Shown here one piece after another: positions 1-59,554 of a stretch of 59,554 nucleotides of DNA (within the stretch, counting starts at the first letter, position 1; each line of letters starts with the position of its first letter). The stretch lies in NCBI GenBank assembly GCA_019894885.1, contig JAGXNP010000002.1, positions 1 to 59,554 on the forward strand, written 5' to 3'. The stretch comes from Promethearchaeota archaeon. Its GTDB lineage: Archaea; Asgardarchaeota; Lokiarchaeia; Sigyniarchaeales; SOKP01. The position numbers were made by a program, and so were the translations under genes. A model generated the notes under the pieces. The model saw nothing but the letters and a program-made list of their open reading frames with translations. It searched no databases and was not told the DNA's origin.

Positions 1-1
1 A

Positions 2-1162
2 GTTCATAGAGAACTTGAAAAAGCGAAAGTATTCAAAGACGATTTCGTTCATGTTAAAGTAATTGTTGAAAACACTAGTAAAAGTAGTTTTGATTTTCTT
101 GAAATTAGAGATTACTACAATCCTCAACTCTTTAGGTTAGTATTAGGAGAAAATTATATTTCAACTAGAATTAGTTCAAAGAAAATAATAAAGTTCAGCT
201 ACATTCTCGAACCAAAAGTAAGAGGCGAGTATCCTTTGGGTCCTCTTTCTCTAATAGTCAAAGATAGGTTAGGATTTAACTCTGTAGAAAGAGTTGTTCC
301 GGATAGTGTATCTGATATCTTAGTTTATCCACCGTACGAGGATATTAAAAGAATTGAAATTTTAGGTTCTAAGCGCTCTTTAAACTTAAATTACGGACAA
401 CAACGATCTAAGCAAAAAGGACTTGGATCTGAATTCTATGGAATGAGAAAATATGTGTTTGGAGATCAATTTAGATTGATTGACTGGAAAGCAAGTGCTC
501 GGCATCAAAAATTAATTGTTAGAGAATTTGAAAGTGACAGAGATGTTACCGTTATGATCTTGGTAGACTCGTCTAATTCTATGGCAGGTGGTGCTATTGA
601 AAGCACAAAATTCGAGTATGCTATTAGAGCCTGTATGCTTTTAACTAAAGTCGCGTTGACTCGCAAAGATAATGTAGGTGTTTTTGCATTTTCAGATAGG
701 AAAAATTTCAAATTTTTAAAACCTGGGAGTGGAGAAGATCATTTTTACAAGGTATTAGATTTTGTTGCAAAAGTGAAACCACAAGGTAAGTCGAGATTTA
801 TTGAAGCGATGGGTTTTTTAAACCAGCGCTTTCAAAAACGTAGTTTGATTTTCATTATATCAGATTTAGAAGCAAATGTTAAAGAAATAGGACATGCAAT
901 CAGAAAACTAGTACCTTTCAACCATACTATTATCTTAATCAATCCATTCAGTCCATGGTTTGAAATCCATGAAATTGATTTATCATCAACAGATAAGGCT
1001 CTTGCAGAAGCTATCAGCGAAGAAATGATGGAGCACATCTTAGCATTAAAGCAAGAAGTAAGAAATTTAGGAGTAAACATCATAACAGTTGGGCCTGATG
1101 ATATGATGAACCAAGTTTTAGCGAAATATATGGAAGCAAAGAAAAAGGGGAGTGCGTATTAA
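2..1162 (+). CDS. DUF58-family protein (vWA-like fold), 5' end cut by window edge
   Basis: Frame is open from nt 2, so the track start at 236 is an internal TTG. Hallmark DUF58 motif FYGMRKYVFGDQFRLIDWKASAR and MIDAS-like VMILVDSSNSM. The family usually partners MoxR AAA+ ATPases. Confidence 0.8.
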   Translation, partial: VHRELEKAKVFKDDFVHVKVIVENTSKSSFDFLEIRDYYNPQLFRLVLGENYISTRISSKKIIKFSYILEPKVRGEYPLGPLSLIVKDRLGFNSVERVVPDSVSDILVYPPYEDIKRIEILGSKRSLNLNYGQQRSKQKGLGSEFYGMRKYVFGDQFRLIDWKASARHQKLIVREFESDRDVTVMILVDSSNSMAGGAIESTKFEYAIRACMLLTKVALTRKDNVGVFAFSDRKNFKFLKPGSGEDHFYKVLDFVAKVKPQGKSRFIEAMGFLNQRFQKRSLIFIISDLEANVKEIGHAIRKLVPFNHTIILINPFSPWFEIHEIDLSSTDKALAEAISEEMMEHILALKQEVRNLGVNIITVGPDDMMNQVLAKYMEAKKKGSAY

Positions 1163-1165
1163 AAG

Positions 1166-2599
1166 ATGACGAGATATTACCTTTTTATTCTAAAAGTTAT
1201 TAACGTACTTGTTTTCCTGTGGATTTTAATTATTTTTCTATCAATTTTTCATTTTGACGAAGTAATCACAACCAGTGAAGGAGAACTTGTTTTATCTTCA
1301 TTTCTGACTAGTTTAAGAAATATTTCGACATATATTATATTTACAGCAGCATATGGAGTTGCGTTTGTTTGTGTTATGGTCGCCTCTATTCTTTTTATTG
1401 CAGTTCAACCGTTCATGCGTACTTTATTAGATCAATTTTTTCGAGGATTGTTAAGTCTCTGGTTTACCTTTCCGAATGGTACCACACCGGAATTTAGTGA
1501 AATTCCAGATTTAATAGGTCAGGAATTCGCAGTATTCAGTGAAAATATCTATTTAATAGCATTTCAACTATTATTCATCATCGCTATCTATTACGCTATC
1601 AAAGCATTTCTGAGAACAGATCCAAAAAACGATATACGCGTTGTTGGAGCAATCGTTCTCATGTTGGTTATTCCACTTATGGTTTTTGGATTTAAAGATA
1701 TGCTAGAATTATTTAGTATACCTAGTCCATATTTTGACGATCTACCCTATCCTCTAGATCCATCATTAGAGGTGATTCCTATTGACAATATATTTCAATT
1801 TTTTGCCAGTCCTGTCATTCTTCTTGCAATTGCTTCTTATATATATTTAGAATTGGCTTTCCAAATAAATTATACATTCACTGTTACTAAACCATCCTTA
1901 GAAAGAAGTTATAGGTTAGAAGCTCAGTTAAGCGTGTTACAAAGTGAATCCTATTATATAACTGCAAATGTTGACAAAATTAAAGAAGAAGCAAAAAAAA
2001 GGAGACAGGAATTAAAAATTGATGAAAAAGCAACTATAGGAAAATTTTTCGCTAAGACAGGAGATAAGTTTTCTTATGTTAAGGAAATGATTGAAAAAAG
2101 GAAATTAGAGGACGAAGAAAAAAAATTAATTACCGCTGCTTCTAAGACGAGAAGACTTGGAAGATACTTACACCGACTTTTTCAAGAAGATAAAGAAGCA
2201 CGCGATAGTCTAACAGCCAGATCATCAGCACCTAAACCTAAAAGCCTAATAATTTCAACAGGTATCAATTTTATTTTCCGGGTTGGCTTACTGATAATCA
2301 TTAGCTTTATTATTATCCATCCAAAATGGTTCATGGAAAAAGTTTTTAATTTACCACCTGCTATCATTGAGAGTGTTGCAATGTTTTCTCCAGAAGTCAT
2401 AGTAATACTATTAATCCCATTGATACTAATATTCCCTGTGATTTCAAAGATTATCTCTTCAATAAAACATAGGAGTTTAATTATTCGGCTCCAACAAGAA
2501 GGTAGGATAAAAGAAATTCTAGCTTCAGTAGGGGATTATGTGAAGAAAGAAGAAATAAAAGAAGAAATAGATCTTGAAATTCAGGAAACTACAACGTGA
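1166..2599 (+). CDS. Polytopic membrane protein with central Lys/Glu-rich coiled-coil, unknown function
   Basis: 477-aa ORF starting 4 nt after the DUF58 stop, with GGGGAG SD-like sequence upstream. Hydrophobic helices at both ends flank a charged region (KIKEEAKKRRQELKIDEK...). No family motif recognised. Confidence 0.55.
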   Translation: MTRYYLFILKVINVLVFLWILIIFLSIFHFDEVITTSEGELVLSSFLTSLRNISTYIIFTAAYGVAFVCVMVASILFIAVQPFMRTLLDQFFRGLLSLWFTFPNGTTPEFSEIPDLIGQEFAVFSENIYLIAFQLLFIIAIYYAIKAFLRTDPKNDIRVVGAIVLMLVIPLMVFGFKDMLELFSIPSPYFDDLPYPLDPSLEVIPIDNIFQFFASPVILLAIASYIYLELAFQINYTFTVTKPSLERSYRLEAQLSVLQSESYYITANVDKIKEEAKKRRQELKIDEKATIGKFFAKTGDKFSYVKEMIEKRKLEDEEKKLITAASKTRRLGRYLHRLFQEDKEARDSLTARSSAPKPKSLIISTGINFIFRVGLLIIISFIIIHPKWFMEKVFNLPPAIIESVAMFSPEVIVILLIPLILIFPVISKIISSIKHRSLIIRLQQEGRIKEILASVGDYVKKEEIKEEIDLEIQETTT

Positions 2600-2610
2600 A
2601 GCCTACCATA

Positions 2611-3546
2611 TTATATTTCTAAATTAATTGTAAACTTTGCTATTTCTTTTTTTTTTTCTTTTGAGACCATTAAGGTATCAAAACAATAAGTGTTTATATC
2701 CATTTCCTTAATAATCGGCTTTAATGCACAATCTTTATTATCAATGATGAAATGGCTTATTATATCTCTATAATAATGCGCCACTCCAACACAAGAAACT
2801 TCGAGTCCCAGATGTTTCATCATTTTATCTGCTGGACCTTTTACTGTTGCCCCTTCTATAATTGGGCTTATAGCAATTACTTTTTGTTTGATGTTTTTTA
2901 AGGTTTTCCTAATTCCTGGAATCGTAAGTATAGTACCAATGGAGACTACAGGGTTCGAAGGACAAATTAGAACTCTCTCAGCATGCTTTATGTAATCGAG
3001 TACCCCCTTAACTGGTTTTGCTTTATCAATGCCTTGGAACTTAATGTCTAATATTCTTGGTCTACAATTATATCTAATGAAAAATTCTTCAAAATGCATT
3101 TCTTCTGAATCGGTTGTAATTATTGTTTGAACACTCTCATTAGTCATTGGTATAAGATGAGAAGTTATCCCCATTTTTTCAGCTATTTTCATAGTGATTT
3201 CTGCTTTACTAAATCCCTTCTTAAAAAGATCAGTTCTATATATGTGTGTCGCTAAGTCTTTGTCTCCTAAATTGAACCACTTAAAATCATAAAATTGTTT
3301 TAAAGATTTTAAACAATTAAAAGATTCGTCTTGAAAACCCCATCCTCTTTCTTTATCTACGATTCCCGCTAAAGTGTAAGTTATTATATCAATATCAGGG
3401 CAGATTTGTAAACCGTATAATTCTATATCGTCACCTGTATTTATAATGATCTTTAATAAAGCGGGATCAATTACATTAGCCAAACCTTCTATAAATTTAG
3501 CCGCTCCTACTCCACCTGCAAGTACTAAATAATAATTATCATCCAT
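2611..3546 (-). CDS. cofD: 2-phospho-L-lactate (or EPPG) transferase CofD, F420 biosynthesis
   Basis: 311 aa. N-terminal LAGGVGAAKF nucleotide-binding motif and overall CofD/YvcK-family pattern. Lies next to cofE. Confidence 0.85.
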   Translation of the reverse strand: MDDNYYLVLAGGVGAAKFIEGLANVIDPALLKIIINTGDDIELYGLQICPDIDIITYTLAGIVDKERGWGFQDESFNCLKSLKQFYDFKWFNLGDKDLATHIYRTDLFKKGFSKAEITMKIAEKMGITSHLIPMTNESVQTIITTDSEEMHFEEFFIRYNCRPRILDIKFQGIDKAKPVKGVLDYIKHAERVLICPSNPVVSIGTILTIPGIRKTLKNIKQKVIAISPIIEGATVKGPADKMMKHLGLEVSCVGVAHYYRDIISHFIIDNKDCALKPIIKEMDINTYCFDTLMVSKEKKKEIAKFTINLEI

Positions 3547-3556
3547 ATTTTAACGC

Positions 3557-4972
3557 TCATTCTTCTTTACTTATCCTAAAGATAATATCTTTCAATTCCT
3601 TACGATAAGGTTTTTGAGTTGTTTTAGTCGAATAACCTACTGTAAAAAATGCCATAGGTACGAAAGAACTTGGCAGTTTCAGTACTTCCTTGAGAATTTT
3701 TTTTGCAAAAAAAGGTGCGCAATACCAGCACGCAGATAATCCTTTATTTTCAAATGCAAGAAGTAAATAGGTTGCTGAGGCGCTTACACTCTGCACTCCC
3801 ATAATATATTCATTAAATTCTCGTGTTTTATCTGAATAGGTCTCTAAATCGTGTGTATCCATGCATAGGAGTATTAAATAAGGTGAATTGAGAAATTGAT
3901 TTCTTGTTTTATTTATTTTCTTAAAAACATAATTATCTGATTTGCCTTCAGATATCAAATCTTCTTTCAATTTAGAATTCATCTTCTTAATCAAAGTTTC
4001 ACGAATCTTTCCCTTTTCAATTATAATATATCGCCAGAATTGACCATTGTGAGCACTTGGAGCCCATCGAGCTATATCTATACAGTCTTCTATCAGTTTA
4101 ATACTTATTTCTTTATCACCAAACTCTGATTTATAACTTCTCCGAGATTTAAGAATGGTTTCAAAATTCCCAGTTATATGTTTCTCTCTAAATAAATCTA
4201 TCTCGCTTTTTCTTAAAATTTGGTTTATAGAAGATTTTTCCATTATTGAATATTTATATCCCCTGATTATAACAACTGGTAGACCTTCATCCGCTTCTCC
4301 CATGACTAATTGAGCAGCAGAAGCTAAACTGTCAATATGTCCGATGATTGTACTCTGTAATTCTTTCCCATATAAATCCTTACTACCTCGCTTGTCCAAT
4401 ATTGGAGATATTCCCGAAACACCTAGGGCTACTCCTACTGCCCCCAATCTAAACGATCTTCCAAACGAGTCTGAAATTAATACAGCAATTTTTTTTTTTG
4501 TCAAATTTTGAAGTGAAATCCGGATTTTTTCGGCTTCTTTGTCTGAATCTAAAGGGAGCAAAGAAATTATATCCCCTTTTCCGACATTAGATTTATCAAT
4601 ACCTGCATTTGCACATATAAAACCGTGGTTCGTTTCAACAATCATTACATGCTCTGCTTTTAAAACTTGTCTCGATTCATCTAATATTGCTTGAATTAGC
4701 TTAGGACTTTTATCAGGCAAATTATTTTTTCTTATCAATGGAGCCATTATATCGTAGAGATCGAAAGCCTCCTGACTTGGAACGATATCTTCTATATTTC
4801 TTAGTCTTCCAAGACTTTTTGATATTATAGTTTGGGCGATAATCACAATGTCTCCATCTTCTAATGAGATACTGTTTTTTGTTAAAGCATTAAAAATTGT
4901 TGATGGAATATTGTCGCCGGTTTTTATTAGGGGGATATCTTCTACCCCGATAATTTCTATTTTTCCGCTCAT
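3557..4972 (-). CDS. cofE: F420-0:gamma-glutamyl ligase fused to a C-terminal nitroreductase-like domain (FbiB-type architecture)
   Basis: N-terminal ~250 aa is CofE-like (IIAQTIISK..., NAGID.SN, LLP.D.D). The C-terminal half carries the nitroreductase signature ARWAPSAHNGQFWRY. 10 nt upstream of cofD. Confidence 0.8.
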   Translation of the reverse strand: MSGKIEIIGVEDIPLIKTGDNIPSTIFNALTKNSISLEDGDIVIIAQTIISKSLGRLRNIEDIVPSQEAFDLYDIMAPLIRKNNLPDKSPKLIQAILDESRQVLKAEHVMIVETNHGFICANAGIDKSNVGKGDIISLLPLDSDKEAEKIRISLQNLTKKKIAVLISDSFGRSFRLGAVGVALGVSGISPILDKRGSKDLYGKELQSTIIGHIDSLASAAQLVMGEADEGLPVVIIRGYKYSIMEKSSINQILRKSEIDLFREKHITGNFETILKSRRSYKSEFGDKEISIKLIEDCIDIARWAPSAHNGQFWRYIIIEKGKIRETLIKKMNSKLKEDLISEGKSDNYVFKKINKTRNQFLNSPYLILLCMDTHDLETYSDKTREFNEYIMGVQSVSASATYLLLAFENKGLSACWYCAPFFAKKILKEVLKLPSSFVPMAFFTVGYSTKTTQKPYRKELKDIIFRISKEE

Positions 4973-4997
4973 AATCTTAAATCTCCTTTTTAAAAAA

Positions 4998-6050
4998 TTA
5001 AATCTTATAATTCTTTAAATCTGAATCCTTGCTTTCTGCGTATTTTTCAAATTTATCTGGAATCGCACAACACGCTGAGAAGAAATTGAAGAAAACTTCA
5101 GGATCATAATTTTTTACCCATTTTAATGTATTTTTTGAAGGTATTTCAATCCTATTTATTCCAGCTTTAATAGCATATTTTTCTATCTCTAATTTCACTT
5201 CACCTCTTGGCCTCATACACCCTAAGGAAATTTCTGTGTCTGGGTAGACAAATCTAGTAATCGCACTAATTTTTGCGATATCACTTGGTTGAGGTCTTAG
5301 AAAATTATTTTCAGAATTATTTGGAGGGATTAAAGCAATCAATACTATTAACGAGGGATTCAATCCCGATTCTTTCAAAAACTTAATTGTTTCCAATTCT
5401 TTGTGAATCTTACCATAGAATAACCCTATACAAATGTGAGGAACGATATTTATTCCATATTTTTGCATGAAACTGATTGCTTTTTTATAATCGTCAATAT
5501 CTTTGTTTAAATGGTAAATATTGTTTATTATGTCTTTATCCATAGTAACATCAAAAGAAACGATATCAACTCCTACAAGTGCTAATTTTTTTGCAGTTTC
5601 TTCACTAAGCAACCCAGTATGAGCGTTGATTATTAAATTAGTTTTCTTCTTGATTTCTTTAATGGTATCTAAAAAGTTTAATAAAGGAACTGAACCATCG
5701 GGAAGACATCCTCCCGAAATTAAAACACCGATTCCATCGTTTTTGTATAATTTTAACAAATAGGATTTTAATTCGGAGTTATTCAGGATTGGTTTCATAT
5801 CTTTTAGATATTTTTTATTACAATGTTCGCAGTGTAATGAACATTCACTTCCAGTAATGCTGATGGCTGGAAACCGTTTGTTGGGGATATAAATTTTTAA
5901 TAGATTTCCAAATTTTCTCTTCTTTACTTTATAAGCAAGATTTAAAATCGTTTCTAATTCTCTATTATCAAGTTTTAACAATTTTTCATAATCTGACCAT
6001 GTTTGATTACCTAATTCAAATCTTTTAAATAGATCCTTAATATCATTCAT
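4998..6050 (-). CDS. Radical SAM protein, candidate subunit of a LipS1/LipS2-type lipoyl synthase
   Basis: CxxxCxxC motif (ECSLHCEHCN). ATG at 6050 overlaps the lplA stop as ATGAATGA, which I prefer to the track start at 6092. TIM-barrel-like radical SAM length. Confidence 0.65.
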   Translation of the reverse strand: MNDIKDLFKRFELGNQTWSDYEKLLKLDNRELETILNLAYKVKKRKFGNLLKIYIPNKRFPAISITGSECSLHCEHCNKKYLKDMKPILNNSELKSYLLKLYKNDGIGVLISGGCLPDGSVPLLNFLDTIKEIKKKTNLIINAHTGLLSEETAKKLALVGVDIVSFDVTMDKDIINNIYHLNKDIDDYKKAISFMQKYGINIVPHICIGLFYGKIHKELETIKFLKESGLNPSLIVLIALIPPNNSENNFLRPQPSDIAKISAITRFVYPDTEISLGCMRPRGEVKLEIEKYAIKAGINRIEIPSKNTLKWVKNYDPEVFFNFFSACCAIPDKFEKYAESKDSDLKNYKI

Positions 6051-6834
6051 ATTTTTCCAACCAATTCTTATTAGAATATTTTTTGGACACAAGTTTATCT
6101 GCTAAATCCAATTCATAATCTGTGAAATTTCCATCTATTAATTTAATTCCTAATGTCGCTTCGAAACCAGCTTTAAGATAACACAAGAAGTTCGTTTCAT
6201 CATATTGGTCTAATCGTTCTTTGATGCCGATGCACTTCGCAAATACAGATTTCACCATTTTAGTTTTCCCTACATTATAAGGTGCTTTTAAAACGGAATA
6301 CATAAGGTTAGGTTCAAGTTCCAATAAAATTGTTCCATGTTGAAGGAGATACCCCTTCTTTCTTATCTGTGCATTTCCTGAAAATTTCTTTCCATCTATA
6401 AAAATAGCAGGGCAATGAATAACTCCCTTTTGAGGTTGCAAGCCATATTGTGATAAAGCATTAACTATACCCGCCTCGATAATTTCAAATTGCTCAATCA
6501 CTTTCTTAGCGTTAAGGTTTTCTAGAAATTTCAGTGGACATACAATAGAATATGTAATTTCACGAGTACTATCATGAAATACAGCACCACCTCCTGTTAT
6601 CCTCCTTACAACATTAAAACCTTTTTCTTTAACAGTATTCAAATCTACTTCGTTAGAAATACTTTGATTTCTACCAATGGATACAGTTGATGGTTCCCAT
6701 TTAAAAAATCTTAGAGTATTAGGAATTTTTTTTTCTATAGCTGCATTTAGCATCGCTTCATCTAAAGCCATATTCCAATATCCATTTCTAGTTTCTAAGG
6801 GAAGAAATCTCCATTCTTTCAAGCCTTTTACCAC
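6043..6834 (-). CDS. lplA: Lipoate-protein ligase A, catalytic (N-terminal) domain type
   Basis: 263 aa. RRITGGGAVFHD and GKKFSGNAQ (lipoyl-AMP lysine region) motifs. GTG start overlaps the upstream radical-SAM stop by 1 nt (TAGTG). Confidence 0.85.
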   Translation of the reverse strand: MVKGLKEWRFLPLETRNGYWNMALDEAMLNAAIEKKIPNTLRFFKWEPSTVSIGRNQSISNEVDLNTVKEKGFNVVRRITGGGAVFHDSTREITYSIVCPLKFLENLNAKKVIEQFEIIEAGIVNALSQYGLQPQKGVIHCPAIFIDGKKFSGNAQIRKKGYLLQHGTILLELEPNLMYSVLKAPYNVGKTKMVKSVFAKCIGIKERLDQYDETNFLCYLKAGFEATLGIKLIDGNFTDYELDLADKLVSKKYSNKNWLEKYE

Positions 6835-7841
6835 TATTTTTTATGAATAGTATTAATTAAACTTTTAAAAATATCATCTATCTCATGTTTTAATAATGTT
6901 CTTGGATAATTATAAATGGGACCCGAAGGTCTTGATGTATAGTAAGGACGGTTGCAACCCGGACAGCCCGAAGTTAAAAACGCATCCGTATTGCAAATAA
7001 TATACCATAACTCCTTCTTAAATAAATTAAACTTAATAATTTCACCAAAATTATTAAAAGTAAAGTCCTTAAGAGTTCTATTATTGCTCACTAAAAGATA
7101 TCTTCCTAATTGTATTTTTCTAAAATTGAATAAATCTGGTTGGTTTAAATTTTCAAGTAATGTCCCTTTTATTGGCATAAATGCAAAAAGACTTACTCTT
7201 ATTCTTAAATCGTGAAGTTTCTTAATCATTTTCAGGATTTCAAGTGCAGTTTCTCCCAATCCCACTATTAAATGTGTTGTAACATTTCCCTCTCCAAAAA
7301 TTGTAAGCGCTTCTTTGAGATTTTGAATGTGGTTATCCCAATTATAAGGTCCTTTTACTATTTTTCCTTTTATGCGTTCAAAAATTTCAGGCGTAGCACC
7401 ATCAAGAGCTATACCCACCCTATCCACACCGAGAAGTTTTATTCTTTCTAAATTTTCTTTCCCCATCGGCGGTATTGCAGTAGATATTGGAATATTGCAT
7501 TTTTTTTTAATCTGGGTAACAATTTCTACAAGATCTTGAAAATTTTGCAAATAGTTTAAAGTTTGGATACAAATTCTTTTAAATCTTTTTGTGTGTGGCA
7601 GGTAATTTATTTTCGTCAAAAAATCTTTAAAATTAAAAACTGGCCAACTAACACGCGATAATAATTCAATGGAACTTTCTGATTCTCTAGCTTGTGGGCA
7701 AAAACCACAATTTGCACTGCAATGACCTGCTTTGTAGGTCATTAAATAGCATGTTGTAGGTACATCTTTAAATTTTTTAGTTTCATATAATCCAAGTATT
7801 GAAGCACTACCTATTGAAACCCTAATCTTTTCAACTGTCAC
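6834..7841 (-). CDS. Radical SAM protein (BioB/LipA-like), candidate second subunit of a LipS-type lipoyl synthase
   Basis: HCSANCGFCPQ CxxxCxxC motif, LIVGLGET motif typical of BioB/LipA-like enzymes, C-terminal Cys cluster CNTDAFLTSGCPGC. Overlaps the lplA start. Confidence 0.65.
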   Translation of the reverse strand: MTVEKIRVSIGSASILGLYETKKFKDVPTTCYLMTYKAGHCSANCGFCPQARESESSIELLSRVSWPVFNFKDFLTKINYLPHTKRFKRICIQTLNYLQNFQDLVEIVTQIKKKCNIPISTAIPPMGKENLERIKLLGVDRVGIALDGATPEIFERIKGKIVKGPYNWDNHIQNLKEALTIFGEGNVTTHLIVGLGETALEILKMIKKLHDLRIRVSLFAFMPIKGTLLENLNQPDLFNFRKIQLGRYLLVSNNRTLKDFTFNNFGEIIKFNLFKKELWYIICNTDAFLTSGCPGCNRPYYTSRPSGPIYNYPRTLLKHEIDDIFKSLINTIHKK

Positions 7842-7974
7842 TGGTCATACAAATTTTCAGTTACTAAAATCTTTTTTGTTAAAGAATATACCTCATTTCA
7901 AAAAAAATTTATTGTATAAATTATTTCAGTTTATATTTTTAACAAGTACATTATAAAAGATTATATGATATAAA

Positions 7975-10770
7975 ATGACTGTAAACGAATTCAGCTTCCA
8001 AAAAATCGAGAAAAAATGGCAAAAAAAATGGCAAGAAGAGAAAATCTTCGAAGTAAAAGAAGATATGAGTAAAAACGCAAAAAAAAAATACTACATTTTG
8101 GAGATGTATCCTTACCCCAGCTCCGAATTACATATAGGGCATTTGCGTAATTATTCAATAGGGGACTCATTTGCTAGATATAAGAGAATGAAGGGCTTTA
8201 ATGTTTTGTATCCAATGGGATACGATAGTTATGGATTGCCCGCTGAAAACGCAGCTATTGATCATGGGGTAGATCCTGAAGAATGGACCGATTCTAATAT
8301 TGAATCAATTCAAAACCAACAAAAACGTATAGGACTTTCGTATGATTGGACTCGAATGGTATATAGTCACAATCCTAATTACTACAAATGGGATCAATGG
8401 TTCTTTTTAAAGATGTACGAGAAAGGTTTAGCATATCGACAAGAGAGTTATGTTAACTGGTGTCCAGATTGTGTTACTGTATTAGCTAACGAGCAAGTAC
8501 AAGGTGGTAAGTGCTGGCGATGTAGTTCTGATGTGGAACAAAAATTTTTAACCCAATGGTTTTTAAAGATCCGCGATTATGCTGAGGAACTTCTTAATGG
8601 TTTAAACACGGTAGACTGGCCAGAAAAAGTAAAAATGATGCAAAGAAATTGGATTTCGAGATCTGAAGGGACTACTATTCGATTTCCAATTGTTGGGGAA
8701 GATCGCACAATCGATATTTTCACTACTAGAGCTGACACATTATATGGCGTTACTTTTATGGTTTTCGCACCAGAACATCCTTGGATAAAAGAATGGGTAA
8801 AAGATTCGGAATATAAGGATGTTTTTGATAATTTTTATGTTGAAATAATGAAACAAGACAAATTTGAAAGAACTAATCTTGATATCGAGAAAAAAGGAAT
8901 TTTCATCGGTAAACATGCTATTAATCCTATAACTAAGGAACAAATCCCAATTTATGTTGGAAATTTTGTCATTTATGAATATGGTGCTGGAGCAGTAATG
9001 GCAGTTCCTGGACATGATCAGCGAGATTTTGAATTTGCTAAAGAATTCAACATTCCAATAAAAATAGTAATCCAACCATTTGACTATGAATTAAATGTGA
9101 ATAAGATGACAAGAGCTTACGAAGGGGATGGAATTTTAGTTAATTCTGATGAATTTAATGGTATGGATAATCGATCTACTATAAAATCAATTTCTAAAAA
9201 ATTAGAGTCCATGAATATGGGAGAAGAAACTATTAATTACAAGTTAAGAGATTGGTTGATTTCTCGGCAACGGTATTGGGGTTGTCCCATACCAGTGATT
9301 TATTGCAAAAATTGTGGAACTCTTCCTGTACCATTTGAAGATCTACCAGTAGTATTACCAAAAGATGTGAAGTTCACGGGAAAAGGAAATCCTCTTAAAA
9401 CTAGTAAGAATTTTATTAATGTGCCATGCCCAAAATGCGGGAAACAAGCAGAAAGAGAAACTGATACGATGGATACTTTTGTTGACAGTTCATGGTATTT
9501 CTTTAGATATTGTGATCCCAATGAAAAAAAGTTGCCCTATAAAAAAGAAATAGCGGATTATTGGATGAATGTCGATCAATACATTGGTGGAATAGAACAT
9601 GCAATAATGCACCTACTCTACGCTCGTTTTTTCACTAAAGTAGCTCGTGATATTGGTCTTCAATCATCTAGTGAGCCGTTTCAACGATTACTTACTCAAG
9701 GAATGATAAATAAAGCTCATCCTTTCTGTTCTGAATGTGAAACCTTCGCAATGAAGGCAGAAATGCACGATAAAAATTGTAGACGGTGTGGTACTGAATT
9801 CATTTTAAAAAGTGTAAAAATGAGTAAGAGCCTTGGTAACACTGTTGATCCCATAGGCATAATGAATAAATATGGAGCGGATGCTGCGAGGTTTTTTATT
9901 TTATTTGGAGCGAGCCCTAAATCGGGATTAGAATGGTCTGATGAAGGTGTAGATTTTGCTTTCAAATATGTAAAACACACATTTACATTATTAATAGAAC
10001 CTCCAAAAACTGTCAGAAATGATAAAATAATTCGAGATACACTTATAGAGTATAATCTGAATAAAACAATAAAAATTGTAAGCGAGGCGTTAAATAAATT
10101 ATCAATTAGAGATGCTATTAACGAAATCATCCAATTTACTTCTGAACTATACAGATATAAGTCTGAGGGTGTTTATAAGGAAGTTTTTGAAAAATGTACA
10201 GAGATATTAACTCTATTACTTCATCCGTTTGTACCTCATATGACTGAGGAAGTATGGGAGCAAATGGGAAATAAGGGCTTTTTAAGTTTAGCCTTATGGC
10301 CTAACTACGAAAAAAATATCCTTTCTGTTGAAAATGATTACAAATGGAATTTAATGAATAATACTGTTGACTCAATTAATCATATTATTCAAATTATTAA
10401 GAAAGAAAAACTGAATGAGATGATTATTATTATTGCAGCTGAATGGAAATTCGATTTAATGCTGAAACTTCTCTCATTAGCAGAGAAATCAAAGGATCAA
10501 AGAGAAATAATTGGAAAATTAATGGAAAATAAAGAATTTAAAACAAAGGGAAAATTTGTATCCCAAACAGTCAATAAAGTATTGAAGAATCTTGGGAAAT
10601 ATGTTAAATCACCAATCAATGCCATAGATGAATTTAATTTCTTTTTTGAGATTAAGAAAATTTATGAAAAAAAATATAAATGTAGCGTAAGTATTATCCC
10701 AGAAAATGAATCGCAAGAAAATAAAGCGGCTCAAGGGTTACCTGGGAAACCTGCGATAATAATAAAATAA
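7975..10770 (+). CDS. leuS: Leucyl-tRNA synthetase (archaeal/eukaryal type)
   Basis: 931 aa. HIGH motif (LHIGHLRNY), KMSKS motif (VKMSKSLGN), CP1 editing-domain-length insert. Confidence 0.95.
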
Positions 10771-10784
10771 GAAAATTACCTCCG

Positions 10785-10791
10785 TTTTTTT
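10785..10791 (+). terminator. Oligo-T tract (T7) downstream of leuS, archaeal-type terminator candidate
   Basis: ccgTTTTTTTccc lies 15 nt after the leuS stop codon. Archaeal RNAP terminates at oligo-T. Confidence 0.4.
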
Positions 10792-10872
10792 CCCTATTAT
10801 ATTCTCGGAATTTTTATTAGCTTTTTTAAAGTAAACTACGTAATTAACTCAATTAATTTAAATATATCTTAC

Positions 10873-10894
10873 TAAATCTATAATTATAGATTTA
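10873..10894. promoter_or_regulatory. Perfect 22-bp palindrome TAAATCTATAATTATAGATTTA upstream of 10938 gene
   Basis: Read directly; the arms are exact reverse complements. Ends 44 nt before the ATG at 10938 and overlaps TATA-like sequence. Confidence 0.4.
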
Positions 10895-10937
10895 ATTATA
10901 TTTCAATCATCAAATTTTTCATAGATTAGTAATTAAT

Positions 10938-11795
10938 ATGACATTTTATGAGTTTTCTGTTATTACCAATACAGGCTTTCCATATTATAATCTAATTCTA
11001 AATACTCCTCCTAGTGGTGTGAATTTAACTCTAAGATTTTTTGATTTCACGCGACGGAATTTAGAACCATTGACGAAATTAGATCCAGTTAGCTCATTTG
11101 AACTCAACGCAGGATTAGTTTCTGCACTATTTGAGTTTGCTAGGAATATTGATAAAAAGATTGAAATTCTAGAATTTAAATCAAGTAAAAAAATACCTGA
11201 TAGTTCAGATGACAATAAATATAAAGGGGATGTATTAATCACGACTCAAACTGAGCCCTATCTCCTTCAAAAGTCTGTTAAGGCAAAAATCAAAATTATT
11301 TATAATTTAGTTATTGCAGATAAAATTCCTCTTGATGCAGCTCTAGAGTTGCTACAAAATGAAGAGGATAAAATTATCGAAATTCTAACTGATAAAGAAG
11401 CTAGAAACCGCGTAGAAACGCAAAAAAAAAAGATTAATAGTATAGCAAACGATTTTTTAAAAGAAATGAGTAGTTATGGGCTTAAAGGTATCTGCATAAC
11501 ATCGTTTGATCTTTCACCACTCATGAGTTTCGGGGTTTTATATTCATTGGCAGATATAGACGCTATTCTGAGAAACATTAGAGTATTTCCGAATATTTCA
11601 ACGCTTGAATGGATTTATCGACAATCATATTTTTCAAATGAACAATTATGGGTTTATATAATAAAATCAGGAGTTGGTCCAACTATTAATGGCCTGTTTG
11701 AGCCCTATTTTTATTTACTTTTTGCAGATCCACAATCATATTTAGGTGAGTTTCCAGGAAAACTTGCATCTAAGTTTGATCAAATTTTAGGATAA
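10938..11795 (+). CDS. Hypothetical protein; possible tandem longin/roadblock-like domains
   Basis: 285-aa ORF. By eye there are two beta-beta-alpha-beta-beta-alpha units (FYEFSVIT/FPYYNLIL/NAGLVSALFEFARNI... and GICITSF/LMSFG/ADIDAILRNI...) joined by a charged helix. No sequence motif recognised. Confidence 0.45.
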   Translation: MTFYEFSVITNTGFPYYNLILNTPPSGVNLTLRFFDFTRRNLEPLTKLDPVSSFELNAGLVSALFEFARNIDKKIEILEFKSSKKIPDSSDDNKYKGDVLITTQTEPYLLQKSVKAKIKIIYNLVIADKIPLDAALELLQNEEDKIIEILTDKEARNRVETQKKKINSIANDFLKEMSSYGLKGICITSFDLSPLMSFGVLYSLADIDAILRNIRVFPNISTLEWIYRQSYFSNEQLWVYIIKSGVGPTINGLFEPYFYLLFADPQSYLGEFPGKLASKFDQILG

Positions 11796-11818
11796 ACTAA
11801 ATAAAAGCGTGTTAGATA

Positions 11819-12592
11819 TTAAAAAGGAGAATTATTTGCAGCTTCAATTATTTCACTAAATGACTCAGCTTGAAGGGAAGCACCCCCAACTAAACCTCCA
11901 TCAATGTTTTCCTTTTTGAAAATATGTTTTGCATTGTTGGGTTTTATAGAGCCTCCATATTGGATTCTAACAGCTTTTGCCGTTTTACTATCATAAACAT
12001 TTGTAATCAAATCACGTATAAATATATGAATCTCTTCAGCCTGTTCAGGAGTAGCAGTTCTTCCCGTCCCTATCGCCCAAATTGGCTCATAGGCTATAAC
12101 AGTTTTTCGCATTTCTTCATCACTCAAGTCTTTAAAAGAAAGTCTAAATTGTTTCTCTATAAATTGTTTTGTTTTATTTGTTTCCCTTTCCTTCAAGTGC
12201 TCTCCAATACATACAATAGGTTTTAGGTTAAAATTTAAAGCCTTTTTCAGTTTTTTATTTATAATTTCATCGGTTTCCTTTAGAATATCTCTTCTTTCAC
12301 TATGACCCAAAATTACATAGCTACATCCTAACTCTTTTAAAAAAACAGGAGATATTTCGCCAGTAAAGGCACCTTTTTCCTCGAAATACATATTTTGTGC
12401 TCCTATCATTATGTTTGTATTTTTAGTTAATTCAATCATAGGAAATAAAACAGTATATGGTGGAGTAATTACAATATCGACATTGTTTATATTTTTCACT
12501 AGTGGAATCAACTTTTTCAGCATTTCTGCAGCCTCGAAAGGTATGCCTTTATTCATCTTCCAATTCCCACCGATTATTGGTCTTCTCATCAA
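11819..12592 (-). CDS. tpiA: Triosephosphate isomerase, bacterial/eukaryotic-type
   Basis: 257 aa. GGNWKMN, ILGHSERR, YEPIWAIGTG, YGGS motifs. Confidence 0.9.
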   Translation of the reverse strand: MMRRPIIGGNWKMNKGIPFEAAEMLKKLIPLVKNINNVDIVITPPYTVLFPMIELTKNTNIMIGAQNMYFEEKGAFTGEISPVFLKELGCSYVILGHSERRDILKETDEIINKKLKKALNFNLKPIVCIGEHLKERETNKTKQFIEKQFRLSFKDLSDEEMRKTVIAYEPIWAIGTGRTATPEQAEEIHIFIRDLITNVYDSKTAKAVRIQYGGSIKPNNAKHIFKKENIDGGLVGGASLQAESFSEIIEAANNSPF

Positions 12593-12718
12593 AAATTCAC
12601 ATATTAATATTTTTATATACTATAGATTAAGCTCATCTACTATTTCAATTTAAGCTTTATTAACTTAAGGGGATGTTAATTCCCTGATAACTTTTTTAAA
12701 AAAGAGTAATGAAGAAGA

Positions 12719-13258
12719 TTATTCTTCTTTTTTAATTTTTTCTTCTAACTTTGTAGCTCCTAATAGTTTTTTTACTTCTTCTACATCTGGAGGAATTACT
12801 TTTGGCAATCCGAGTTGATCTCTTCTTCTTTCTATAGCAGGTTGCATTGGAATGGCTTTGCCGTTTTCTAAAATAGTGGAAGCTTGTGTTGTATAGTAGT
12901 CTGGTGCTTCACCTTTTTCAACGCTAATATTTTTCAAAATGGTAAAAATTTCTGTGAGCTCCACTTTTTGAGGACATACCTCATCGCAGGTATCACATAC
13001 TGTGCATCCCCATATATTAAAAGCATTTTCTTTACCAAAAATTTTCTCTTTTAACCCAAGAAGCGCATCTAAAATAAGCCTTCTAGGATTATATCGACCA
13101 TTTGTTATTTGCGCTACAGGACACGCTCCACTGCAAGTAGCACATTGATAACAATAAGCCAGCGTATTACCAATGTCGGATTGGATAATTTGATTTCGAA
13201 ATTCAAAATCTATTGTTGCCATAATTGTTGATTTAGTTTTATTATTACTTACTATCAT
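12719..13258 (-). CDS. HdrC-like 4Fe-4S ferredoxin-domain protein
   Basis: Two cluster motifs, CYQCATCSGACP and CTVCDTCDEVCP, at HdrC-like spacing. No hdrA/hdrB adjacent. Confidence 0.65.
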   Translation of the reverse strand: MIVSNNKTKSTIMATIDFEFRNQIIQSDIGNTLAYCYQCATCSGACPVAQITNGRYNPRRLILDALLGLKEKIFGKENAFNIWGCTVCDTCDEVCPQKVELTEIFTILKNISVEKGEAPDYYTTQASTILENGKAIPMQPAIERRRDQLGLPKVIPPDVEEVKKLLGATKLEEKIKKEE

Positions 13259-13377
13259 AAATCTATCTTTAAATTTTAATTATATCTTTTTTATAAGATT
13301 CATAAAATATATAGTGGTTAGAAGCTGTCAAAAAAAACAGATTTTAAACCATTTTTTGAACAAAAAAATAAAAAAAA

Positions 13378-13737
13378 TTAATTCATTTTTCCAACAATTT
13401 CTCTAATAGTACTTTCGTTTGCTGCTCCAATCATTAGCCCGTTCCTAACAAGTGGTTGACCTTGAATTTCAATAATCCCATCAAACAAATCTCCATTTTT
13501 AAAGAAAATAAGTGTTGGAATAGCGGTTATACCAAATCTATTACCAAGGGACCTATTTTCGTCAAGGTCAATTTTAATTAGCTTAATTAGGCCTTCATCT
13601 TTAAGTTTCTCTAGTATAGGAGAGACGAATTTACAAGGTCCGCACCACTGAGTGAAGACATCTATAATCACATACCCTTCCTTCATACTGTCAGCAATTT
13701 CAATGCCATAATCTTTCAGTTCTTCGATTCTTGTCAT
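13378..13737 (-). CDS. trxA: Thioredoxin
   Basis: 119 aa with WCGPCK active site and a cis-Pro region (ITAIPTLIFF). Confidence 0.85.
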   Translation of the reverse strand: MTRIEELKDYGIEIADSMKEGYVIIDVFTQWCGPCKFVSPILEKLKDEGLIKLIKIDLDENRSLGNRFGITAIPTLIFFKNGDLFDGIIEIQGQPLVRNGLMIGAANESTIREIVGKMN

Positions 13738-13955
13738 GATAAATCAGATTGATAATTTCAGTATTTTTAAAAGTAGATTACAAGTGTGTATGTTTAATAT
13801 TAGTCAAAATAAATATTTAATTACTTTTATTAGTATCAATTATAAAACATTAATACACATGTGAGAAAAGTAGTGTATTTTTTTTCACAGCTAAAAGAAT
13901 TTGAAAAATATCAATTCTACTTATTTAATAATAATTATCGCGGGAATTTTAGTAA

Positions 13956-14558
13956 TTATGAAGTGAATGAATGCTTTTTTTTAATTGCTTTCAATTCAGT
14001 AATTAACCAACATAATTCTTCGTATGTAGAAGAAGAATTTAAGATTTCTTGAGTTTTTTTCTCTATATCCTTCTTTGAAGTGATTTTTGGATACTTTAAT
14101 AAATTAAGCTGCAATTGGGCTAATATACTACATAATTCTTTATACGGTTTTTTTTCTTGAGAAAGCTTATGTGCTGCAATTGTGATTTCTCCCTCTAAAT
14201 CGGGATCTATTCCTGCTTCAATAAGCTCTACAGTCTCTTCATATTGTATCTCTAATTCTGGTCTTCTTTCTAAATTCTGCCTAGGTTTTATTCCTTTTTT
14301 TATAGAATTTTTTATAGCTAAGAATGAACCATATTCTTTATTTTGTTTTACTATTTGAATACTAATGGGTATCTCCTTTTTGTTGTTCAATAATTTTGCT
14401 TTATTAATCGACAACTCTTTTCTTTTCTTAGATATACTTGAACCTAACCACAAAAACAATGATTTTGCGTCATCTATTAAATACACTTCATCTTCTTTAA
14501 AATCTGCTTTACTAATTTTCTTAAGACCTCCTCTTACACCGACATTATATACTATCAT
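13956..14558 (-). CDS. Gelsolin/villin-type single-domain protein with helical C-terminal extension
   Basis: Residues ~15-85 (FKEDEVYLIDDAKSLFLWLGSSISKKRKELSINKAKLL...ISIQIVKQNKEYGSFLAIK) follow the gelsolin-repeat consensus (compare gelsolin G1: FFTGDAYVIL...YWLGNECSQDE...VQHREVQGFESATFLGYF). ATG start. Confidence 0.65.
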   Translation of the reverse strand: MIVYNVGVRGGLKKISKADFKEDEVYLIDDAKSLFLWLGSSISKKRKELSINKAKLLNNKKEIPISIQIVKQNKEYGSFLAIKNSIKKGIKPRQNLERRPELEIQYEETVELIEAGIDPDLEGEITIAAHKLSQEKKPYKELCSILAQLQLNLLKYPKITSKKDIEKKTQEILNSSSTYEELCWLITELKAIKKKHSFTS

Positions 14559-14636
14559 AAAAATCTCTTTCTAGATTATTAAAACAACTCGGAATAAAAT
14601 TCTTTTTAAGTGGTCTTTCCAAATAAAAAAAAACCC

Positions 14637-15293
14637 TTATATTTTTAAGGATTTTTCAGTTAAAATTTCTACTCTTATGTTAGAGTCTTTTTTTACCATA
14701 ATTTCTTTGAAGATATTTAAATCTTTTTCCCAATTATGCATTGGTACTACTATTTCAGGTTGAATATCCACAGCAGCATTAGATGCTTCTTCAAAATCCA
14801 TAGTATATGTCCCTCCGCAAGGTAATAAAGCTACAGTAATATTTCGGGTCTTTAACTCTTTCATTTCAGGGATTCGTTCAGTATCACCGGCATGATAAAC
14901 ACTTTTACCAGCTGATTCTATTATTGTTCCCGTCCAATTATTGCTTTTTGGATGCGTTATTTTCTCGATTGTATACGCAGGAAACAATTCGATTGAAAAA
15001 TCTTTATACGCAAACTCTTCACCGATTTCCAAGCCTTGACCACCAAATTTCTTTAAACTGTTTGCAATGCTAATAGGACCTAACAAAACTGTATCGTCTT
15101 GCCAAATTTTTTTTATATCTGATTTCGAAAAATGATCACCATGTGTGTGTGAAGACACTATGATATCCGCTTTTTCTTCTCCATCTTTAATATTATAAGG
15201 ATCTAGATATATAACCCTTCCACTAAACATCTTGATTTTAAAGCATGCGTGACCCAACCAAATAATTTCCATTTGAGTGTCTATATTTGTCAC
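14637..15293 (-). CDS. Metallo-beta-lactamase-fold hydrolase (UPF0173-like)
   Basis: 218 aa. N-terminal IIWLGHACFKI, HTHGDH metal motif, family-typical length. Confidence 0.8.
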   Translation of the reverse strand: MTNIDTQMEIIWLGHACFKIKMFSGRVIYLDPYNIKDGEEKADIIVSSHTHGDHFSKSDIKKIWQDDTVLLGPISIANSLKKFGGQGLEIGEEFAYKDFSIELFPAYTIEKITHPKSNNWTGTIIESAGKSVYHAGDTERIPEMKELKTRNITVALLPCGGTYTMDFEEASNAAVDIQPEIVVPMHNWEKDLNIFKEIMVKKDSNIRVEILTEKSLKI

Positions 15294-15462
15294 CTCAATA
15301 TTTTATCATAAAATTTTATTTATTATGTCTATAAATGATTTATTAAATTATAATTCTTGCTTGAAAAACATACTTATCATATATGATTCCAATTGAAAAT
15401 ATTAATATTGATGCTTATTTTTCATTTATTATTCAACTACATTTACCTAGAGTGCGTGAAGA

Positions 15463-15963
15463 ATGAATTTAACAAGAGATGATTTGATACAATCAGATGC
15501 TACAATGAATCAAATGCGTAATATGATTTATCATTTAGAGAGATTTATGAAACTCAATGGAGTGTCCGAAATAAGAGATAAATTAAGGAGAATGGGGCGA
15601 AATATTGCCCGAACTTATATAAAATATTGGAAACCAATTGATATTGTTAATAAAGCTAATTTAAATGATGTGATAACCACAATCTATAAAAAGATCTTAA
15701 ATAGCTCGGTTTCAGTGGATTTTGATGAAACAAATAAGATCGTCATGGTTAAAGATAATGACTGCTCTTTATGTAAATATCATTTTAACGATATCGATGT
15801 TGCGGGATGTGAAATTATTGCAGCAATGCTATCAGAAATTATAAATTGTATTAATAAAGAAAAATCTTCATTAATACTAGAACCACTTGATATTCTTGAA
15901 TCTCAAACATTTGGACACAAATCATGTATTCAAAGCTTTAAATACAAAGAGGGAGGTGTTTAA
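15463..15963 (+). CDS. V4R-domain protein (TRAPP Bet3-like fold)
   Basis: 166 aa. Pattern MGRNIARTY...VMVKDNDCSLCKY...VAGCEIIAAMLSEI...GHKSCIQSF matches the V4R Cys/Gly pattern. Confidence 0.6.
   Translation: MNLTRDDLIQSDATMNQMRNMIYHLERFMKLNGVSEIRDKLRRMGRNIARTYIKYWKPIDIVNKANLNDVITTIYKKILNSSVSVDFDETNKIVMVKDNDCSLCKYHFNDIDVAGCEIIAAMLSEIINCINKEKSSLILEPLDILESQTFGHKSCIQSFKYKEGGV
15952..15958 (+). promoter_or_regulatory. Shine-Dalgarno-like GGAGGTG, 7 nt upstream of ATG 15966
   Basis: Complementary to the conserved archaeal 16S 3' end. Lies inside the last codons of the upstream V4R gene, implying operonic coupling. Confidence 0.6.
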
Positions 15964-15965
15964 TA

Positions 15966-17441
15966 ATGGGAGCAGTTCAATGGTTATTAAAAAAGATCAC
16001 TAAAGTATTCGGTAGAAACACTACTTCTTTATATTATGTTCTTCTTTATCGTGAAATATTAAAAGAGATAAATGATATTACGAAAGATGAAGAGGATAGT
16101 ATTATTATACTTAGAGAGATCGGGAAGAAAGCTGCTACAGAATCATGTGAACGTCACACCACTGTTTTTAAATGGATGCCTGGGAGCCCAAGAAAAGTAA
16201 TTGAATATTTTGAACTTTTATGGGTTGTTGTTTTTGGAAAGGAATTAGAAGAGGGGGATTTAACTTACGAGGAACTTCCTAAAGAAAGCTCGAAATATAA
16301 CGATTATATTGTTAAGATAAAAAGTTGTCCACTTTGTGCAGGGTATGGGGCAGATGATGAGGATACTTTCAAATTTCAAAAAGTAACCAATAAAAATAGT
16401 GAAGGTCTTGCGTGCGGTTTAACGGGAATGTTAGAAAGTGTTGCTAATTTTATACTTAAAATAAAAAGGAGCGATTATAGAATTAATATTGTAGAGCAGA
16501 AGTGCTTAGCGAAAGGTGATGAGCATCTTCAGTTTATGTGTAAAATCTATGATTCTCTAGACTGGAAAGAGCTAAGTTCCGTTCGAATTCAAGATAAAAT
16601 TAAATCTGGAGTTAAATTTGAAGAGTCTATAGAAGAGGATGTTGTTCAAGAAACAAAGTTAGACATTATTGATAAACTTCAAGAAGTCTTATCTCTTGAT
16701 AAAATTGAGGAATTACTTGATGAACCCTTAGAGGGTATTAAGAGTAAAGTTGCTGAGATCATTGAAGATAAATTAAACATGGAACCCGAACACTTTTTCG
16801 ATTATTTTAGAAATTATGAGGACGATCTATTAAGAATCATTGGCTATCTCGCAGTTCACCTGCTTAATGAATATGGAGGATTAATCGAAAAAACTTTGAA
16901 AAATAGCACATTTGCTAAAATAGCAGGGTACCTTTTTAAACAATTAAGAGAATTTGTTTTATTGTTCATCCCTATTGATGTAATCAACGATTATCATCAA
17001 TTACTAATAAGTTTTCTTGATGGTTTAGCTCCAGCAGAGATGGTCGAGAATGTAAGACAATTCTCGGGTAAGGATGATATTAATTTTCTCTTTGAAGGAG
17101 CCCAAATGGCACTTGAAAATTTAGGAATTGACTTTTCAGAGCTAAAAGATAATGTTTGGGAAGAAATAAGAAAGGAAAGAGAAAACGGTTTACTTTCTTC
17201 GGATCAGTCAATGATGGAAAAAACTGAAGAAAACATCCCAAAAATTATAAAGATTATGCAAGAAATTTTAATGTTGTTAAGCGATATTTTAACGCTTCCA
17301 ATAAGAGTATTAATTTCTGAAAGCCATTATGGCCTTAAAACAGCTATTAACTCTGTAGTATCTGAAGAAGAAGGGTTGTTCGGGAGTATAAAAGATAGAA
17401 TTGATACAATTTTTGACTATGTTCAAGAATTAAAGCAATAA
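15966..17441 (+). CDS. V4R-domain protein (TRAPP Bet3-like) with ~300-aa acidic helical C-terminal extension
   Basis: N-terminal ~200 aa carry VKIKSCPLCAGYG...LACGLTGMLESVANFIL...EQKCLAKGDEHLQFMCKI, a classic V4R signature. The remainder is helical, Glu/Asp/Lys-rich and of no recognised family. Confidence 0.6.
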   Translation: MGAVQWLLKKITKVFGRNTTSLYYVLLYREILKEINDITKDEEDSIIILREIGKKAATESCERHTTVFKWMPGSPRKVIEYFELLWVVVFGKELEEGDLTYEELPKESSKYNDYIVKIKSCPLCAGYGADDEDTFKFQKVTNKNSEGLACGLTGMLESVANFILKIKRSDYRINIVEQKCLAKGDEHLQFMCKIYDSLDWKELSSVRIQDKIKSGVKFEESIEEDVVQETKLDIIDKLQEVLSLDKIEELLDEPLEGIKSKVAEIIEDKLNMEPEHFFDYFRNYEDDLLRIIGYLAVHLLNEYGGLIEKTLKNSTFAKIAGYLFKQLREFVLLFIPIDVINDYHQLLISFLDGLAPAEMVENVRQFSGKDDINFLFEGAQMALENLGIDFSELKDNVWEEIRKERENGLLSSDQSMMEKTEENIPKIIKIMQEILMLLSDILTLPIRVLISESHYGLKTAINSVVSEEEGLFGSIKDRIDTIFDYVQELKQ

Positions 17442-17464
17442 TAAAAAAAAGAGAAATTTTAAAA

Positions 17465-17472
17465 TTTTTTTT
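17465..17472 (+). terminator. T8 tract after the V4R operon; an A8 tract at 17443-17450 serves the convergent gene
   Basis: aataAAAAAAAAgagaaattttaaaaTTTTTTTTatg between convergent genes gives an oligo-T on each strand. Confidence 0.35.
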
Positions 17473-18169
17473 ATGTTTTTAATCCTAAATACATCCAGAT
17501 TGCAAAAGTCATCATTACTACTCTTACAAAACCAATAGCAACAGGTAAAGTGAGTATTGAATCTAAAGCTCCACAGACAACAAAAATTATAAATCCTAAC
17601 GCTAAATAAATAAATTTCTTTCTCAATTCTCCAGTTGCCTGCTTGGCTTTTATTAAAAACCCAAAACCTAGAAAAATTAGAGCTGAAAGGAGAAATAAAG
17701 CAACTAGTAGAAAGGTTGGATGTGTTCTAACAAAACTAGCGTCAATTAAGCCCTCACCGGGATTAATAAGTGTCCATGTGAAGGAATCGTTTGTATAGAA
17801 CCATAGAAAGTATTCAAATATAATACCTAATATAATAAATGTTCCAACTAAGATCCATTTTTTTTTAGGTATTAAAAGTTCACCACCAAGATACATTGAA
17901 ACAATTAATACCGGAGCTACCCACATATAACTTAACAACGAATAAAAGTAGATTGGTGTTATGTTGGTTCCTGTAAATGTTACTAAAATTAAATCTATAA
18001 ATGGACCAAGCCATAGAAAGCCAGTAAAAAGCATAGTCAATGCAGCGAATGTTAAGAGTTTTGCTTTTAATTTTATTGATTTATATAGAGATAACAATGC
18101 AAAAATTGTAGCTGATAAAATAATACCTGTAGCAGTTAAGCCATCTAATAATCCTAATGCGTCAACCAT
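17471..18169 (-). CDS. Integral membrane protein (about 7 TM), unknown function
   Basis: 232-aa ORF composed almost entirely of hydrophobic helices. No motif recognised. Confidence 0.55.
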   Translation of the reverse strand: MVDALGLLDGLTATGIILSATIFALLSLYKSIKLKAKLLTFAALTMLFTGFLWLGPFIDLILVTFTGTNITPIYFYSLLSYMWVAPVLIVSMYLGGELLIPKKKWILVGTFIILGIIFEYFLWFYTNDSFTWTLINPGEGLIDASFVRTHPTFLLVALFLLSALIFLGFGFLIKAKQATGELRKKFIYLALGFIIFVVCGALDSILTLPVAIGFVRVVMMTFAIWMYLGLKT

Positions 18170-18423
18170 ATCAATATCCCATTTTTTTTTTTTAGTGTAG
18201 TTTTATTTAAAATTTATATATTATATTGTCGATTTTGTATATATAATTACTTCATGATTAAAATTTAACTTCTTATCTTAATAGAGTATTAATAACCTAA
18301 TTTTGTTTAAAAAACCCTTTATTAAAAAAAAAAGATATTTTATAAAGCAAATTGACATAAGATTATATTAGAATTTATTACTAAAAATTCGATGGCTATT
18401 ATTATAATTTTAAAGGTTATATT

Positions 18424-21006
18424 ATGAAAAATCTTGTAAAGAAAGCTGTAATAAAATTATCTATTTTTGTACCACTCGCAATTATCGTTATGACTATCTT
18501 TTCACTGCCATTAATGGGGATACCCCCGTTAGGTAACCTCTTATTTCCCGGTAACGGGGTATGGAAAGTTCCGGGAGAGCTTCCGGTGGCAGAAAGGTTA
18601 AATGTACATGGACTAAGAGGGGAAGTTACTGTTATTCGTGATGATTGGGGTATACCTCATATTTTTGCCGAATACGAAGAAGATCTCTTTTTTGCACAAG
18701 GTTATTGCCACGCTCAAGACAGATTATTCCAAATGGATATGTGGCGTCGTCAAGTGCGAGGAAGAATGTCAGAAATTTTAGGAGAGAGCATGCTAACCAG
18801 TGATAAAATCATGCTTGCGAGGGGTATGGAGGATTCAGCTATAAAAACTGATGAATTATTAAGGGAGATGTATAATAATGGAACACTTGAGTATTTCAGT
18901 TCATTTGAAAGGTATGTTGATGGAATAAATCTCTACATTGAATCCCATAACGATTTCAAACCATTAGAATACCATTTAATGGATTTCAAACCTACCAAAT
19001 GGACGACTGTTGACACGTTATGTTTAGTACAGGAAATGGCAAGACAGATGTCTTGGAATAATCATGATTTAGAAAGATATGTTACTTTACAATCCTTGAA
19101 TCATACATATTATAAGGAACTTTTTGGAGAGCCTTTACCTTATCAAATCCCAATAGTTCCCGATTACGGAGATTATCCAGAAAGCCCTATGAAAGCTGGA
19201 ATTGATTTGAAACCTAATACTGCTTTGAAATCAGAAATTTTAATCTTTCTAGAAAATATTCAAGAAATTGATTCAGAGAAAACCTTAATGGAGAACCAAA
19301 AAGAGCAAATAATTGGGTCAAATAATTGGGTTGTTAACGGCACTTTGAGCAATACAGGAGCCCCAATCCTCTGTAACGACATGCATCTTGCTTGGTTGAT
19401 GCCAGGAGTATGGTATGAGCAACACTTAAATGCTGAAGATACTGGATTTCATGTATATGGTTTCATAATACCTGGGATGCCTGGCGTTGCTGTAGGTCAT
19501 AATGAAAGGGTAGGTTGGGGATTTACAAACACAGGATATGATGTTATAGATTGGTACTATTATAATAAGGATGGACCAAATAACTACATTTACGACGGGG
19601 TATCGACAGCTTATACACAAAAAACATATAACATAAAAGTTAAAGATCAAGAAACAATTAAGTTCGTAGTTAACTATACTGTTCATGGACCTGTATTCAG
19701 TGATTTAATTAATTATGATTTGACATCATCTTTAGGAGACATTGTTTTGGCGCCAAAATGGACTGCTAACGGTTATTTTTTTAATATCCTTGCTGGTAAT
19801 GGGTTTGATCGAGCAAACAATAGAGCAGAATTTGACGAAGGTTCAAAATACTGGACTCTTCTTGCTCAAAATATTGTATACGCAGATGTAGATGGAAATA
19901 TTGCAATTAGACCAACAGGTAAGGTACCGATTAGAGATGATTCTAAAATCCCTCCAGGACATTATGGAAACGGATCACTCCCATACAATGGTTCAAACGG
20001 TGAAGGAGAATGGATTGGATATATCCCCTTTGAAGAATTACCTAATTCTTTTAATCCATCGCAAAAATATTTAGTTTCAGCAAATCAAATTGTCGTAGGA
20101 CCAGAATACAATAAATATTTCTTACAAAATGAATATGCAGATGGGTATAGAGCAAGAAGAATAAATGAACTTCTTATGAAAGCTAGTGATGGGTCTGTAA
20201 GTGTAGAGACTATGAAAAATATTCAAAACGATGTGAACTCAACTGCAGCGAGGGCGTTCATTCTAGAATTAATTGAAGTTATACACAATTATTATAGTCC
20301 TACAATTCCCACGAAAATCAATAATGTTCTCACTGAATTAGAAAGCTGGGGTTTTATAATGGATAAAGAAGAAAGCGCACCAACAATTTATCGTAAATGG
20401 AGAGATTTCTTCCAAGATTTTACATTTGACGACGAATCCACATTATATGGGATAAATATTCGCTCCAGAATTGTTGTATTAGAGTATTTAATGAAAGAAA
20501 ATGAATCTTCTCATTGGTTCAATAATATCTCCACGCCTGAAAATGAAACAAGAGATGATATAATGATTCAAGCATTAAATGCTACTATAGATTGGTTAGA
20601 AGATTTTTATAATTCAGATGATCCAACAACTTGGAGGTGGGGCGATCTTCATCAACTTTACTTCACCTCTCTTACTCAGTTAGATTTCTTAAGTAAAGGT
20701 CCTTATGAAGCCGATGGGGAAGGGTATACCATCAATCCTTCTGGGGTAAATATAGAAAATGGAGTAGGGTACGCAAGAAGCGGAGCGTCTGAGCGACTTA
20801 TTATCGACTTTAGCGACTTAAATAATTCTTTAAGCGTAATTCCATCAGGACAACGAGGACTTTCAAACTCAAAACACTATTCAGATCAACTAGAACAACT
20901 TTTCTTACAAGGTAAATATCATTATCAATATTTCACAAACACATTATACAACTTTCCTACCAGTTCAATTGAATCTAAATTATATTTCTTTCCAACTGGA
21001 GGTTAA
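18424..21006 (+). CDS. Penicillin/cephalosporin (or AHL) acylase family Ntn-hydrolase
   Basis: 860 aa. N-terminal TM/signal anchor. DxWGIPHI, AQDRLFQMD and the autoprocessing site GSNNWVV (beta-chain N-terminal Ser). Confidence 0.85.
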   Translation: MKNLVKKAVIKLSIFVPLAIIVMTIFSLPLMGIPPLGNLLFPGNGVWKVPGELPVAERLNVHGLRGEVTVIRDDWGIPHIFAEYEEDLFFAQGYCHAQDRLFQMDMWRRQVRGRMSEILGESMLTSDKIMLARGMEDSAIKTDELLREMYNNGTLEYFSSFERYVDGINLYIESHNDFKPLEYHLMDFKPTKWTTVDTLCLVQEMARQMSWNNHDLERYVTLQSLNHTYYKELFGEPLPYQIPIVPDYGDYPESPMKAGIDLKPNTALKSEILIFLENIQEIDSEKTLMENQKEQIIGSNNWVVNGTLSNTGAPILCNDMHLAWLMPGVWYEQHLNAEDTGFHVYGFIIPGMPGVAVGHNERVGWGFTNTGYDVIDWYYYNKDGPNNYIYDGVSTAYTQKTYNIKVKDQETIKFVVNYTVHGPVFSDLINYDLTSSLGDIVLAPKWTANGYFFNILAGNGFDRANNRAEFDEGSKYWTLLAQNIVYADVDGNIAIRPTGKVPIRDDSKIPPGHYGNGSLPYNGSNGEGEWIGYIPFEELPNSFNPSQKYLVSANQIVVGPEYNKYFLQNEYADGYRARRINELLMKASDGSVSVETMKNIQNDVNSTAARAFILELIEVIHNYYSPTIPTKINNVLTELESWGFIMDKEESAPTIYRKWRDFFQDFTFDDESTLYGINIRSRIVVLEYLMKENESSHWFNNISTPENETRDDIMIQALNATIDWLEDFYNSDDPTTWRWGDLHQLYFTSLTQLDFLSKGPYEADGEGYTINPSGVNIENGVGYARSGASERLIIDFSDLNNSLSVIPSGQRGLSNSKHYSDQLEQLFLQGKYHYQYFTNTLYNFPTSSIESKLYFFPTGG
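20998..21003 (+). promoter_or_regulatory. Shine-Dalgarno-like GGAGGT, 7 nt upstream of ATG 21011
   Basis: Located in the last codons of the acylase gene. Confidence 0.5.
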
Positions 21007-21010
21007 TGGC

Positions 21011-21415
21011 ATGGAAATTGAAAATAGAAAGTTCTACATAAGTATCGTTATAGTTCTATGCCTAACAATGTTACTAACTCTAATTCCAATATGGCAGTTA
21101 GTGATAATACCGGGGATTATTGCAGGAATGCTTAACAAATCGTTAAAACGTGGGATCTTGAGTGGTCTTAGTGGTGTCACCCTCTCATGGGGAATTTATG
21201 TCATAGTTGGAGTGTATACACGAAATGTTTATTTAACGCTCGATCAATTTGGAGAGTTAATCTTTGGAGGTGGTTCTGGATGGATATTTTTAATTCTCAT
21301 AATACTATTAGCAGCTATATTTGGGGCTGTTGGTGGAGGAATTGGTAATGGTTTGATGGCTGTAATTAAAGTATACCTCGAAAAACATCCTTCTAGGGAT
21401 TTGAAGCCAAAATGA
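21011..21415 (+). CDS. Small membrane protein (3-4 TM), translationally coupled to the acylase
   Basis: I prefer the ATG at 21011 with an SD to the track start at 20969, which lies inside the acylase gene. Hydrophobic, Gly-rich helices. Confidence 0.5.
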   Translation: MEIENRKFYISIVIVLCLTMLLTLIPIWQLVIIPGIIAGMLNKSLKRGILSGLSGVTLSWGIYVIVGVYTRNVYLTLDQFGELIFGGGSGWIFLILIILLAAIFGAVGGGIGNGLMAVIKVYLEKHPSRDLKPK

Positions 21416-21503
21416 GATTAAATTTAGACAAAACCTAATTTAATTACTTATTTTTCTCTAATTTTTAATTTTAGAATACAGAAAATAAAAATTATTGCGT
21501 TTT

Positions 21504-21875
21504 CTAATCTAAAAGTGAAGCAATCCTATTGGAAACGCTCTGGATATTTAGAAAAACCATACCTAAACTAGAATTAGCGCTACAAAGCGTACATAAAATA
21601 GCGTTATCACCTGCTTTAGAGAGAACAATAATTCCATTTAGACCTTCGATAAGGATTCTTTTTAACTCACCCCTATCAAGTTCTTCAACCGCTCGCTCTG
21701 ACACGCTCTGTATAGCTGCTGACATCGCAGAAACTATACCATCATTCACATTACGGCTTAAAACGGAACAAATTGGAAGTCCTTGAACACTAACTATAGC
21801 GGAACCCTCTATATCACTATTTACTGCTGATAATTTTCTTAGTAAATCCGTGAGTTCGCTAATATTCTCAGACAA
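21504..21875 (-). CDS. Roadblock/LC7 (MglB-like) domain protein
   Basis: 123 aa. Typical pattern ...IEGSAIVSVQGLPICS...SAMSAAIQSVSERAVEEL..G.LKRILIEG.NG.IVLSKAG.NAIL. Only a TTG start is available in frame. Confidence 0.75.
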   Translation of the reverse strand: MSENISELTDLLRKLSAVNSDIEGSAIVSVQGLPICSVLSRNVNDGIVSAMSAAIQSVSERAVEELDRGELKRILIEGLNGIIVLSKAGDNAILCTLCSANSSLGMVFLNIQSVSNRIASLLD

Positions 21876-22095
21876 CCATAGATACCTCCTATCTTTTCAG
21901 CGGGAGTTTTAATACCTTCTAAAAATTTTCACTCAAACGTAAATCATCGGAATGAGTGATAAATTAATAACTTATATGATCTATTAAAATTAACTTTATT
22001 TAATTATTAATGTTTACCTAATTTTTTCTATTTTATAATGTATGTGGTACTAAATTAAAAAATATTTTTATCAATTTTAATATTAATATATATCA

Positions 22096-23076
22096 ATGAA
22101 TGAGATGAAGAAATTGAAAAATCAATCTGATCAAAAAACTAGTAAGGAAGAAGCAGAAACTGAAACTGAAGAGAAAAAAATTAAGTTAGAATCTCTTGAT
22201 AAAGCTGGTAAAATTGCTCAAGAAGTAAAAAATTTCATTAGGCCGCAAGTTGAGGTTGGATCGAACGTATTTAATCTTATTAAACGTGCTGAAGCAAAAA
22301 TCATCGAGTTAGGTGGAGAATGGGCTTTTCCCACCAATCTAAGCATAAACAATATAGCAGCTCATTATACATCTCCAATTAAAGACGATGAACTTACTAT
22401 TACTGAAGGTGATATTGTAAAAATTGATTTAGGCGTTCATATTGAAGGATACATTGTTGATACTGCCTTTACAGTAAGTTTTAATGATGAAAAATCCCTT
22501 GATAATATAATTCAAGCAACTGAAATAGCTGTTGAAGCAGCAAAGATGTTAGCTAAACCCAAAGTCAACACTAAGGAATTAGGGAAAAAAATAGAAGACA
22601 TCGTTAAAGGATTCAAATTTAATCCTATAAAAGAACTAGGCGGACATCAAATTGAAAGATGGATTGTACACGGTAAAAAACAGTTGCCTGAATTGGGTAA
22701 CCAAGGTGGGGATATAATGGAAGAAGGGGAAGTTTTTGCTATAGAAGTTTTTGCTTCAACAGGAGAAGGAAGCGTTCATAATACTAATGCTTCCTATATC
22801 TATGAATTAAACCCTTATGCAGGAAGAGTTCCGCTGAGGAGAAAAACATCTAAACAAATTCTAGGACATATTAATAAAAATTACAAAACACTTCCTTTCG
22901 CAGAAAGATGGTTAGCTAAAGATTTTAGAATGGGTGTTGTTTTTGGACTCCAAGAATTAATTCAGCAAGGAAAAATTCAAGTTCATCATGTTCTAGCGGA
23001 ACAAAAGGGAGAATTTGTCGCTCAGAGTGAAGAAACGATATTGATAACTGAAGATGGATTTAAACAGCTAACTTGA
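22096..23076 (+). CDS. map: Methionine aminopeptidase, type 2 (archaeal/eukaryal)
   Basis: 326 aa. AHYTSP, DLGVHIEGYIVDTAFT, GGHQIERWIVHG, FAIEVFASTGEG metal-ligand regions. Has a ~35-aa Lys/Glu-rich N-terminal extension. Confidence 0.9.
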   Translation: MNEMKKLKNQSDQKTSKEEAETETEEKKIKLESLDKAGKIAQEVKNFIRPQVEVGSNVFNLIKRAEAKIIELGGEWAFPTNLSINNIAAHYTSPIKDDELTITEGDIVKIDLGVHIEGYIVDTAFTVSFNDEKSLDNIIQATEIAVEAAKMLAKPKVNTKELGKKIEDIVKGFKFNPIKELGGHQIERWIVHGKKQLPELGNQGGDIMEEGEVFAIEVFASTGEGSVHNTNASYIYELNPYAGRVPLRRKTSKQILGHINKNYKTLPFAERWLAKDFRMGVVFGLQELIQQGKIQVHHVLAEQKGEFVAQSEETILITEDGFKQLT

Positions 23077-23113
23077 AATTGGAGATATAAAACCACCTAA
23101 TCTCAGAGAAATT

Positions 23114-24223
23114 ATGAAAAAACTAAATATCTGCCTTATTTCTTTAACTGTATCTCCAGATAGTGTGGATGGCGAAGCAAAAGTCATCAGAGCACTTTTT
23201 GAGTATTTAAAAAAACAGGGACATAGCGTTAAATTAATCACTGGTAAATGGAATAAAGACTTAGGCACTCCAGACATTATTCAATTCGATTTAATCAGAA
23301 AAAGGTTTCTATGGGTGCTTCATTTTTATATTAAAGTCATTAGATACTTAAGAAGAAATAGATTCGATATTGTGCATGCAAATAGCGCAAAGGCTGCCTT
23401 ACCAGTGTTTTTATCCCATCAGAAAAAATTTATTTGTACAATTCACGATTTTACTCCTTTTGAAACACAACTTACAAAAATTCCATTGGAAAAACTTTTG
23501 ATTAAATTTGTTTCAAGGAGAGCCTCTTCGATATTAACTGTATCTAATTTTGTTAAGCAAGAATTCCAGCATTTTCTTCCCAATATTGACAAGAATAAAA
23601 TTAAAACGATTTACAACGGTATTGATGAAAAATACAAACCATATCCTAATGAAGCTCAAAAGTTAAAGGAAAAACTAAATATTCATGGTCCAGTTTTATT
23701 ATATGTTGGGAGAATAACACAATATAAGGGTGTGAAAAGTATAATCGAAGCTTATAGGCTAGTTAAAAGCGAAAATCCTGATATTAAGTTAGTTATTGGT
23801 GGAAAGCCTGATTTTTTAATGAAAAATGAATACAATAATTGGGTTGCTGATTATAAAGATGTTCGTTTTTTAGGTTTTATCCCCGAAAATGATATTCCAT
23901 TCTATTTTTCTATGGGAGACATTTTTATCACATATTCATCTTCATCTGAAGGATTTGGATTAACCTCTTTGGAAGCAATTTCTTGTGGAACTCCTGTTAT
24001 TTGTTCAGCAATTTCGGTATTTAAAGAAATATTAGAGGACCACGCGCTCTTTGTTCCACCTAGAAATCCCCTTAAATTAGCAGAGAAAATTAATATCCTA
24101 CTGCACGATGATGAACTAAAAAATCAATTAGTTATTAATGCTCAAAAATATATCCAAAAATATAGTTGGAATGCTGTAGGCAAAAGATTAGAAAAGGAAT
24201 ACGAAAAATTTATGAACCTCTAA
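23114..24223 (+). CDS. Glycosyltransferase family 4 (GT-B fold)
   Basis: 369 aa. C-terminal EGFGLTSLEAISCGTPVI (E-x7-E region) typical of GT4. Confidence 0.85.
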   Translation: MKKLNICLISLTVSPDSVDGEAKVIRALFEYLKKQGHSVKLITGKWNKDLGTPDIIQFDLIRKRFLWVLHFYIKVIRYLRRNRFDIVHANSAKAALPVFLSHQKKFICTIHDFTPFETQLTKIPLEKLLIKFVSRRASSILTVSNFVKQEFQHFLPNIDKNKIKTIYNGIDEKYKPYPNEAQKLKEKLNIHGPVLLYVGRITQYKGVKSIIEAYRLVKSENPDIKLVIGGKPDFLMKNEYNNWVADYKDVRFLGFIPENDIPFYFSMGDIFITYSSSSEGFGLTSLEAISCGTPVICSAISVFKEILEDHALFVPPRNPLKLAEKINILLHDDELKNQLVINAQKYIQKYSWNAVGKRLEKEYEKFMNL

Positions 24224-25329
24224 GAGCCCTCCAAGAGGTTCTTCTTAACAGTTTTATAACAGATATCATTTGGATTCTCAAAATTCAATATTTTTTCTCG
24301 AAAGTTATTGTTAAACCTATCAGATTTCGGTTTAGTTGAGAGGATTCCCAAAGATTTTTTTACGATTTCGCCAATCCCTTTTATATGTTGTAAAGGGAAG
24401 CCATTGTTTATTAAAAAACGCTCTTGGGGTGCTGTTTCTCCTGGAAAAAATTCTATACTTGGTACATTTAATAGACTTGATTCACGTACTATTGTTCCAC
24501 CGCCACTGATTACTAAACTGCTGTAAAAACACAGATCAACCATATTCGGCATGTATCTTGTTATTTTTACATTGGAATATCTTTTGTAATTCTCCAATTT
24601 CTCGTTAAGAAATAATTCTTGCTTTTTAGTTCTTACAATGATCAGATATTTATGATGTGGAAATTCTTTAAAGATAGGAGGAAAAAACTTGCTAATTAAT
24701 GATTCTTCTGGTTTAAGAATATCAATAAAATAGCTTGCAAATGAGGGTTCACTTCGTATAACTACATACTCTCCCTTCTTTAAATTATATTCATCAAGTA
24801 TGGAAGGATTTGGTTGATACTCCGATAACCAAGCTATCTCGTCTATACCATTAAATCTTATCAATTTATTTGGATTTGCGTGGAGGTCTATGTACAGTTG
24901 CTCGGGAACACAAGTAGGAGTAATTATATTATCTAAATAGGGAAATATTAATTTACATACTGGAACATTACGAGGTTCATCGTTATAACCTATCGAAGGG
25001 ATATTCAAACCATACGAGATTCTTGTACCTTCAACAGATGAAAATGTAATGAAATAATCTGGCTTAAAATTTACTACTTTAGGGTATAATTCCGTCAAAC
25101 GGTTGATATATGATGATAATTTATTTTCTAAAGTAGCGCCCCCATGCTTCCCTACTTTCTCATAAATTACTTCTAAATCGTCTAGAATTTGAAAGGTTGA
25201 GTCATAATCTCTTGCGGTAACAAGGATATCAGCTCCATCATTTCTAAATTTTTCTATAAGAGATTTAAACATTATACTTGTTTTTGGTTCTTCAATATCA
25301 ATCCAAATTTTCTTTCCTGATAAACTCAT
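24220..25329 (-). CDS. DUF354-family protein (GT-B/epimerase-like, glycan biosynthesis context)
   Basis: 369 aa. N-terminal KIWIDIEEPKTSIMFKSLI...GADILVTARDYD matches my memory of DUF354. Converges on the GT4 gene with a 4-nt overlap. Confidence 0.65.
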   Translation of the reverse strand: MSLSGKKIWIDIEEPKTSIMFKSLIEKFRNDGADILVTARDYDSTFQILDDLEVIYEKVGKHGGATLENKLSSYINRLTELYPKVVNFKPDYFITFSSVEGTRISYGLNIPSIGYNDEPRNVPVCKLIFPYLDNIITPTCVPEQLYIDLHANPNKLIRFNGIDEIAWLSEYQPNPSILDEYNLKKGEYVVIRSEPSFASYFIDILKPEESLISKFFPPIFKEFPHHKYLIIVRTKKQELFLNEKLENYKRYSNVKITRYMPNMVDLCFYSSLVISGGGTIVRESSLLNVPSIEFFPGETAPQERFLINNGFPLQHIKGIGEIVKKSLGILSTKPKSDRFNNNFREKILNFENPNDICYKTVKKNLLEGS

Positions 25330-25389
25330 GATTAAATTAATTCTTTCAGTTGTTATTTTAAAATTTGAAAAAGTAGCATATATTGTGAT

Positions 25390-26145
25390 TTAAATCCAAT
25401 CTGCAGGTTTTTTTTTTAATAACTTAGCAGGGTTTCCGACAACTATATCTCTTTCATTAGTATTTTTTGTAACTACAGCGCCTGCTCCAACAATTGTTCC
25501 CCTTTTTAAAGTAATTCCCGGTAAAATAACTGAGTTTGCACCGAGTGATACTTCGTCTTCAATTGTTGGACCAATTAAATCAAAATCCTTCTGCATCATG
25601 TATTTATCATTCGTTAATTTACTGAAAGGACCCATAAATACGTTATTTCCAATTCTACAATATAACGGAATATATACTCCCGTTTGGATACTAACTTTAT
25701 TACCTATTACTACATTACCGTCAATAACCGTGTTAGTACCTATAACTGTATTATGCCCTATTGATGTTTTTTCTCTTATCATAACATTATGTCCTGTTTG
25801 ACAATTGCTCCCAATTAAGACTTCAGAGTAAATTATACTACCTGCCCTTATGGTACAATCTGTTCCAATAGAAACTAATGGACTCTCGTAATCCGTTCCA
25901 TTCCTCTGACTCTTTACAACTTCTAATAATTCCGCTCGTTGGCGGTGCCCAATAATACAATTTTCCCCTATATAAGTCCCCGATTGAATTAAAGCGTTTC
26001 CGTAAATATTAACACCCTTAGAAATATAAACTCCGCTTTCAATTGTAACTCCTTTTCCTATTGTTGAAAATGTATCAATAAATGCATTTTTATGCACGAT
26101 AGCATTCTTATGAATAAAAGAATTATTTGTATCTTCTAGTTTCAC
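25390..26145 (-). CDS. Left-handed beta-helix (hexapeptide-repeat) acyl/acetyltransferase
   Basis: 251 aa of repeated [LIV]-G-x4 hexapeptides (IGKGVTIESGVYISKGVNIYGNALIQSGTYIGENCIIG...). Confidence 0.8.
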   Translation of the reverse strand: MKLEDTNNSFIHKNAIVHKNAFIDTFSTIGKGVTIESGVYISKGVNIYGNALIQSGTYIGENCIIGHRQRAELLEVVKSQRNGTDYESPLVSIGTDCTIRAGSIIYSEVLIGSNCQTGHNVMIREKTSIGHNTVIGTNTVIDGNVVIGNKVSIQTGVYIPLYCRIGNNVFMGPFSKLTNDKYMMQKDFDLIGPTIEDEVSLGANSVILPGITLKRGTIVGAGAVVTKNTNERDIVVGNPAKLLKKKPADWI

Positions 26146-26207
26146 TTCTACGGATTCACTTTCTTTCGATTTTTAGTTAAAATATATTGTAAAAAATATT
26201 AATTTAA

Positions 26208-26501
26208 TCATTTTACACAATTACAAGGAGAGGAATTACACTTTTTACACTTATTGGGGTATTTACTAACTATAGCTTTTTCTATATCAATATCTAAGAC
26301 ATTTGCGATAGAAATTGTCCAAGCTATTATATCTGCTAATTCTTCAGAAATCTTTGTTTTATCTAATTCTTGGGTGTTTAATAAAGTAGCAAGCTCACCA
26401 ATTTCTTCAATAAGCCAGATGTATGTGCTGTTAATCCCTCGATTTAGGTCTTTGTGAAGGTAGAGCTTTTTGAGTAACGCCTGAAATTCTGATATACGCA
26501 T
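26208..26501 (-). CDS. MazG-like nucleotide pyrophosphohydrolase (small, single domain)
   Basis: 97 aa. EEIGELA...EELADIIAW metal-binding EExxE/ExxD pattern. Cys-rich tail CKKCNSSPCNC. Confidence 0.65.
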   Translation of the reverse strand: MRISEFQALLKKLYLHKDLNRGINSTYIWLIEEIGELATLLNTQELDKTKISEELADIIAWTISIANVLDIDIEKAIVSKYPNKCKKCNSSPCNCVK

Positions 26502-26543
26502 GTTTAAATGTAATCATATTCATAAAAAATGTTATAAATAAAG

Positions 26544-26759
26544 TTACGAGGGGGTAAACAACCAATTAAAAATACCTAACCAAGCAAAAATGACTATCAA
26601 TATTAAAGCAACAGCAAAAATTACAGTTGTTATCGGGCTAATTTTAATTCCAATTGAACTATCCTCAAAAAACCTCATTAAACCAGCGCCTCCTAAAGGC
26701 ATTGGTGCGTTTCCGCTTCTCCTTTTTTTGCGTTTTGATTGGCTGCGTTGAGACGACAT
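26544..26759 (-). CDS. Protein translocase subunit Sec61beta (archaeal SecG)
   Basis: 71 aa. Basic N-terminus, conserved GGAGLMRFFED motif, then a single C-terminal TM (tail-anchor layout). Confidence 0.75.
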   Translation of the reverse strand: MSSQRSQSKRKKRRSGNAPMPLGGAGLMRFFEDSSIGIKISPITTVIFAVALILIVIFAWLGIFNWLFTPS

Positions 26760-26911
26760 TTATAATTTTCTCAATTATTTTTATAATATAAATAAATTTA
26801 AAACAACACAAATAATAAGTTTTATCTCGAATCATATAAATAAATTTAATAAATTTTTATTAATGGTATTAATTATTGTTAGTTAATTCGAGTTTACAAA
26901 GGAATTTAATT

Positions 26912-28774
26912 ATGAGAAGAAAAAGTTTTTTCATTATATTTATTGGATTTTTATCTTTTATAATCGTATTCTCAGCTATTCAAGATGATTTTTCATATAA
27001 TTATCAACATGATTTATTAGTTGAAGACCCTCAACAATCAAGGACTTTAGAAGGAGCAGATAACCTTTTAGTGGTGAATATGGTAAGAACCACTAATTTA
27101 AGTTCCTATGGTTTAGTAAATATAAAAGATAGGCTAACAATCTTAAATAATAATAACAATCCGATTAATTCAATTTTATTTGGATTAAAGGTTGAACATT
27201 CAAATGATTTAATTTATTTTAACGCTTTTGGTGAAGCAAAGAACACACTTTTAATCGAAAGATCCCACGAAATAATGGACATTTACGAAATGATAACTAT
27301 TTATTTTGATATGCCTTTACTACCATCGCAAAAAATTACTTTTACTGTTTTGCATTCATATACGAATTTAATATCTTATCAGTTTGCTTTTATTGAAGAA
27401 GATATCACTCAACTTTTAGTATTTAAAGGATCATTGTTTCCTCTTTTACCCTATAAGAGCGAAGGAAACATTAAATCAAATTATCTGTTACCAGAAGGGT
27501 CAACGTTATATTCTCATACACAAATTGGGCCAATGGGAGTTCCGTTGGAGGGAACTAATGTATTATACGATTTAGAAGCAAATTTAGAAATTAACTATTT
27601 AGAGCCCTTTTTACTAAACTTAGATGAGAATAACGAAACAACTATTTCTGTAGACGATAGGTTATCATCAAAATTAGAAATAGAAAAGATAAACAAGGAT
27701 ATTTACATATCTCCCTGGGGTATTATTAAAAATATTGAAGAAATTACGATTGAAAATGCTGGAATTGTTGAAGTTGCTCTATTATCAATGAAAATTCCAA
27801 TCGATGCAATAAATGTAAAAGTTTATGACGATCTGGGAGAGGTCTTAGGAGTATCCCTTATAGATTCTATTGATGATGTTTCAACAAAAATTGTTTCTAT
27901 TCAATTATACCAGAATAGAGTTTCGCTGACACCGGCATCAAAATTTAAGTTTTTTCTAGAATATTATCTACCCCCTGAAAAATATATATCCTACAATTGG
28001 CTACAACAATCCATTTCAATAAACTTACTTACGACAAAATATGAATATTTAATATACGAACAAACTACCAATGTATTTATCGAAGGTTGTGCTAGTGTTG
28101 ACTATATGTCTTCACTACCAGAAGCTTTGCATAACTCAGGAAATTCCAAAGTTTTAGTATACAGCACAGAAAACATAAGTCCAATAGTAAAGAAAAATGT
28201 ACTCCTTACTTTTACTATTGATTTATTTGAAATATTTCTTAGACCTGTTGTGTTCGTTATGATCATTGCCTTATTGTCATCTATTTTCGTTCTAGCAATT
28301 AAAACTCTAAAAAGAGAGGAACAAGTATCGATCTTCAAAAAAGAATTCATCCCAACAAGTGAAATTAGAGAATTTTGTTCATTGTACGAAGAGAGCAATG
28401 CATTAGTGTTAGAAATTAGAAAAGCAGAAAGTGAGACAAAACGCAAGAAATTAGCAAAAAAGACTTATAAAAATTTATTAAGCAAAAACACGTCAAAAAT
28501 TGACCAGATTAAAGAAGAAATAAACCCTTTTAAGAAAATATTGATGGAGACTAACGATACATTCAATAATATTGTAAAAAGACTTGATGTGTTAGATGCC
28601 GAAAGAATTAGTATTTCGGATAGCTTAAATCTCTTGGAGACTCGATATAAAAGAGGAAAATTACCTTCTAAAGCAGCCTACCAAAAATTATCAATTGATT
28701 TCTTCAATAGACGAAAAAAATTAGATAGAACGATCGATAAGTATATTCAACAGCTAAGAAGTTATTTATTGTAA
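26912..28774 (+). CDS. Ribophorin I (OST1)-like protein
   Basis: ATG at 26912 is preferred to the TTG at 26876. Signal anchor, ~430-aa lumenal-type domain, one TM ([18 protein letters not shown]), ~150-aa charged coiled tail, the same layout as RPN1/Ost1. Local matches to human RPN1: [22 protein letters not shown] vs [23 protein letters not shown], and [12 protein letters not shown] vs VSHWGNIAVEE. Confidence 0.65.
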   Translation: [620 protein letters not shown]

Positions 28775-28797
28775 ATGACAAAAATTTCGGTGAATAA

Positions 28798-29421
28798 ATG
28801 AGACCGTGGTTGTGCGACATTTTAGCTTGTCCGATTGATAAATTTTTTCCTCTAGAGTTGATAATCTTTTCTTTTGAAACAAACGAAAATATTTTTAAAG
28901 AAATATTAGAAGCGTATGATAAGAAAGACTTAATTAGTATTAAAAAGGAAAATGTTATTGAAATTGAGCAAAAAAATGAAGAATTACTTCTGAAAGACGA
29001 AATCGTGATTGAAAAAAGTAAACTTGGTATTTATATAAATAAAATAATTTCTAGTGTTAAAGAAGTAGATAGTATACGCGATAAATCTTCATTTGAGCTA
29101 AGTAAACGATGTATTCACATTATACAAAATGATATAAAACAAAAAATAAAAGCATTCTCAAACAATGTGATAAATAAACAAATTGATACTATTTTGCCAG
29201 AATTATATTTATTAAACAAATTCAAAACTGAAATTGAAATTGAAACGGGTATATTGTTCTGTTCTCAGTGTAAGAGATGGTTCCCAATCATCGAAACTAT
29301 TCCGCAGATGTTACCAGATGAATATAGAGATGAAGAAGCAGATATTCTATTTCTGAAAACCAATAAAAATTTATTAGATAACACATTTTTTAAACAAAAT
29401 TTAAAACCATTTAATCTATAA
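28798..29421 (+). CDS. Trm112-like methyltransferase-activator protein with large inserted domain
   Basis: N-terminal WLCDILACPIDKFFPLEL and C-terminal ILFCSQCKRWFPIIETIPQMLPDE form the split Trm112 zinc-knuckle/beta signature. A ~120-aa helical insert lies between them. GGTGA SD upstream. Confidence 0.55.
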   Translation: MRPWLCDILACPIDKFFPLELIIFSFETNENIFKEILEAYDKKDLISIKKENVIEIEQKNEELLLKDEIVIEKSKLGIYINKIISSVKEVDSIRDKSSFELSKRCIHIIQNDIKQKIKAFSNNVINKQIDTILPELYLLNKFKTEIEIETGILFCSQCKRWFPIIETIPQMLPDEYRDEEADILFLKTNKNLLDNTFFKQNLKPFNL

Positions 29422-29435
29422 AAAATAATTGTTAA

Positions 29436-29537
29436 AGCCCGGTGGTGTAGTGGCCAAGCATCTGGGGCCTTGAACCCCGTGACCACGGTTCGAAATTTAT
29501 CGAGTCATCTCGATAATCGAAACTCCGTGCCGGGCTA
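29436..29537 (+). tRNA. tRNA-Gln (anticodon UUG) with 29-nt intron at T-loop position 59/60
   Basis: Hand-folded. Acceptor AGCCCGG/CCGGGCT (A1:U72), U8, A14, G18G19, D-stem GUGU/GCAU, anticodon stem UGGGG/CCCCG, loop CCUUGAA, T-stem CACGG/CCGUG, discriminator A. Intron 29495-29523 is framed by a canonical hBHBh' motif. The spliced T-loop is UUCGAAU. No encoded CCA. Confidence 0.85.
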
Positions 29538-29609
29538 ATTATACCTTTATTTAAAAAGATTTATTTGATTACGAGAACAAAAAATTAATCCAAAACTAAA
29601 TGATTTAAT

Positions 29610-30956
29610 ATGATTCGGCTATCCTCTATGAATTGGGGTATTTTAGAAACAATTTACCTAGTTATATCTTTCATTGTTGGATTTGTTATAACATTAGTAA
29701 TTATCCCTTATATCATAAGAATCATGAAACGGAAAGGATATACAGGGATAGATATACATAAGACATTAAAAACTGAAGTTCCCGAATCTGGTGGGATTTC
29801 TATTATCATTGGTATATCAATTACTGCTATTTTACTGACTATATTTTTCCCAGATTTCTTTAATGAAATCTTGATTTTTGTTTTAACAGTAGTAATTTCT
29901 GGTTTTATTGGTTATATAGATGACAGAATCAAATTAAGATCAAGATACAAGCTGTTGTTAACAATTTTAACAGGAATAGTGATATTTTTAGCAAACTCTG
30001 TTGGTTTTATACAAATCGAATCTCCTACAATTCCCTTTTTGGGAAAATTAAGATTAAATGTTTTATATCCAATTCTCGTTCCTTTGATCGTTGCTGTTTT
30101 TGCTAATACAGTCAATATGTTAGAAGGATACAATGGTGAAGGCTCAGGGACATCGATTATTGCTTTATTTTCCTTGATGATTTGCTCTATTATATGGGAC
30201 TCCGCAGAAGGTTTATTATTTACAGTTATATCTTTAGCAATATTAATACCATTTTTCTTATATAACAAGTTTCCAGCTAAAATTTTTCCAGGGGATGTTG
30301 GAACACTAAGTATTGGAGCAATTTTTGCTTCTATCGCTCTGATTGGTTCTCTTGAATCAGCAGTTTTTTGTGCATTACTTATTCATATATTTAATAGCTT
30401 TTATGTCATTTATTCTGTAAAGGGGTTTTTCGAAAGTAGTGAAATTTCAGACAATAGAAGCGACATTTTATTATTAGAAAACGATTTTATAAAGGCTTCA
30501 GATCTAAAAAGCGCTGCTTTGACATTACCTCGGTTAATATTAGCTAAAGGACCAATGAAAGAACCAGATTTAGTCAAAAACTTCTACATAATTACGATAA
30601 TTTGTGGATTTTTTGCTATTTTAACCACGCTATTGATGGTTTCAACAACAACTCTTATCACAATAGCGATAATATGTGGTTTTTTTGGATTAATTACGGT
30701 AATTTTGTTGTATAAGTATCCTAGAATAAGGGGGATAGTAGTTCTCATGTTAATTTTAATCTTAGTAGGGTATTTATATCTTGTTGCTATTGATTTATTT
30801 ATCATCCCCATAGATTTTATAGATATTAATATTTTTGGTTTAGTAATACCTACTAATATTCTAATATCCTTAATTATAGTAATACCTGGACTTTTACTGT
30901 GGTATTATATCACTATTAAATACTTTTGGTCTGAAATTAATAAAATGAAGAAATAA
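29610..30956 (+). CDS. UDP-GlcNAc:dolichyl-phosphate GlcNAc-1-phosphate transferase (ALG7/AglH, MraY-WecA superfamily) with extra C-terminal TM region
   Basis: 448 aa, polytopic. GYIDDRIKL, NTVNMLEGYNGEGSG and FPGDVGTLSIGA motifs of polyprenyl-P sugar-1-P transferases. The last ~130 aa add extra TM helices. Confidence 0.75.
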   Translation: MIRLSSMNWGILETIYLVISFIVGFVITLVIIPYIIRIMKRKGYTGIDIHKTLKTEVPESGGISIIIGISITAILLTIFFPDFFNEILIFVLTVVISGFIGYIDDRIKLRSRYKLLLTILTGIVIFLANSVGFIQIESPTIPFLGKLRLNVLYPILVPLIVAVFANTVNMLEGYNGEGSGTSIIALFSLMICSIIWDSAEGLLFTVISLAILIPFFLYNKFPAKIFPGDVGTLSIGAIFASIALIGSLESAVFCALLIHIFNSFYVIYSVKGFFESSEISDNRSDILLLENDFIKASDLKSAALTLPRLILAKGPMKEPDLVKNFYIITIICGFFAILTTLLMVSTTTLITIAIICGFFGLITVILLYKYPRIRGIVVLMLILILVGYLYLVAIDLFIIPIDFIDINIFGLVIPTNILISLIIVIPGLLLWYYITIKYFWSEINKMKK

Positions 30957-31070
30957 ATTTGACTAAAATAAAGAGGTTTAACCTAGATTTTTTCCCAAAA
31001 ATGATATATGAATTTTTATCATTAAGTAAATTGATCATATTCAAAAATTATTAAATTAAAGGAATGAAGG

Positions 31071-33614
31071 ATGAAAAAAATCGCTCGCTTTGGTTTATTT
31101 ATTATCTTTCTATTATCTACCATTTCTTTTTCGCTAATTTCAATTTCTCTTCTAGATGCTTGGATTGTGATATTAGGTGATTGGATTTTTTATGCCCTTT
31201 TCATTTTTTACTTGTTATCCGTTGAAGAATTATATAGATGGGCTAAAAGTAGTAAAAGAAGCGAATTGAGCGATTTTGTTGCTCTTCTTTTCTTTTTTTT
31301 TCTCATTTTATTTATTTCAAAAGATGTCTTCACTTCAATTATGGGAGCATTTTCAATATACCTATGGTTTGGTATAGCAGAATTGAAAGATTATCCGGTT
31401 TTGAATAAACTTTTAATAATTTCTTTGGTAACTTATAATGTAATTTTTGTCTCGGGAATTATATCGAGTATTATTAGTAACCCAATTGTAATAAACACAG
31501 CTTTTTCCTTTTCATTTTGGATAATTTTAGGATTAGGATTTATTTTATTTGGTCGAAAATATATTGTTATTTGGAGATTTATGTCACCTGAATATTTAAC
31601 ACTATTTCTTTATATTATTGCTTGGTTAGCTATTGTATTTATTAACCAATATACTCCTCTTAATTTTATCTCACAGAAAGCTTTGCTTTTTAACACATTC
31701 TCCGTCGGGGAACTTTTTTTGAATGTGTATACTATATTAATGGCGATAAATTGGATTATTTATTTCATTTCTGGACCAATTTTAGATTTTATGCTTGGAA
31801 TTAAACCACTTAAGGATAAAAGACTATTAGATTTAATTGAAGAAGTAAAATCAGACCTTGGAATAAAAGGAAAAGTAAAAGTTGGGATAGGGAATTATCC
31901 AATAATAAATGCTATGGCATATGGTTCGTTTTTTGATAAACGAATTGCCCTTATCGCAGAAAATTATAAATTAGTACCCGAAGATGAAATAAAAGGTATA
32001 ATTGCTCATGAATTAGCACATACCAAGGGAAAGCACACTTTAATCTTGACTTTTTTAACTACTGGCGACTTAATCTTTAGAATGCTATTTGGTATTCCTG
32101 CTACATATTACGATTATACATTTGGTAATCCTCAGCTTCCCTTTATATTTTATATTTTGTTAAACATACTTATATATATAATCTTGTTTATGTTTGTTAG
32201 AATATTAGAAGGGAAAGCCGACCAAAAAACAAAAAAAATTGGATACGCTAAAGAACTCGTAAAAGCCCTGTATAATTTGGAAAGCTTCTATGCTACTGGA
32301 CGTGAATTTGGATTGAACATGATGCTTTTAAGCGAAGAAAAAATTACACAAAATAATGAAATTTTAAATTACCTAGATACAGCAGATTATATTAACAAAT
32401 CAATAATTAAACCAAAAAGGAGCTCTCTGATTAGCAATATCATAAACTCTCATCCACTCACATATCATAGAATTGCTGCTATCCTAGATGATACATTAAA
32501 ACCAACAAAAGAGATGCTCCTCCCTTTTTTGTGCTTAAAAAAATCAAATCAAAAACATTATGCTAAACTGTTTGAAAAGGCACGCGTTAAATTTAAAGTT
32601 ATAGCTAGCGAAAAATTTAAAGAATATTTCAATATCAGTGATATTTCTGCTTATATGCAAAATTTAAACAGAATCGAACTCTATAAACTGGAACTCGAAA
32701 AGGATTTTATCTTTAAACATAAGATTACAGATGAAATTATTGTAGGTAAATTAGAAAGTGTAAGATTTAATGATGATGTATGTGAAATCGACGAATACAT
32801 CGTGAAAGAATTCAAAAACAATAATAAAATCCATCTAAATTCTTCAGAATATTCTAAGTCTCAAATTTCACTAAGGGACGATTATTTTTTGGAAAAAGAA
32901 GGCATCTTAAATCTTATAGATATAGATATAAGTTCGGATCAAATGAAAGCTGATTATGTTTTTTTGGATAAAGATGGTCATAAGATTTTTAAACGGTTAA
33001 AGAAAACGAAATTACCTAATTCTATATCGACAATTAAAATGTTTACTGATAAAGATATTTTTTTCAATACAAAAGGAGAAACAATAATACTTAGATGTTT
33101 GAAAGTAGAAATTTCACAGAATTTTAAAAATTCTAAATTATATTTTGAAATGCTCCCTCAAAATGATGGAGATAAAACATTTCATTATAAACTTCAGGAT
33201 TTGATAATTAAGCCCAAAAATACCTATATTATGTTAAACAGAAATAAAACAGTTCGAAAATCAGAATTAGAAATTTTTGATTGGTTGATAGAAAAACAGC
33301 TTAGAACTTATATTTATTTGAAAAAACCAGTCAATAACTTAGAAATAGGCTATATTCAAGATATAAAATTAGATATTGAAAATTTAAAAAAGAAACCGGA
33401 TCAGGGAAAAAGTGAGGTATCTAATTACATAACCATCAAAAATATATTCAATAAAAACATAAAAATACCTTATAAATCGTTAGAAGCCTTATCCTTCGAA
33501 TACATTACAGGTAACATTCAAAAGAAGTCAGAGACGAGCATTTTTAGTAAATTAGGTTATATTATATTGAAAAAATTCAAACCCGAAAAGATTTTTTATC
33601 TCAACAAAGTTTAA
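31071..33614 (+). CDS. M48-family (HtpX/Ste24-like) zinc metallopeptidase with multi-TM N-terminus and ~350-aa soluble C-terminal region
   Basis: 847 aa. HELAHTKGKH (HExxH) preceded by NAMAYG, as in M48. About 7 TM before and 2 after the active site. Lys/Asn-rich C-terminal region of unknown fold. Confidence 0.7.
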   Translation: MKKIARFGLFIIFLLSTISFSLISISLLDAWIVILGDWIFYALFIFYLLSVEELYRWAKSSKRSELSDFVALLFFFFLILFISKDVFTSIMGAFSIYLWFGIAELKDYPVLNKLLIISLVTYNVIFVSGIISSIISNPIVINTAFSFSFWIILGLGFILFGRKYIVIWRFMSPEYLTLFLYIIAWLAIVFINQYTPLNFISQKALLFNTFSVGELFLNVYTILMAINWIIYFISGPILDFMLGIKPLKDKRLLDLIEEVKSDLGIKGKVKVGIGNYPIINAMAYGSFFDKRIALIAENYKLVPEDEIKGIIAHELAHTKGKHTLILTFLTTGDLIFRMLFGIPATYYDYTFGNPQLPFIFYILLNILIYIILFMFVRILEGKADQKTKKIGYAKELVKALYNLESFYATGREFGLNMMLLSEEKITQNNEILNYLDTADYINKSIIKPKRSSLISNIINSHPLTYHRIAAILDDTLKPTKEMLLPFLCLKKSNQKHYAKLFEKARVKFKVIASEKFKEYFNISDISAYMQNLNRIELYKLELEKDFIFKHKITDEIIVGKLESVRFNDDVCEIDEYIVKEFKNNNKIHLNSSEYSKSQISLRDDYFLEKEGILNLIDIDISSDQMKADYVFLDKDGHKIFKRLKKTKLPNSISTIKMFTDKDIFFNTKGETIILRCLKVEISQNFKNSKLYFEMLPQNDGDKTFHYKLQDLIIKPKNTYIMLNRNKTVRKSELEIFDWLIEKQLRTYIYLKKPVNNLEIGYIQDIKLDIENLKKKPDQGKSEVSNYITIKNIFNKNIKIPYKSLEALSFEYITGNIQKKSETSIFSKLGYIILKKFKPEKIFYLNKV

Positions 33615-33642
33615 TTGGCATGCTTCTCTTTAAAATCTAATA

Positions 33643-34572
33643 ATGACCAGTAAAATTAGAAGCATTTCCCACCTTCTGCGAGTAAGACAATATTATAAAA
33701 ATGTTTTAATCTTCGTTGGTGTGTTTTTTAGTAGGAAAATTTTTGATACTACGCTTTTTTTCCCACTAATATTAGGATTTATTTTGCTATGCTGCGCTTC
33801 TTCTTTCAACTATATTATTAACGACATCGTAGATGTAGAACACGATAAAAAGCATCAAGAAAAAATGAATAAAAAACCCTTAGCGTCTGGAGAACTACCA
33901 ATGTATTTCGCAGCGTTACTTTTAATAGTGATTGTAGGTATTATAGTTTTCTCTGTTATATTTTTAATTCCAAATATTAGTTTTATAACTATGTTAATTC
34001 TCATCATCTTAACGGGGCAACTTTATAATTATTTCTTTAAAAATTATGCATTTATCGATATATTGGTCTTATCCACGGGGTATCTATGGAGAGCATTATC
34101 TGGAGTCCTTATAATAAACGAATACATCTCCGCTTGGTTATTTTTAGCAATATTCGAAATCGCTATGTTTTTAAGCATTGCTAAAAGAAAGGGTGATCTG
34201 TTATATCTTGGGAAGGATAAAGCAGTTGAGCATAAAAGAGTTTACGATCAATACTCTCTAAAACTTCTAGAACAATTTTATGTTCTAATTGCGGGATCTT
34301 TATTTATGACTTATTCTCTTTATCTCATTTTAAAATTTAACCTTTTCGAACCTACTATAAATCTACAAGAATATATAGTAATTTTTACGATTCCTATTTC
34401 TCTCTATATTATTATGCGGTTTATGTATTTAACTTCCTCTAAACCTGAATTAGCAAGGAGAACCGAAAAAGCCTTTTTAGATAAAGGCATAATTATCTCA
34501 GGGATTTTACTTTTTTTGATCCTTTTTTCCTCATTTTATTTTGATAAAATAATAACTTTTTTTATTGGTTAG
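33643..34572 (+). CDS. UbiA-superfamily prenyltransferase, decaprenyl-phosphate phosphoribosyltransferase (DPPR synthase)-like
   Basis: 309 aa, 8-9 TM. YIINDIVDVEHDKKHQEKMNKKPLASGEL resembles the NDxxDxxxDxxHxxKxxRPxASG motif of the DPPR-synthase subfamily. Confidence 0.7.
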   Translation: MTSKIRSISHLLRVRQYYKNVLIFVGVFFSRKIFDTTLFFPLILGFILLCCASSFNYIINDIVDVEHDKKHQEKMNKKPLASGELPMYFAALLLIVIVGIIVFSVIFLIPNISFITMLILIILTGQLYNYFFKNYAFIDILVLSTGYLWRALSGVLIINEYISAWLFLAIFEIAMFLSIAKRKGDLLYLGKDKAVEHKRVYDQYSLKLLEQFYVLIAGSLFMTYSLYLILKFNLFEPTINLQEYIVIFTIPISLYIIMRFMYLTSSKPELARRTEKAFLDKGIIISGILLFLILFSSFYFDKIITFFIG

Positions 34573-34841
34573 GGTAATCATTTTTATAGGTTTAATTTCA
34601 AATATATTAATTAATCATATATTAGGTCAGGAAATTTCGTTTTTCTCAATTTATTTTTCTAAATGTAGATCGCTTCATCCAATGAAATATAGAAATCCTA
34701 TGGAATTATATCTTAAAAAAAAAATTGGATATCAAATTATAGATTGTATGAAATTTTCATTATTTTTCCTGATAATTTATTTGCTTTATCTTTAATTCAA
34801 ATAAATTAAATACAAAATAGTTTTAAAAAAATTAAATAAAC

Positions 34842-36098
34842 TTAATTTATCTGTCTATCTAAATGCTTAATTGTATTATAACAAACCTTTAAACAATCAT
34901 CCATAATAATATTTGAACATTTTTCTGGTGTATCCTTTTTAGAATGAATATAAATAGAATCTCTATCTGAATGAAATAATGCTGTTTGAAATGATTTATT
35001 CTTTTTTTTTGAAAATTTTCTAAATGATATATAATCGCTTTTTGGCTTAATAATTTTATTATACAATGTTATTGGTATATTCAATTCCTCTGCTGAAGCT
35101 TTTATTAATTTATTTATGTTTTCATTTATTGCTTTTTTAAATATTAATCCAGATTTATTTAATAGTCCTATATACGATCCCACCATGTCGATATTAATAT
35201 TAATGGACTTATTTAAGTCATAAATTTTATCGTATTTTTTGGCATATTTAGCCACGAATTTTTTTGAACCCTTTAATCCCCACTCTTCTGCTCCGCACCA
35301 TAAGAATAATACATCATAATTAGTAAGCGGGTTTTCCTTAATTTTTTTTGCTAATTCAATTAAAATTGAAACACCACTGGCGTTATCTATTGAACCCGTT
35401 GATATGCTGGAAGTAAATAGGAATAGAAACATAGGAATTATCACACTTATAGTTGTTAATGAAGAGACACTTACTAAATATAATAAAAATGTATTAAAAC
35501 TTGTAATTGACATAATATTTAATATTAACCAAAGTGAGATAAAAATGGATAACCCCATATATGGAATGATTATAATTTTCACGATAATCATTAAAATTCT
35601 TTGCATTGCATATGGGATTCTAGATGATATTGAATCATAATGTGCTGAAAAAATTATAATAGGCTGATTTGGCACCTTTTTTTTTGATGGTATTTTTGCG
35701 AATAAATTTTTAGACTGCTCACGGTTTACCAACGAGATTTTACGTGTTTTTTGAAACATGTACTTCACGAAATAAAAAAGAACAATTATTAAAAACAAGC
35801 GAAAGATAAGTAAATATGTGAAGATCATTAGATATATTGTTTTCATTAAATATCTAATTGGCGTACTCCAAGAAAAATATTCTACTTTAGAATTTATATT
35901 ATTAGCTATTAATTCATTTTTTATATAATTGATTGCCCTGGTTTCTCCTATGCTTGCTGCCGATCGATCATACGCTAATGCTTTTACATGATTTATAATT
36001 AATGCTTCAGTGATTAAATCTTCTTTTGTTATAAGTACCATATTCTCTTGTTTTTTAATCATTTCTTTATTTTTAAAACTCTTGAAATTATTACGCAT
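34842..36098 (-). CDS. M28-family aminopeptidase-like protein with internal TM segments
   Basis: 418 aa. VLFLWCGAEEWGLKGSKKF (M28 metal/catalytic Glu-Glu region), HYDS, SGSIDNASG. Hydrophobic stretches interrupt the domain. Confidence 0.65.
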   Translation of the reverse strand: MRNNFKSFKNKEMIKKQENMVLITKEDLITEALIINHVKALAYDRSAASIGETRAINYIKNELIANNINSKVEYFSWSTPIRYLMKTIYLMIFTYLLIFRLFLIIVLFYFVKYMFQKTRKISLVNREQSKNLFAKIPSKKKVPNQPIIIFSAHYDSISSRIPYAMQRILMIIVKIIIIPYMGLSIFISLWLILNIMSITSFNTFLLYLVSVSSLTTISVIIPMFLFLFTSSISTGSIDNASGVSILIELAKKIKENPLTNYDVLFLWCGAEEWGLKGSKKFVAKYAKKYDKIYDLNKSININIDMVGSYIGLLNKSGLIFKKAINENINKLIKASAEELNIPITLYNKIIKPKSDYISFRKFSKKKNKSFQTALFHSDRDSIYIHSKKDTPEKCSNIIMDDCLKVCYNTIKHLDRQIN

Positions 36099-36141
36099 AG
36101 TAAACTTATAAATATAACTAATCTATTGTAATCATTAATTA

Positions 36142-36216
36142 TAGGGAAAATTTATAAGATCTTGATTGTAAAGAAGTGAATTATAATGTTATAGGTTAAT
36201 ATCGAGATTTTCCCTA
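36142..36216. repeat. 10-bp inverted repeat TAGGGAAAAT ... ATTTTCCCTA with ~55-nt spacer
   Basis: Read directly, at 36142-36151 and 36207-36216. Lies in the 580-bp divergent intergenic region between the M28 and SBP genes. Confidence 0.4.
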
Positions 36217-36592
36217 ATCTCTTAACCTAATAAAATTTTAAATTATCAATAATTTTAATTATTAACACCCACATTAATCTGTTTGATTTTTTGTTTTAAT
36301 TATTTTAAACTTAAATTACTCTTTTTTAGCCATCGTATTAAGATATTTATTTAAAAAAATTATATTCATGTTTTTACTATTAAATTTTCCCAAATTAATC
36401 CTAATGTCGCGATTTTTAAGATTTTCAATAAAATAAGAGAAATTCACTGCTTATTAGAAATTTAAAAAAATAAATCATACTAATAAAATTTCTAATGAAA
36501 TCCTAATTATAATCATAAAATTAAATCTTGATCCTCATTTGCGAAAATACTTTCGTTATTTAGTTAACTGATAGATATAGTAAAAAAGGATA

Positions 36593-36664
36593 AAACTTAT
36601 AAGTTTACGAAGTAAAACAACTTATAACAAAAAATCTATAAAAAAACTTCAAATAAACTTCAAA
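36593..36664. promoter_or_regulatory. AACTT-core repeat array and TATA-like box upstream of the ABC substrate-binding gene
   Basis: 14-bp palindrome AAACTTATAAGTTT (36593-36606), AACTTATAA (36619-36627), TATAAAAAAA (36637-36646), and AAACTTCAAA twice 11 bp apart (36644-36653, 36655-36664). GTGAT SD-like sequence 7 nt before ATG 36680. Confidence 0.35.
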
Positions 36665-36679
36665 AAAAGTGATAAAAAT

Positions 36680-38425
36680 ATGGAAATGGAAAAAAAAAAT
36701 TTAGCAATCGTAATACTAGCTGTAGCTTTAGTTGCGTCTGGTGTTGGTAACATAATATTCGGAGTTATAATGGGTGGTATACAACCTCTTCCACCGGAAC
36801 AACCCTCTGCCATTATATATGGTACAATGTATGGACCTGAAGATGCAGATCCACAATACATGTGGGATTCCGCTTCATTTGACTATGCATTCAATGTCTG
36901 GGAAGGTTTATTTGCCTATAATCTAAGCGATCCTGATGTTCCTATGATTCCAATGCTAGCAACAGATTTTGGAGTTTGGGATGGAAATGTCATAACTTTA
37001 AACCTTCGACAAGGGGTAGATTTTCATTCTGGAACTCATTTTAATGCTACTTCAGTTAAATTCTCACTTGACAGATTAGCCTATTTATGCAACTTCACTG
37101 GTACTCAAGGAGAAGGAGATACATTGTATGGAGTATCAATCATAGAATCGATTTATATGTGGCCAGACGGTACACCTGTTATCGATCATGTAGATATTAT
37201 TTCTGAATATGTTGTTGACATTACATTATCTAAGCCATATGGTGTCTTCTTACCAATATTAACCTTTACAGCTGCTATGATGATGGACTATGAAATTACA
37301 CCTGCCGATGATTATATTTGCGAAGGAATGGCGGGAGCATATGGATACTATGAAGGTCCCTACAATGTTCTGGAAAACGACCCTACAATTTCTGGAACTG
37401 GTCCTTGGAAATTTCAATATTACGCTTCCGGTATAGAAGCCAAACTCATTAGAAATGATGATTATTGGCGAGGAGCTGGAGATATAGAAACTTTAATATT
37501 TTCAGTTATACAAGACTCTGACGCAAGAAATAGTGCTGTATTAGCTGGAGATATTAATATCTTATTAGATCCTCATCCCTCTTATTATGATGTTATGAGA
37601 GATGATCCCGCTATAACACTCACTGAAGGCTTACCTGGTACCATTACCCAGTATCTTGGATTCAATAACAAACTATACAACAAAACCTGGAGAAGCGCGA
37701 TGTCGTATGCAATTGATTACGATTACATGATCGAGGAGCTCTTAGAAGGTGAAGCAGTACGATTAAAATCACCAGTTCCTTTAGGAATTCAATTTGCCGA
37801 CTGGTCATTTGATGTTCCTGTTTTAGACCTGACAATCGCTCGAGCCTTTATGACGAGTATGGGTTTTGGAACAGGTTTTACAACAGAAACTGATTGGACA
37901 GATGTAGCCGCAGGGACAACTCCTTTCTTAACGGTTAACTTTACATATAACCTAGGAAATCAATTCAGAGAAGATATGTTAGTGTTATTACAAGGTAATC
38001 TAGCAAAGATCGGAATTAAAGTCACAGATAGCGGTCAGGAATGGGGACCATACTTGGACCTCCTTTATGATAGAATTCCTAATGGATGGAATAAATTATC
38101 TATCTGGTTTATTGGATGGATGCCCGACTATAACGATCCAAGCAACTATGTGAATTCGTTAATGGCCAATTATTCGTCTTCAAACTCTGCTCAAATAAAC
38201 GATCCGACATTAGAGGCTTATATGTTAGCAGGACTCGAGGAAACTGATCAAAATGTAAGAGAACAGATTTACAAGGATCTTCAACAATACGTAGTCGAAG
38301 AACTTAGACCCTGGGCTTTTGGATATGTAAGCAGAAACTTTGATGCGAATTATCTTACATTGAAAGGTTTCCCAACTAACGGTATGGGCTATGCATACTT
38401 CTATCCGTGCTATTATGACTTATAA
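36680..38425 (+). CDS. ABC transporter substrate-binding protein, family 5 (Opp/Dpp/Nik-type)
   Basis: 581 aa. N-terminal TM anchor, then a typical SBP_bac_5 pattern (EGLF, W.DG.P.T..DV..S..R, GTGP(W/Y)KF, ...NDP). Confidence 0.85.
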   Translation: MEMEKKNLAIVILAVALVASGVGNIIFGVIMGGIQPLPPEQPSAIIYGTMYGPEDADPQYMWDSASFDYAFNVWEGLFAYNLSDPDVPMIPMLATDFGVWDGNVITLNLRQGVDFHSGTHFNATSVKFSLDRLAYLCNFTGTQGEGDTLYGVSIIESIYMWPDGTPVIDHVDIISEYVVDITLSKPYGVFLPILTFTAAMMMDYEITPADDYICEGMAGAYGYYEGPYNVLENDPTISGTGPWKFQYYASGIEAKLIRNDDYWRGAGDIETLIFSVIQDSDARNSAVLAGDINILLDPHPSYYDVMRDDPAITLTEGLPGTITQYLGFNNKLYNKTWRSAMSYAIDYDYMIEELLEGEAVRLKSPVPLGIQFADWSFDVPVLDLTIARAFMTSMGFGTGFTTETDWTDVAAGTTPFLTVNFTYNLGNQFREDMLVLLQGNLAKIGIKVTDSGQEWGPYLDLLYDRIPNGWNKLSIWFIGWMPDYNDPSNYVNSLMANYSSSNSAQINDPTLEAYMLAGLEETDQNVREQIYKDLQQYVVEELRPWAFGYVSRNFDANYLTLKGFPTNGMGYAYFYPCYYDL

Positions 38426-38467
38426 GAAACGGAAGTATTGAAAATCAATATTAAGAATCAAAAAAAC

Positions 38468-38477
38468 TTTTTTTTTT
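38468..38477 (+). terminator. T10 tract downstream of the SBP gene
   Basis: aaaaaacTTTTTTTTTTatt lies ~43 nt after the stop. Possible attenuating or terminating oligo-T inside the operon. Confidence 0.35.
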
Positions 38478-38526
38478 ATTATTATATTATATTTAAGATT
38501 TTAAATAGAAAACAAATGATTTTTTA

Positions 38527-39429
38527 ATGAGCTCCAAACGCTTCTTCTTTAATCCTCCAACAAAATTAAAAGTTTTTAAAAATGATCTCGCTCCATTAGG
38601 ATTTTTTTTTGATTTAATTCCAACAAAAAATTTTAAGATACCTATAATGCCCGTTCCGATGAGAATTGATAAACTTACAAATCGTCAACCAACCTTATTT
38701 ATCTTACCTGATTTTAACTCTCTTAAAAATATATTTCAAAAATATCATTTATTTATTAATTTTAAGCAATTTTTTTTAATTGGATTAACTAATTTAATCT
38801 CTTATGCTAAAGTTAAATATAAGGAAATAACGAAAAGAAACCTTAAAGATGAAATCATTATCCAATGGTTTGAAAAGTCAAAAAACATCATCACAGAGAT
38901 TTATAGCTTAACCGGAACATTTACATTTATAATTTCTGAATTTTTAAAAACACTTTATTTTATTAATACTGAAAAGACTAAGGATGAAAATAGTAATACA
39001 CTCAAGCATTTTATCCAATACTGTGATACAATGATTAATCATTGTGAAGAAAAAATAGAAAATAATACATTTATAATAAAAAAGGGGGATACAGAAGAAG
39101 AAGTAAAATTATACAAAGAAAAAAATAATAAATGTTATCCTGAAATTGTAAGTGTTGATGTGGACAATCTATTATTAAATAAAAAAGAAAAAAGGAGTTT
39201 TATTCCATATCTTATCTATGATGATTTATTTGATTGTTTTTCGTACAATAAAAAAAAATTATTTGAAAATCCAATAAATGATTTATCGATAAATTACTGG
39301 TTTGAGAATCGAATAATTAATAAAGATTCTACCATTGATAACTTTAAAATTGAAGAGTTATATCTTAATCAAATTAATTTAAGCTTTTATTCGATATCAA
39401 GCGATTGCTATGAAAAAAATAAAAATTGA
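38527..39429 (+). CDS. Hypothetical protein (Lys/Asn/Ile/Phe-rich ORFan) inserted in the Opp operon
   Basis: 300-aa ORF on the operon strand in extremely AT-rich DNA. No motif recognised. Confidence 0.4.
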   Translation: MSSKRFFFNPPTKLKVFKNDLAPLGFFFDLIPTKNFKIPIMPVPMRIDKLTNRQPTLFILPDFNSLKNIFQKYHLFINFKQFFLIGLTNLISYAKVKYKEITKRNLKDEIIIQWFEKSKNIITEIYSLTGTFTFIISEFLKTLYFINTEKTKDENSNTLKHFIQYCDTMINHCEEKIENNTFIIKKGDTEEEVKLYKEKNNKCYPEIVSVDVDNLLLNKKEKRSFIPYLIYDDLFDCFSYNKKKLFENPINDLSINYWFENRIINKDSTIDNFKIEELYLNQINLSFYSISSDCYEKNKN

Positions 39430-39868
39430 ATTAGCTAGACAAGGAACTTTTATTGTAACCATAATATTAATCCATTTCGTCTTTTTTGGTTATATTGCCA
39501 ATGTATATGAAAAAACTATTGGAATAAATATTATATTCTTAAATAAAATTTTATTTAGCCCTGTTTCATATCTGTCAACGCTTATTCTTATAGCGATTGT
39601 GTTTTTTCTCGTTTTTAGAGAAGCATTTTTTGAATATGGGCTGAGAAATAGCATAATGCTCGTACCGATTATGATAGGTATGTCATGGGTATGGTCATGG
39701 ATTATGAATGGTTTTAATCTAATAATAATCCCTCTGTTTTTTATAAGTTTAGATGGATATCTGACGATAATTTCCATTTTTGGTATTAATTTGGCAACAG
39801 CAATATTAGCATCTATCCTTAAACAAAGATATAAAGAATATAAAAAAAAAGTGAAGGAAATTATTTAA
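39410..39868 (+). CDS. Hypothetical small membrane protein (4 TM)
   Basis: 152-aa hydrophobic ORF overlapping the previous ORF by 20 nt. No motif recognised. Confidence 0.4.
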   Translation: MKKIKIELARQGTFIVTIILIHFVFFGYIANVYEKTIGINIIFLNKILFSPVSYLSTLILIAIVFFLVFREAFFEYGLRNSIMLVPIMIGMSWVWSWIMNGFNLIIIPLFFISLDGYLTIISIFGINLATAILASILKQRYKEYKKKVKEII

Positions 39869-39936
39869 GGAGACATGAATAAAATTTTTATAATTATTAA
39901 ATTAAATTAAACTTACTATATGGGGACTAATAAAAA

Positions 39937-40953
39937 ATGAGTATGTTAAAATACATATTAAGAAGACTTCTAGTTATGATACCTGTACTATTCGGAGTTT
40001 TAGTAATTACGTTTGTATTATCTAGAATGATGCCAGGTGACCCTATTTTAGCCAATATTCCACAAGTATTCACACAAGCACAATATGATGCAGCTGAACA
40101 CCGTTTGGGTTTTGATCTGCCTCTATGGCAACAATTTTTTATATATATAGGTAATCTTTTTACCGGAAATTGGGGCTATTCTGTATCGATAAATAAAGGT
40201 CAAGCAGTTTGGGAATTAATTTGGCAAAGATTTCCAAGAACATTAGATATTGCATTATTTTCTATGATTATAGCTGCTTTTATCGGTATTAAAACAGGCG
40301 TAATATCGGCAAAACATAGGAACAAGGCAAAAGATACTATTTTGAGAGGAGTTGCTCTGATTGGGGTTTCAATACCTATTTTTTGGCTCGGATTAATATT
40401 ACAATTAACATTAGCATATAGATTAGGTTTATTTCCCGCAATAGGGTATAAAACTCTTACCTATGATGAACCGGTATTTTTAACGGGATTTAGAATAATA
40501 GATTCTTTGGTGTCTGGTCAATGGTATATAATAACAGATTATTTATATCATCTAGCTCTTCCCGTTCTCTGTTTATCATTTATCACATTAGCCTCTATAA
40601 CTAGACAGACACGTTCCAGCATGTTAGAAGTCCTTCAACAAGATTACGTAAGAACTGCCAGAGCAAAAGGTTGTGCTGAAAAAGATGTGATAAATAAACA
40701 TGCAAAAAAAAATGCCTTAATCCCAACAGTCACAGTAATAGGTTTAAACATCGGAGCCTTACTCGGAGGTGCCGTTTTGACTGAAACAACTTTTAATTTA
40801 CATGGAGTGGGAGAATTATTGTTACGTGCTATAGTAGACAGAGATTATTATGTGATAAATGCTATTGTATTTATGATTACTATTATTTTTATTGCAGTGA
40901 ACTTATTTACCGATTTAATCTATGCCTATCTTGATCCCCGCATAAAATATTGA
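39937..40953 (+). CDS. ABC peptide-transporter permease (OppB/DppB-type)
   Basis: 338 aa. N-terminal YILRRLL..IPVLFGV..ITF and the EAA-loop region QDYVRTARAKG. Confidence 0.9.
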   Translation: MSMLKYILRRLLVMIPVLFGVLVITFVLSRMMPGDPILANIPQVFTQAQYDAAEHRLGFDLPLWQQFFIYIGNLFTGNWGYSVSINKGQAVWELIWQRFPRTLDIALFSMIIAAFIGIKTGVISAKHRNKAKDTILRGVALIGVSIPIFWLGLILQLTLAYRLGLFPAIGYKTLTYDEPVFLTGFRIIDSLVSGQWYIITDYLYHLALPVLCLSFITLASITRQTRSSMLEVLQQDYVRTARAKGCAEKDVINKHAKKNALIPTVTVIGLNIGALLGGAVLTETTFNLHGVGELLLRAIVDRDYYVINAIVFMITIIFIAVNLFTDLIYAYLDPRIKY

Positions 40954-40987
40954 TCAAATAAGAAAATAAAGAGTTGAACATTAAAAA

Positions 40988-41989
40988 ATGACACAATTAG
41001 TTGAACAAGAATTTAAATTAGAGGAAAGAAAAGAAAAAAGCGTAGCAAAAAGGATTTTCAAATGGATTGGTTCAAATCTAAAATTTTTATTTATCCCAGG
41101 TTATAGACTAGAAGAACTGACTATTCGTGAACAAGAATATGAAAAAACAATTAGCAAACGAAAATTTATCAGGAGATTAAAATCCGTTTTGACTATAATA
41201 GGAATTGGTATTGTATTTATGATAGTAACTTTTGCTGTATTTGCTCCTTGGATTTCACCATACACCTTTGATGTAGCAAATGGAGTTTTAGAGGGATCAT
41301 GGGATGGACCATCTGCCGAACACCTACTAGGTCAAACTAATTTTGGAAGGGATATTCTTGCACGTATGATATGGGGAGCAAGGTCTTCGTTAACAATCGC
41401 ACTACCCGCTATAACATTAAGCGTTGTATTAGGAGTTATCTTTGGAATTATAGCTGCATATTTTGGAGGTTGGGTTGATTCGATAATAATGAGAATTTCT
41501 GATATCTTCTTTGCATTTCCAGGATTAATTTTTGCCATAGTGTTAGTTGGAATTTTAGGTCGTAGTATGGAGATTATCATTTTAGCATATGGAATCTTAG
41601 GAATTCCATATTATTCGCGACTAATTCGGGCTAGTGTCCTACAAGCAAAAGAGTTACCTTATGTAGAAGCAGCAAGAGTTTCTGGAGCTAGAAATTGGAG
41701 AATTATGTTTAGACATATTCTGCCAAATTGTATTCAACCAATTATAATTTCCTTTACATTTGATATTGGAGGAGTTATTTTGAGTTTTGCAGGACTAGCA
41801 TTCTTGGGATATAGCGATCCTAGTCTGATTGAATGGGGCCGAGATATAGATATCGGACGTGGGCATTTAGTTAATGCTCCATGGGCATCATTATGGCCGG
41901 GATTAATGATAATAATAACCGTTTTGGGCTTTATGTTAATTGGAGATGGATTAAGAGATGCTTTAGACCCAAGATTGAGAAATCTATAA
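40988..41989 (+). CDS. ABC peptide-transporter permease (OppC/DppC-type)
   Basis: 333 aa. HLLGQTNFGRDILARMIWGAR and the EAA-loop YVEAARVSGA. Confidence 0.9.
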   Translation: MTQLVEQEFKLEERKEKSVAKRIFKWIGSNLKFLFIPGYRLEELTIREQEYEKTISKRKFIRRLKSVLTIIGIGIVFMIVTFAVFAPWISPYTFDVANGVLEGSWDGPSAEHLLGQTNFGRDILARMIWGARSSLTIALPAITLSVVLGVIFGIIAAYFGGWVDSIIMRISDIFFAFPGLIFAIVLVGILGRSMEIIILAYGILGIPYYSRLIRASVLQAKELPYVEAARVSGARNWRIMFRHILPNCIQPIIISFTFDIGGVILSFAGLAFLGYSDPSLIEWGRDIDIGRGHLVNAPWASLWPGLMIIITVLGFMLIGDGLRDALDPRLRNL

Positions 41990-42039
41990 GATTTTTTTTA
42001 CTATATACAAATTAAATAATTGTTAGGCAAAAGATAGAA

Positions 42040-43302
42040 ATGAATATTACAGAAAATAAGCAAATTTCAGAAAAGGAAACTCTGGTCGAATCAGAAGCAT
42101 TTGATGAAAATCTGGAAAAATTGCTTGAAATAACCAATCTTAAGACTTATTTTTTTACAGAAGAAGGGATAGTTAAAGCAGTTGATGATGTTTCTTTTGA
42201 TATTTATAAAAATGAAGTAGTAGGCTTAGTCGGAGAAACTGGATGTGGAAAATCTGTTACTGCACTTTCAATTTTACGGCTTGTAAGAGAACCTGGAAAA
42301 ATTATTGAAGGATCTATTAAATATAAAAATGAGAATTTATTAGACTTGACTGAAGCTGAAATGAGAAGTTTCCGAGGTAAAAATATAACAATGATTTTTC
42401 AAGATCCTCTAAATTCTTTAAATCCAGTAATTTCTGTCGGAGATCAGATTGCAGAAGTTTTTCTCTTGCATCAACAAGATATTCTTAAAAAAGAATTGGA
42501 TGAACGATTATTAGAACGAAAAAATAAAAGAAATAAAAAAAAAGAATTAAAAAATCAATTAGGAGAATTAACTGGAGAGGAGCGAAATAAAATTGAAAAA
42601 GAAATTAAAAAACTAAAAGAAGAGACAAATCATATACCTGTGATAAAAGATGTTCTTTTAGATAGTGCGGAGCAAATTATCCAAGAAGTAGGAATTGCTG
42701 ATGCACGAGGGATTTTAAAACGATACCCTCATGAATTAAGTGGTGGTATGAGGCAAAGAATCATGATTGCAATGGCACTTTCTTGTAATCCTGATTTACT
42801 AATCGCTGATGAGCCAACAACCGCTCTTGATGTTACCATTCAAGCCCAAATCTTAGATCTAATGAAAGGTTTGAAGACAAGGTTTCAAACCTCAATATTA
42901 CTTATCACTCATGATTTAGGTATTATTGCTGAAATGTGTAATAGAGTTGCGGTCATGTATAGTGGAAATATTGTTGAATATGCTTCAGGTTTTGATTTAT
43001 TTAAAAATCCACGTCATCCTTATACTCAAGGGTTAATAGAGGCTATACCGAGCATTGAAAAGAAAAATCAAAAACTAAGAACTATTCGTGGAATGGTTCC
43101 CAATCTTATCTACCCTCCATCAGGTTGTAGATTCCACCCACGATGCGACAAGCGATTAGAGATATGTGATAAAGTAAAACCTAGATTCCTTGAAATTGGT
43201 AAAAGATACTATATTGCCTGCCACTTATTTGATCCAAAATATAAGGATTCACCTAAATACGAATGGGAAGAAAAAGAAGATAAATTATCTAGACAAGTTT
43301 AA
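42040..43302 (+). CDS. ABC peptide-transporter ATPase (OppD/DppD-type) with ~50-aa charged insertion
   Basis: Walker A GETGCGKS, Q-loop FQDP, signature LSGGMRQR, Walker B LLIADEPTTALD, C-terminal Opp motif PSGCRFHPRC. A Lys/Glu-rich insert at nt 42481-42639 lies between the Q-loop and the signature. Confidence 0.9.
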   Translation: MNITENKQISEKETLVESEAFDENLEKLLEITNLKTYFFTEEGIVKAVDDVSFDIYKNEVVGLVGETGCGKSVTALSILRLVREPGKIIEGSIKYKNENLLDLTEAEMRSFRGKNITMIFQDPLNSLNPVISVGDQIAEVFLLHQQDILKKELDERLLERKNKRNKKKELKNQLGELTGEERNKIEKEIKKLKEETNHIPVIKDVLLDSAEQIIQEVGIADARGILKRYPHELSGGMRQRIMIAMALSCNPDLLIADEPTTALDVTIQAQILDLMKGLKTRFQTSILLITHDLGIIAEMCNRVAVMYSGNIVEYASGFDLFKNPRHPYTQGLIEAIPSIEKKNQKLRTIRGMVPNLIYPPSGCRFHPRCDKRLEICDKVKPRFLEIGKRYYIACHLFDPKYKDSPKYEWEEKEDKLSRQV

Positions 43303-43308
43303 AATTTA

Positions 43309-44385
43309 ATGGGAAAAAAGAGGATTAAAAATAAAATGACAATAAGTGAAGAATTAACAGCCCCTTCTAAGCCTTCAGAGGAAATTATTCTTTCTGTTAA
43401 AGATCTAAAAACGTATTATCCAATTTATGGAGGTTTGTTTAAACGAAAAATAGGGGAAGTAAAAGCAGTAGATGGAGTTTCTTTTAACCTTTATAAAGGG
43501 GAAACTTTAGGCTTAGTAGGAGAAAGTGGGTGTGGTAAAACTACAATTGGGAATACTATATTAAATTTAGTTCCTGCTACTGCAGGTGAGATCTGGTATA
43601 AAGATCAAAGAATAGATGAAAAATTCAGCAAAGATATACGGAAAAAAATTCAAATGGTTTTTCAAGATCCTGATTCATCTCTTAATCCAAGATGGAAAGT
43701 TGTTAATATTATTGGTGAACCTTTAAGATTGCTGATGGGGATTAAGAAAAGGAAAGAAATCCGAAGGAGAGTCTTGGGGCTATTAGAAACAGTCTCTCTA
43801 AAAAACGAGCATTTAGATCGATATCCACACGAATTCTCTGGAGGTCAGAAGCAAAGGATAGTAATAGCAAGAGCACTTGCATGCAATCCTGAAATAATAA
43901 TATTAGATGAGCCAACTTCTGCCTTAGATGTTTCCGTTCAAGCTCAAATTTTAAACTTATTAAAAGAACTACAAAGGAGGTTTGATTTATCTTACCTGTT
44001 TATAACGCATGACTTAAGCGTTATTCAACACATCGGAAATAGAATTGAAGTTATGTATTTAGGTAAAATGGTTGAAGGTGGAATGATAGAAGATGTGTTT
44101 TATAATCCTACACATCCTTATACTAAAGCTCTGCTTTCTGCAAGACCAACTTTCGATCCTGGTTCAAGAGCTAATCGGATTATATTAAAAGGTGATGTTC
44201 CTAGTCCAATAAATCCTCCGAGTGGGTGTGCGTTCCATCCAAGATGTTTTGAGGATACTGAACATGAAGGATGCAATCTGAATAGTCCTAAGAGAGTAGA
44301 ACTTGGTGGCAAGCATTACATGTATTGTAGACCCTTAAGTGATAAACCTAAATCCTACGAAGGAATGGAATACATCTCAGATTAG
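43309..44385 (+). CDS. ABC peptide-transporter ATPase (OppF/DppF-type)
   Basis: Walker A GESGCGKT, LSGGQKQR, IILDEPTSALD, C-terminal PSGCAFHPRC. Confidence 0.9.
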   Translation: MGKKRIKNKMTISEELTAPSKPSEEIILSVKDLKTYYPIYGGLFKRKIGEVKAVDGVSFNLYKGETLGLVGESGCGKTTIGNTILNLVPATAGEIWYKDQRIDEKFSKDIRKKIQMVFQDPDSSLNPRWKVVNIIGEPLRLLMGIKKRKEIRRRVLGLLETVSLKNEHLDRYPHEFSGGQKQRIVIARALACNPEIIILDEPTSALDVSVQAQILNLLKELQRRFDLSYLFITHDLSVIQHIGNRIEVMYLGKMVEGGMIEDVFYNPTHPYTKALLSARPTFDPGSRANRIILKGDVPSPINPPSGCAFHPRCFEDTEHEGCNLNSPKRVELGGKHYMYCRPLSDKPKSYEGMEYISD

Positions 44386-44533
44386 TTATTTTTCTGCTTG
44401 AAGCTCTTTTTCTTTATCATTTTTTCATTAAACAATCTATTTTATATTATATCGCAGATTATTCAAGAAAATATCCAATGTTAGCGACAATTTCATAAAA
44501 AAAATAAATAATATCACATTTTACTAATTAATC

Positions 44534-45703
44534 ATGTCCAAAAAATCACAAATATATGTTGTGAAAACATCCCCTAAAACGGTTTTAGAGGATTATAAGA
44601 AATTAATGCATTTAGCAGAATATAATAAGCATTACGATAAAAAATCTAAAAACATACTAAAATTAAATTTAAGCTGGTCAAAATTTTTCCCATCATGTTC
44701 TAGCCCCCCATGGCAAGTAGAAGGAGTCATTAAAACCATGCTGGATGATGGTTACGAACCAAAAAATCTCTTTACCGCTGAAAATCGAACTGTGGTGACC
44801 AATATAGAAAAGGGATTAAAAGGAAATAAGTGGAGACCAATTATAGATAAATATGGAGTATGGTTCATACCTTTAACTAGAATTCCTTTTGTACCGTATG
44901 AATCCCTAAAGCACCGATTTGTTACCTTAAAAAATAAGAAATTAAACGTTCTAGATTCGAAAATATTTCCAGAAGGATTTCAAATTCCGGAATTTTACGT
45001 AGGAAAGCCAATAATTCACTTGCCCACAATGAAAACTCACGGTCATACAGGAGCAATTGGAGGTTCATTAAAACAAACAAAGGAAGAATTAAAGAATGGG
45101 GGGATAACATGCGCTATGAAAAATGCTTTTGGAGGGTTATTGACGAAGAGAAGGCATTTTAGTCATCAATTTTTGTCTGAAGTTCTAGTAGATTTATTAA
45201 TAGTTCAAAAACAAATTCATCCAAACATAATGGCAATAGTAGATGGAACTGTATGTGGAGATGGAGCTGGACCAAGAACAATGATTCCTCGGATTAAAAA
45301 TTATATCCTCGCTGGATACGATCAAGTTGCTGTTGATACTGTAGTTGCAAAAATGTTAGGATTCGAGCCATTAAAGCTTCCTGCTATTAAATTAGCTCAC
45401 GAAGAAGGATTAGGATGTGGTGATTTCGAGGATATTGAGATTATTGGAGAGGACGTATCGGGAATAAATTGGAATTTCAAAGTTAAACGAAGTTTAATAA
45501 TATGGGGAGATCAGATGGTTAGAAAAGGGTCTTTACAATTTTTAAATCCTTTATTACATAATAAAATCTTTTTTACACTACCAATTTTAGGATCTTTAGT
45601 ATTTCATGATATGTTATGGTATCCAACAATCGGAAAGAAAAGAGTTAAAAAATTCTTTGGAACAACTTGGGGAAACCTTTTTAAAAATTATCCAAAAGAT
45701 TAG
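44534..45703 (+). CDS. DUF362-domain protein
   Basis: 389 aa. Layout (IYVVKTSP..., LNLSW..., MKTHGHTG..., AMKNAFGGL, VDGTVCGDGAGP, ILAGYDQVAVD) matches my memory of DUF362. Confidence 0.65.
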   Translation: MSKKSQIYVVKTSPKTVLEDYKKLMHLAEYNKHYDKKSKNILKLNLSWSKFFPSCSSPPWQVEGVIKTMLDDGYEPKNLFTAENRTVVTNIEKGLKGNKWRPIIDKYGVWFIPLTRIPFVPYESLKHRFVTLKNKKLNVLDSKIFPEGFQIPEFYVGKPIIHLPTMKTHGHTGAIGGSLKQTKEELKNGGITCAMKNAFGGLLTKRRHFSHQFLSEVLVDLLIVQKQIHPNIMAIVDGTVCGDGAGPRTMIPRIKNYILAGYDQVAVDTVVAKMLGFEPLKLPAIKLAHEEGLGCGDFEDIEIIGEDVSGINWNFKVKRSLIIWGDQMVRKGSLQFLNPLLHNKIFFTLPILGSLVFHDMLWYPTIGKKRVKKFFGTTWGNLFKNYPKD

Positions 45704-46494
45704 AATTTAATTTTTTGATGTCTTTTAGGATTTCATCAACAACATTATCAGTATTAAAAATAAGTTCCTTATCAATACGAATATGCACCAAAAATTCAAT
45801 TGACCCTCCTTTACCTAATAAAGGAGACGTGATCAACCCTTTAGGATATAATAAGTTCAATTTGCTCCATTCGATGAATTCTCTCAAAATTTCTCTTAAA
45901 TATTTTCAAATCCTTTATTATTTTAAAGCTTTTTTCCTGATGAAAATTGGTTTCAAAGAGAGGTTTAACTAAAACTATTACATCTCCATCTTGATTTAAA
46001 AAATTCTTGATATTTGGGAGAACTGACCTAAGTGAAGAAAAGGTTAAATCGACAGTAACAATATTTATTTCTTCTGGTAATGACTTTAGTTCCCTTGCAT
46101 CAACTCCAAACAATTCTACAACCTTATCATCTTTACAAGTTAAAGAAGGATGAAGTAAGTTATGACCTGTATCAACTGTATAAACTTTTGAAGCACCGTA
46201 TTGCAACAAACAATCTGTAAATCCTCCAACTGATGCACCAATATCGACGCAAATTTTTTCCTTAACATCGATCGAAAAGCTATTGAGCGCCGCTTCTAAT
46301 TTTATACCTCCCCGTCCAACATAAGGAAATTTTTTAGTAAGTTTGATTTTCGAGTTAATTTCAACCTTTTTGCTAGGTTTTAGAATTTTCATATCATTTA
46401 CTAGAACATAACCACTTTTAATTAACCATTGTGCCTTGGTTCTGCTTTCTACTAATCTCTTCTCCACTAATACAATATCTAAGCGTTCTTTCAT
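45681..46494 (-). pseudogene. tlyA: TlyA-family 16S/23S rRNA (cytidine-2'-O)-methyltransferase, interrupted by a 1-nt frameshift
   Basis: N-terminal S4 domain plus SAM motif VDIGASVGGFTD in frame A (46494-45841). The conserved C-terminus SPLLGKGGSIEFLVHI is in frame B (45887-45681). Removing one A from the AAAA run (minus strand, + coords 45903-45906) gives a continuous 270-aa ORF reading ...DLKYLREILREFIEW... Confidence 0.7.
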
Positions 46495-46615
46495 CTCTTT
46501 AATCTTAAAAATCCAAATTTATAATTCTAAATAATGAGAATACCAATAAATCTAGTAATTTTGATTCTTTAAAAATAATGAGATTTAAATCCTTAAAGTG
46601 AGAATTTAATTAACC

Positions 46616-47125
46616 ATGTATTCTTCCTTAGCTGAAAACCTTTTTTTTAGTCGAATCATCAATATTAAAAAGAAGTTTCTAAATCAAGAATTAAAATTTT
46701 TAAAACTCTTCCTTGAGACGACAAACATATTTCCAGTGAATGTGATACTGATAGATAGTTTTGTTTTCTTTTTTGTAAAATCAGGAGACTACTTCACAGC
46801 TAAATCTCATTTAAATAAATTACGGCATATTATCAAAAGTAGAAAAATTTCAGTTATTAGGGCTGAAACTACATTAATTAAATTAATTTTCAGCTTTTTT
46901 GATGATATTTATATTCATAATGTAAGAACGAACGAGAATTCGAAAGGAGAGATAGTAGAAGTATTATTTTTAAGCAACAAAGATAGAGCCATTGCAGTGG
47001 GAAAAGAAGGGAAGTATATAAAAACTGTAAACTATCTATTTAAGAATTATATATCATTAAAAAATCCTGTCAATAAAACTGGAAGCGTTCCGTTGGAGGT
47101 AAAATGTAGCCTCACTTCCGTATGA
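46616..47125 (+). CDS. NusA-like double KH-domain protein (archaeal NusA homologue, tentative)
   Basis: 169 aa. The second KH has AIAVGKEGKYIK (GxxG). The first repeat region (FLKLFLETTNI...FFFVKSGD...) resembles archaeal NusA but lacks a clean GxxG. Confidence 0.45.
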   Translation: MYSSLAENLFFSRIINIKKKFLNQELKFLKLFLETTNIFPVNVILIDSFVFFFVKSGDYFTAKSHLNKLRHIIKSRKISVIRAETTLIKLIFSFFDDIYIHNVRTNENSKGEIVEVLFLSNKDRAIAVGKEGKYIKTVNYLFKNYISLKNPVNKTGSVPLEVKCSLTSV

Positions 47126-47137
47126 ATAAAGTTAATG

Positions 47138-48241
47138 CTATTTTTTTTCTTTTTCCTTATTTTGCTCGATTTTATATGCTAATTTGGAACTGATTTTACC
47201 TAATAAAGCCTTTAACGACGCTTTCCAACCCCACTTTTTATATAGTTGTCTAAGAACCAAACTGAAAATTAGAAATGTTGATACTACAGCAATCCAAATA
47301 GTTACCAAGTCTAATTTTTGATAAAAGATGAAATATAAGAAATTATGCCCTAAATAGACAGTAAATGAATAATAGGAGAAATAGAAAAATATACGATAAC
47401 TTTTCTTAGTTTTAAATATGTGATATTCCTCAAGAATTATTAAGATCATTAATACTAATAAATCAATTCCGATTGCGTAAAATAACCAAGAAAGACTACT
47501 CCTGGTCAGAAATGATGGAAAGTCGAACAGTATACCGAAGGATATTGAACCTAAACTAATAACACTTATAGGAACAATTATCTTCTTTTTTAAAAATCTC
47601 CTCTTAAGTTCAGGAAGTTTGTTGTTTTTAATGTTATATATAATGTCACCAAAAACACTTCCAAAAAGAAAAAATGAGAAAAAATTGAATAATGGATCTT
47701 GACTATAATCGTTGTAAAAAATATGATAAAAAATCCCTTGAAGACTTAATTGATCTTTATATGGAAAGAGTAGTACATAAAGATACTGACTGGTAAACCA
47801 AATCACCACACCAATTAAAATTCTTGTTATTTTTGAAAATTTAAATAATGGCCACATTATAAACAGTGAAAAAGCAGCAGTCATAAGCACAAACCACGTC
47901 CAAATCCATGATAACCAACCCTTAGTAAGAGCTATTGCAGTATTATAGATCATCGCTATTATTAGTAAAAAAAACGCCCGTAGAAAGTAAGATGTCTTTA
48001 TCCTTGAATAATTTAGTTCATTACTTTCCTTAACCCGAGATAATCTGTTGCGGTAAGATAGAGTTATACTAACACCCGATATAAATAAGAATCCACCGGC
48101 TCCAATGGGATCAAATATATAAAAAGTAAATGTTCTTACCCAAAGATATTCTGGTTTAATCCACCATTCTATTAAATGGCCGAGAAACATCCAACTCATA
48201 CATAATCCGCGAAAAATATCAATACTTTTGAGTCTTTTCAT
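47138..48241 (-). CDS. DUF1624 / heparan-alpha-glucosaminide N-acetyltransferase-like membrane acyltransferase
   Basis: 367 aa, ~10 TM. N-terminal KRLKSIDIFRGLCM...GH signature of DUF1624. Confidence 0.75.
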   Translation of the reverse strand: MKRLKSIDIFRGLCMSWMFLGHLIEWWIKPEYLWVRTFTFYIFDPIGAGGFLFISGVSITLSYRNRLSRVKESNELNYSRIKTSYFLRAFFLLIIAMIYNTAIALTKGWLSWIWTWFVLMTAAFSLFIMWPLFKFSKITRILIGVVIWFTSQYLYVLLFPYKDQLSLQGIFYHIFYNDYSQDPLFNFFSFFLFGSVFGDIIYNIKNNKLPELKRRFLKKKIIVPISVISLGSISFGILFDFPSFLTRSSLSWLFYAIGIDLLVLMILIILEEYHIFKTKKSYRIFFYFSYYSFTVYLGHNFLYFIFYQKLDLVTIWIAVVSTFLIFSLVLRQLYKKWGWKASLKALLGKISSKLAYKIEQNKEKEKK

Positions 48242-48297
48242 TAATTTTAAAAAAAAATTTGTGAATTAAACTTTAGTATTTAGAATTTAATTCTAAA

Positions 48298-49395
48298 CTA
48301 ATTAAAATTTTTTCTATTATCGATTAATGTAGCAATTCCCAGACTCAACCTACCTATTTGTGCTTTTATGGAAAAATTAGAGCCGAATTTGTTATAGATA
48401 CTCCTCAAGGCAAAACCTATGATGAGTATTGTTGCTGACATATAAATCCAAATGTTAAATGGATACAAACTATCTAAAAATAGAAAATATAATAAATTAT
48501 GTAAGAGGTATACTGTAAAGGAGTAATAAGAAAAATAAGAGAGAAATCGGTAACTTTTTTGAGTATTAAGCATTCCAATTTCTTCTATTCCTAATATGAA
48601 TGCAAACATTATTAATTCAATTCCTAAAGAATAAAAAAACCAAGAAAACGTTCGATGATGTAAAAAGTTTGGAAATTGAAAGATAATCCCAAATACTATC
48701 AAAATTACTCCTGATATTAATGAGGGAATTAGAAAATTTCTTTTAAATACTTCTCTATTAACCATTTTGTTATCATCTGAATATAAATCGTAAAGAACAT
48801 CTCCTATAACAGTACCTATAACAAAAAATGTAAAAAACGATAATATCGGGTCTAATTCCAGGTTATTGTACAATACATAATACAAAACGCCAAAAAGATT
48901 ATTCTGACCAACATATCCCAATAAAAAAGTTATTAATATTTGGTTTAGAAACCATAAAATTATTCCAAAACAGATTCTAAATACCTTTGATGTTTTAAAC
49001 AACGGCCAAATCATAATAAGAGAAATTGAAATTGTAAGAAGAATAAACCAATTCCATATTATAGATAGATCATGAAATATTAGTGCAACAAATGTGTTAT
49101 AAAGCAAAGAAATTATTAAAATAAAAAAAGCTCGAAGGAAATACTCGTTTCTTAGAGTTTTTTTACTGTAAGATTTCGATATTTTAGCCTTTTTAGTTCT
49201 GTTTCTATACGATAAAATTGCACTTACTCCAGAAAGAAATAAAAAGGCTCCCGATCCAAATGGATCTCCAATTGCTCTATATATATCAAAGAACCACATG
49301 CCCTCTTGAGTAAGGTACCACTCCGTCATATGACCTACGATCATATGCACCATGCTTAATCCGCGCAGTATATCGATCGTTTTAAATCTTTTCAA
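48298..49395 (-). CDS. DUF1624 / HGSNAT-like membrane acyltransferase (tandem paralogue)
   Basis: 365 aa. KRFKTIDILRGLSM...GH. Colinear with the neighbour along its full length, roughly half the residues identical by eye. Confidence 0.75.
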   Translation of the reverse strand: MKRFKTIDILRGLSMVHMIVGHMTEWYLTQEGMWFFDIYRAIGDPFGSGAFLFLSGVSAILSYRNRTKKAKISKSYSKKTLRNEYFLRAFFILIISLLYNTFVALIFHDLSIIWNWFILLTISISLIMIWPLFKTSKVFRICFGIILWFLNQILITFLLGYVGQNNLFGVLYYVLYNNLELDPILSFFTFFVIGTVIGDVLYDLYSDDNKMVNREVFKRNFLIPSLISGVILIVFGIIFQFPNFLHHRTFSWFFYSLGIELIMFAFILGIEEIGMLNTQKSYRFLSYFSYYSFTVYLLHNLLYFLFLDSLYPFNIWIYMSATILIIGFALRSIYNKFGSNFSIKAQIGRLSLGIATLIDNRKNFN

Positions 49396-49502
49396 TTACA
49401 ATATCCCCAAAGTCCAAGTGATATAGATAGAAATAATTTTTAAAATCTTATTAAGTGTAATTTGATGAAATTATTCAAAATTATTAAATTTTTCAGCTAT
49501 AC

Positions 49503-50357
49503 CTAATAATATCTTATTTCATTAATCAACCGAGTAGATTCTTTAAGTGAAATTTCACCGTATAAGACTTTTTCAGCAATTTCTCCAAGCATATTTATGT
49601 TTTCGTCAATCTTTTCAAAATCCCTTTTGAATACCCCTTCATTTTGTAATTTATTTAATCCTTTTTGTTTATAAATCGAGGTGTAATTTTTCTTGTTTAC
49701 TTCAATACCTTTCCTAAATGCTAAAATTAATGCCGAGATTTCATCTTTAGAAAAATTTCGTTCTTTTTGTTTTTTAATTATTCTCATTTTCGAGGATTTG
49801 TATTCATTAATTAAAAATATATTAACATTCTTTCTCCCGTGTAAAATTTTAAAAATATTTTCTATTAATTCATATGTAAATGATGATACACCCATTCCTA
49901 ATTTAAAAGTTAACTCCATTAAATTTGGATTGCTCTCTTGAAAAGTATGAATATATTTCCTTATAGCTACCAATAAATCGTCTTTTTCATAACAACAAAA
50001 AGAATCTAAATAATAATCATCTAAAAAAATCATCAATCCAATTTTTTTTCCCGGATCGATTGAAAAAGTTAAACTTAAGTAGTTATTTTTAGATTCTATA
50101 CGATAAGCTGCAATTACTCTTAGTAAATATAGTTCGATTTTCTCGCCTTTCGAATATACAAGAAATTTTACCTTAAGATCTTTATTATAATACTTTTCAA
50201 ATTCATCCCGCGTTGTTAAGATAATGGATGGAGTGTTTGGAATTTTATTTCCAGGATTTAATATTTCAGCTTTAATTCTTTTTTCAATTAATCTTTCATT
50301 TATTATATAAAAAAAGTTCAGATTCTCTGTTAAGATATATAAAGGTTGATTTCTCAA
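49503..50357 (-). CDS. Hypothetical protein with possible RNase H-fold (RuvC/YqgF-like) nuclease domain
   Basis: 284 aa. SLTFSIDPGKKIGLMIF resembles the first acidic strand (IDPG) of RuvC/YqgF-like nucleases, and a later INEYKSSK resembles the E-containing strand. Weak call made by eye only. Confidence 0.35.
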   Translation of the reverse strand: MRNQPLYILTENLNFFYIINERLIEKRIKAEILNPGNKIPNTPSIILTTRDEFEKYYNKDLKVKFLVYSKGEKIELYLLRVIAAYRIESKNNYLSLTFSIDPGKKIGLMIFLDDYYLDSFCCYEKDDLLVAIRKYIHTFQESNPNLMELTFKLGMGVSSFTYELIENIFKILHGRKNVNIFLINEYKSSKMRIIKKQKERNFSKDEISALILAFRKGIEVNKKNYTSIYKQKGLNKLQNEGVFKRDFEKIDENINMLGEIAEKVLYGEISLKESTRLINEIRYY

Positions 50358-50399
50358 ATTAATTATATAAATTAAAGAAACAATTAAAAATTTCTAATT

Positions 50400-51092
50400 A
50401 TGAAATTTCCCCTAACTGAAGTAAATGAGTTCTTTAAACCTACTGATGCCAAAGAGAGAATCACTTCATTATGGGGAGATTTTGGTGTTGGGAAAACTAC
50501 ATTATCACTTCAAACAGCTAATATATATGCTTTCAATAAAAAAAAAGTGCTTTTCATATACACAAAACCAAATCTTCCATTCAAAAAAATTAATGCTGTG
50601 TTTGAAAACAATTTAGAGGATGTTTTAGAAAATATTTTATTTATTCATACCATGAATTTTGACGATATATTCAATTTTATTTTTAATTTGGAATTTGCGG
50701 TTCTAAATGATTTAAAAACTAAAAATGGGACATTTAATTTAATAATTATAGATTCTATGACAGATTTATATCGATTAGAATTAAATCATGAGAAAAAAGG
50801 AAAAAATTTTATTCTGAATTATAGACTAAATCAATTGTTAGCTAATTTAGTTAATTTAAAACAAAAGTATGAGATAGGGATATTGATTGTAAATGAAATT
50901 AGTAAAAGAACTCAAGAGGGGCAAACTTACGAGGTGGAAAGCGGTGGTAATGTAATGCAATATTGGGTGACAAATTCTATCAAAATCGAACGAACAGATG
51001 TAGCAAACAACCGAAGGTTAATTTTACATAGGGGAAATGATAATATCTCATTTCTACTAAATTCTATGTTAACTAAACGCGGTTTTGAATAA
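50400..51092 (+). CDS. radB: RadB-like recombinase paralogue (RecA/RadA superfamily ATPase)
   Basis: 230 aa. Walker A GDFGVGKTTLSLQ, Walker B LIIIDSMTDLYR. Colinear with Pyrococcus RadB (GPYASGKTTLALQ ... VVVDSITAHYR). No N-terminal HhH domain. Confidence 0.75.
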   Translation: MKFPLTEVNEFFKPTDAKERITSLWGDFGVGKTTLSLQTANIYAFNKKKVLFIYTKPNLPFKKINAVFENNLEDVLENILFIHTMNFDDIFNFIFNLEFAVLNDLKTKNGTFNLIIIDSMTDLYRLELNHEKKGKNFILNYRLNQLLANLVNLKQKYEIGILIVNEISKRTQEGQTYEVESGGNVMQYWVTNSIKIERTDVANNRRLILHRGNDNISFLLNSMLTKRGFE

Positions 51093-51173
51093 AAAAATAT
51101 AAAAGATTTTCAATTATAGCTCATTATTTTAATTCGAGAACTAAAATATAGAAACACCAAATGAGTTGTTTTA

Positions 51174-52166
51174 ATGAGCGAGAGAAAAGAAAATATAAAA
51201 TTATCAAAATGGTTGGATAGTGATATTCCACATTCGTTTTCAGATAGAGACGAATTAATTGAGATTATTGAAACAATTGCTGAGGCAACGATTCCCATAA
51301 GGGGTTTGTTAGAAAGGGGAATAACTTCACGCGAAATCGAACAAAGAATGGAAATTGAAAATGTAGAAAAGCAGACTATCAATCTTTATGGGGAATCCCA
51401 AATTCATGAGGATGTATTAACTCATAGCATTATCCTAAAAGCACTTCAAGATTGTGACGTCAATTTTCTATTTGTTGCTTCTGAAGAAGCTGAACCTGTT
51501 CTAGGTAGTGGGAAGTTTGGAATTACAATAGATCCCGTAGACGGTTCATCTAATGTTATAGTTAATAGAACCGTAGGGACGATAGTGGGAATATATAATG
51601 AAATGGGAACTATTATTTGTAGTTTCTATGTTCTTTATGGGATTTACACTAACTTAGTTTTAGCTCTTAATGGTAAAGTTGCAGAATTCATTCTGGATAC
51701 CTCCCCATATAGTATGACTTTTTACCATTATATCTACCAAGAAATAAAGCAATTACCAAATCAAGAAGTGGGAGGTATTAGATGTCTGGGAGGTGATTCT
51801 TCAAATTGGTCAAGTAAATATATCGCTTATCAACAAGCATTAATTAATCATGATTTTAAAGATCGCTATAGTGGAAGTTTTGTAGGGGATTTCCATGCGA
51901 TCTTAACCTATGGCGGAGTTTATGCATATTTTCCTTTACCGAAACCTAAAATTCGTATTTATTACGAATGGCTTCCACTAGCATTTATTATTAAGACTTT
52001 AGGAGGAGAATTTTATATTATCGATAGTACTGATAATGATGAAAAAATTAAAAAAATTGAAAGCATTGAGCCGTTAACCAAAGAAAATGTCTATACGATT
52101 CATTCGATAACTTCTGGGGGGATTTTAGGGAGCAAAAAGCCAGTTAAACTTTATAACTCATCATAA
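51174..52166 (+). CDS. fbp: Fructose-1,6-bisphosphatase, class I
   Basis: 330 aa. VASEEAEPV, ITIDPVDGSSNV, VGTIVGIY, RYSGSFVGDFHAILTYGGVYAYFP and YEWLPLAFIIKTLGG match class I FBPase blocks. Confidence 0.85.
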   Translation: MSERKENIKLSKWLDSDIPHSFSDRDELIEIIETIAEATIPIRGLLERGITSREIEQRMEIENVEKQTINLYGESQIHEDVLTHSIILKALQDCDVNFLFVASEEAEPVLGSGKFGITIDPVDGSSNVIVNRTVGTIVGIYNEMGTIICSFYVLYGIYTNLVLALNGKVAEFILDTSPYSMTFYHYIYQEIKQLPNQEVGGIRCLGGDSSNWSSKYIAYQQALINHDFKDRYSGSFVGDFHAILTYGGVYAYFPLPKPKIRIYYEWLPLAFIIKTLGGEFYIIDSTDNDEKIKKIESIEPLTKENVYTIHSITSGGILGSKKPVKLYNSS

Positions 52167-52220
52167 ATTAACAATATCTTTCTAAATCAAGAATAAATAA
52201 ACAACGAAAGAACATCAAGT

Positions 52221-53444
52221 ATGAAATTTGAAGTAACTCGTCTTAAAAGGAATAATTTTATATTAAAACAAGAAGGATTAGCCAAATTATATTTATATAA
52301 GGACGATAGTGTTATTATTCCCTCTAAATCGATGAAGGTGTTTTATAATGAAAAAATGGAGATAAATAGAGACATCTCACTCTTGGCAATAAAAGCATAT
52401 AATAACATCATTAACCAAGAATCATTAGAAATTGTTGATAGTATGGCCGCGTCTGGGGTGACTTCTTTAAGATTATTAAAAAATTCTATAAATATCGAAA
52501 AAATATACATAAACGATATTAATCCCGTTGCTGTTAAATTAATTGATAAGAATCTAAGACTGAATGGTATTGCCTCTAACCGAATCGCCCTTTCTAATAA
52601 AGATGCTAACTTATTATTTGCTGAAATTTCACAGAAAAATCGATTGCCTGATGTTATTTCTATTGATCCCTTTGGTACACCCAATGTTTATGTTGATACT
52701 GCTTTTAAAGCAATAAAAAAACATGATGGATTATTGTGTATTACTGCAACTGACACAGCAGTTTTATTCGGAGTAAGACCAAAAGCATGTGTTAGAAAGT
52801 ATATGTCTAAGCCAATTCATTCAGAATATTGTAAAGAGGTTGGAGCTCGAATTCTACTCTATTTCATATCAAGAATTGCGAATATTAACAATAATGGCAT
52901 AACACCCCTTTTAACATTTTATTCTAATCATTTTATTAGAGTGTTTGCTCTAACATACAGTGGGAAAACGAGAATTCAGAAAAATTCGTTAAATAGCTAT
53001 GGATACCTAATCCACTGTAATAAATGTGGGTATCGAACTACTGTTAGTGAATATAGATTAGGAAATCCCCATGTCTGTCCGTTATGTTTAAACAATGACC
53101 ATTTATATTACTCTGGACCTTTATGGATAAAGGAAATCCACCAAAAACCTTTTTTAGATGAAATTATACAACTCAATGAACAAAATGCAATCGGTAACAA
53201 AAAACGGATTGAAAAACTCATCAATTACGCCCTTCAAGAAATTGGTATGCCCATTTCCTATTATAACCTCCATAAACTCTGCCAAAAATTAAAACTCTCG
53301 TCTATTCCCAAACTTGATAATTTGATAAATCTAATAAAGGAAAATGGGTACACAGCATCAAGGACTCATTTCGATTTTCTATCATTAAAAACCAATATGA
53401 GAATAGAGGATTTAAAATCCTTACTATTAAAAATTGAAAAATAG
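52221..53444 (+). CDS. trm1: tRNA (guanine26-N2)-dimethyltransferase Trm1
   Basis: 407 aa. VDSMAASGVTSLRL, IDPFGTP, Cys4 zinc motif CNKCGY...CPLC. Confidence 0.85.
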   Translation: MKFEVTRLKRNNFILKQEGLAKLYLYKDDSVIIPSKSMKVFYNEKMEINRDISLLAIKAYNNIINQESLEIVDSMAASGVTSLRLLKNSINIEKIYINDINPVAVKLIDKNLRLNGIASNRIALSNKDANLLFAEISQKNRLPDVISIDPFGTPNVYVDTAFKAIKKHDGLLCITATDTAVLFGVRPKACVRKYMSKPIHSEYCKEVGARILLYFISRIANINNNGITPLLTFYSNHFIRVFALTYSGKTRIQKNSLNSYGYLIHCNKCGYRTTVSEYRLGNPHVCPLCLNNDHLYYSGPLWIKEIHQKPFLDEIIQLNEQNAIGNKKRIEKLINYALQEIGMPISYYNLHKLCQKLKLSSIPKLDNLINLIKENGYTASRTHFDFLSLKTNMRIEDLKSLLLKIEK

Positions 53445-53459
53445 GTTCGACTTATAAAA

Positions 53460-54098
53460 ATGCCAAAGAGCTCAGAGGAACACAGAAATGAGGCAGTATA
53501 TAGAAAAGCAAAAAAAGAAGGATATCGGGCACGGTCAGCATTTAAATTACTTGATGTTCAAAAAAGATACAACATTTTCAAAAGAGTTTTTTATATTTTA
53601 GATCTCGGAAGTGCTCCTGGTTCTTGGCTTCAAGTAGCTAAACAATTCAGTGAATCCAATATTGAAAAATATAATGATAATTATTATCACCGAGATCATT
53701 ATAAAATTATGGGTGTAGATACTAAAAATTTAGCCCCTATTGAAGACATAAAAATAGTTAAAATGGATTTTACCGCTCCCGAGTTTCAAGTAGAGATTGA
53801 TAATTATTTCAATAGAGAAAAACTTGATCTCATTCTTTGTGATGCTAGCATTAATAAATCAGGAAATAAATTTAGTGATCAAGCAAGGCAAATTAAACTA
53901 TGTTACAATGTCCTTGAGCTTAGAGAAAACCTCAAAATCAAAGGAAATTTCTTATTAAAAATATTTCAAGGAGCAGATTTCGAGAATTTCTACAAAAAGA
54001 TGAAACAACATTTTATGGTTGTGAGAAGTTTAAAACCTAAGTCATCTAATAAAAAAAGTAACGAAATCTATTTAATTGGTTTAAAGAAGAAGTATTAA
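53460..54098 (+). CDS. rlmE: 23S rRNA (uridine-2'-O)-methyltransferase RlmE/FtsJ
   Basis: 212 aa. YRARSAFKL, DLGSAPGSW, CDAS, and the K-D-K-E catalytic layout. Confidence 0.8.
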   Translation: MPKSSEEHRNEAVYRKAKKEGYRARSAFKLLDVQKRYNIFKRVFYILDLGSAPGSWLQVAKQFSESNIEKYNDNYYHRDHYKIMGVDTKNLAPIEDIKIVKMDFTAPEFQVEIDNYFNREKLDLILCDASINKSGNKFSDQARQIKLCYNVLELRENLKIKGNFLLKIFQGADFENFYKKMKQHFMVVRSLKPKSSNKKSNEIYLIGLKKKY

Positions 54099-54102
54099 CA
54101 TT

Positions 54103-54705
54103 TCACAGATCTTCAATATCTTCAAAATTTATGTTATAAACCTTCCCTTCCAGAGTAGTTTCTATCCAATTTGATAACCAAGGGCAATGTAATGGATTAT
54201 AACGATCAAGGTTAGTACTATTACATTTATTCGCAAAAGGACAGATTAAACATGGTTGGCGTGAAAAAACATCTAAAATGAAATCGGCTTTATTCCTATC
54301 AATTTTCCGATCTTTAATTTCTACATCATAAGATTCATTTATGGTTATGTGTTTTGTCCACGAGGCCTCCATTAACTCTCGATTTACTTTTATTTTTGAT
54401 TGTAGTGATAAGGTATTTAGAATTCTATCGAGATCGATTCGTTCCTTCTTTGTTATCTCTATTAGTTCCTCAAAATAAATATCCTTTTCTCGTGAGATAA
54501 TATTGAGAACTATTCGTTCATCCTTTTTTAAACCACGAGCCTCTTCTCTTTTCCTTTCCTCTATCCTTTCCAATCTTCGTTCAGATTCAGATGTTCCTTC
54601 TTCTTCCGTACCTTCGACTCTCTCCTTTACTTTACACTTATGTCGGCTAAGATACGCAAAACTGTTTCCACAATACGGACATACTTCTTTCTTTTTTTTT
54701 GCCAT
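54103..54705 (-). CDS. TFE-beta / RPC34(RPC39)-like winged-helix plus Cys-cluster protein with N-terminal zinc ribbon (tentative)
   Basis: 200 aa. CPYCGNSFAYLSRHKC, acidic linker, wHTH-like VLNIISREKDIYFEELIEIT...LSLQSKIKV. C-terminal QPCLICPFANKCNSTNLDRYNPLHCPWLSNW resembles the FeS-binding C-x2-C-P...C...P-x2-C-x-W/Y...W tail of RPC34/TFE-beta. Confidence 0.45.
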   Translation of the reverse strand: MAKKKKEVCPYCGNSFAYLSRHKCKVKERVEGTEEEGTSESERRLERIEERKREEARGLKKDERIVLNIISREKDIYFEELIEITKKERIDLDRILNTLSLQSKIKVNRELMEASWTKHITINESYDVEIKDRKIDRNKADFILDVFSRQPCLICPFANKCNSTNLDRYNPLHCPWLSNWIETTLEGKVYNINFEDIEDL

Positions 54706-54888
54706 TTTTAGAGGACGAAAAAATTATTATCTAATTATATAAAAACAAATGTTAAAATTAATATAATTAATAGTCAATATTTAATCAAAAATTAATTTTA
54801 CGATTTATTCTATCATCAATAAAAATAAGTATTACCTAATTAAGTTTTTATTGTTTATTTAGAGATTCGAAATAATTATTAGCTGAGA

Positions 54889-55686
54889 ATGTTAAGAGAC
54901 CGACTTATTATGGGGGAAATATTTGAATTTAATATAATCGATAAGAAAAAAATCATTAGTAAAATTGAAAGAACAAAACATGAAAAAACTATAATTTCAA
55001 CTGGTTCCAAGAATTTTAATAAAATAATTGGTGGTGGCTTCTTTTCAGGTAAAGCATATGTAGTTTTTGGAGCTAACAAAACAGGGAAAACTCAGATATG
55101 TCATCAATTATCAGTACAGGTTTTTGAAAAATCCTTTAAAGTTGTTTATTTAGATACAGAAAACACCTTCCGTCCCGAAAGAGTTCGACAGTTAGCAGAA
55201 TCCAACAAATACAACAGTGAAAAGGCATTAAAGAATATTTACGTGTCAAAAATTATGAGTAACAATGCTCTTTTATTAAAACTTAATGAATTGGATTTAA
55301 TAATAAAATCCAATAACATAAAACTATTAATAATCGACTCTATTAATAACTTTTTCAGAATTGAGCGTAGCGATAACAAAATATCCTTCTTAAAAGCAAA
55401 AACCACATACCTTAAAATTTTAGAAAAGGTAAACAATTTAACTCAGCGGTTTCAATTAATTACAATTTTAACAGCTCAAGTAGCTCCAAATTTTATTGAA
55501 GAAGCGGTTGTTAAAGAGTTTCCTGTTGGAATACAATATTTAAATCACTTTTTCTCGGAAGTATTATATTTAAGCTATAAGGAAAAGGATATGATTTATA
55601 TTCATCTCGTAAATTCTCAATTTCTTCCTGAGAAAAAAGTAATATATACTATTACTAAACGGGGAATAGAAGATTATAAAGTGTAA
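54889..55686 (+). CDS. RadA/RadB-family recombinase paralogue (second copy)
   Basis: 265 aa. ISTGSKNFNKIIGGGF, Walker A GANKTGKTQICHQLS, Walker B LLIIDSINNFFR, C-terminal ITKRGIED (as in the RadB tail). No HhH N-domain. Confidence 0.7.
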   Translation: MLRDRLIMGEIFEFNIIDKKKIISKIERTKHEKTIISTGSKNFNKIIGGGFFSGKAYVVFGANKTGKTQICHQLSVQVFEKSFKVVYLDTENTFRPERVRQLAESNKYNSEKALKNIYVSKIMSNNALLLKLNELDLIIKSNNIKLLIIDSINNFFRIERSDNKISFLKAKTTYLKILEKVNNLTQRFQLITILTAQVAPNFIEEAVVKEFPVGIQYLNHFFSEVLYLSYKEKDMIYIHLVNSQFLPEKKVIYTITKRGIEDYKV

Positions 55687-55690
55687 TTTC

Positions 55691-56521
55691 TTAAAATCTT
55701 TCTTTAAATGCTTCAAGTGTCAAATAATTAAATTTATCTGAAATTTTTTTGGTGTTAATTAAATATAACGGTATTTTTATTTTAGGTATTAACCACTCGA
55801 TTATCTGCAATGCATATTGTAATTTTTTTAACTTAATTGGATCAGCTAAATAATTCTTTTCATTATTTGGTTTACTATATTTTCCCACAATATCGTTGAA
55901 ATCCATACCTATTAAATATAGTTCTTGTTGAGGTAATAAAAAAGATACTATAAAAGTTAAAATCCTATCTCCATCTGTAAAGCCCCCGGGATTAATTAGA
56001 TATTGAGTTGATTCTGCTTGTGTTGTCCCGATTATTTTTGTGAAGTTAATAATTGTGTTTTTAAAATGCTCTAAAAGAATAATATTGTCTCCATGTGCAT
56101 GGACGATCACATATTTCGCCTTGAGGAAATCTCTTTTAGTGATACCATCTAAATCAGTTATAATACCATCAATCGGTATGATTCTCTCATTCAACAATTG
56201 AGCAGCTCCATCAGCAGCTAAATTCACACAGTTATTAAAAAAGTTTTTTCCTAAATTACTTAGTATAAAATCAACTGATTCTTCTAATGAAGGACCACAA
56301 CCAAAAACACAGATATGTTCTTTTTTTTGGAAATTTTCTTTAAAAGAAAGCAAAATCTCCTCAAGGTTATACGAGTAGTGTTTTTTTTCTATAATACGAG
56401 ATAATATATCTCTTGCTTCTCGATCTTTTTGAAGATCAAAATTAAAATCATTTATTATCTTACGATACCACGCTCTAAATTCAATATGAGATTCAATTTG
56501 AGTCTTAAGTGAATTTTTCAT
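55691..56521 (-). CDS. mptE: 6-hydroxymethyl-7,8-dihydropterin pyrophosphokinase, archaeal MptE type (DUF115)
   Basis: 276 aa. VFGCGPSL, GIITDLDG and VHAHGDN motifs of the MptE/DUF115 family. Confidence 0.7.
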   Translation of the reverse strand: MKNSLKTQIESHIEFRAWYRKIINDFNFDLQKDREARDILSRIIEKKHYSYNLEEILLSFKENFQKKEHICVFGCGPSLEESVDFILSNLGKNFFNNCVNLAADGAAQLLNERIIPIDGIITDLDGITKRDFLKAKYVIVHAHGDNIILLEHFKNTIINFTKIIGTTQAESTQYLINPGGFTDGDRILTFIVSFLLPQQELYLIGMDFNDIVGKYSKPNNEKNYLADPIKLKKLQYALQIIEWLIPKIKIPLYLINTKKISDKFNYLTLEAFKERF

Positions 56522-56655
56522 ATATATCGTTATTTACTTTTAAAAAATATATCTCAATAAATAAATTTTAAATCTATGATATAATTAACTTTATCATATC
56601 ATTAAATTCAATATTATATAAAATATTAAAATTATAACAAAGAGTTGTAAAAAGT

Positions 56656-57057
56656 ATGGCAATTTGGTATACTAAAACCCATCAATGGTATAATGATGAA
56701 ACTGGTGAAGTAGGAATTACTCCTTATGCCGCTGAGCAATTAGGAGAAATTTCGTTTGTGGATGTAGATGCCCTTAAGGGTGCTGAACTTTCTCAAGTAA
56801 AAATGGATGGAAACGAACCTTCCTCAGATCCAATAGACGCTACAGTGGAATCAAGCAAAGCAGTTGGAGATGTTTATTGTCCTGTATCAGGCACAGTTAG
56901 CGCTGTAAATAGCGATTTAATGGATGAACCTGAAAAAATTAACGAAAATGCGCTTACTGCTTGGTTATTTAAGATTGGTGCTTCCAATTGGGATGCCGAG
57001 AAAGGTAATTTATTGGATGAAGCCGCTTATAATTCCTTTATTGCATCCCTCGGTTAA
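56656..57057 (+). CDS. gcvH: Glycine cleavage system H protein (lipoyl carrier)
   Basis: 133 aa. HQW...GITPYAAEQLGEISFVD and the lipoyl-lysine region VESSKAVGDVYCPVSG. Confidence 0.85.
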   Translation: MAIWYTKTHQWYNDETGEVGITPYAAEQLGEISFVDVDALKGAELSQVKMDGNEPSSDPIDATVESSKAVGDVYCPVSGTVSAVNSDLMDEPEKINENALTAWLFKIGASNWDAEKGNLLDEAAYNSFIASLG

Positions 57058-57091
57058 ATCATATTTTAAAACTCAAGAGAAATTTAACTAA

Positions 57092-57105
57092 TTTTTATTT
57101 TTTTT
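57092..57105 (+). terminator. T5-A-T8 tract after gcvH
   Basis: aTTTTTaTTTTTTTTc lies ~35 nt after the stop, in a convergent intergenic region. Confidence 0.35.
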
Positions 57106-57254
57106 CTTTACCTTAATAGAAGCGAGGAATTCTCAATTTTTCAAAAGTTTAGAATTTTAATAAGACAACTATTCTTGCCACAAATTCTTTGTTAATCCAA
57201 ATTCTCGCAACTAGGATAAATCGAAATATTGTGCAACATGTAAATTTGATTTAA

Positions 57255-57782
57255 TTACACATTAAATAATTTATTACCTAGTTTAATCGATATCATTGCC
57301 TGTAATGTAAAAAAGGAAGCCAATATTAGAAGAATACCTACAACTAAATATCTAACTGCTACACTCTTATTATATACGAATTTAGATGCTTGGTATAATA
57401 AAATAAAGCCAATAGAACACATAAAAATAAAAATAGAAGCAACTACACCTTCAATTATGAATGACTCGTTTATATCAGGATATAGAAATCGGGGACTACC
57501 ATCTTGATAAGAACCCAAAGCAGGAACTTCTCTAAATACTAGATAAACTATTCCAGTCTGCAAAAGGAACAGAATAATGTAAACTCCTATTACAGCTATT
57601 GATTTACCTGGAAGAGGAATTCCCATTCTGGGTTTTTTTATATCTGGAAACAAAATTTTTGGTTTTCTGAAAGTGTTGCCAAAAATCCATGGTGTTCTAC
57701 TTTTAATTTTTTCAAATACAGTCTCCGAGCCTAATACTTCATCTTTAGCTGCTTTTACTTTATTTCTTCTTTCCTCTTGCAT
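57255..57782 (-). CDS. Small 3-TM membrane protein, possible OST3/OST6 (TUSC3/MagT1) membrane-domain homologue
   Basis: 175 aa. Charged N-terminus, 3 TM. FLYPDINESFIIEGVVASIFIFMCSIGFILL resembles TUSC3 [31 protein letters not shown], with similar spacing of the flanking TMs. No thioredoxin domain. Confidence 0.35.
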   Translation of the reverse strand: MQEERRNKVKAAKDEVLGSETVFEKIKSRTPWIFGNTFRKPKILFPDIKKPRMGIPLPGKSIAVIGVYIILFLLQTGIVYLVFREVPALGSYQDGSPRFLYPDINESFIIEGVVASIFIFMCSIGFILLYQASKFVYNKSVAVRYLVVGILLILASFFTLQAMISIKLGNKLFNV

Positions 57783-57867
57783 AGTAATCTCGAAATTTAT
57801 TTACTTTGATTTATAAATTTTTTTTAAATTAAAATTTTGTTAAAAAAGAAGTTGTTATTCAAGATAT

Positions 57868-59382
57868 CTAGTTTAAATTCTGGAGTAATGCAATTAAAAA
57901 TTTCCAAATTTTCGCAACGCTTTTTATTTTAAGTCGTTCGTCAGGAGAATGCCCACCAAGTACATTTGGTCCTAATGATATCATCTCCATATCTGGATAA
58001 TAATAACTATAAAAGGCACATTCCAATCCGGCATGAATCGCTTGGATAATCACATCTTTATCAAAAAGATTTTTATATACGTGTTTAGATATTTCAGTTA
58101 GCTTTGAGTTAAAGTTTGGTGGCCAACTTGGATAAATAGTAACTATCTTAATGATTATATCTAACCCAGACATTTTTAAGAGGATCTTTAGCTTCTCAAA
58201 TAAAGTATCTTTATCATATTGTTCTAAACTTCTTGTGCTAACTTTGAATTCGATTATGTTTTCTAATGTGTGCACCACTGCAAAATTCAGTGATGTATGA
58301 ACTAATCCTTCACTTGTAGGGTGTAATGAAATAGGTCCATTTGGTAATAAATAAAAGAGATCAAATAATATATTTTGGAAATCCTTTGAAAATGTTGTTT
58401 TATCAGTAAAATCTCTCACTAGATCTATTGATATTACTAAGTTTGAATCTGTTCCTTCATAAAGATTTTTAATGTTAGGGATTATTTCGTTTAAGAATGC
58501 TTCAAGTTCATTCTTTTGGCTCTGTTCAATAAAGAAAATAACATGGGCTTCCCTAGGGATCGCATTAGTTAAGTTTCCTCCCTCTAGAGAATTAACTAAA
58601 ATATTAAATTTCGAATTTATTTTCCAAATGATTTCAGTTAATATTTTTAAAGCGTTCCCTCTTTTTTTGTTAATATCTCCCCCTGAATGACCACCAAGTA
58701 GTCCAGAAATGGAGATTTTTATCGCTTTCAAATTCTGGTTGCTTAATAATTCTCTCTCGTAACTTACTTCAACTTTAAAGACCCTTCCTCCAGCACACCC
58801 AATGGTGAATCTGTCATCTTCTTCTGAATCAAGGTTTAACAAATATTTTCCACTTATTAAATTTTTATCCATTTGGCTCGCACCAGAAAGTCCTCTCTCC
58901 TCATCAACTGTAAATAATAAATCTAGATTAAGGGTATCAAAATCTAGGCTTCCATCATGTATTTTTTTCATAATCGCAAGCTGATATGCGATCCCAACAC
59001 CATTATCTGCACCCAATGTCGTTCCTTCAGCAGTTAACCATCTCTCGTTTTCAATTTCAATCGTTTTTAATTTTAAGGGATCTTTTGAGAAATCGTGCTG
59101 TATATTTTCATTTTTTTCACATACCATATCCATGTGGCTTTGTAGTACGACTCCTAATTTATTACCTTCAGAGTCTCTGTTTGAAGGAATTCGTACAACT
59201 AAATTTTTTATTTTATCAACTTCAGTTTGAAACCCCAATTTCTCTGCTTCATTTTTAATATATTCTCTTATCTTATCTTCATATGTCGAACATCGAGGAA
59301 TTCTCGTAATTTCGTAAAAATATTGCCAAAATTCTGAAGGTTCGCCAAAATCTTTTAAATTTTCTATAATTATCGCTTCCAA
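57868..59382 (-). CDS. pepD: Aminoacyl-histidine dipeptidase PepD (M20C)
   Basis: 504 aa. FWQYFYEITRIPRCS, QSHMDMV, GADNGVGIA and DEERGLSGA motifs. Only a TTG start is available upstream of the conserved N-terminus. Confidence 0.85.
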   Translation of the reverse strand: MEAIIIENLKDFGEPSEFWQYFYEITRIPRCSTYEDKIREYIKNEAEKLGFQTEVDKIKNLVVRIPSNRDSEGNKLGVVLQSHMDMVCEKNENIQHDFSKDPLKLKTIEIENERWLTAEGTTLGADNGVGIAYQLAIMKKIHDGSLDFDTLNLDLLFTVDEERGLSGASQMDKNLISGKYLLNLDSEEDDRFTIGCAGGRVFKVEVSYERELLSNQNLKAIKISISGLLGGHSGGDINKKRGNALKILTEIIWKINSKFNILVNSLEGGNLTNAIPREAHVIFFIEQSQKNELEAFLNEIIPNIKNLYEGTDSNLVISIDLVRDFTDKTTFSKDFQNILFDLFYLLPNGPISLHPTSEGLVHTSLNFAVVHTLENIIEFKVSTRSLEQYDKDTLFEKLKILLKMSGLDIIIKIVTIYPSWPPNFNSKLTEISKHVYKNLFDKDVIIQAIHAGLECAFYSYYYPDMEMISLGPNVLGGHSPDERLKIKSVAKIWKFLIALLQNLN

Positions 59383-59466
59383 TGCAAATATAAATATGAA
59401 TTATTTTTTATTAGTTATACAAAATAATATTTAATTCCTTATAACAATTGTATTAGAGGTTATAAA

Positions 59467-59554
59467 ATGAGCAGTTGGAAAGATTTATATTCAGAAGTTA
59501 AGCGGCGTAAAATGGAAGCACTTGATAAAAAAGATGTCGTACAAGCGGTTGAGA
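59467..59554 (+). CDS. 5' end of an unidentified ORF running off the window
   Basis: ATG at 59467, then MSSWKDLYSEVKRRKMEALDKKDVVQAVE... stays open to the window end. Too short to assign. Confidence 0.25.
   Translation, partial: MSSWKDLYSEVKRRKMEALDKKDVVQAVE

Follow-up and report, generated by a model that had tools for sequence, protein, structure and literature searches.

Three tightly packed genes were found on the minus strand at positions 4998..7841 of the window, which is the whole 59.5-kb stretch of DNA that was analyzed. The ORF listing gives them in the order radical-SAM gene, gene with a ligase-family catalytic domain and radical-SAM gene, and the motifs CSANCGFC, LIVGLGET and CSLHCEHC are all present in the radical-SAM ORFs. 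With these ORFs and motifs, the cassette seen in the preliminary description is real. It was described there as a cassette "fusing" both candidate synthase subunits with the ligase; "fusing" is a loose term, because the genes are separate and overlap. All features are listed in Table 1. A scan for promoters and terminators remained at chance level, the models being bacterial and not applicable to an archaeon, and an Rfam scan of the window gave no match.

Table 1. Features of the lip locus and of the candidate acceptor gene in the window.
Feature	Position	Strand	Remarks
cofD (2-phospho-L-lactate transferase)	2611..3546	-	TIGR01819 314.8 bits (cut-off 257.45)
cofE fused to a nitroreductase-like domain	3557..4972	-	FbiB-type architecture; Pfam F420_ligase + Nitroreductase
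lipS1 (predicted), from ATG at 6050	4998..6050	-	350 aa
lipS1 ORF as listed	4998..6092	-	364 aa, TTG start
ATGAATGA, stop/start overlap middle gene/lipS1	6043..6050	-	8 nt, read from the sequence
Middle gene, LplA/LipM-family catalytic domain	6043..6834	-	263 aa, GTG start
TAGTG junction lipS2/middle gene	6832..6836	-	read from the sequence
lipS2 (predicted) ORF	6834..7841	-	335 aa, GTG start
Intergenic region lipS2/leuS, AT-rich, divergent	7842..7974	.	presumed promoter region, from position only
gcvH	56656..57057	+	Pfam GCV_H 84.9 bits; likely acceptor

Both overlaps reported previously, TAGTG and ATGAATGA, were read directly in the sequence. At the first junction, the last letter of the lipS2 stop codon TAG is also the first letter of the GTG of the middle gene, giving an overlap of 1 nt at 6834 if translation begins at this GTG. 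With the TTG at 6822 as an alternative start, the protein would begin with MKEWRF, which matches MEKWRF of the relatives. The overlap is not conserved: in the loci compared, the two genes overlap by 1 nt or are separated by 2 nt or by 13-16 nt. The 8-nt overlap between the middle gene and lipS1 is kept as ATGAATGA, ATGACTGA or ATGAGTAA in the related loci L003-L005, L011 and L012, and it indicates translational coupling of the two genes. Based on this overlap, the start of lipS1 was set to the ATG at 6050 and not to the upstream TTG. The same 350-aa product was called by an independent gene caller on two identical metagenome contigs, and more distant relatives lack an open frame immediately before the ATG.

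The order lipS2, middle gene, lipS1 recurs in every related locus with enough flanking sequence and is therefore more than a chance arrangement. Synteny of lipS1 and lipS2 with a ligase/octanoyltransferase gene was observed in the window, in L001-L008, L011 and L012 and in 15 of the 17 class-A1 metagenome loci; the contig of P0123 is too short for gene context. Among the sequencing runs listed, none of them RNA, the locus is present only in DNA metagenomes (permafrost, soil, marine sediment). The relatives are labelled Lokiarchaeota or Promethearchaeia, which places the window in Lokiarchaeia-type Asgard archaea, and Asgard signature proteins are encoded in the window.

For identification of the two radical-SAM proteins, the Thermococcus kodakarensis sequences of LipS2 (TK2248) and LipS1 (TK2109) were taken from the supporting information of the study with ligand mutagenesis (Neti et al., 2022; PMC9585515). 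The upstream ORF reaches 329.5 bits with the NCBIfam equivalog model NF053743 (cut-off 270; model positions 1-292 of 292) and is 41% identical to TK2248 over 310 aa (BLASTP, E=7e-77). For the downstream ORF, 268.2 bits were obtained with the equivalog NF053742 (cut-off 230; model positions 1-268 of 268), together with 38% identity to TK2109 over 283 aa (BLASTP, E=1.5e-63). BLAST to the T. kodakarensis proteins was reciprocal. Crossed pairs gave only E 1e-5, as for the LipS2 ORF against LipS1 of T. kodakarensis, or nothing, and the equivalog HMMs showed no cross-assignment.

All iron-sulfur ligands defined by mutagenesis (PMC9585515) are conserved in both window proteins. In the LipS2 ORF, the radical-SAM motif CX3CX2C consists of C41/C45/C48, aligned with the T. 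kodakarensis residues, and C91/C293/C296 correspond to the auxiliary-cluster ligands C85/C276/C279; radical-SAM and auxiliary ligands are invariant in 28 homologues. An extra C-terminal triad of cysteines, as claimed before, is not present: C293 and C296 are invariant, C283 is not conserved and the third ligand is C91. In the LipS1 ORF, the CX3CX2C motif is formed by C70/C74/C77, and the auxiliary ligands H205/C278/C327/C328 correspond to H159/C230/C276/C277 of T. kodakarensis. These ligands are conserved in 20 homologues, one sequence having an alignment gap at C327/C328. The homologues of both sets show 31-74% identity, and their non-ligand cysteines vary.

The LipA models TIGR00510 and PRK05481 gave 15 bits for the LipS2 ORF (cut-offs 310 and 203) and no match for the LipS1 ORF. 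Neither LipA nor a further radical-SAM gene was detected in the 59.5-kb window, in agreement with the earlier statement that no canonical LipA is encoded there, and LipA is 0 for related Lokiarchaeia in a published census (Tanabe et al., 2023; PMC10332631). The core claim of the preliminary description, a LipS1/LipS2-type lipoyl synthase, holds: judged by the equivalog cut-offs, the reciprocal BLAST and the cluster ligands, the two ORFs are predicted orthologues of LipS2 and LipS1, a two-protein lipoyl synthase that would replace LipA. By orthology, 6834..7841 is lipS2, with predicted insertion of the first sulfur at C8 of octanoyl-lysine, and 4998..6050 is lipS1, with predicted insertion of the second sulfur at C6.

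It is very improbable that both proteins are members of a different BioB-like family (biotin synthase, HydE, PylB, HmdB or CofG/CofH) and that no lipoate is made. CofG/CofH, HydE and BioB, already named in the preliminary description as families that would speak against its reading, were taken into account in view of cofE and cofD, the F420 genes further along the operon, which possibly hint at CofG/CofH. They were rejected on HMM scores. The BioB model TIGR00433 (cut-off 225) gave 68.1 and 51.2 bits for the LipS2 and LipS1 ORFs, PylB, HmdB and MoaA scored far below their cut-offs and the models of CofG/CofH and HydE gave no match. These weak matches to BioB, PylB and HmdB are what such a reading could build on, as is the search for solved structures, in which LipS1 and LipS2 retrieved no LipS1/LipS2 structure and BioB, weakly matched, was the sole hit. 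Against it stand the passed LipS1 and LipS2 models, the conserved auxiliary ligands specific for LipS and the lipoate-family transferase gene, which is flanked by both genes in every relative.

The middle protein matches Pfam LplA-B_cat (PF21948) with 136.7 bits, and only this catalytic domain was found in its 263 aa. The catalytic lysine K150 is located in GKKFSGNAQ and aligns with K145 of Thermoplasma acidophilum LplA. Nine residues before it lies an invariant Cys-Pro pair, C141-P142. All of 121 close and 19 distant homologues have a cysteine at the position of C141, and in an alignment that extends to sequences of 32% identity no more than 32 columns are invariant, those of the pair among them. 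The best pairwise score was obtained with LipM of Brevibacillus (152 bits, 32% identity), whose gene adjoins gcvPA-gcvPB; T. acidophilum LplA gave 98.6 bits. The protein keeps the ligase-type loop RRxTGGGAVFHD and not RRxTGG[RK] of the bacterial LipM class. The cysteine is found at -9 from the lysine versus -15 in LipM, and MAFFT did not align it column for column with C150 of LipM; because this column-wise homology had no support, we do not claim C141 as a homologue of C150. With NF053750 and TIGR00545, 180.3 bits (cut-off 480) and 132.9 bits (cut-off 280) were reached, and the LplA_large/lipoyltransferase models were not passed. NCBIfam has no LipM model, and a Bacillus LipM homologue, too, matches only LplA models below their cut-offs.

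A search for LplB (PF10437, also NF053749) gave nothing in the window at E<=1, while positive controls were found in the same test. With a validated local HMM, six-frame translations of the window and of L001-L012 gave no LplB either. The 81 metagenome loci compared comprise L014 and 80 loci of the metagenome scan; LplB occurs in 0 of the 60 loci of the Cys(-9) type and is directly adjacent in 20 of the 21 loci of the Cys-less sister class. A missing LplB in 59.5 kb does not mean absence from the whole genome, lplA and lplB being unlinked in T. kodakarensis (PMC10332631). The naming of the gene as lplA and its assignment to salvage could not be upheld, as LplB, an accessory subunit required by archaeal ligases of this kind, was found neither in the window nor in the related loci of the class and the census lists LipM, with Lpl = 0. 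The middle gene probably encodes an LplB-independent octanoyl(lipoyl)transferase; this reading is based on the missing LplB partner, the invariant Cys-Pro pair and the closer similarity to LipM of Bacillales than to Thermoplasma LplA.

An ATP-dependent lipoate/octanoate:protein ligase, working alone or together with an LplB from another part of the genome, is unlikely but not far-fetched, and would turn the cassette into an sLpl-LipS1/S2 scavenging pathway using free octanoate. T. acidophilum LplA is the best match among solved structures (full length, E 1e-21), and the ligase-type RRITGGGAVFHD loop is present together with the catalytic lysine. The unlinked LplA and LplB of T. kodakarensis point in the same direction, and one archaeal "LipM" of the census (Iainarchaeota) adjoins LplB, so that HMM labels alone are not decisive. 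This is opposed by the distribution of LplB over the window and the two metagenome classes, and by the census, in which Lpl is 0 for Lokiarchaeia including the closed genome of Prometheoarchaeum syntrophicum, with PF10437 among the models (PMC10332631). Furthermore, the invariant Cys-Pro stands in place of I-N-D of the ligase class. In work by Christensen and Cronan of 2009, T. acidophilum LplA alone is reported to be unable to adenylate.

The GcvH protein, which had been proposed as substrate at 56656, was confirmed by its Pfam match and by the lipoyl-lysine K68 in the motif VESSKAV, read from the translation. The gene is located about 49 kb from the operon and is not linked to it. We see hardly any chance that the cassette instead matures the lipoate-binding protein LbpA of the sHdr sulfur-oxidation system, and not GcvH or E2. 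This idea comes from sHdr-containing sulfur oxidizers, in which LipS1/S2 were first noticed (PMC10332631). In Prometheoarchaeum and most Lokiarchaeia, however, the census has LbpA1, LbpA2 and sHdr = 0 and GcvH = 1 (PMC10332631), and the window encodes GcvH while nothing sHdr-like was found in it.

Downstream of lipS1, cofE starts 25 nt past the stop codon and is preceded by a GGAG motif. It scores 280 bits with NF009809 (cut-off 274) and 260.8 bits with TIGR01916 (cut-off 180.65); cofD comes 10 nt after it. The adjacency of the lip cassette to cofE and cofD persists, with inverted orientation, at 43-48% identity. In relatives, cofE is also adjacent to the lip cassette, with its ATG overlapping the stop codon of lipS1 in L011. 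Probably, cofE is on the same transcript as lipS1 and serves a separate pathway, that of F420. As a weaker addition, the conserved adjacency to cofE and cofD might reflect a functional tie between F420 and LipS, e.g., in electron supply.

Taken together, we are fairly confident that the locus is an operon for assembly of the lipoyl cofactor in a Lokiarchaeia-type Asgard archaeon, comprising lipS2, a LipM-like transferase gene, lipS1 and then cofE and cofD. All catalytic steps are deduced from orthology. To begin with, the middle protein would octanoylate apo-GcvH, and perhaps E2 proteins, at the conserved lysine. It may act as an acyltransferase via an acyl-Cys141 thioester, proposed because of the missing LplB subunit and the invariant Cys-Pro close to the catalytic lysine, and would take octanoate from a putative thioester donor and not by ATP-dependent salvage. 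ACP is generally lacking in archaea. As demonstrated for the T. kodakarensis orthologue, LipS2 would then cleave SAM at the [4Fe-4S] cluster of C41/C45/C48; the 5'-deoxyadenosyl radical would abstract a hydrogen at C8, and the auxiliary cluster (C91/C293/C296) would supply the sulfur for 8-mercaptooctanoyl-lysine. On the same basis, LipS1 with its clusters at C70/C74/C77 and H205/C278/C327/C328 is expected to insert the second sulfur at C6, which completes the lipoyl group. The LipS2 and LipS1 pair would thus replace LipA.

As a gene cluster, the locus is ordinary and already known, since the order lipS2-ligase/transferase-lipS1 has been described as typical for archaea (PMC10332631). LipS1/LipS2 have been biochemically established since 2020-2022, and curated NCBI models exist for both subunits. 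LipM together with LipS1/S2 in Asgard archaea has already been tabulated (Tanabe et al., 2023; PMC10332631), and the annotation as such matters little. What is added here is an archaeal LipM-like class in which an invariant Cys-Pro precedes the catalytic lysine by nine residues; this class and an adjacent LplB are mutually exclusive (0/60 loci). The source of the octanoyl group in ACP-less archaea was stated as unresolved (PMC10332631). With three overlapping genes and GcvH on the same contig, the locus is a compact test case for this question, and the invariant Cys-Pro offers a concrete, mutable residue. It is quite possible, though we put it forward as tentative, that the LplB-less archaeal LipM-like proteins (HCPA in Asgard archaea, CPN in a second archaeal type) are independently evolved Cys-Lys acyltransferases, which load octanoate onto GcvH via acyl-Cys141 from a non-ACP thioester, e.g., octanoyl-CoA. 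If true, this would be a de novo lipoylation route for archaea without ACP, among them the prokaryotes most closely related to eukaryotes.

Among the known systems, the LipS1/LipS2 lipoyl synthase of T. kodakarensis, reportedly the subject of work by Jin et al. in 2020, is among the closest to the two radical-SAM proteins. Both pairs are BioB-like radical-SAM proteins and agree in their CX3CX2C motifs and auxiliary-cluster ligands. In T. kodakarensis, LipS2 converts octanoyl-lysine to 8-mercaptooctanoyl-lysine and LipS1 converts this to lipoyl-lysine (PMC9585515). The same chemistry is expected here, LipS2 acting at C8 before LipS1 acts at C6. In contrast to its T. kodakarensis counterpart, LipS1 of the window has an N-terminal extension of 43 aa and a C-terminal one of roughly 20 aa. 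T. kodakarensis has unclustered lplA and lplB genes and a bipartite LplA-LplB ligase as partner (PMC10332631), whereas in the window the three overlapping genes share one operon and LplB was not found. The net reaction on octanoyl-lysine is the same as for LipA, which likewise belongs to the radical-SAM enzymes and sacrifices an auxiliary [4Fe-4S] cluster. In LipA, however, one polypeptide carries CX4CX5C and RSSY motifs, and the sulfur at C6 is introduced ahead of that at C8.

B. subtilis LipM, an octanoyl-ACP:GcvH octanoyltransferase (HAMAP MF_02118), has C150 and K165 in its active site; a LipM homologue of a Bacillus sp. has exactly C150 and K165. Like LipM, the middle protein consists of the catalytic domain only (about 260-280 aa, no accessory domain), has a cysteine in the loop preceding the catalytic lysine and has GcvH as likely acceptor. 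It differs in the position of the cysteine (-9, not -15), in a loop shorter by about 23 residues and in GGG instead of GG[RK], and octanoyl-ACP cannot be assumed as donor in an archaeon. T. acidophilum LplA (PDB 2ARS, 3R07) is of the same fold family and length (full-length alignment, 30.5% identity) and shares the RRxTGGGAV(F/Y)HD loop and the catalytic lysine. It needs LplB and has no loop cysteine, whereas the window protein has C141 and no LplB partner nearby.

Archaeal clusters of the lipS2-lplA-lplB-lipS1 type have been described, as have "LipSM" clusters (LipM with LipS1/S2) in Asgardarchaeota, Thermoproteota and Thermoplasmatota (Tanabe et al., 2023; PMC10332631). One Lokiarchaeia cluster is labelled "LipSM", and a Lokiarchaeia protein encoded beside LipS1 has a census LipM score of 215 at a threshold of 130 (PMC10332631). 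P. syntrophicum and most Lokiarchaeia show LipA 0, Lpl 0, LipM 1, LipS1 1, LipS2 1 and GcvH 1 (PMC10332631, S3 Table). The window appears as an instance of this LipM plus LipS1/S2 type, from which it differs in nothing essential.

At the level of sequence, the two radical-SAM reading frames flanking the middle gene are established as LipS2 and LipS1 family members, as the preliminary description had proposed, and they have the full set of cluster ligands. The upstream frame reached 329.5 bits on the NCBIfam equivalog model for LipS2 (cut-off 270) and the downstream frame 268.2 bits on that for LipS1 (cut-off 230); the crossed matches gave only about 18 bits each. For comparison with the characterised proteins of Thermococcus kodakarensis, the supplement to Neti et al. 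(2022; PMC9585515) provided the sequences of TK2109 (LipS1) and TK2248 (LipS2), which were checked against the printed DNA. The numbering used here agrees with that paper (C27/C31/C34 and so on). In BLASTP, LipS1 of the window matches TK2109 with 38% identity over 283 aa (E 1.5e-63) and has no significant match to TK2248. LipS2 matches TK2248 with 41% identity over 310 aa (E 7e-77) and TK2109 with an E value of 1e-5. Compared with TK2109, the window LipS1 is longer by 43 aa at the N-terminus and roughly 20 aa at the C-terminus. Other radical-SAM families had been named as the case against this assignment. BioB was rejected (68 and 51 bits, cut-off 225), as were LipA (15 bits, cut-off 310) and PylB, HmdB and MoaA, with scores far under their thresholds, and neither frame matched a CofG or CofH model in the NCBIfam scan.

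The cluster ligands of the T. kodakarensis proteins were identified by mutagenesis (PMC9585515), and in the alignment all of them are kept in both window proteins. In LipS1 these are C70/C74/C77, H205, C278, C327 and C328 (C27/C31/C34, H159, C230, C276 and C277 in T. kodakarensis), and in LipS2 C41/C45/C48, C91, C293 and C296 (C39/C43/C46, C85, C276 and C279). The same positions are kept in 28 LipS2 and 20 LipS1 homologues with 31-74% identity, apart from an alignment gap at C327/C328 in one LipS1 homologue. The remaining cysteines are variable. This includes C283 of the supposed C-terminal cysteine triad, which has to be replaced by C91, C293 and C296 as auxiliary ligands of LipS2. A structure search found no LipS structure in the PDB.

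Features of the window discussed in the text
Feature	Position	Strand	Remarks
lipS2	6834..7841	-	335 aa, GTG start; CSANCGFC and LIVGLGET motifs
Middle gene	6043..6834	-	263 aa
lipS1	4998..6050	-	350 aa from ATG 6050; CSLHCEHC motif
cofE-nitroreductase fusion	3557..4972	-	25 nt past lipS1, preceded by GGAG
cofD	2611..3546	-	downstream of cofE fusion
gcvH	56656..57057		lysine K68 in VESSKAV motif
Eukaryotic signature proteins	26876..28774 (+), 26547..26759 (-), 57255..57782 (-), 21504..21875 (-), 13956..14558 (-)		ribophorin I, Sec61-beta, OST3/OST6, Roadblock/LC7
GT4-family glycosyltransferase	29610..30956		near ribophorin I
RadA/Rad51-family paralogues	50400..51092, 54889..55686	+	4 kb apart; one RadB-like (230 aa), other 265 aa with Rad51 domain
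Oligopeptide/dipeptide-type ABC importer	36680..44385	+	complete operon: solute-binding protein, two permeases, two ATPases
860-aa protein	18424..21006	+	weak partial match only, PvdQ-type Ntn-hydrolase acylases (56 bits)
Large ORFs	1166..2599, 15966..17441, 47138..49395		near 18424..21006; no family match

Both the ORF list and the sequence itself confirm the co-directional three-gene cassette and its motifs, with leuS upstream of lipS2 in divergent orientation. The mechanical ORF list places the lipS1 start at TTG 6092. The true start is the ATG at 6050, because this ATG yields the ATGAATGA overlap noticed earlier, an independent gene caller chose it on two identical contigs, and in more distant relatives the sequence directly preceding it is closed in this frame. 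For the middle gene, an alternative TTG start is possible at 6822. Both stop/start overlaps of the preliminary description are present, and they differ in conservation: the 8-nt overlap of the middle gene with lipS1 is kept in relatives as ATGAATGA, ATGACTGA or ATGAGTAA, whereas the TAGTG junction between lipS2 and the middle gene is replaced there by spacers of 2 to 16 nt.

The middle gene had been described as lplA, a ligase for salvage. Its product consists of the catalytic domain only (Pfam LplA-B_cat), and its top match among solved structures is LplA of T. acidophilum, which is the catalytic subunit of a two-part ligase that requires LplB. The protein fails the curated NCBIfam ligase models, and LplB was searched for in two ways. 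One was a Pfam scan of the window's 33 small reading frames without an assignment, joined end to end; the internal controls GcvH, thioredoxin, Roadblock, Sec61-beta and MazG came up in it, and PF10437 (LplB) was absent at E<=1. An HMM was also built on four small ORFs adjoining ligase genes in metagenome loci, two of which pass NCBIfam LplB (76.7 and 84.4 bits, cut-off 65) and three of which match PF10437, two over its threshold. Among frames of 40 aa or more, this HMM matched none in the window or in twelve related loci (L001-L012). In pairwise comparison, the middle protein scores 152 bits with Brevibacillus LipM versus 98.6 bits with T. acidophilum LplA.

A full-library HMMER search gave 150 diverse representatives, which were sorted by motif into three classes. 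Class A, which holds the window protein, has a loop cysteine 9 residues before the catalytic lysine, HCPA or CPN, and RRxxGGG. In class B, the bacterial LipM, the cysteine lies 15 residues before the lysine, with ACFDAPSWYE and RRxTGG[RK]; its members include a gene of Brevibacillus that adjoins gcvPA-gcvPB and one of Bacillus whose cysteine and lysine are exactly C150 and K165. Class C has no loop cysteine and carries PINDIVV and GGG, and some of its proteins are extended on one side by about 90-100 residues, as long as an LplB domain. Among 81 metagenome loci (80 from the metagenome scan and L014), LplB is present in 20 of the 21 class C loci and adjoins the ligase gene in all of these except L082; the sole locus without it is cut at the contig end. 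LipS2 was found in 12 and LipS1 in 11 of the class C loci. The 17 Asgard-type loci (A1) have no LplB, with LipS2 in 15 and LipS1 in 11, and in them lipS1 follows the middle gene so closely that no further gene would fit between. In an alignment of class A that includes members of as little as 32% identity, only 32 columns are invariant, C141 and P142 among them. Two features count against a transferase: C150 of bacterial LipM does not align with C141, the window loop being about 23 residues shorter, and the GGG loop of the middle protein is of the ligase type. Most likely, the middle protein is an acyltransferase that has a Cys-Lys pair of its own and does not need LplB; we regard it as a LipM-like transferase candidate and not as a ligase for salvage.

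The remaining 43 loci form a second class without LplB (A2; L031, L032, L034-L037, L039 and others) with the motif DFNxGDxKxCPN. LipS2 occurs in two and LipS1 in one of them, and lipS genes are not adjacent in 41. The neighbourhood is housekeeping (cysS, a JAB/MPN-like protein, ribosomal proteins S7 and S12). Presumably, A2 represents another archaeal lineage; LipM-type proteins are listed for Bathyarchaeia in the census of Tanabe et al. (2023; PMC10332631).

The LipM-like candidate would octanoylate GcvH, as its context suggests. By analogy with the T. kodakarensis enzymes, LipS2 would then thiolate C8 of the octanoyl-lysine and LipS1 subsequently C6, each using SAM-derived 5'-deoxyadenosyl radicals and a sacrificial auxiliary [4Fe-4S] cluster. 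The gcvH gene was found where it had been reported, and family-model scans of the 59.5-kb window detected neither LipA, in agreement with the preliminary description, nor any further radical-SAM gene.

Behind lipS1, cofE and cofD are probably part of the same transcription unit. The fusion of cofE with a nitroreductase-like domain is an FbiB-type architecture, which is unusual for archaea. F420 genes directly follow lipS1 in the window (2611..4972, minus strand) and in the related loci L007, L011, L012, L015-L024, L027 and L030. In L011 the lipS1 stop and the ATG of cofE overlap, and in L027 and L030 (43-48% identity) the adjacency persists with the gene pair on the opposite strand. The CofE half was missed by the gene caller in L011 and L012; the frame is intact in L011. 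This adjacency may reflect a functional link or lineage synteny only.

Elsewhere, the window encodes eukaryotic signature proteins of the kind found in Asgard archaea; one of these genes has a counterpart in the related locus L001 (2178..2780) whose product gives a weak gelsolin-domain match. The peptide importer operon fits a peptide-fermenting lifestyle. DNA of the window occurs in permafrost, soil and marine-sediment metagenomes. Among genomes, the closest relatives (87-90% identity) comprise MAGs with Promethearchaeia or Promethearchaeota labels, besides one "uncultured archaeon" and one contig that carries an actinobacterial label. L003 (DATKTW010000073.1), 90% identical at the LipS2 protein level, was deposited as "Candidatus Nanopelagicaceae bacterium", an actinobacterium; the probable cause is mis-binning or mislabelling of a MAG contig. 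For the middle protein, the named homologues come from MAGs of Lokiarchaeota, Promethearchaeota and Hermodarchaeota. From these relatives and the signature proteins, the host is identified as a Loki-type Asgard archaeon.

The order lipS2-lplA-lplB-lipS1 is typical for archaea (Tanabe et al., 2023; PMC10332631). According to the same study, some Asgardarchaeota have no ligase, and in these a LipM-type octanoyltransferase accompanies lipS1/S2; its substrate was left open in that study, archaea being generally without ACP. For Prometheoarchaeum syntrophicum and most Lokiarchaeia, the census gives LipA 0, Lpl 0, LipM 1, LipS1 1, LipS2 1, GcvH 1 and sHdr 0, and its per-gene table contains a Lokiarchaeia "LipSM" cluster, in which a protein passing the HAMAP LipM profile adjoins LipS1. 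The cassette has therefore already been described; the preliminary interpretation was largely right, and the system is known in this very lineage.

Follow-up and report, generated by a model that had tools for sequence, protein, structure and literature searches.

What does an archaeal protein do with a single gelsolin domain joined to a helical C-terminal half that resembles no recognised family? The question is raised by one gene on a 59,554-nt stretch of Lokiarchaeal DNA (the whole of which we call the window). The initial annotation, made from the sequence alone, described the product as one gelsolin repeat followed by ~110 residues of uncharacterised helix. The pre-eukaryotic origin of a regulated actin cytoskeleton can be approached by few routes, of which Asgard gelsolins are one. 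A gelsolin domain followed by a ‘domain X’ is the published architecture of Thor 1DGelX (KXH72031.1), and similar architectures have been noted in Lokiarchaeota (Akil et al. 2020, PNAS, PMC7444086). With the class on record and assays published for its Thor member, the gene by itself contributes little, and most of what follows concerns the C-terminal half.

An ATG-initiated ORF of 200 codons occupies positions 13956-14558 on the minus strand (ORF list and translation); the plus strand of the same interval carries many stops. Every motif string quoted in the initial annotation, which left the strand unstated, lies in this ORF at the residues given (FKEDEVYLIDD, residues 20-30; LFLWLGSSISKKRKE, 34-48; ISIQIVKQNKEYGSFLAI, 65-82; ELEIQYEETVELIEAGIDPDLEGE, 101-124). 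The product is identical to the NCBI entry ‘hypothetical protein KGD68_00310 [Candidatus Lokiarchaeota archaeon]’, a record from a Lokiarchaeota MAG, in agreement with the Asgard setting first proposed. The full protein has 511 homologues at E≤1e-3, and among the 120 matches listed of these nearly all are 187-204 aa long with ~90-100% query coverage; we therefore regard the gene as real. The same gene is also called in other metagenome assemblies. G+C content is 28% for the gene and 30% for the window. A second 200-aa ORF in the window (54103-54705) was considered and found to be unrelated. The gene and its parts are:

13956..14558, minus strand: complete CDS (200 aa plus stop, 22.96 kDa), a short-form gelsolin + domain X protein
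14283..14558, minus strand: gelsolin/cofilin-homology domain, residues 1-92, from PF00626, PDB matches, AF2 and Foldseek
14244-14282, minus strand: flexible linker of 13 residues (93-105), containing RRPEL
14253..14267, minus strand: RRPEL motif, residues 98-102, a candidate WH2-like actin contact, from invariance and a phmmer alignment
14208..14243, minus strand: helix h0, residues 106-117 (YEETVELIEAGI), specific to short forms and modelled within the C-terminal domain
14085..14207, minus strand: domain X repeat 1, residues 118-158 (DPDLE...ITIAAHKLS...PYKELCSILAQLQL), with AF2 helices at 121-134 and 139-154
13968..14084, minus strand: domain X repeat 2, residues 159-197 (KKDIEKKTQEIL-NSSSTYEELCWLITELKAIKKK), with AF2 helices at 162-173 and 179-195

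The gelsolin domain, its calcium sites and the RRPEL segment

A single stretch of PF00626 (Gelsolin) was found at residues 15-79, aligned to profile positions 10-75 of 76 (E = 2.8e-6; 27.5 bits vs. a gathering score of 21). In phmmer searches of the PDB, the top matches are Thor 2DGel3 (7c2g, 1.8e-5), Loki 2DGel (7whg, 2.9e-5) and Heimdall 2DGel (7whf, 3.4e-4), ahead of villin, adseverin and gelsolin. A full-length AF2 model built on 42 family members (mean pLDDT 84.8, pTM 0.48) gives the gelsolin half the element order strand 2-6, strand 12-15, strand 25-29, strand 33-38, helix 44-59, strand 66-71 and helix 77-88. Together with Foldseek this order places a central mixed β-sheet beside a long helix and a shorter one. 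The significant Foldseek matches in the PDB are gelsolin-family chains only (probability 1.0), with an rmsd of 1.4 Å over 80 columns for 7whg and a target-normalised TM of 0.77 for Thor ProGel (7c2f). The profile search and the model superposition that the initial annotation had suggested as checks thus both support its gelsolin assignment. By sequence and model, residues 1-92 have the gelsolin/cofilin fold and are nearest to Asgard gelsolins with solved actin complexes. The domain is basic (median pI 9.6). No second gelsolin domain follows the WH2-like motif (there is one PF00626 stretch, and residues 106-197 are all-helical in the AF2 model), leaving exactly one, N-terminal gelsolin domain, as originally annotated. 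We infer actin binding by analogy, both from the relatives crystallised on actin and from the co-immunoprecipitation of five gelsolin-homology proteins with Lokiactin in L. ossiferum (bioRxiv 10.1101/2025.11.30.690169).

Calcium ligands were located by alignment. In human gelsolin G1, D66 and E97 are the acidic pair of the Type II site and D109 is the Type I Asp. BLASTP against the G1 sequence put D66 opposite E24 and D96-E97 onto K45-R46, and extending the alignment without gaps put D109 opposite N58. The Glu of the ‘S-x-x-D-E’ motif with which the long helix begins in Thor 2DGel3 and Loki 2DGel also falls opposite Arg46 (phmmer alignments). Of 120 short-form homologues, 114 have Arg at position 46 and 115 have Asn at position 58; position 24 is variable (E in 68, Q in 20, N in 18 and D in 7). 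Because R46 and N58 prevail and position 24 varies, the Type II acidic pair and the Type I Asp of calcium-regulated gelsolins are not conserved in this family. We predict with good confidence that any binding to actin is calcium-independent. The lost ligands agree with the calcium independence published for Thor 1DGelX and with a statement in the literature that calcium residues are not known from any single-domain Asgard gelsolin. Calcium-independent nucleation and severing would be compatible with the residues found at these sites.

The segment directly behind the gelsolin domain is a further candidate for contact with actin. R98, R99, E101 and L102 are invariant in all 120 short forms, and E-R-R-P-E-[LF] also stands behind the gelsolin domain in the long relatives. 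In the phmmer alignment, nLERRPELE of the window protein is paired with gILRRVQLE of Thor 2DGel3, whose LRRV has been described as a ‘central WH2-like motif’ that touches actin in the crystallised 2DGel-actin complex, in a manner similar to human gelsolin (PMC7444086). On the strength of this pairing we interpret RRPEL as a putative WH2-like contact that may extend the actin-binding surface of the domain. The full-length AF2 model has a pLDDT below 50 at residues 94-97 and a pTM of only 0.48, suggesting that the two halves of the protein are flexibly linked; the arrangement of the domains relative to each other is not predicted by this model.

Domain X: fold, conservation and distribution

Modelled alone with AF2 from an 18-sequence alignment, the C-terminal domain forms five helices with a pLDDT of 87.5 and a pTM of 0.81, and residues ~106-197 are, in the models, an autonomous compact five-helix domain. 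The helical character proposed for this half from the sequence is reproduced by the full-length model and by the model of the domain alone, both all-helical there. The h0 segment (residues 106-117), modelled as the first helix (residues 106-114 in the full model, 15-22 in the domain model), contains G116, invariant in the 120 short forms. The part after h0 consists of a ~38-aa helix-loop-helix unit in two tandem copies that arose by duplication. Hhalign aligns repeat 1 with repeat 2 at a probability of 97.7% (E = 1.9e-12), pairing ‘...I..aAY.ls....sY..LCW.LAE’ with ‘...I.kkAeeIf.ss.tYdELCWLIAE’, and the core pattern of the unit is Y-x-[ED]-L-C-W-[LM]-[IL]-A-E. We refer to the last ~80 residues, which hold both repeats, as X (profile positions ~26-107, protein residues ~118-199).

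Conservation is as strong here as in the gelsolin half (mean frequency of the commonest residue 0.77 vs. 0.76 in the 120 short forms). D120, E122, Y139, L142, C143, L146 and A147 of repeat 1 are invariant or nearly so in these sequences. Repeat 2 is the most conserved stretch of the protein, with S175-S176-S177-T178-Y179-(E180)-E181-x-C183-W184-L185 invariant in 119-120 of the 120. Equal conservation and a confident AF2 model together indicate that X is a real domain under selection.

The initial annotation could match this half to nothing, the villin headpiece included, and broader searches leave that statement standing. At a threshold as loose as E≤10, neither Pfam nor NCBIfam gives a match to the C-terminal half, and a Pfam scan of the whole protein at that threshold lists only Gelsolin, MPK1_gelsolin_C and CRIC_ras_sig. 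Foldseek found nothing significant for the domain in the PDB (best E = 0.95) or in BFVD (best E = 1.0), and a 36-sequence profile found nothing significant among PDB sequences (best E = 0.87). A headpiece is likewise absent from these fold and sequence matches, and across the two PDB searches and BFVD X shows no likeness to known F-actin-binding folds. One DUF3349-like structure (3ol3) appeared weakly in two of the three X searches and was not taken as evidence.

A profile of residues 93-200 was then searched against 1.84 billion representative proteins, of which 95 matched at E≤1e-3, most over the last ~80 residues only; profile positions 1-25, on the h0 side, are matched by the closest relatives only. 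A wasp protein (P0156) and P0211 were set aside as repetitive-sequence matches. X is present in hundreds of Asgard proteins, mostly behind a gelsolin domain. The C-terminal half is thus no orphan; it is a widespread modular Asgard domain that follows gelsolin domains. The combination of gelsolin domain and X occurs as short forms of ~195-210 aa and as long forms of ~230-410 aa with an acidic linker. Among the 20 longer X matches scanned, 17 have an N-terminal PF00626 (16 at or above the gathering score); the others are one GNAT acetyltransferase and proteins without an annotated domain.

A genome survey with the signature Y[DE]ELCWLI, using one genome per GTDB species, gave 85 confirmed relatives, from which 80 loci were kept. 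The record titles, a taxonomy that covers exact-signature proteins only, name Promethearchaeota/-archaeia, Hod-, Hermod- and Thorarchaeota or ‘uncultured archaeon’, plus one ‘Nanopelagicaceae bacterium’ bin. The neighbours on the latter contig match those of the window gene, and we consider it a mis-binned Asgard contig. Gelsolin domain and X are encoded together at 66 of the 80 loci. The short form is the commonest architecture (~58 ORFs of 193-211 aa, a few with start-codon extensions), followed by ~13 long forms (230-387 aa) and ~8 ORFs without a gelsolin domain; two ORFs are cut by contig ends.

The linker of the long forms is ~50-225 residues long, acidic and rich in Pro, Glu and Lys, and carries one or two V-V-x-W-L-x-Q-L-x-x-[YH]-R motifs (W-motif). 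Two further database searches returned 156 long forms, all with gelsolin domain and X and 150 with the W-motif; according to depositors’ labels they include Thor-, Odin-, Heimdall-, Hod- and Hermodarchaeota and Lokiarchaeia records. Compared with these, short forms lack the W-motif, have their own helix h0 (Y-E-E-T-x-E-L-I-E-A-G) and have lost the first L-C-W Trp. A short form occurs together with a long or mini form in several genomes, including DZ3M.111 (L007, L019), YT1_007 (L015, L022) and LW40_45 (L003, L058), and this co-occurrence in single genomes indicates that the two forms are paralogues.

Proposed mode of action

Genomic context is uninformative on function. The same-strand neighbours of the window gene encode an MBL-fold hydrolase, a thioredoxin, a 4Fe-4S (Fer4, ferredoxin-like) protein and triose-phosphate isomerase. 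This arrangement recurs at ~10 of the 80 loci, all in closely related genomes, and at 25 other loci Kae1 and Bud32 lie beside the short form. A conserved gene neighbourhood was rejected, since these are housekeeping genes that follow no operon logic and synteny is not conserved. A link between the thioredoxin and the two invariant cysteines of X was also dropped, the adjacency being confined to close relatives. Pfam scans of the 46 other ORFs in the window found no actin, profilin or further gelsolin gene. With no cytoskeletal neighbours and no conserved arrangement, the locus gives no guide to function. The housekeeping neighbours would suit a protein whose gelsolin-like fold does not bind actin, as in the gelsolin-like domains of eukaryotic Sec23/Sec24, and which serves an unrelated process. 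However, in sequence and structure the window protein is nearest to Asgard gelsolins that have been crystallised with actin, conservation extends to the WH2-like segment, and in a cultured relative Lokiactin is recovered together with five gelsolin-homology proteins (bioRxiv 10.1101/2025.11.30.690169), all of which makes such a role very improbable.

We consider it highly probable that the window gene encodes an actin-binding protein of the 1DGelX class, whose architecture of gelsolin domain plus domain X is already published for Thor and noted for Loki. That it is a short-linker member of the published Asgard 1DGelX/GelX actin regulators which works by the mechanism set out next is the reading we favour, with moderate confidence. 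The gelsolin domain and RRPEL would bind one actin subunit at the barbed-face cleft, RRPEL lengthening the contact of the domain along that same subunit. A flexible acidic linker would then allow domain X to touch actin again, preferably on the filament side or on a neighbouring subunit, and through this second contact a protein with a single gelsolin domain could become able to sever or cap filaments, beyond binding monomers. Binding would be independent of calcium, with Arg46 in place of the Type II Glu and Asn58 in place of the Type I Asp.

Published work on Thor 1DGelX bears on the part that X might play. The protein binds rabbit actin with a Kd of 7.7 μM, vs. 337 μM for ProGel, and in the absence of calcium it nucleates, severs and, at high concentration, bundles filaments; Akil et al. 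hypothesised an actin side-binding site in its C-terminal extension (PMC7444086). That X is a direct filament-binding module is our tentative choice. It is favoured over an adaptor role because nucleation and severing require the characterised member of the family to hold actin at more than one place, and because a GNAT-X fusion and X-only proteins are what would be expected of a targeting module. Several observations count against it. The charge of X is variable (median pI 5.5-6.9, range 4.1-9.4, not consistently basic), and X has no likeness to known actin binders. GFP-1DGelX in U2OS cells associated only weakly with filaments and concentrated at ER/nuclear-membrane (endomembrane-like) regions (PMC7444086). 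The presence of X alone or in non-gelsolin proteins would fit a general protein-protein module equally well.

The architectures outside gelsolins bear most directly on that last point. Many X matches are proteins of 85-130 aa in which X stands alone or is preceded by a short motif, and X also follows a GNAT acetyltransferase (P0134) and precedes a zinc ribbon (P0164), while a 1288-aa protein from Lokiarchaeota (P0127) ends in two tandem copies of it. Such mobility, like the wide variation in net charge, would be expected if X made no contact with actin and acted as an adaptor for self-association or partner binding, which we judge possible but rather unlikely. X might dimerise, so that two gelsolin domains per particle could cross-link, bundle or sever; it might anchor the gelsolin domain to some other Asgard protein or structure; or the X of long paralogues might bind the W-L-x-Q-L-x-x-Y-R motif of the linker. 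Pseudo-symmetric duplicated helical hairpins are common oligomerisation or peptide-binding scaffolds, and the modelled fold of X would suit either use. The bundling seen with Thor 1DGelX at high concentration could also be explained by dimerisation (PMC7444086). On the other hand, actin-targeting modules are likewise reused across architectures, so the fusions do not discriminate between an adaptor and a filament binder. Most of the non-gelsolin fusions, moreover, are single metagenomic contigs in which assembly or gene-calling artefacts are possible.

A further alternative is that the protein is a weak monomer or filament-side binder of the ProGel/cofilin type, with a C-terminal domain that tunes stability, solubility or localisation (e.g., at membranes). 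The Foldseek match to Thor ProGel, the absence of calcium sites in both proteins and the endomembrane-like localisation of GFP-1DGelX, with its weak filament association, point in this direction. Yet X and RRPEL are under purifying selection as strong as that on the gelsolin domain, Thor 1DGelX acts on actin far more strongly than ProGel although their gelsolin domains are similar (PMC7444086), and an informal look at X noticed no amphipathic or hydrophobic membrane-anchor features. We regard this alternative as improbable.

Returning to X as a filament binder, a bolder version holds that X is both an uncurated, Asgard-restricted fold (the tandem helix-loop-helix with its invariant Y-x-E-L-C-W-L-I) and an autonomous module that targets proteins to Lokiactin filaments. 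We put this forward as speculative and doubtful. If it were true, X would be an archaeal counterpart of the villin headpiece in role, not in ancestry. Through reuse of this one module, Asgard cells would recruit partners as different as gelsolin domains, an acetyltransferase and large uncharacterised proteins to their actin cytoskeleton, and the 200-aa short form would be the minimal severing or capping unit made with it.

Comparison with known gelsolin systems

The Asgard 2DGels (Thor 7c2g/7c2h, Loki 7whg, Heimdall 7whf) are the top matches of residues 1-92 in both sequence and fold, and they share with the window protein the R-R-x-x-L-E segment (WH2-like LRRV) after domain 1. They are calcium-regulated (PMC7444086, PMC9433394), whereas in the window protein the calcium-coordinating Glu is replaced by Arg46. 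The window protein also lacks the second gelsolin domain, which excludes membership of the 2DGels. Thor ProGel (7c2f, TM 0.77) resembles it in being a single domain of gelsolin/cofilin fold without calcium sites, but is a bare domain of ~88 aa; in the window protein the domain is followed by the RRPEL segment and by a helical domain of 90 aa.

The villin headpiece is a compact three-helix motif. Eukaryotic villin, supervillin and dematin share with the window protein a common design logic, i.e., a gelsolin-type domain, a flexible linker and an autonomous C-terminal helical module, and the villin-like module, as X does, also occurs apart from gelsolin repeats. The resemblance is a functional analogy only. 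X has ~80 aa in four helices with an internal repeat, in contrast to the three helices of the headpiece, and its binding to F-actin is putative. Villin-type membership is excluded by the absence of a headpiece from the Pfam scan at E≤10 and from the fold and sequence matches of the C-terminal half.

The closest counterparts are 1DGelX and GelX. By the count of Akil et al. 2022 (PMC9433394), MK-D1 has two 1DGelX proteins and Loki GC14_75 has three. In B35_GelX (UYP44381.1), one of the five proteins that co-immunoprecipitate with Lokiactin, an extensive linker connects a gelsolin-homology domain to an X domain; two others of the five are single-domain proteins (bioRxiv 10.1101/2025.11.30.690169). 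Like the window protein, 1DGelX and GelX are Asgard-restricted, have one N-terminal gelsolin domain and end in a part without a match to a curated family or solved fold. Thor-labelled proteins of ~281 aa, with a gelsolin domain, RRPE[LF] and X, form a common family with the window protein; in four of 280-281 aa (P0228, P0326, P0342 and P0364) X is matched with E-values of 1e-17 to 1e-19. Judging from these Thor-labelled relatives only, the domain X of KXH72031.1 is very likely the X described here; SMTZ1-83 is absent among the 120 long-form matches listed.

The window protein differs from 1DGelX and GelX in being a 200-aa short form, in which a linker of 13 residues replaces the acidic one of ~50-225 residues, the W-L-x-Q-L-x-x-Y-R motif is missing, h0 is added and the first L-C-W Trp is lost. 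Thor 1DGelX resisted crystallisation (PMC7444086). The short form, well conserved and free of the long linker, is a convenient minimal construct for crystallography and for work on the function of X. The X of 1DGelX and GelX has been published as a coiled-coil (2020, PMC7444086) or as disordered (2025, bioRxiv 10.1101/2025.11.30.690169), whereas that of the window protein models as a compact bundle. What our analysis adds to the published class is therefore X itself, which models as an internally duplicated module, has no curated family or solved relative, is conserved like the gelsolin domain and is modular within the Asgard archaea.

Genes of the window beyond the gelsolin gene

Adjoining the gelsolin gene are two adjacent ORFs, neither with a Pfam match, which are kept beside it only in the ~10 closest genomes:

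15463-15963, + strand, 166-aa ORF
15966-17441, + strand, 491-aa ORF

Elsewhere in the window, a 632-aa ORF matches Ribophorin I (PF04597) in Pfam with an E-value of 1.3e-14. Since Ribophorin I is a subunit of the eukaryote-type oligosaccharyltransferase, this ORF represents a further eukaryotic-signature gene; glycosyltransferase genes (23114-24223 and 29610-30956) surround it. The window also encodes an F420-related gene cluster, comprising CofD, a fusion of F420-0:gamma-glutamyl ligase and nitroreductase domains, two radical-SAM proteins and a lipoate/biotin ligase-like gene, as well as two RadA/Rad51-family paralogues within 5 kb of each other.

2611-7841, - strand, F420-related gene cluster
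26876-28774, + strand, Ribophorin I-like ORF
50400-51092, + strand, RadA/Rad51-family paralogue, short (230 aa), weak match
54889-55686, + strand, second RadA/Rad51-family paralogue

A close relative under a bacterial name

P0003, a copy of the window's gelsolin-X protein with 83% identity, is encoded at locus L053 (DATKTW010000073.1), in a record titled ‘Candidatus Nanopelagicaceae bacterium’. The genes flanking this copy match those flanking the gelsolin gene in the window, and the contig almost certainly comes from a Lokiarchaeal genome and was mis-binned.

Domain X in other protein contexts

Among the related proteins, domain X, the C-terminal helical module, is also present in proteins other than gelsolins, most of them single metagenomic records:

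P0134, GNAT (Acetyltransf_3) domain followed by domain X
P0127 (MEJ2249281.1), 1288-aa Lokiarchaeota protein with two tandem X copies at the C-terminus
P0164, domain X followed by a CxxC...CxxC zinc ribbon

PDB entry 3ol3, the M. smegmatis Rv0543c orthologue, was among the top three matches both in a PDB fold search with the domain X model (E = 3.7) and in a PDB sequence-profile search with domain X (E = 0.87), neither match being significant; the resemblance may be a coincidence between small helical proteins.

Linker motif of the long paralogues

The acidic linker of the long gelsolin-X paralogues carries one or two copies of the motif V-V-x-W-L-x-Q-L-x-x-[YH]-R (alignment A5; loci L003, L004, L005, L011, L026 and L031). 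There are also proteins of 113-129 aa that consist of the motif and domain X alone, encoded on long contigs (e.g., one of 793 kb). In the motif, [YH]-R-x-[TSV] comes after an amphipathic helix, an arrangement that can loosely be described as WH2-like.

Follow-up and report, generated by a model that had tools for sequence, protein, structure and literature searches.

The locus considered here raises the question of whether an archaeon encodes ribophorin I (Ost1), an accessory subunit of the eukaryotic oligosaccharyltransferase (OST), and what such a protein would do in an archaeal cell membrane. The window, a stretch of 59,554 nucleotides of Promethearchaeota DNA, carries the OST1 gene at positions 26912..28774 of the + strand, stop codon included. 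Translation from ATG 26912 gives a protein of 620 aa, while starting at an in-frame TTG (26876) would lengthen it to 632 aa. Since homologues of OST1 are 618–626 aa in length and begin with MRKK, ATG 26912 is favoured as the start. The host is an Asgard archaeon; the relatives all come from Promethearchaeota MAGs, and the proteins that are 91% identical to the window OST1 have been deposited as "hypothetical protein". The same 59.5-kb window also contains Roadblock/LC7 and gelsolin-domain genes.

A preliminary description of the locus had outlined the product as an N-terminal hydrophobic segment, an ectodomain, a single transmembrane (TM) helix, and a charged, coiled tail. This layout stood with the exception of the tail, which is a compact four-helix bundle and not a coiled coil. 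Hydropathy analysis identified only two hydrophobic segments, aa 1–27 and 430–468. The first includes a signal sequence (aa 1–23; 26912..26980, + strand) made up of MRRK and a hydrophobic core, with a hydropathy maximum of 2.67 and a helix at residues 2–23 in the AlphaFold (AF2) model. The second includes the TM helix (aa 438–467; 28223..28312, + strand; hydropathy maximum 2.85), which is also helical in the AF2 model and aligns with the TM segment of human RPN1. From hydropathy and AF2, the ectodomain is approximately 415 aa in length, β-rich from residue ~50 to ~436, and the tail is 153 aa. An N-terminal signal and one TM helix after the ectodomain predict a type-I topology.

Sequence comparisons place the protein in the ribophorin I family. 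The Pfam model PF04597 (Ribophorin_I) was matched at 54.7 bits (gathering score 25; E = 1.2e-14), with aa 55–284 of the single sequence aligned to profile positions 4–228 of 437, and precomputed matches to PF04597 are present in most close homologues. Using HMMER, a profile of the OST1 family (alignment A1) matched human RPN1 (6S7O_E) with E = 3.2e-7, residues 108–463 being collinear with 93–455. With hhalign, residues 55–449 were aligned to 34–443 of human RPN1 at a probability of 93.4%, the RPN1 sequence used being in agreement with the 6S7O_E chain at residues 93–455. Both methods follow the relationship collinearly through the two lumenal domains and the TM segment. Two alignments to RPN1 that had been made by eye were reproduced by software: hhalign pairs residues 55–72 of the window OST1 with 34–50 of human RPN1, and the second motif is paired with VSHWGNIAVEEN of human RPN1 by HMMER and hhalign. 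The similarity to ribophorin I lies far beyond chance (Pfam E = 1.2e-14, Foldseek E = 4e-30). A search of NCBIfam found no model for OST1, and OST1 proteins of the type found in MK-D1 (Candidatus Prometheoarchaeum syntrophicum) can escape Pfam; this accounts for the conflict between a 2024 paper that described MK-D1 as lacking Ost1 and another in which the protein was crystallised.

The ectodomain was modelled by AF2 with high confidence (pLDDT ~90 over aa 50–440) and, in this model, is composed of two tandem β-sandwich domains with the Ost1/RPN1 fold that are predicted to face outward. Domain 1 (aa ~51–250; 27062..27661, + strand) has strands with a pLDDT of ~90, overlaps the Pfam match, and is aligned by hhalign from RPN1 residue 34 onward. 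Domain 2 (aa ~251–437; 27662..28222, + strand) is aligned by HMMER to RPN1 residues ~230–440 and contains an SPWG motif (W269, G270) that occupies invariant columns in alignment A1. When the AF2 model was searched against the PDB with Foldseek, the eight best matches were all RPN1/Ost1 chains from human and yeast OST cryo-EM structures, namely 8b6l_O (E = 4e-30), 6s7o_E, 8pn9_E, 6s7t_E, 6ezn_A, 7oci_A, 8agb_E, and 6c26_1 (E = 5.6e-20). The next fold class followed at E = 3e-7, approximately 13 orders of magnitude behind. From the Pfam score, the RPN1 profile match, and the Foldseek result, the product of 26912..28774 is almost certainly an OST1/ribophorin I orthologue, which supports the homology proposed in the preliminary description. 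Neither of the two outcomes named there as refuting it, the lack of a significant Ribophorin_I profile match and an ectodomain fold unlike that of RPN1/Ost1, was obtained.

The tail (aa 466–620) consists of 37% K/R/E/D as compared to 20% in the ectodomain. In the full-length AF2 model, it was presented as a single 98-residue helix with a pLDDT below 50 at aa 462–519, and this part of the model was discarded. When aa 468–620 (28313..28771, + strand) were modelled alone with a more diverse alignment, AF2 produced four helices with a pLDDT of 90.4. The tail matches the crystallised cytoplasmic domain of MK-D1 OST1 (8WHN; WP_147663064.1; Carilo et al., J Biol Chem 2024, PMC11417166), both in sequence (phmmer E = 1.8e-35, 44–45% identity) and in fold (Foldseek TM 0.83/0.89, RMSD 1.9 Å). 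Against the human RPN1 bundle, the tail model alone gave a weak match (8b6l_O, E = 0.38, TMq 0.52; Foldseek); at the sequence level, nothing in common with the RPN1 tail was detected, and hhalign aligned the two proteins only as far as the TM segment. Within OST1, conservation is highest in the tail, with a mean identity of 84% versus 54–60% in the ectodomain and 66 invariant residues of 138. Even among members less than 60% identical overall, the tail retains 80% identity compared to 44–50% for the ectodomain, and it is kept in most of 457 representative clusters. Such a strong constraint fits a partner that evolves slowly, such as the ribosome, and by analogy with MK-D1 it is reasonably probable that the tail binds ribosomes.

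MK-D1 OST1 is among the closest known systems and has the same layout, length class (607 versus 620 aa), and archaeal class. The two are diverged: a MK-D1-type representative (P0147) shares only ~32% overall identity with the window OST1, and the tail motifs REFCSLYE and IQQLRSYLL of the window subclade are absent from MK-D1 OST1. The MK-D1 tail, but not the ectodomain, pulled down ribosomes (PMC11417166). Human and not archaeal ribosomes were used in that pull-down, and binding to them was shown for the human domain as well (PMC11417166). The MK-D1 signal peptide conferred ER targeting, and HeLa cells cleaved it (PMC11417166). With a crystal structure, a pull-down, and signal cleavage in hand, an earlier statement that no prokaryotic homologue has been characterised biochemically does not hold, nor does the restriction of such homologues to Asgard archaea, as they have been reported from TACK archaea too (PMC11417166). 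Asgard Ost1 was first reported in 2017 and has been termed "typically present" in Lokiarchaeia. The identification of this gene as an Asgard OST1 is correct but not new, and it adds no new kind of component.

Human RPN1 (6S7O_E, 8B6L_O), a subunit of OST-A and OST-B, has the same signal, two β-sandwich domains, TM helix, and cytosolic helical bundle. At 607 aa it is near the window OST1 in length, and the Foldseek match (E = 4e-30) extends over ~620 aligned columns. Sequence identity is 15–22%, with the common motifs RT.(N/D)LSS and S(P/H)WG. RPN1 resides in the ER membrane within a nine-subunit complex, whereas the window OST1 would sit in the cell membrane. Its partners RPN2, OST48, and DAD1 have been reported among archaea in Heimdallarchaeia only (PMC10307638). 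Yeast Ost1p (6EZN_A, 6C26_1, 7OCI_A, 8AGB_E) has the same ectodomain fold and TM helix (Foldseek E = 4e-23 to 6e-20, TM-score on target 0.63–0.65). The RPN1 bundle touches eL28, H25, and H19/20 of the ribosome; in contrast, yeast Ost1p has no such cytosolic four-helix bundle, nor is yeast OST coupled to the ribosome (PMC6761772). In its possession of this bundle, the window OST1 resembles the metazoan form and not yeast Ost1p.

The gene neighbourhood provides further context. Upstream of OST1, in divergent orientation, is a gene for Sec61β (26544..26759, − strand), a tail-anchored protein of 71 aa with a Pfam Sec61_beta score of 45.5 bits and an NCBIfam Sec61beta score of 49.6 bits, slightly under the 55-bit cutoff. 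Of 80 related loci, 78 have the two genes side by side in divergent orientation, one has them side by side on the same strand, and one lacks the flank. Context for MK-D1-type proteins (P0147) comes from four proteins only, on short contigs, two of which have the Sec61β linkage. A Trm112-like gene (28798..29421, + strand) begins 23 nt downstream of OST1 and is directly downstream in 78/80 loci. Its product of 207 aa is a split zinc-ribbon protein (Cys 6/11/155/158) with a Pfam Trm112p score of 30.9 bits and 47 bits to NCBIfam Trm112_arch, which is under the cutoff of 77. Next is a Glycos_transf_4 (GT4) gene (29610..30956, + strand; PF00953, 105 bits), a polyprenyl-phosphate GlcNAc-1-P transferase homologue that is AglH/Alg7-like by family. 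In 68/80 loci it lies no more than 4 kb from OST1, and other glycosyltransferase genes are nearby. The divergent Sec61β–OST1 pair and the linked Trm112-like gene were not mentioned in the literature that could be searched.

Between Sec61β and OST1 is a 152-nt AT-rich spacer (26760..26911) that presumably holds the promoters and 5′ UTRs of both genes. In 79 loci the spacer has conserved blocks and a length of ~140–165 nt. Its excess identity over shuffles was 0.19, the same as that of a control spacer between the Trm112-like and GT4 genes, so that only ordinary promoter/UTR conservation is indicated. A non-coding RNA or riboswitch-like element was rejected given this equal conservation and the absence of a match in an Rfam search of the spacer. 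A 7-codon uORF was also rejected since its ATG is not conserved.

DC2/OSTC couples mammalian OST-A to Sec61. A second OST-subunit homologue lies in the window 28.5 kb from OST1, a DC2/OSTC-like protein of 175 aa with three TM segments (57255..57782, − strand). It matches Pfam OST3_OST6 with 33.4 bits (gathering score 27) over the membrane part of the profile only, has three hydrophobic segments, and matches human OSTC (6S7O_H) with a phmmer E-value of 5.4e-9. From these sequence comparisons, this lineage has an "Ost3/6" homologue that resembles DC2/OSTC. In docking, the Ost3/DC2 position packs on Sec61 α/β/γ (PMC7226087). No gene for the catalytic subunit AglB/STT3 was found in the window, and the agl genes of MK-D1 are scattered and not clustered with aglB (PMC11284389); thus, gene context does not tie OST1 directly to the catalytic subunit.

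Taken as a lokiarchaeial (Promethearchaeia) ribophorin I/Ost1, the protein is likely a type-I cell-membrane protein that is linked to OST and tethers ribosomes. By homology, it would accompany the oligosaccharyltransferase AglB/STT3 as a partner without catalytic function, with its TM helix and ectodomain beside the catalytic subunit and its cytoplasmic bundle on the large ribosomal subunit, like the RPN1 bundle in mammalian OST-A. The glycosylation site would then be kept beside the Sec61 channel, where N-X-S/T sites could be scanned as nascent secreted and membrane proteins emerge. A complex with AglB is favoured, if narrowly, by analogy to the eukaryotic enzyme. The Sec61β neighbour, the GlcNAc-1-P-transferase-family and other glycosyltransferase genes, and the DC2/OSTC-like protein fit a Sec61-coupled, OST-A-like arrangement. 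A fuller model, which can be offered only tentatively, is that Lokiarchaeia perform OST-A-like, translocon-docked, co-translational N-glycosylation in which the OST1 bundle holds the ribosome and a thioredoxin-less DC2/OSTC-like subunit, not a true Ost3/6, docks Sec61. Sec61β and OST1 would be co-expressed from their shared divergent promoter, and the co-transcribed Trm112-like protein would be a further cytoplasmic partner.

Other explanations may be considered at the level of the protein and of the gene order. The single-sequence Pfam match is confined to the first half of the model, β-sandwich folds are common, and M1 aminopeptidase N-domains match at 1e-7 (Foldseek), as might be expected if an unrelated β-sandwich cell-surface protein, an adhesin or S-layer-like, had matched Pfam by chance. 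However, the collinear profile alignment across both domains and the TM segment, the lead of at least 13 orders of magnitude held by the eight RPN1/Ost1 chains, and the match of the tail to a solved OST1 domain (8WHN) leave this explanation with a negligible probability; it is effectively refuted by the profile, hhalign, Foldseek, and tail results. The Sec61β–OST1–Trm112-like order could instead be without functional meaning, inherited within one class with OST1 expression uncoordinated with the translocon, and this is a considerable, if doubtful, possibility. Approximately ten genes around OST1 keep their order across the same loci, and the shared spacer is conserved no more than the control. 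The linkage is also missing in a distant OST1 clade of 80 loci, where neighbour HMMs gave no matches, even at E = 10; because the positive control on the first clade worked and the neighbours at one locus of the distant clade (L106) are unrelated, this absence is real. Nevertheless, where flanks are rearranged (L003, L026–L033, L165, L166), the Sec61β/OST1/Trm112 core remains joined while GT4, M48, and DUF354 move, and the Sec61β linkage is still present at OST1 identities of 41.5% and 31%.

A different objection accepts the homology. OST1 could be a true ribophorin I that is not an OST subunit. Its main role would be that of a ribosome receptor or an accessory to the translocon, holding translating ribosomes at Sec61 in the cell membrane, and association with STT3 would be a later eukaryotic gain. 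The bundle is conserved far above the ectodomain, the conserved neighbour is a translocon subunit and not AglB, and the MK-D1 tail binds ribosomes (PMC11417166). MK-D1 also has agl genes that are not clustered with aglB and few glycosylated proteins, with glycoproteomics revealing one heavily glycosylated protein only (PMC11284389). Yet the ectodomain, which in eukaryotes contacts the OST core, has kept its entire fold in a high-confidence model, GlcNAc-1-P-transferase-family and other glycosyltransferase genes belong to the conserved neighbourhood, and a DC2/Ost3-family protein is in the window, with other OST subunits reported across Asgard (PMC10307638). A receptor or accessory role without OST function is unlikely, and the two roles are not mutually exclusive.

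Asgard ribophorin I/Ost1 is one line of evidence for the inheritance of the eukaryotic ER translocon–glycosylation machinery from the archaeal ancestor. The modest value added by this locus is one of context, namely the divergent Sec61β–OST1 pair, the linked Trm112-like gene, and the DC2/OSTC-like homologue. If a lokiarchaeial OST-A-like machine were to prove true, the OST-A arrangement of metazoans would be the ancestral state, and that of yeast, with neither the tail nor DC2, would be derived.

The OST1 gene occupies the forward strand from an ATG at 26912 to a stop codon ending at 28774 and encodes a protein of 620 aa, in agreement with the preliminary description. An in-frame TTG at 26876 provides an alternative start that adds 12 residues; the ATG is preferred since homologues are 618–626 aa in length and start with MRKK. 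The G+C content of the window is ~30% throughout. A hydropathy analysis identified two hydrophobic segments only, one at the amino terminus (aa 1–27) and the other at aa 430–468. The amino acids K, R, E and D make up 37% of the C-terminal tail (aa 466–620) versus 20% of the ectodomain. The AlphaFold2 model (mean pLDDT = 78.9, ~90 over aa 50–440) presents two beta-sandwich domains in tandem followed by a transmembrane (TM) helix.

A search with the Pfam model Ribophorin_I (PF04597), the check proposed in the preliminary description, matched OST1 with 54.7 bits (gathering score 25, E = 1.2e-14), aa 55–284 corresponding to profile positions 4–228. A profile made from 29 OST1 homologues (A1) identified human ribophorin I (RPN1) in the PDB (6S7O_E, E = 3.2e-7) with an alignment that is collinear from residue 108 up to the TM helix at 463. 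By hhalign, OST1 and human RPN1 were aligned with 93% probability (55–449 versus 34–443); residues 93–455 of the RPN1 sequence used agree with the 6S7O_E chain. These alignments reproduce exactly the two motif pairings with RPN1 that had previously been made by eye. When the OST1 model was searched against the PDB with Foldseek, the best eight matches were all RPN1/Ost1 chains belonging to OST structures of human or yeast (8b6l_O at 4e-30, then 6s7o_E, 8pn9_E, 6s7t_E, 6ezn_A, 7oci_A, 8agb_E, and 6c26_1 at 5.6e-20). The next-ranked fold was that of the M1 aminopeptidase N-domain, at only 3e-7. From the Pfam, RPN1 profile and Foldseek comparisons, there is very little doubt that the protein is a member of the OST1/ribophorin I family, and its original identification as ribophorin I was right.

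The cytoplasmic tail (aa 469–620) matched PDB entry 8WHN, a "Ribophorin 1 superfamily protein", with 44% identity (E = 1.8e-35). This entry is the OST1 cytoplasmic domain of the cultured Lokiarchaeon P. syntrophicum MK-D1 and folds as a four-helix bundle that shares its topology with the human RPN1 tail (PMC11417166). Since the full-length model was poor over the tail, aa 468–620 were modelled separately. The resulting model (pLDDT = 90.4) has four helices of ~30 residues each and superimposes on 8WHN with TM scores of 0.83/0.89 and an RMSD of 1.9 Å; the Foldseek match to a human RPN1 chain was weak (rank 4, E = 0.38). The tail is the most constrained region of OST1. It averages 84% identity in A1, versus 54–60% for the ectodomain, 66 of 138 positions are invariant, and the identity is still 80% among members that are less than 60% identical overall. 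An exhaustive profile search of 1.84 billion representative proteins identified 457 clusters (E ≤ 1e-3), the majority being 560–620 aa in length and matching the profile through positions 616–620; the tail is therefore family-wide in archaea.

Upstream of OST1 and on the opposite strand are genes for Sec61beta (26544–26759), a MazG-like protein, a NeuD/PglB-type hexapeptide (sugar) acetyltransferase and DUF354, preceded by a forward-strand GT4-family glycosyltransferase (23114–24223). A 207-aa Trm112-like protein is encoded 23 nt after the OST1 stop codon (28798–29421, forward strand). Its zinc ribbon is split, with Cys 6/11 and 155/158 on either side of an insert of ~130 aa, and its score is under the NCBIfam Trm112_arch cutoff. 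Further downstream (29610–34572, forward strand) are genes for a Glycos_transf_4 transferase of the AglH/Alg7 family, for an M48 peptidase of 847 aa whose C-terminal extension is long, and for a UbiA-family prenyl/phosphoribosyl transferase. The conserved block around OST1 (23114–26145 and 29610–34572) is rich in glycosylation and lipid-carrier genes. No AglB/STT3 gene was found within the window. Several sizeable window ORFs (152–491 aa) gave no match to Pfam at E ≤ 1e-3 (15966–17441, 1166–2599, 38527–39868 and 10938–11795, forward; 17471–18169, reverse).

Linkage was counted over 80 species-representative loci with 40–91% OST1 identity. Sec61beta adjoins OST1 in 79, the 80th having no upstream DNA; the pair is divergent in 78 loci and on the same strand in one (L075). 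The Trm112-like gene lies directly downstream in 78 of the 80, both exceptions being truncated contigs, and the Glycos_transf_4 gene is found within 4 kb in 68. The Sec61beta–OST1 pair is kept at two further loci (L165 and L166) with 31% and 41.5% OST1 identity, and it outlasts local rearrangements that shift the outer genes. The pair is absent from a distant OST1 clade (~20% identity; 80 metagenomic loci, L085–L164), where an HMM search for the neighbours, which worked in a positive control, detected nothing. The Asgard translocon literature searched makes no mention of the adjacency.

The AT-rich spacer between Sec61beta and OST1 (26760–26911, 152 nt) is near-invariant among loci with 56–66% OST1 identity, and conserved blocks and length (~140–165 nt) reach all 79 loci. 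There was no Rfam match. Since a control spacer, that between the Trm112-like and Glycos_transf_4 genes, had an equal excess of identity over shuffled sequence (0.19), this is probably ordinary promoter/5' UTR conservation.

A 175-aa protein (57255–57782, reverse strand) matched Pfam OST3_OST6 (33.4 bits, GA 27) over the membrane part of the model only. A phmmer search of the PDB identified human OSTC/DC2 (6S7O_H, E = 5.4e-9, 48–170 versus 19–145 of 149) and no Ost3, Ost6, TUSC3 or MAGT1 chain at E ≤ 10. Three hydrophobic segments are present with no thioredoxin domain. From these matches, the sequence of the Lokiarchaeial "Ost3/6" is that of a protein with DC2 architecture. In the literature searched, the Asgard protein is named "Ost3/6" and no link to DC2 is made. 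In mammals, DC2 docks OST-A on Sec61 (PMC5674889). In docking models, the Ost3/DC2 position packs on Sec61 alpha, beta and gamma (PMC7226087).

Close OST1 relatives all come from Promethearchaeota MAGs, and the same tail motifs occur in 95 species-level genomes. Roadblock/LC7 and gelsolin-domain proteins are typical Asgard signature genes; the window encodes one of each on the reverse strand (21504–21875, 56 bits; gelsolin repeat, 13956–14558, 27.5 bits). The closest record (DATKTW010000090.1; OST1 91% identical, whole neighbourhood 86–97%) was deposited under the actinobacterial name "Candidatus Nanopelagicaceae bacterium"; it is almost certainly an Asgard bin that was mislabelled or contaminated. 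In two representative proteins of ~980 aa from outside the window (P0223 and P0227), an amino-terminal FKBP peptidyl-prolyl isomerase domain is joined, along with a bacterial Ig-like domain, to part of an OST1-like protein, namely its second beta-sandwich, TM and cytoplasmic bundle. Such a fusion would represent a folding catalyst tethered to a ribophorin scaffold.

According to PMC10307638, Asgard archaea were already reported in 2017 to have Ost1/ribophorin I and Ost3, and Ost1 is "typically present" in Lokiarchaeia genomes (PMC11284389). The preliminary description considered prokaryotic homologues to have been reported from Asgard archaea only and to be biochemically uncharacterised. Both statements are outdated: TACK archaea also have OST1 homologues, and the crystallised MK-D1 cytoplasmic domain pulled down human ribosomes while the ectodomain did not (PMC11417166). 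In HeLa cells, the MK-D1 signal peptide directs to the ER and is cleaved (PMC11417166). Ost1 was nevertheless called absent from MK-D1 (PMC11284389), a contradiction that arises from annotation gaps: an MK-D1-type OST1 (P0147) has no Pfam match at E ≤ 0.01, NCBIfam has no OST1 model, and every named NCBI homologue is a "hypothetical protein".

The mammalian RPN1 bundle touches eL28 and rRNA H25 and H19/20, whereas yeast Ost1p is without this cytosolic bundle (PMC6761772). By analogy with its homologues, the archaeal tail probably tethers the ribosome by binding the large subunit and, with slightly less assurance, the TM helix and ectodomain may pair with AglB. Placed in this way next to the exit of Sec61, the transferase would scan co-translationally, in this case at the cell membrane and not the ER. 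OST1 could instead be chiefly a ribosome/translocon receptor that has not yet acquired coupling to AglB, as the stronger conservation of the tail over the ectodomain and the neighbouring Sec61beta might suggest; however, the ectodomain fold is retained and glycosylation genes are close by, making this rather unlikely. Receptor and OST-subunit roles can also coexist. The window OST1 belongs to the Asgard eukaryotic-signature proteins that were known before; the Sec61beta–OST1–Trm112 linkage, the DC2-like "Ost3/6" and the annotation gaps are small additions for specialists.
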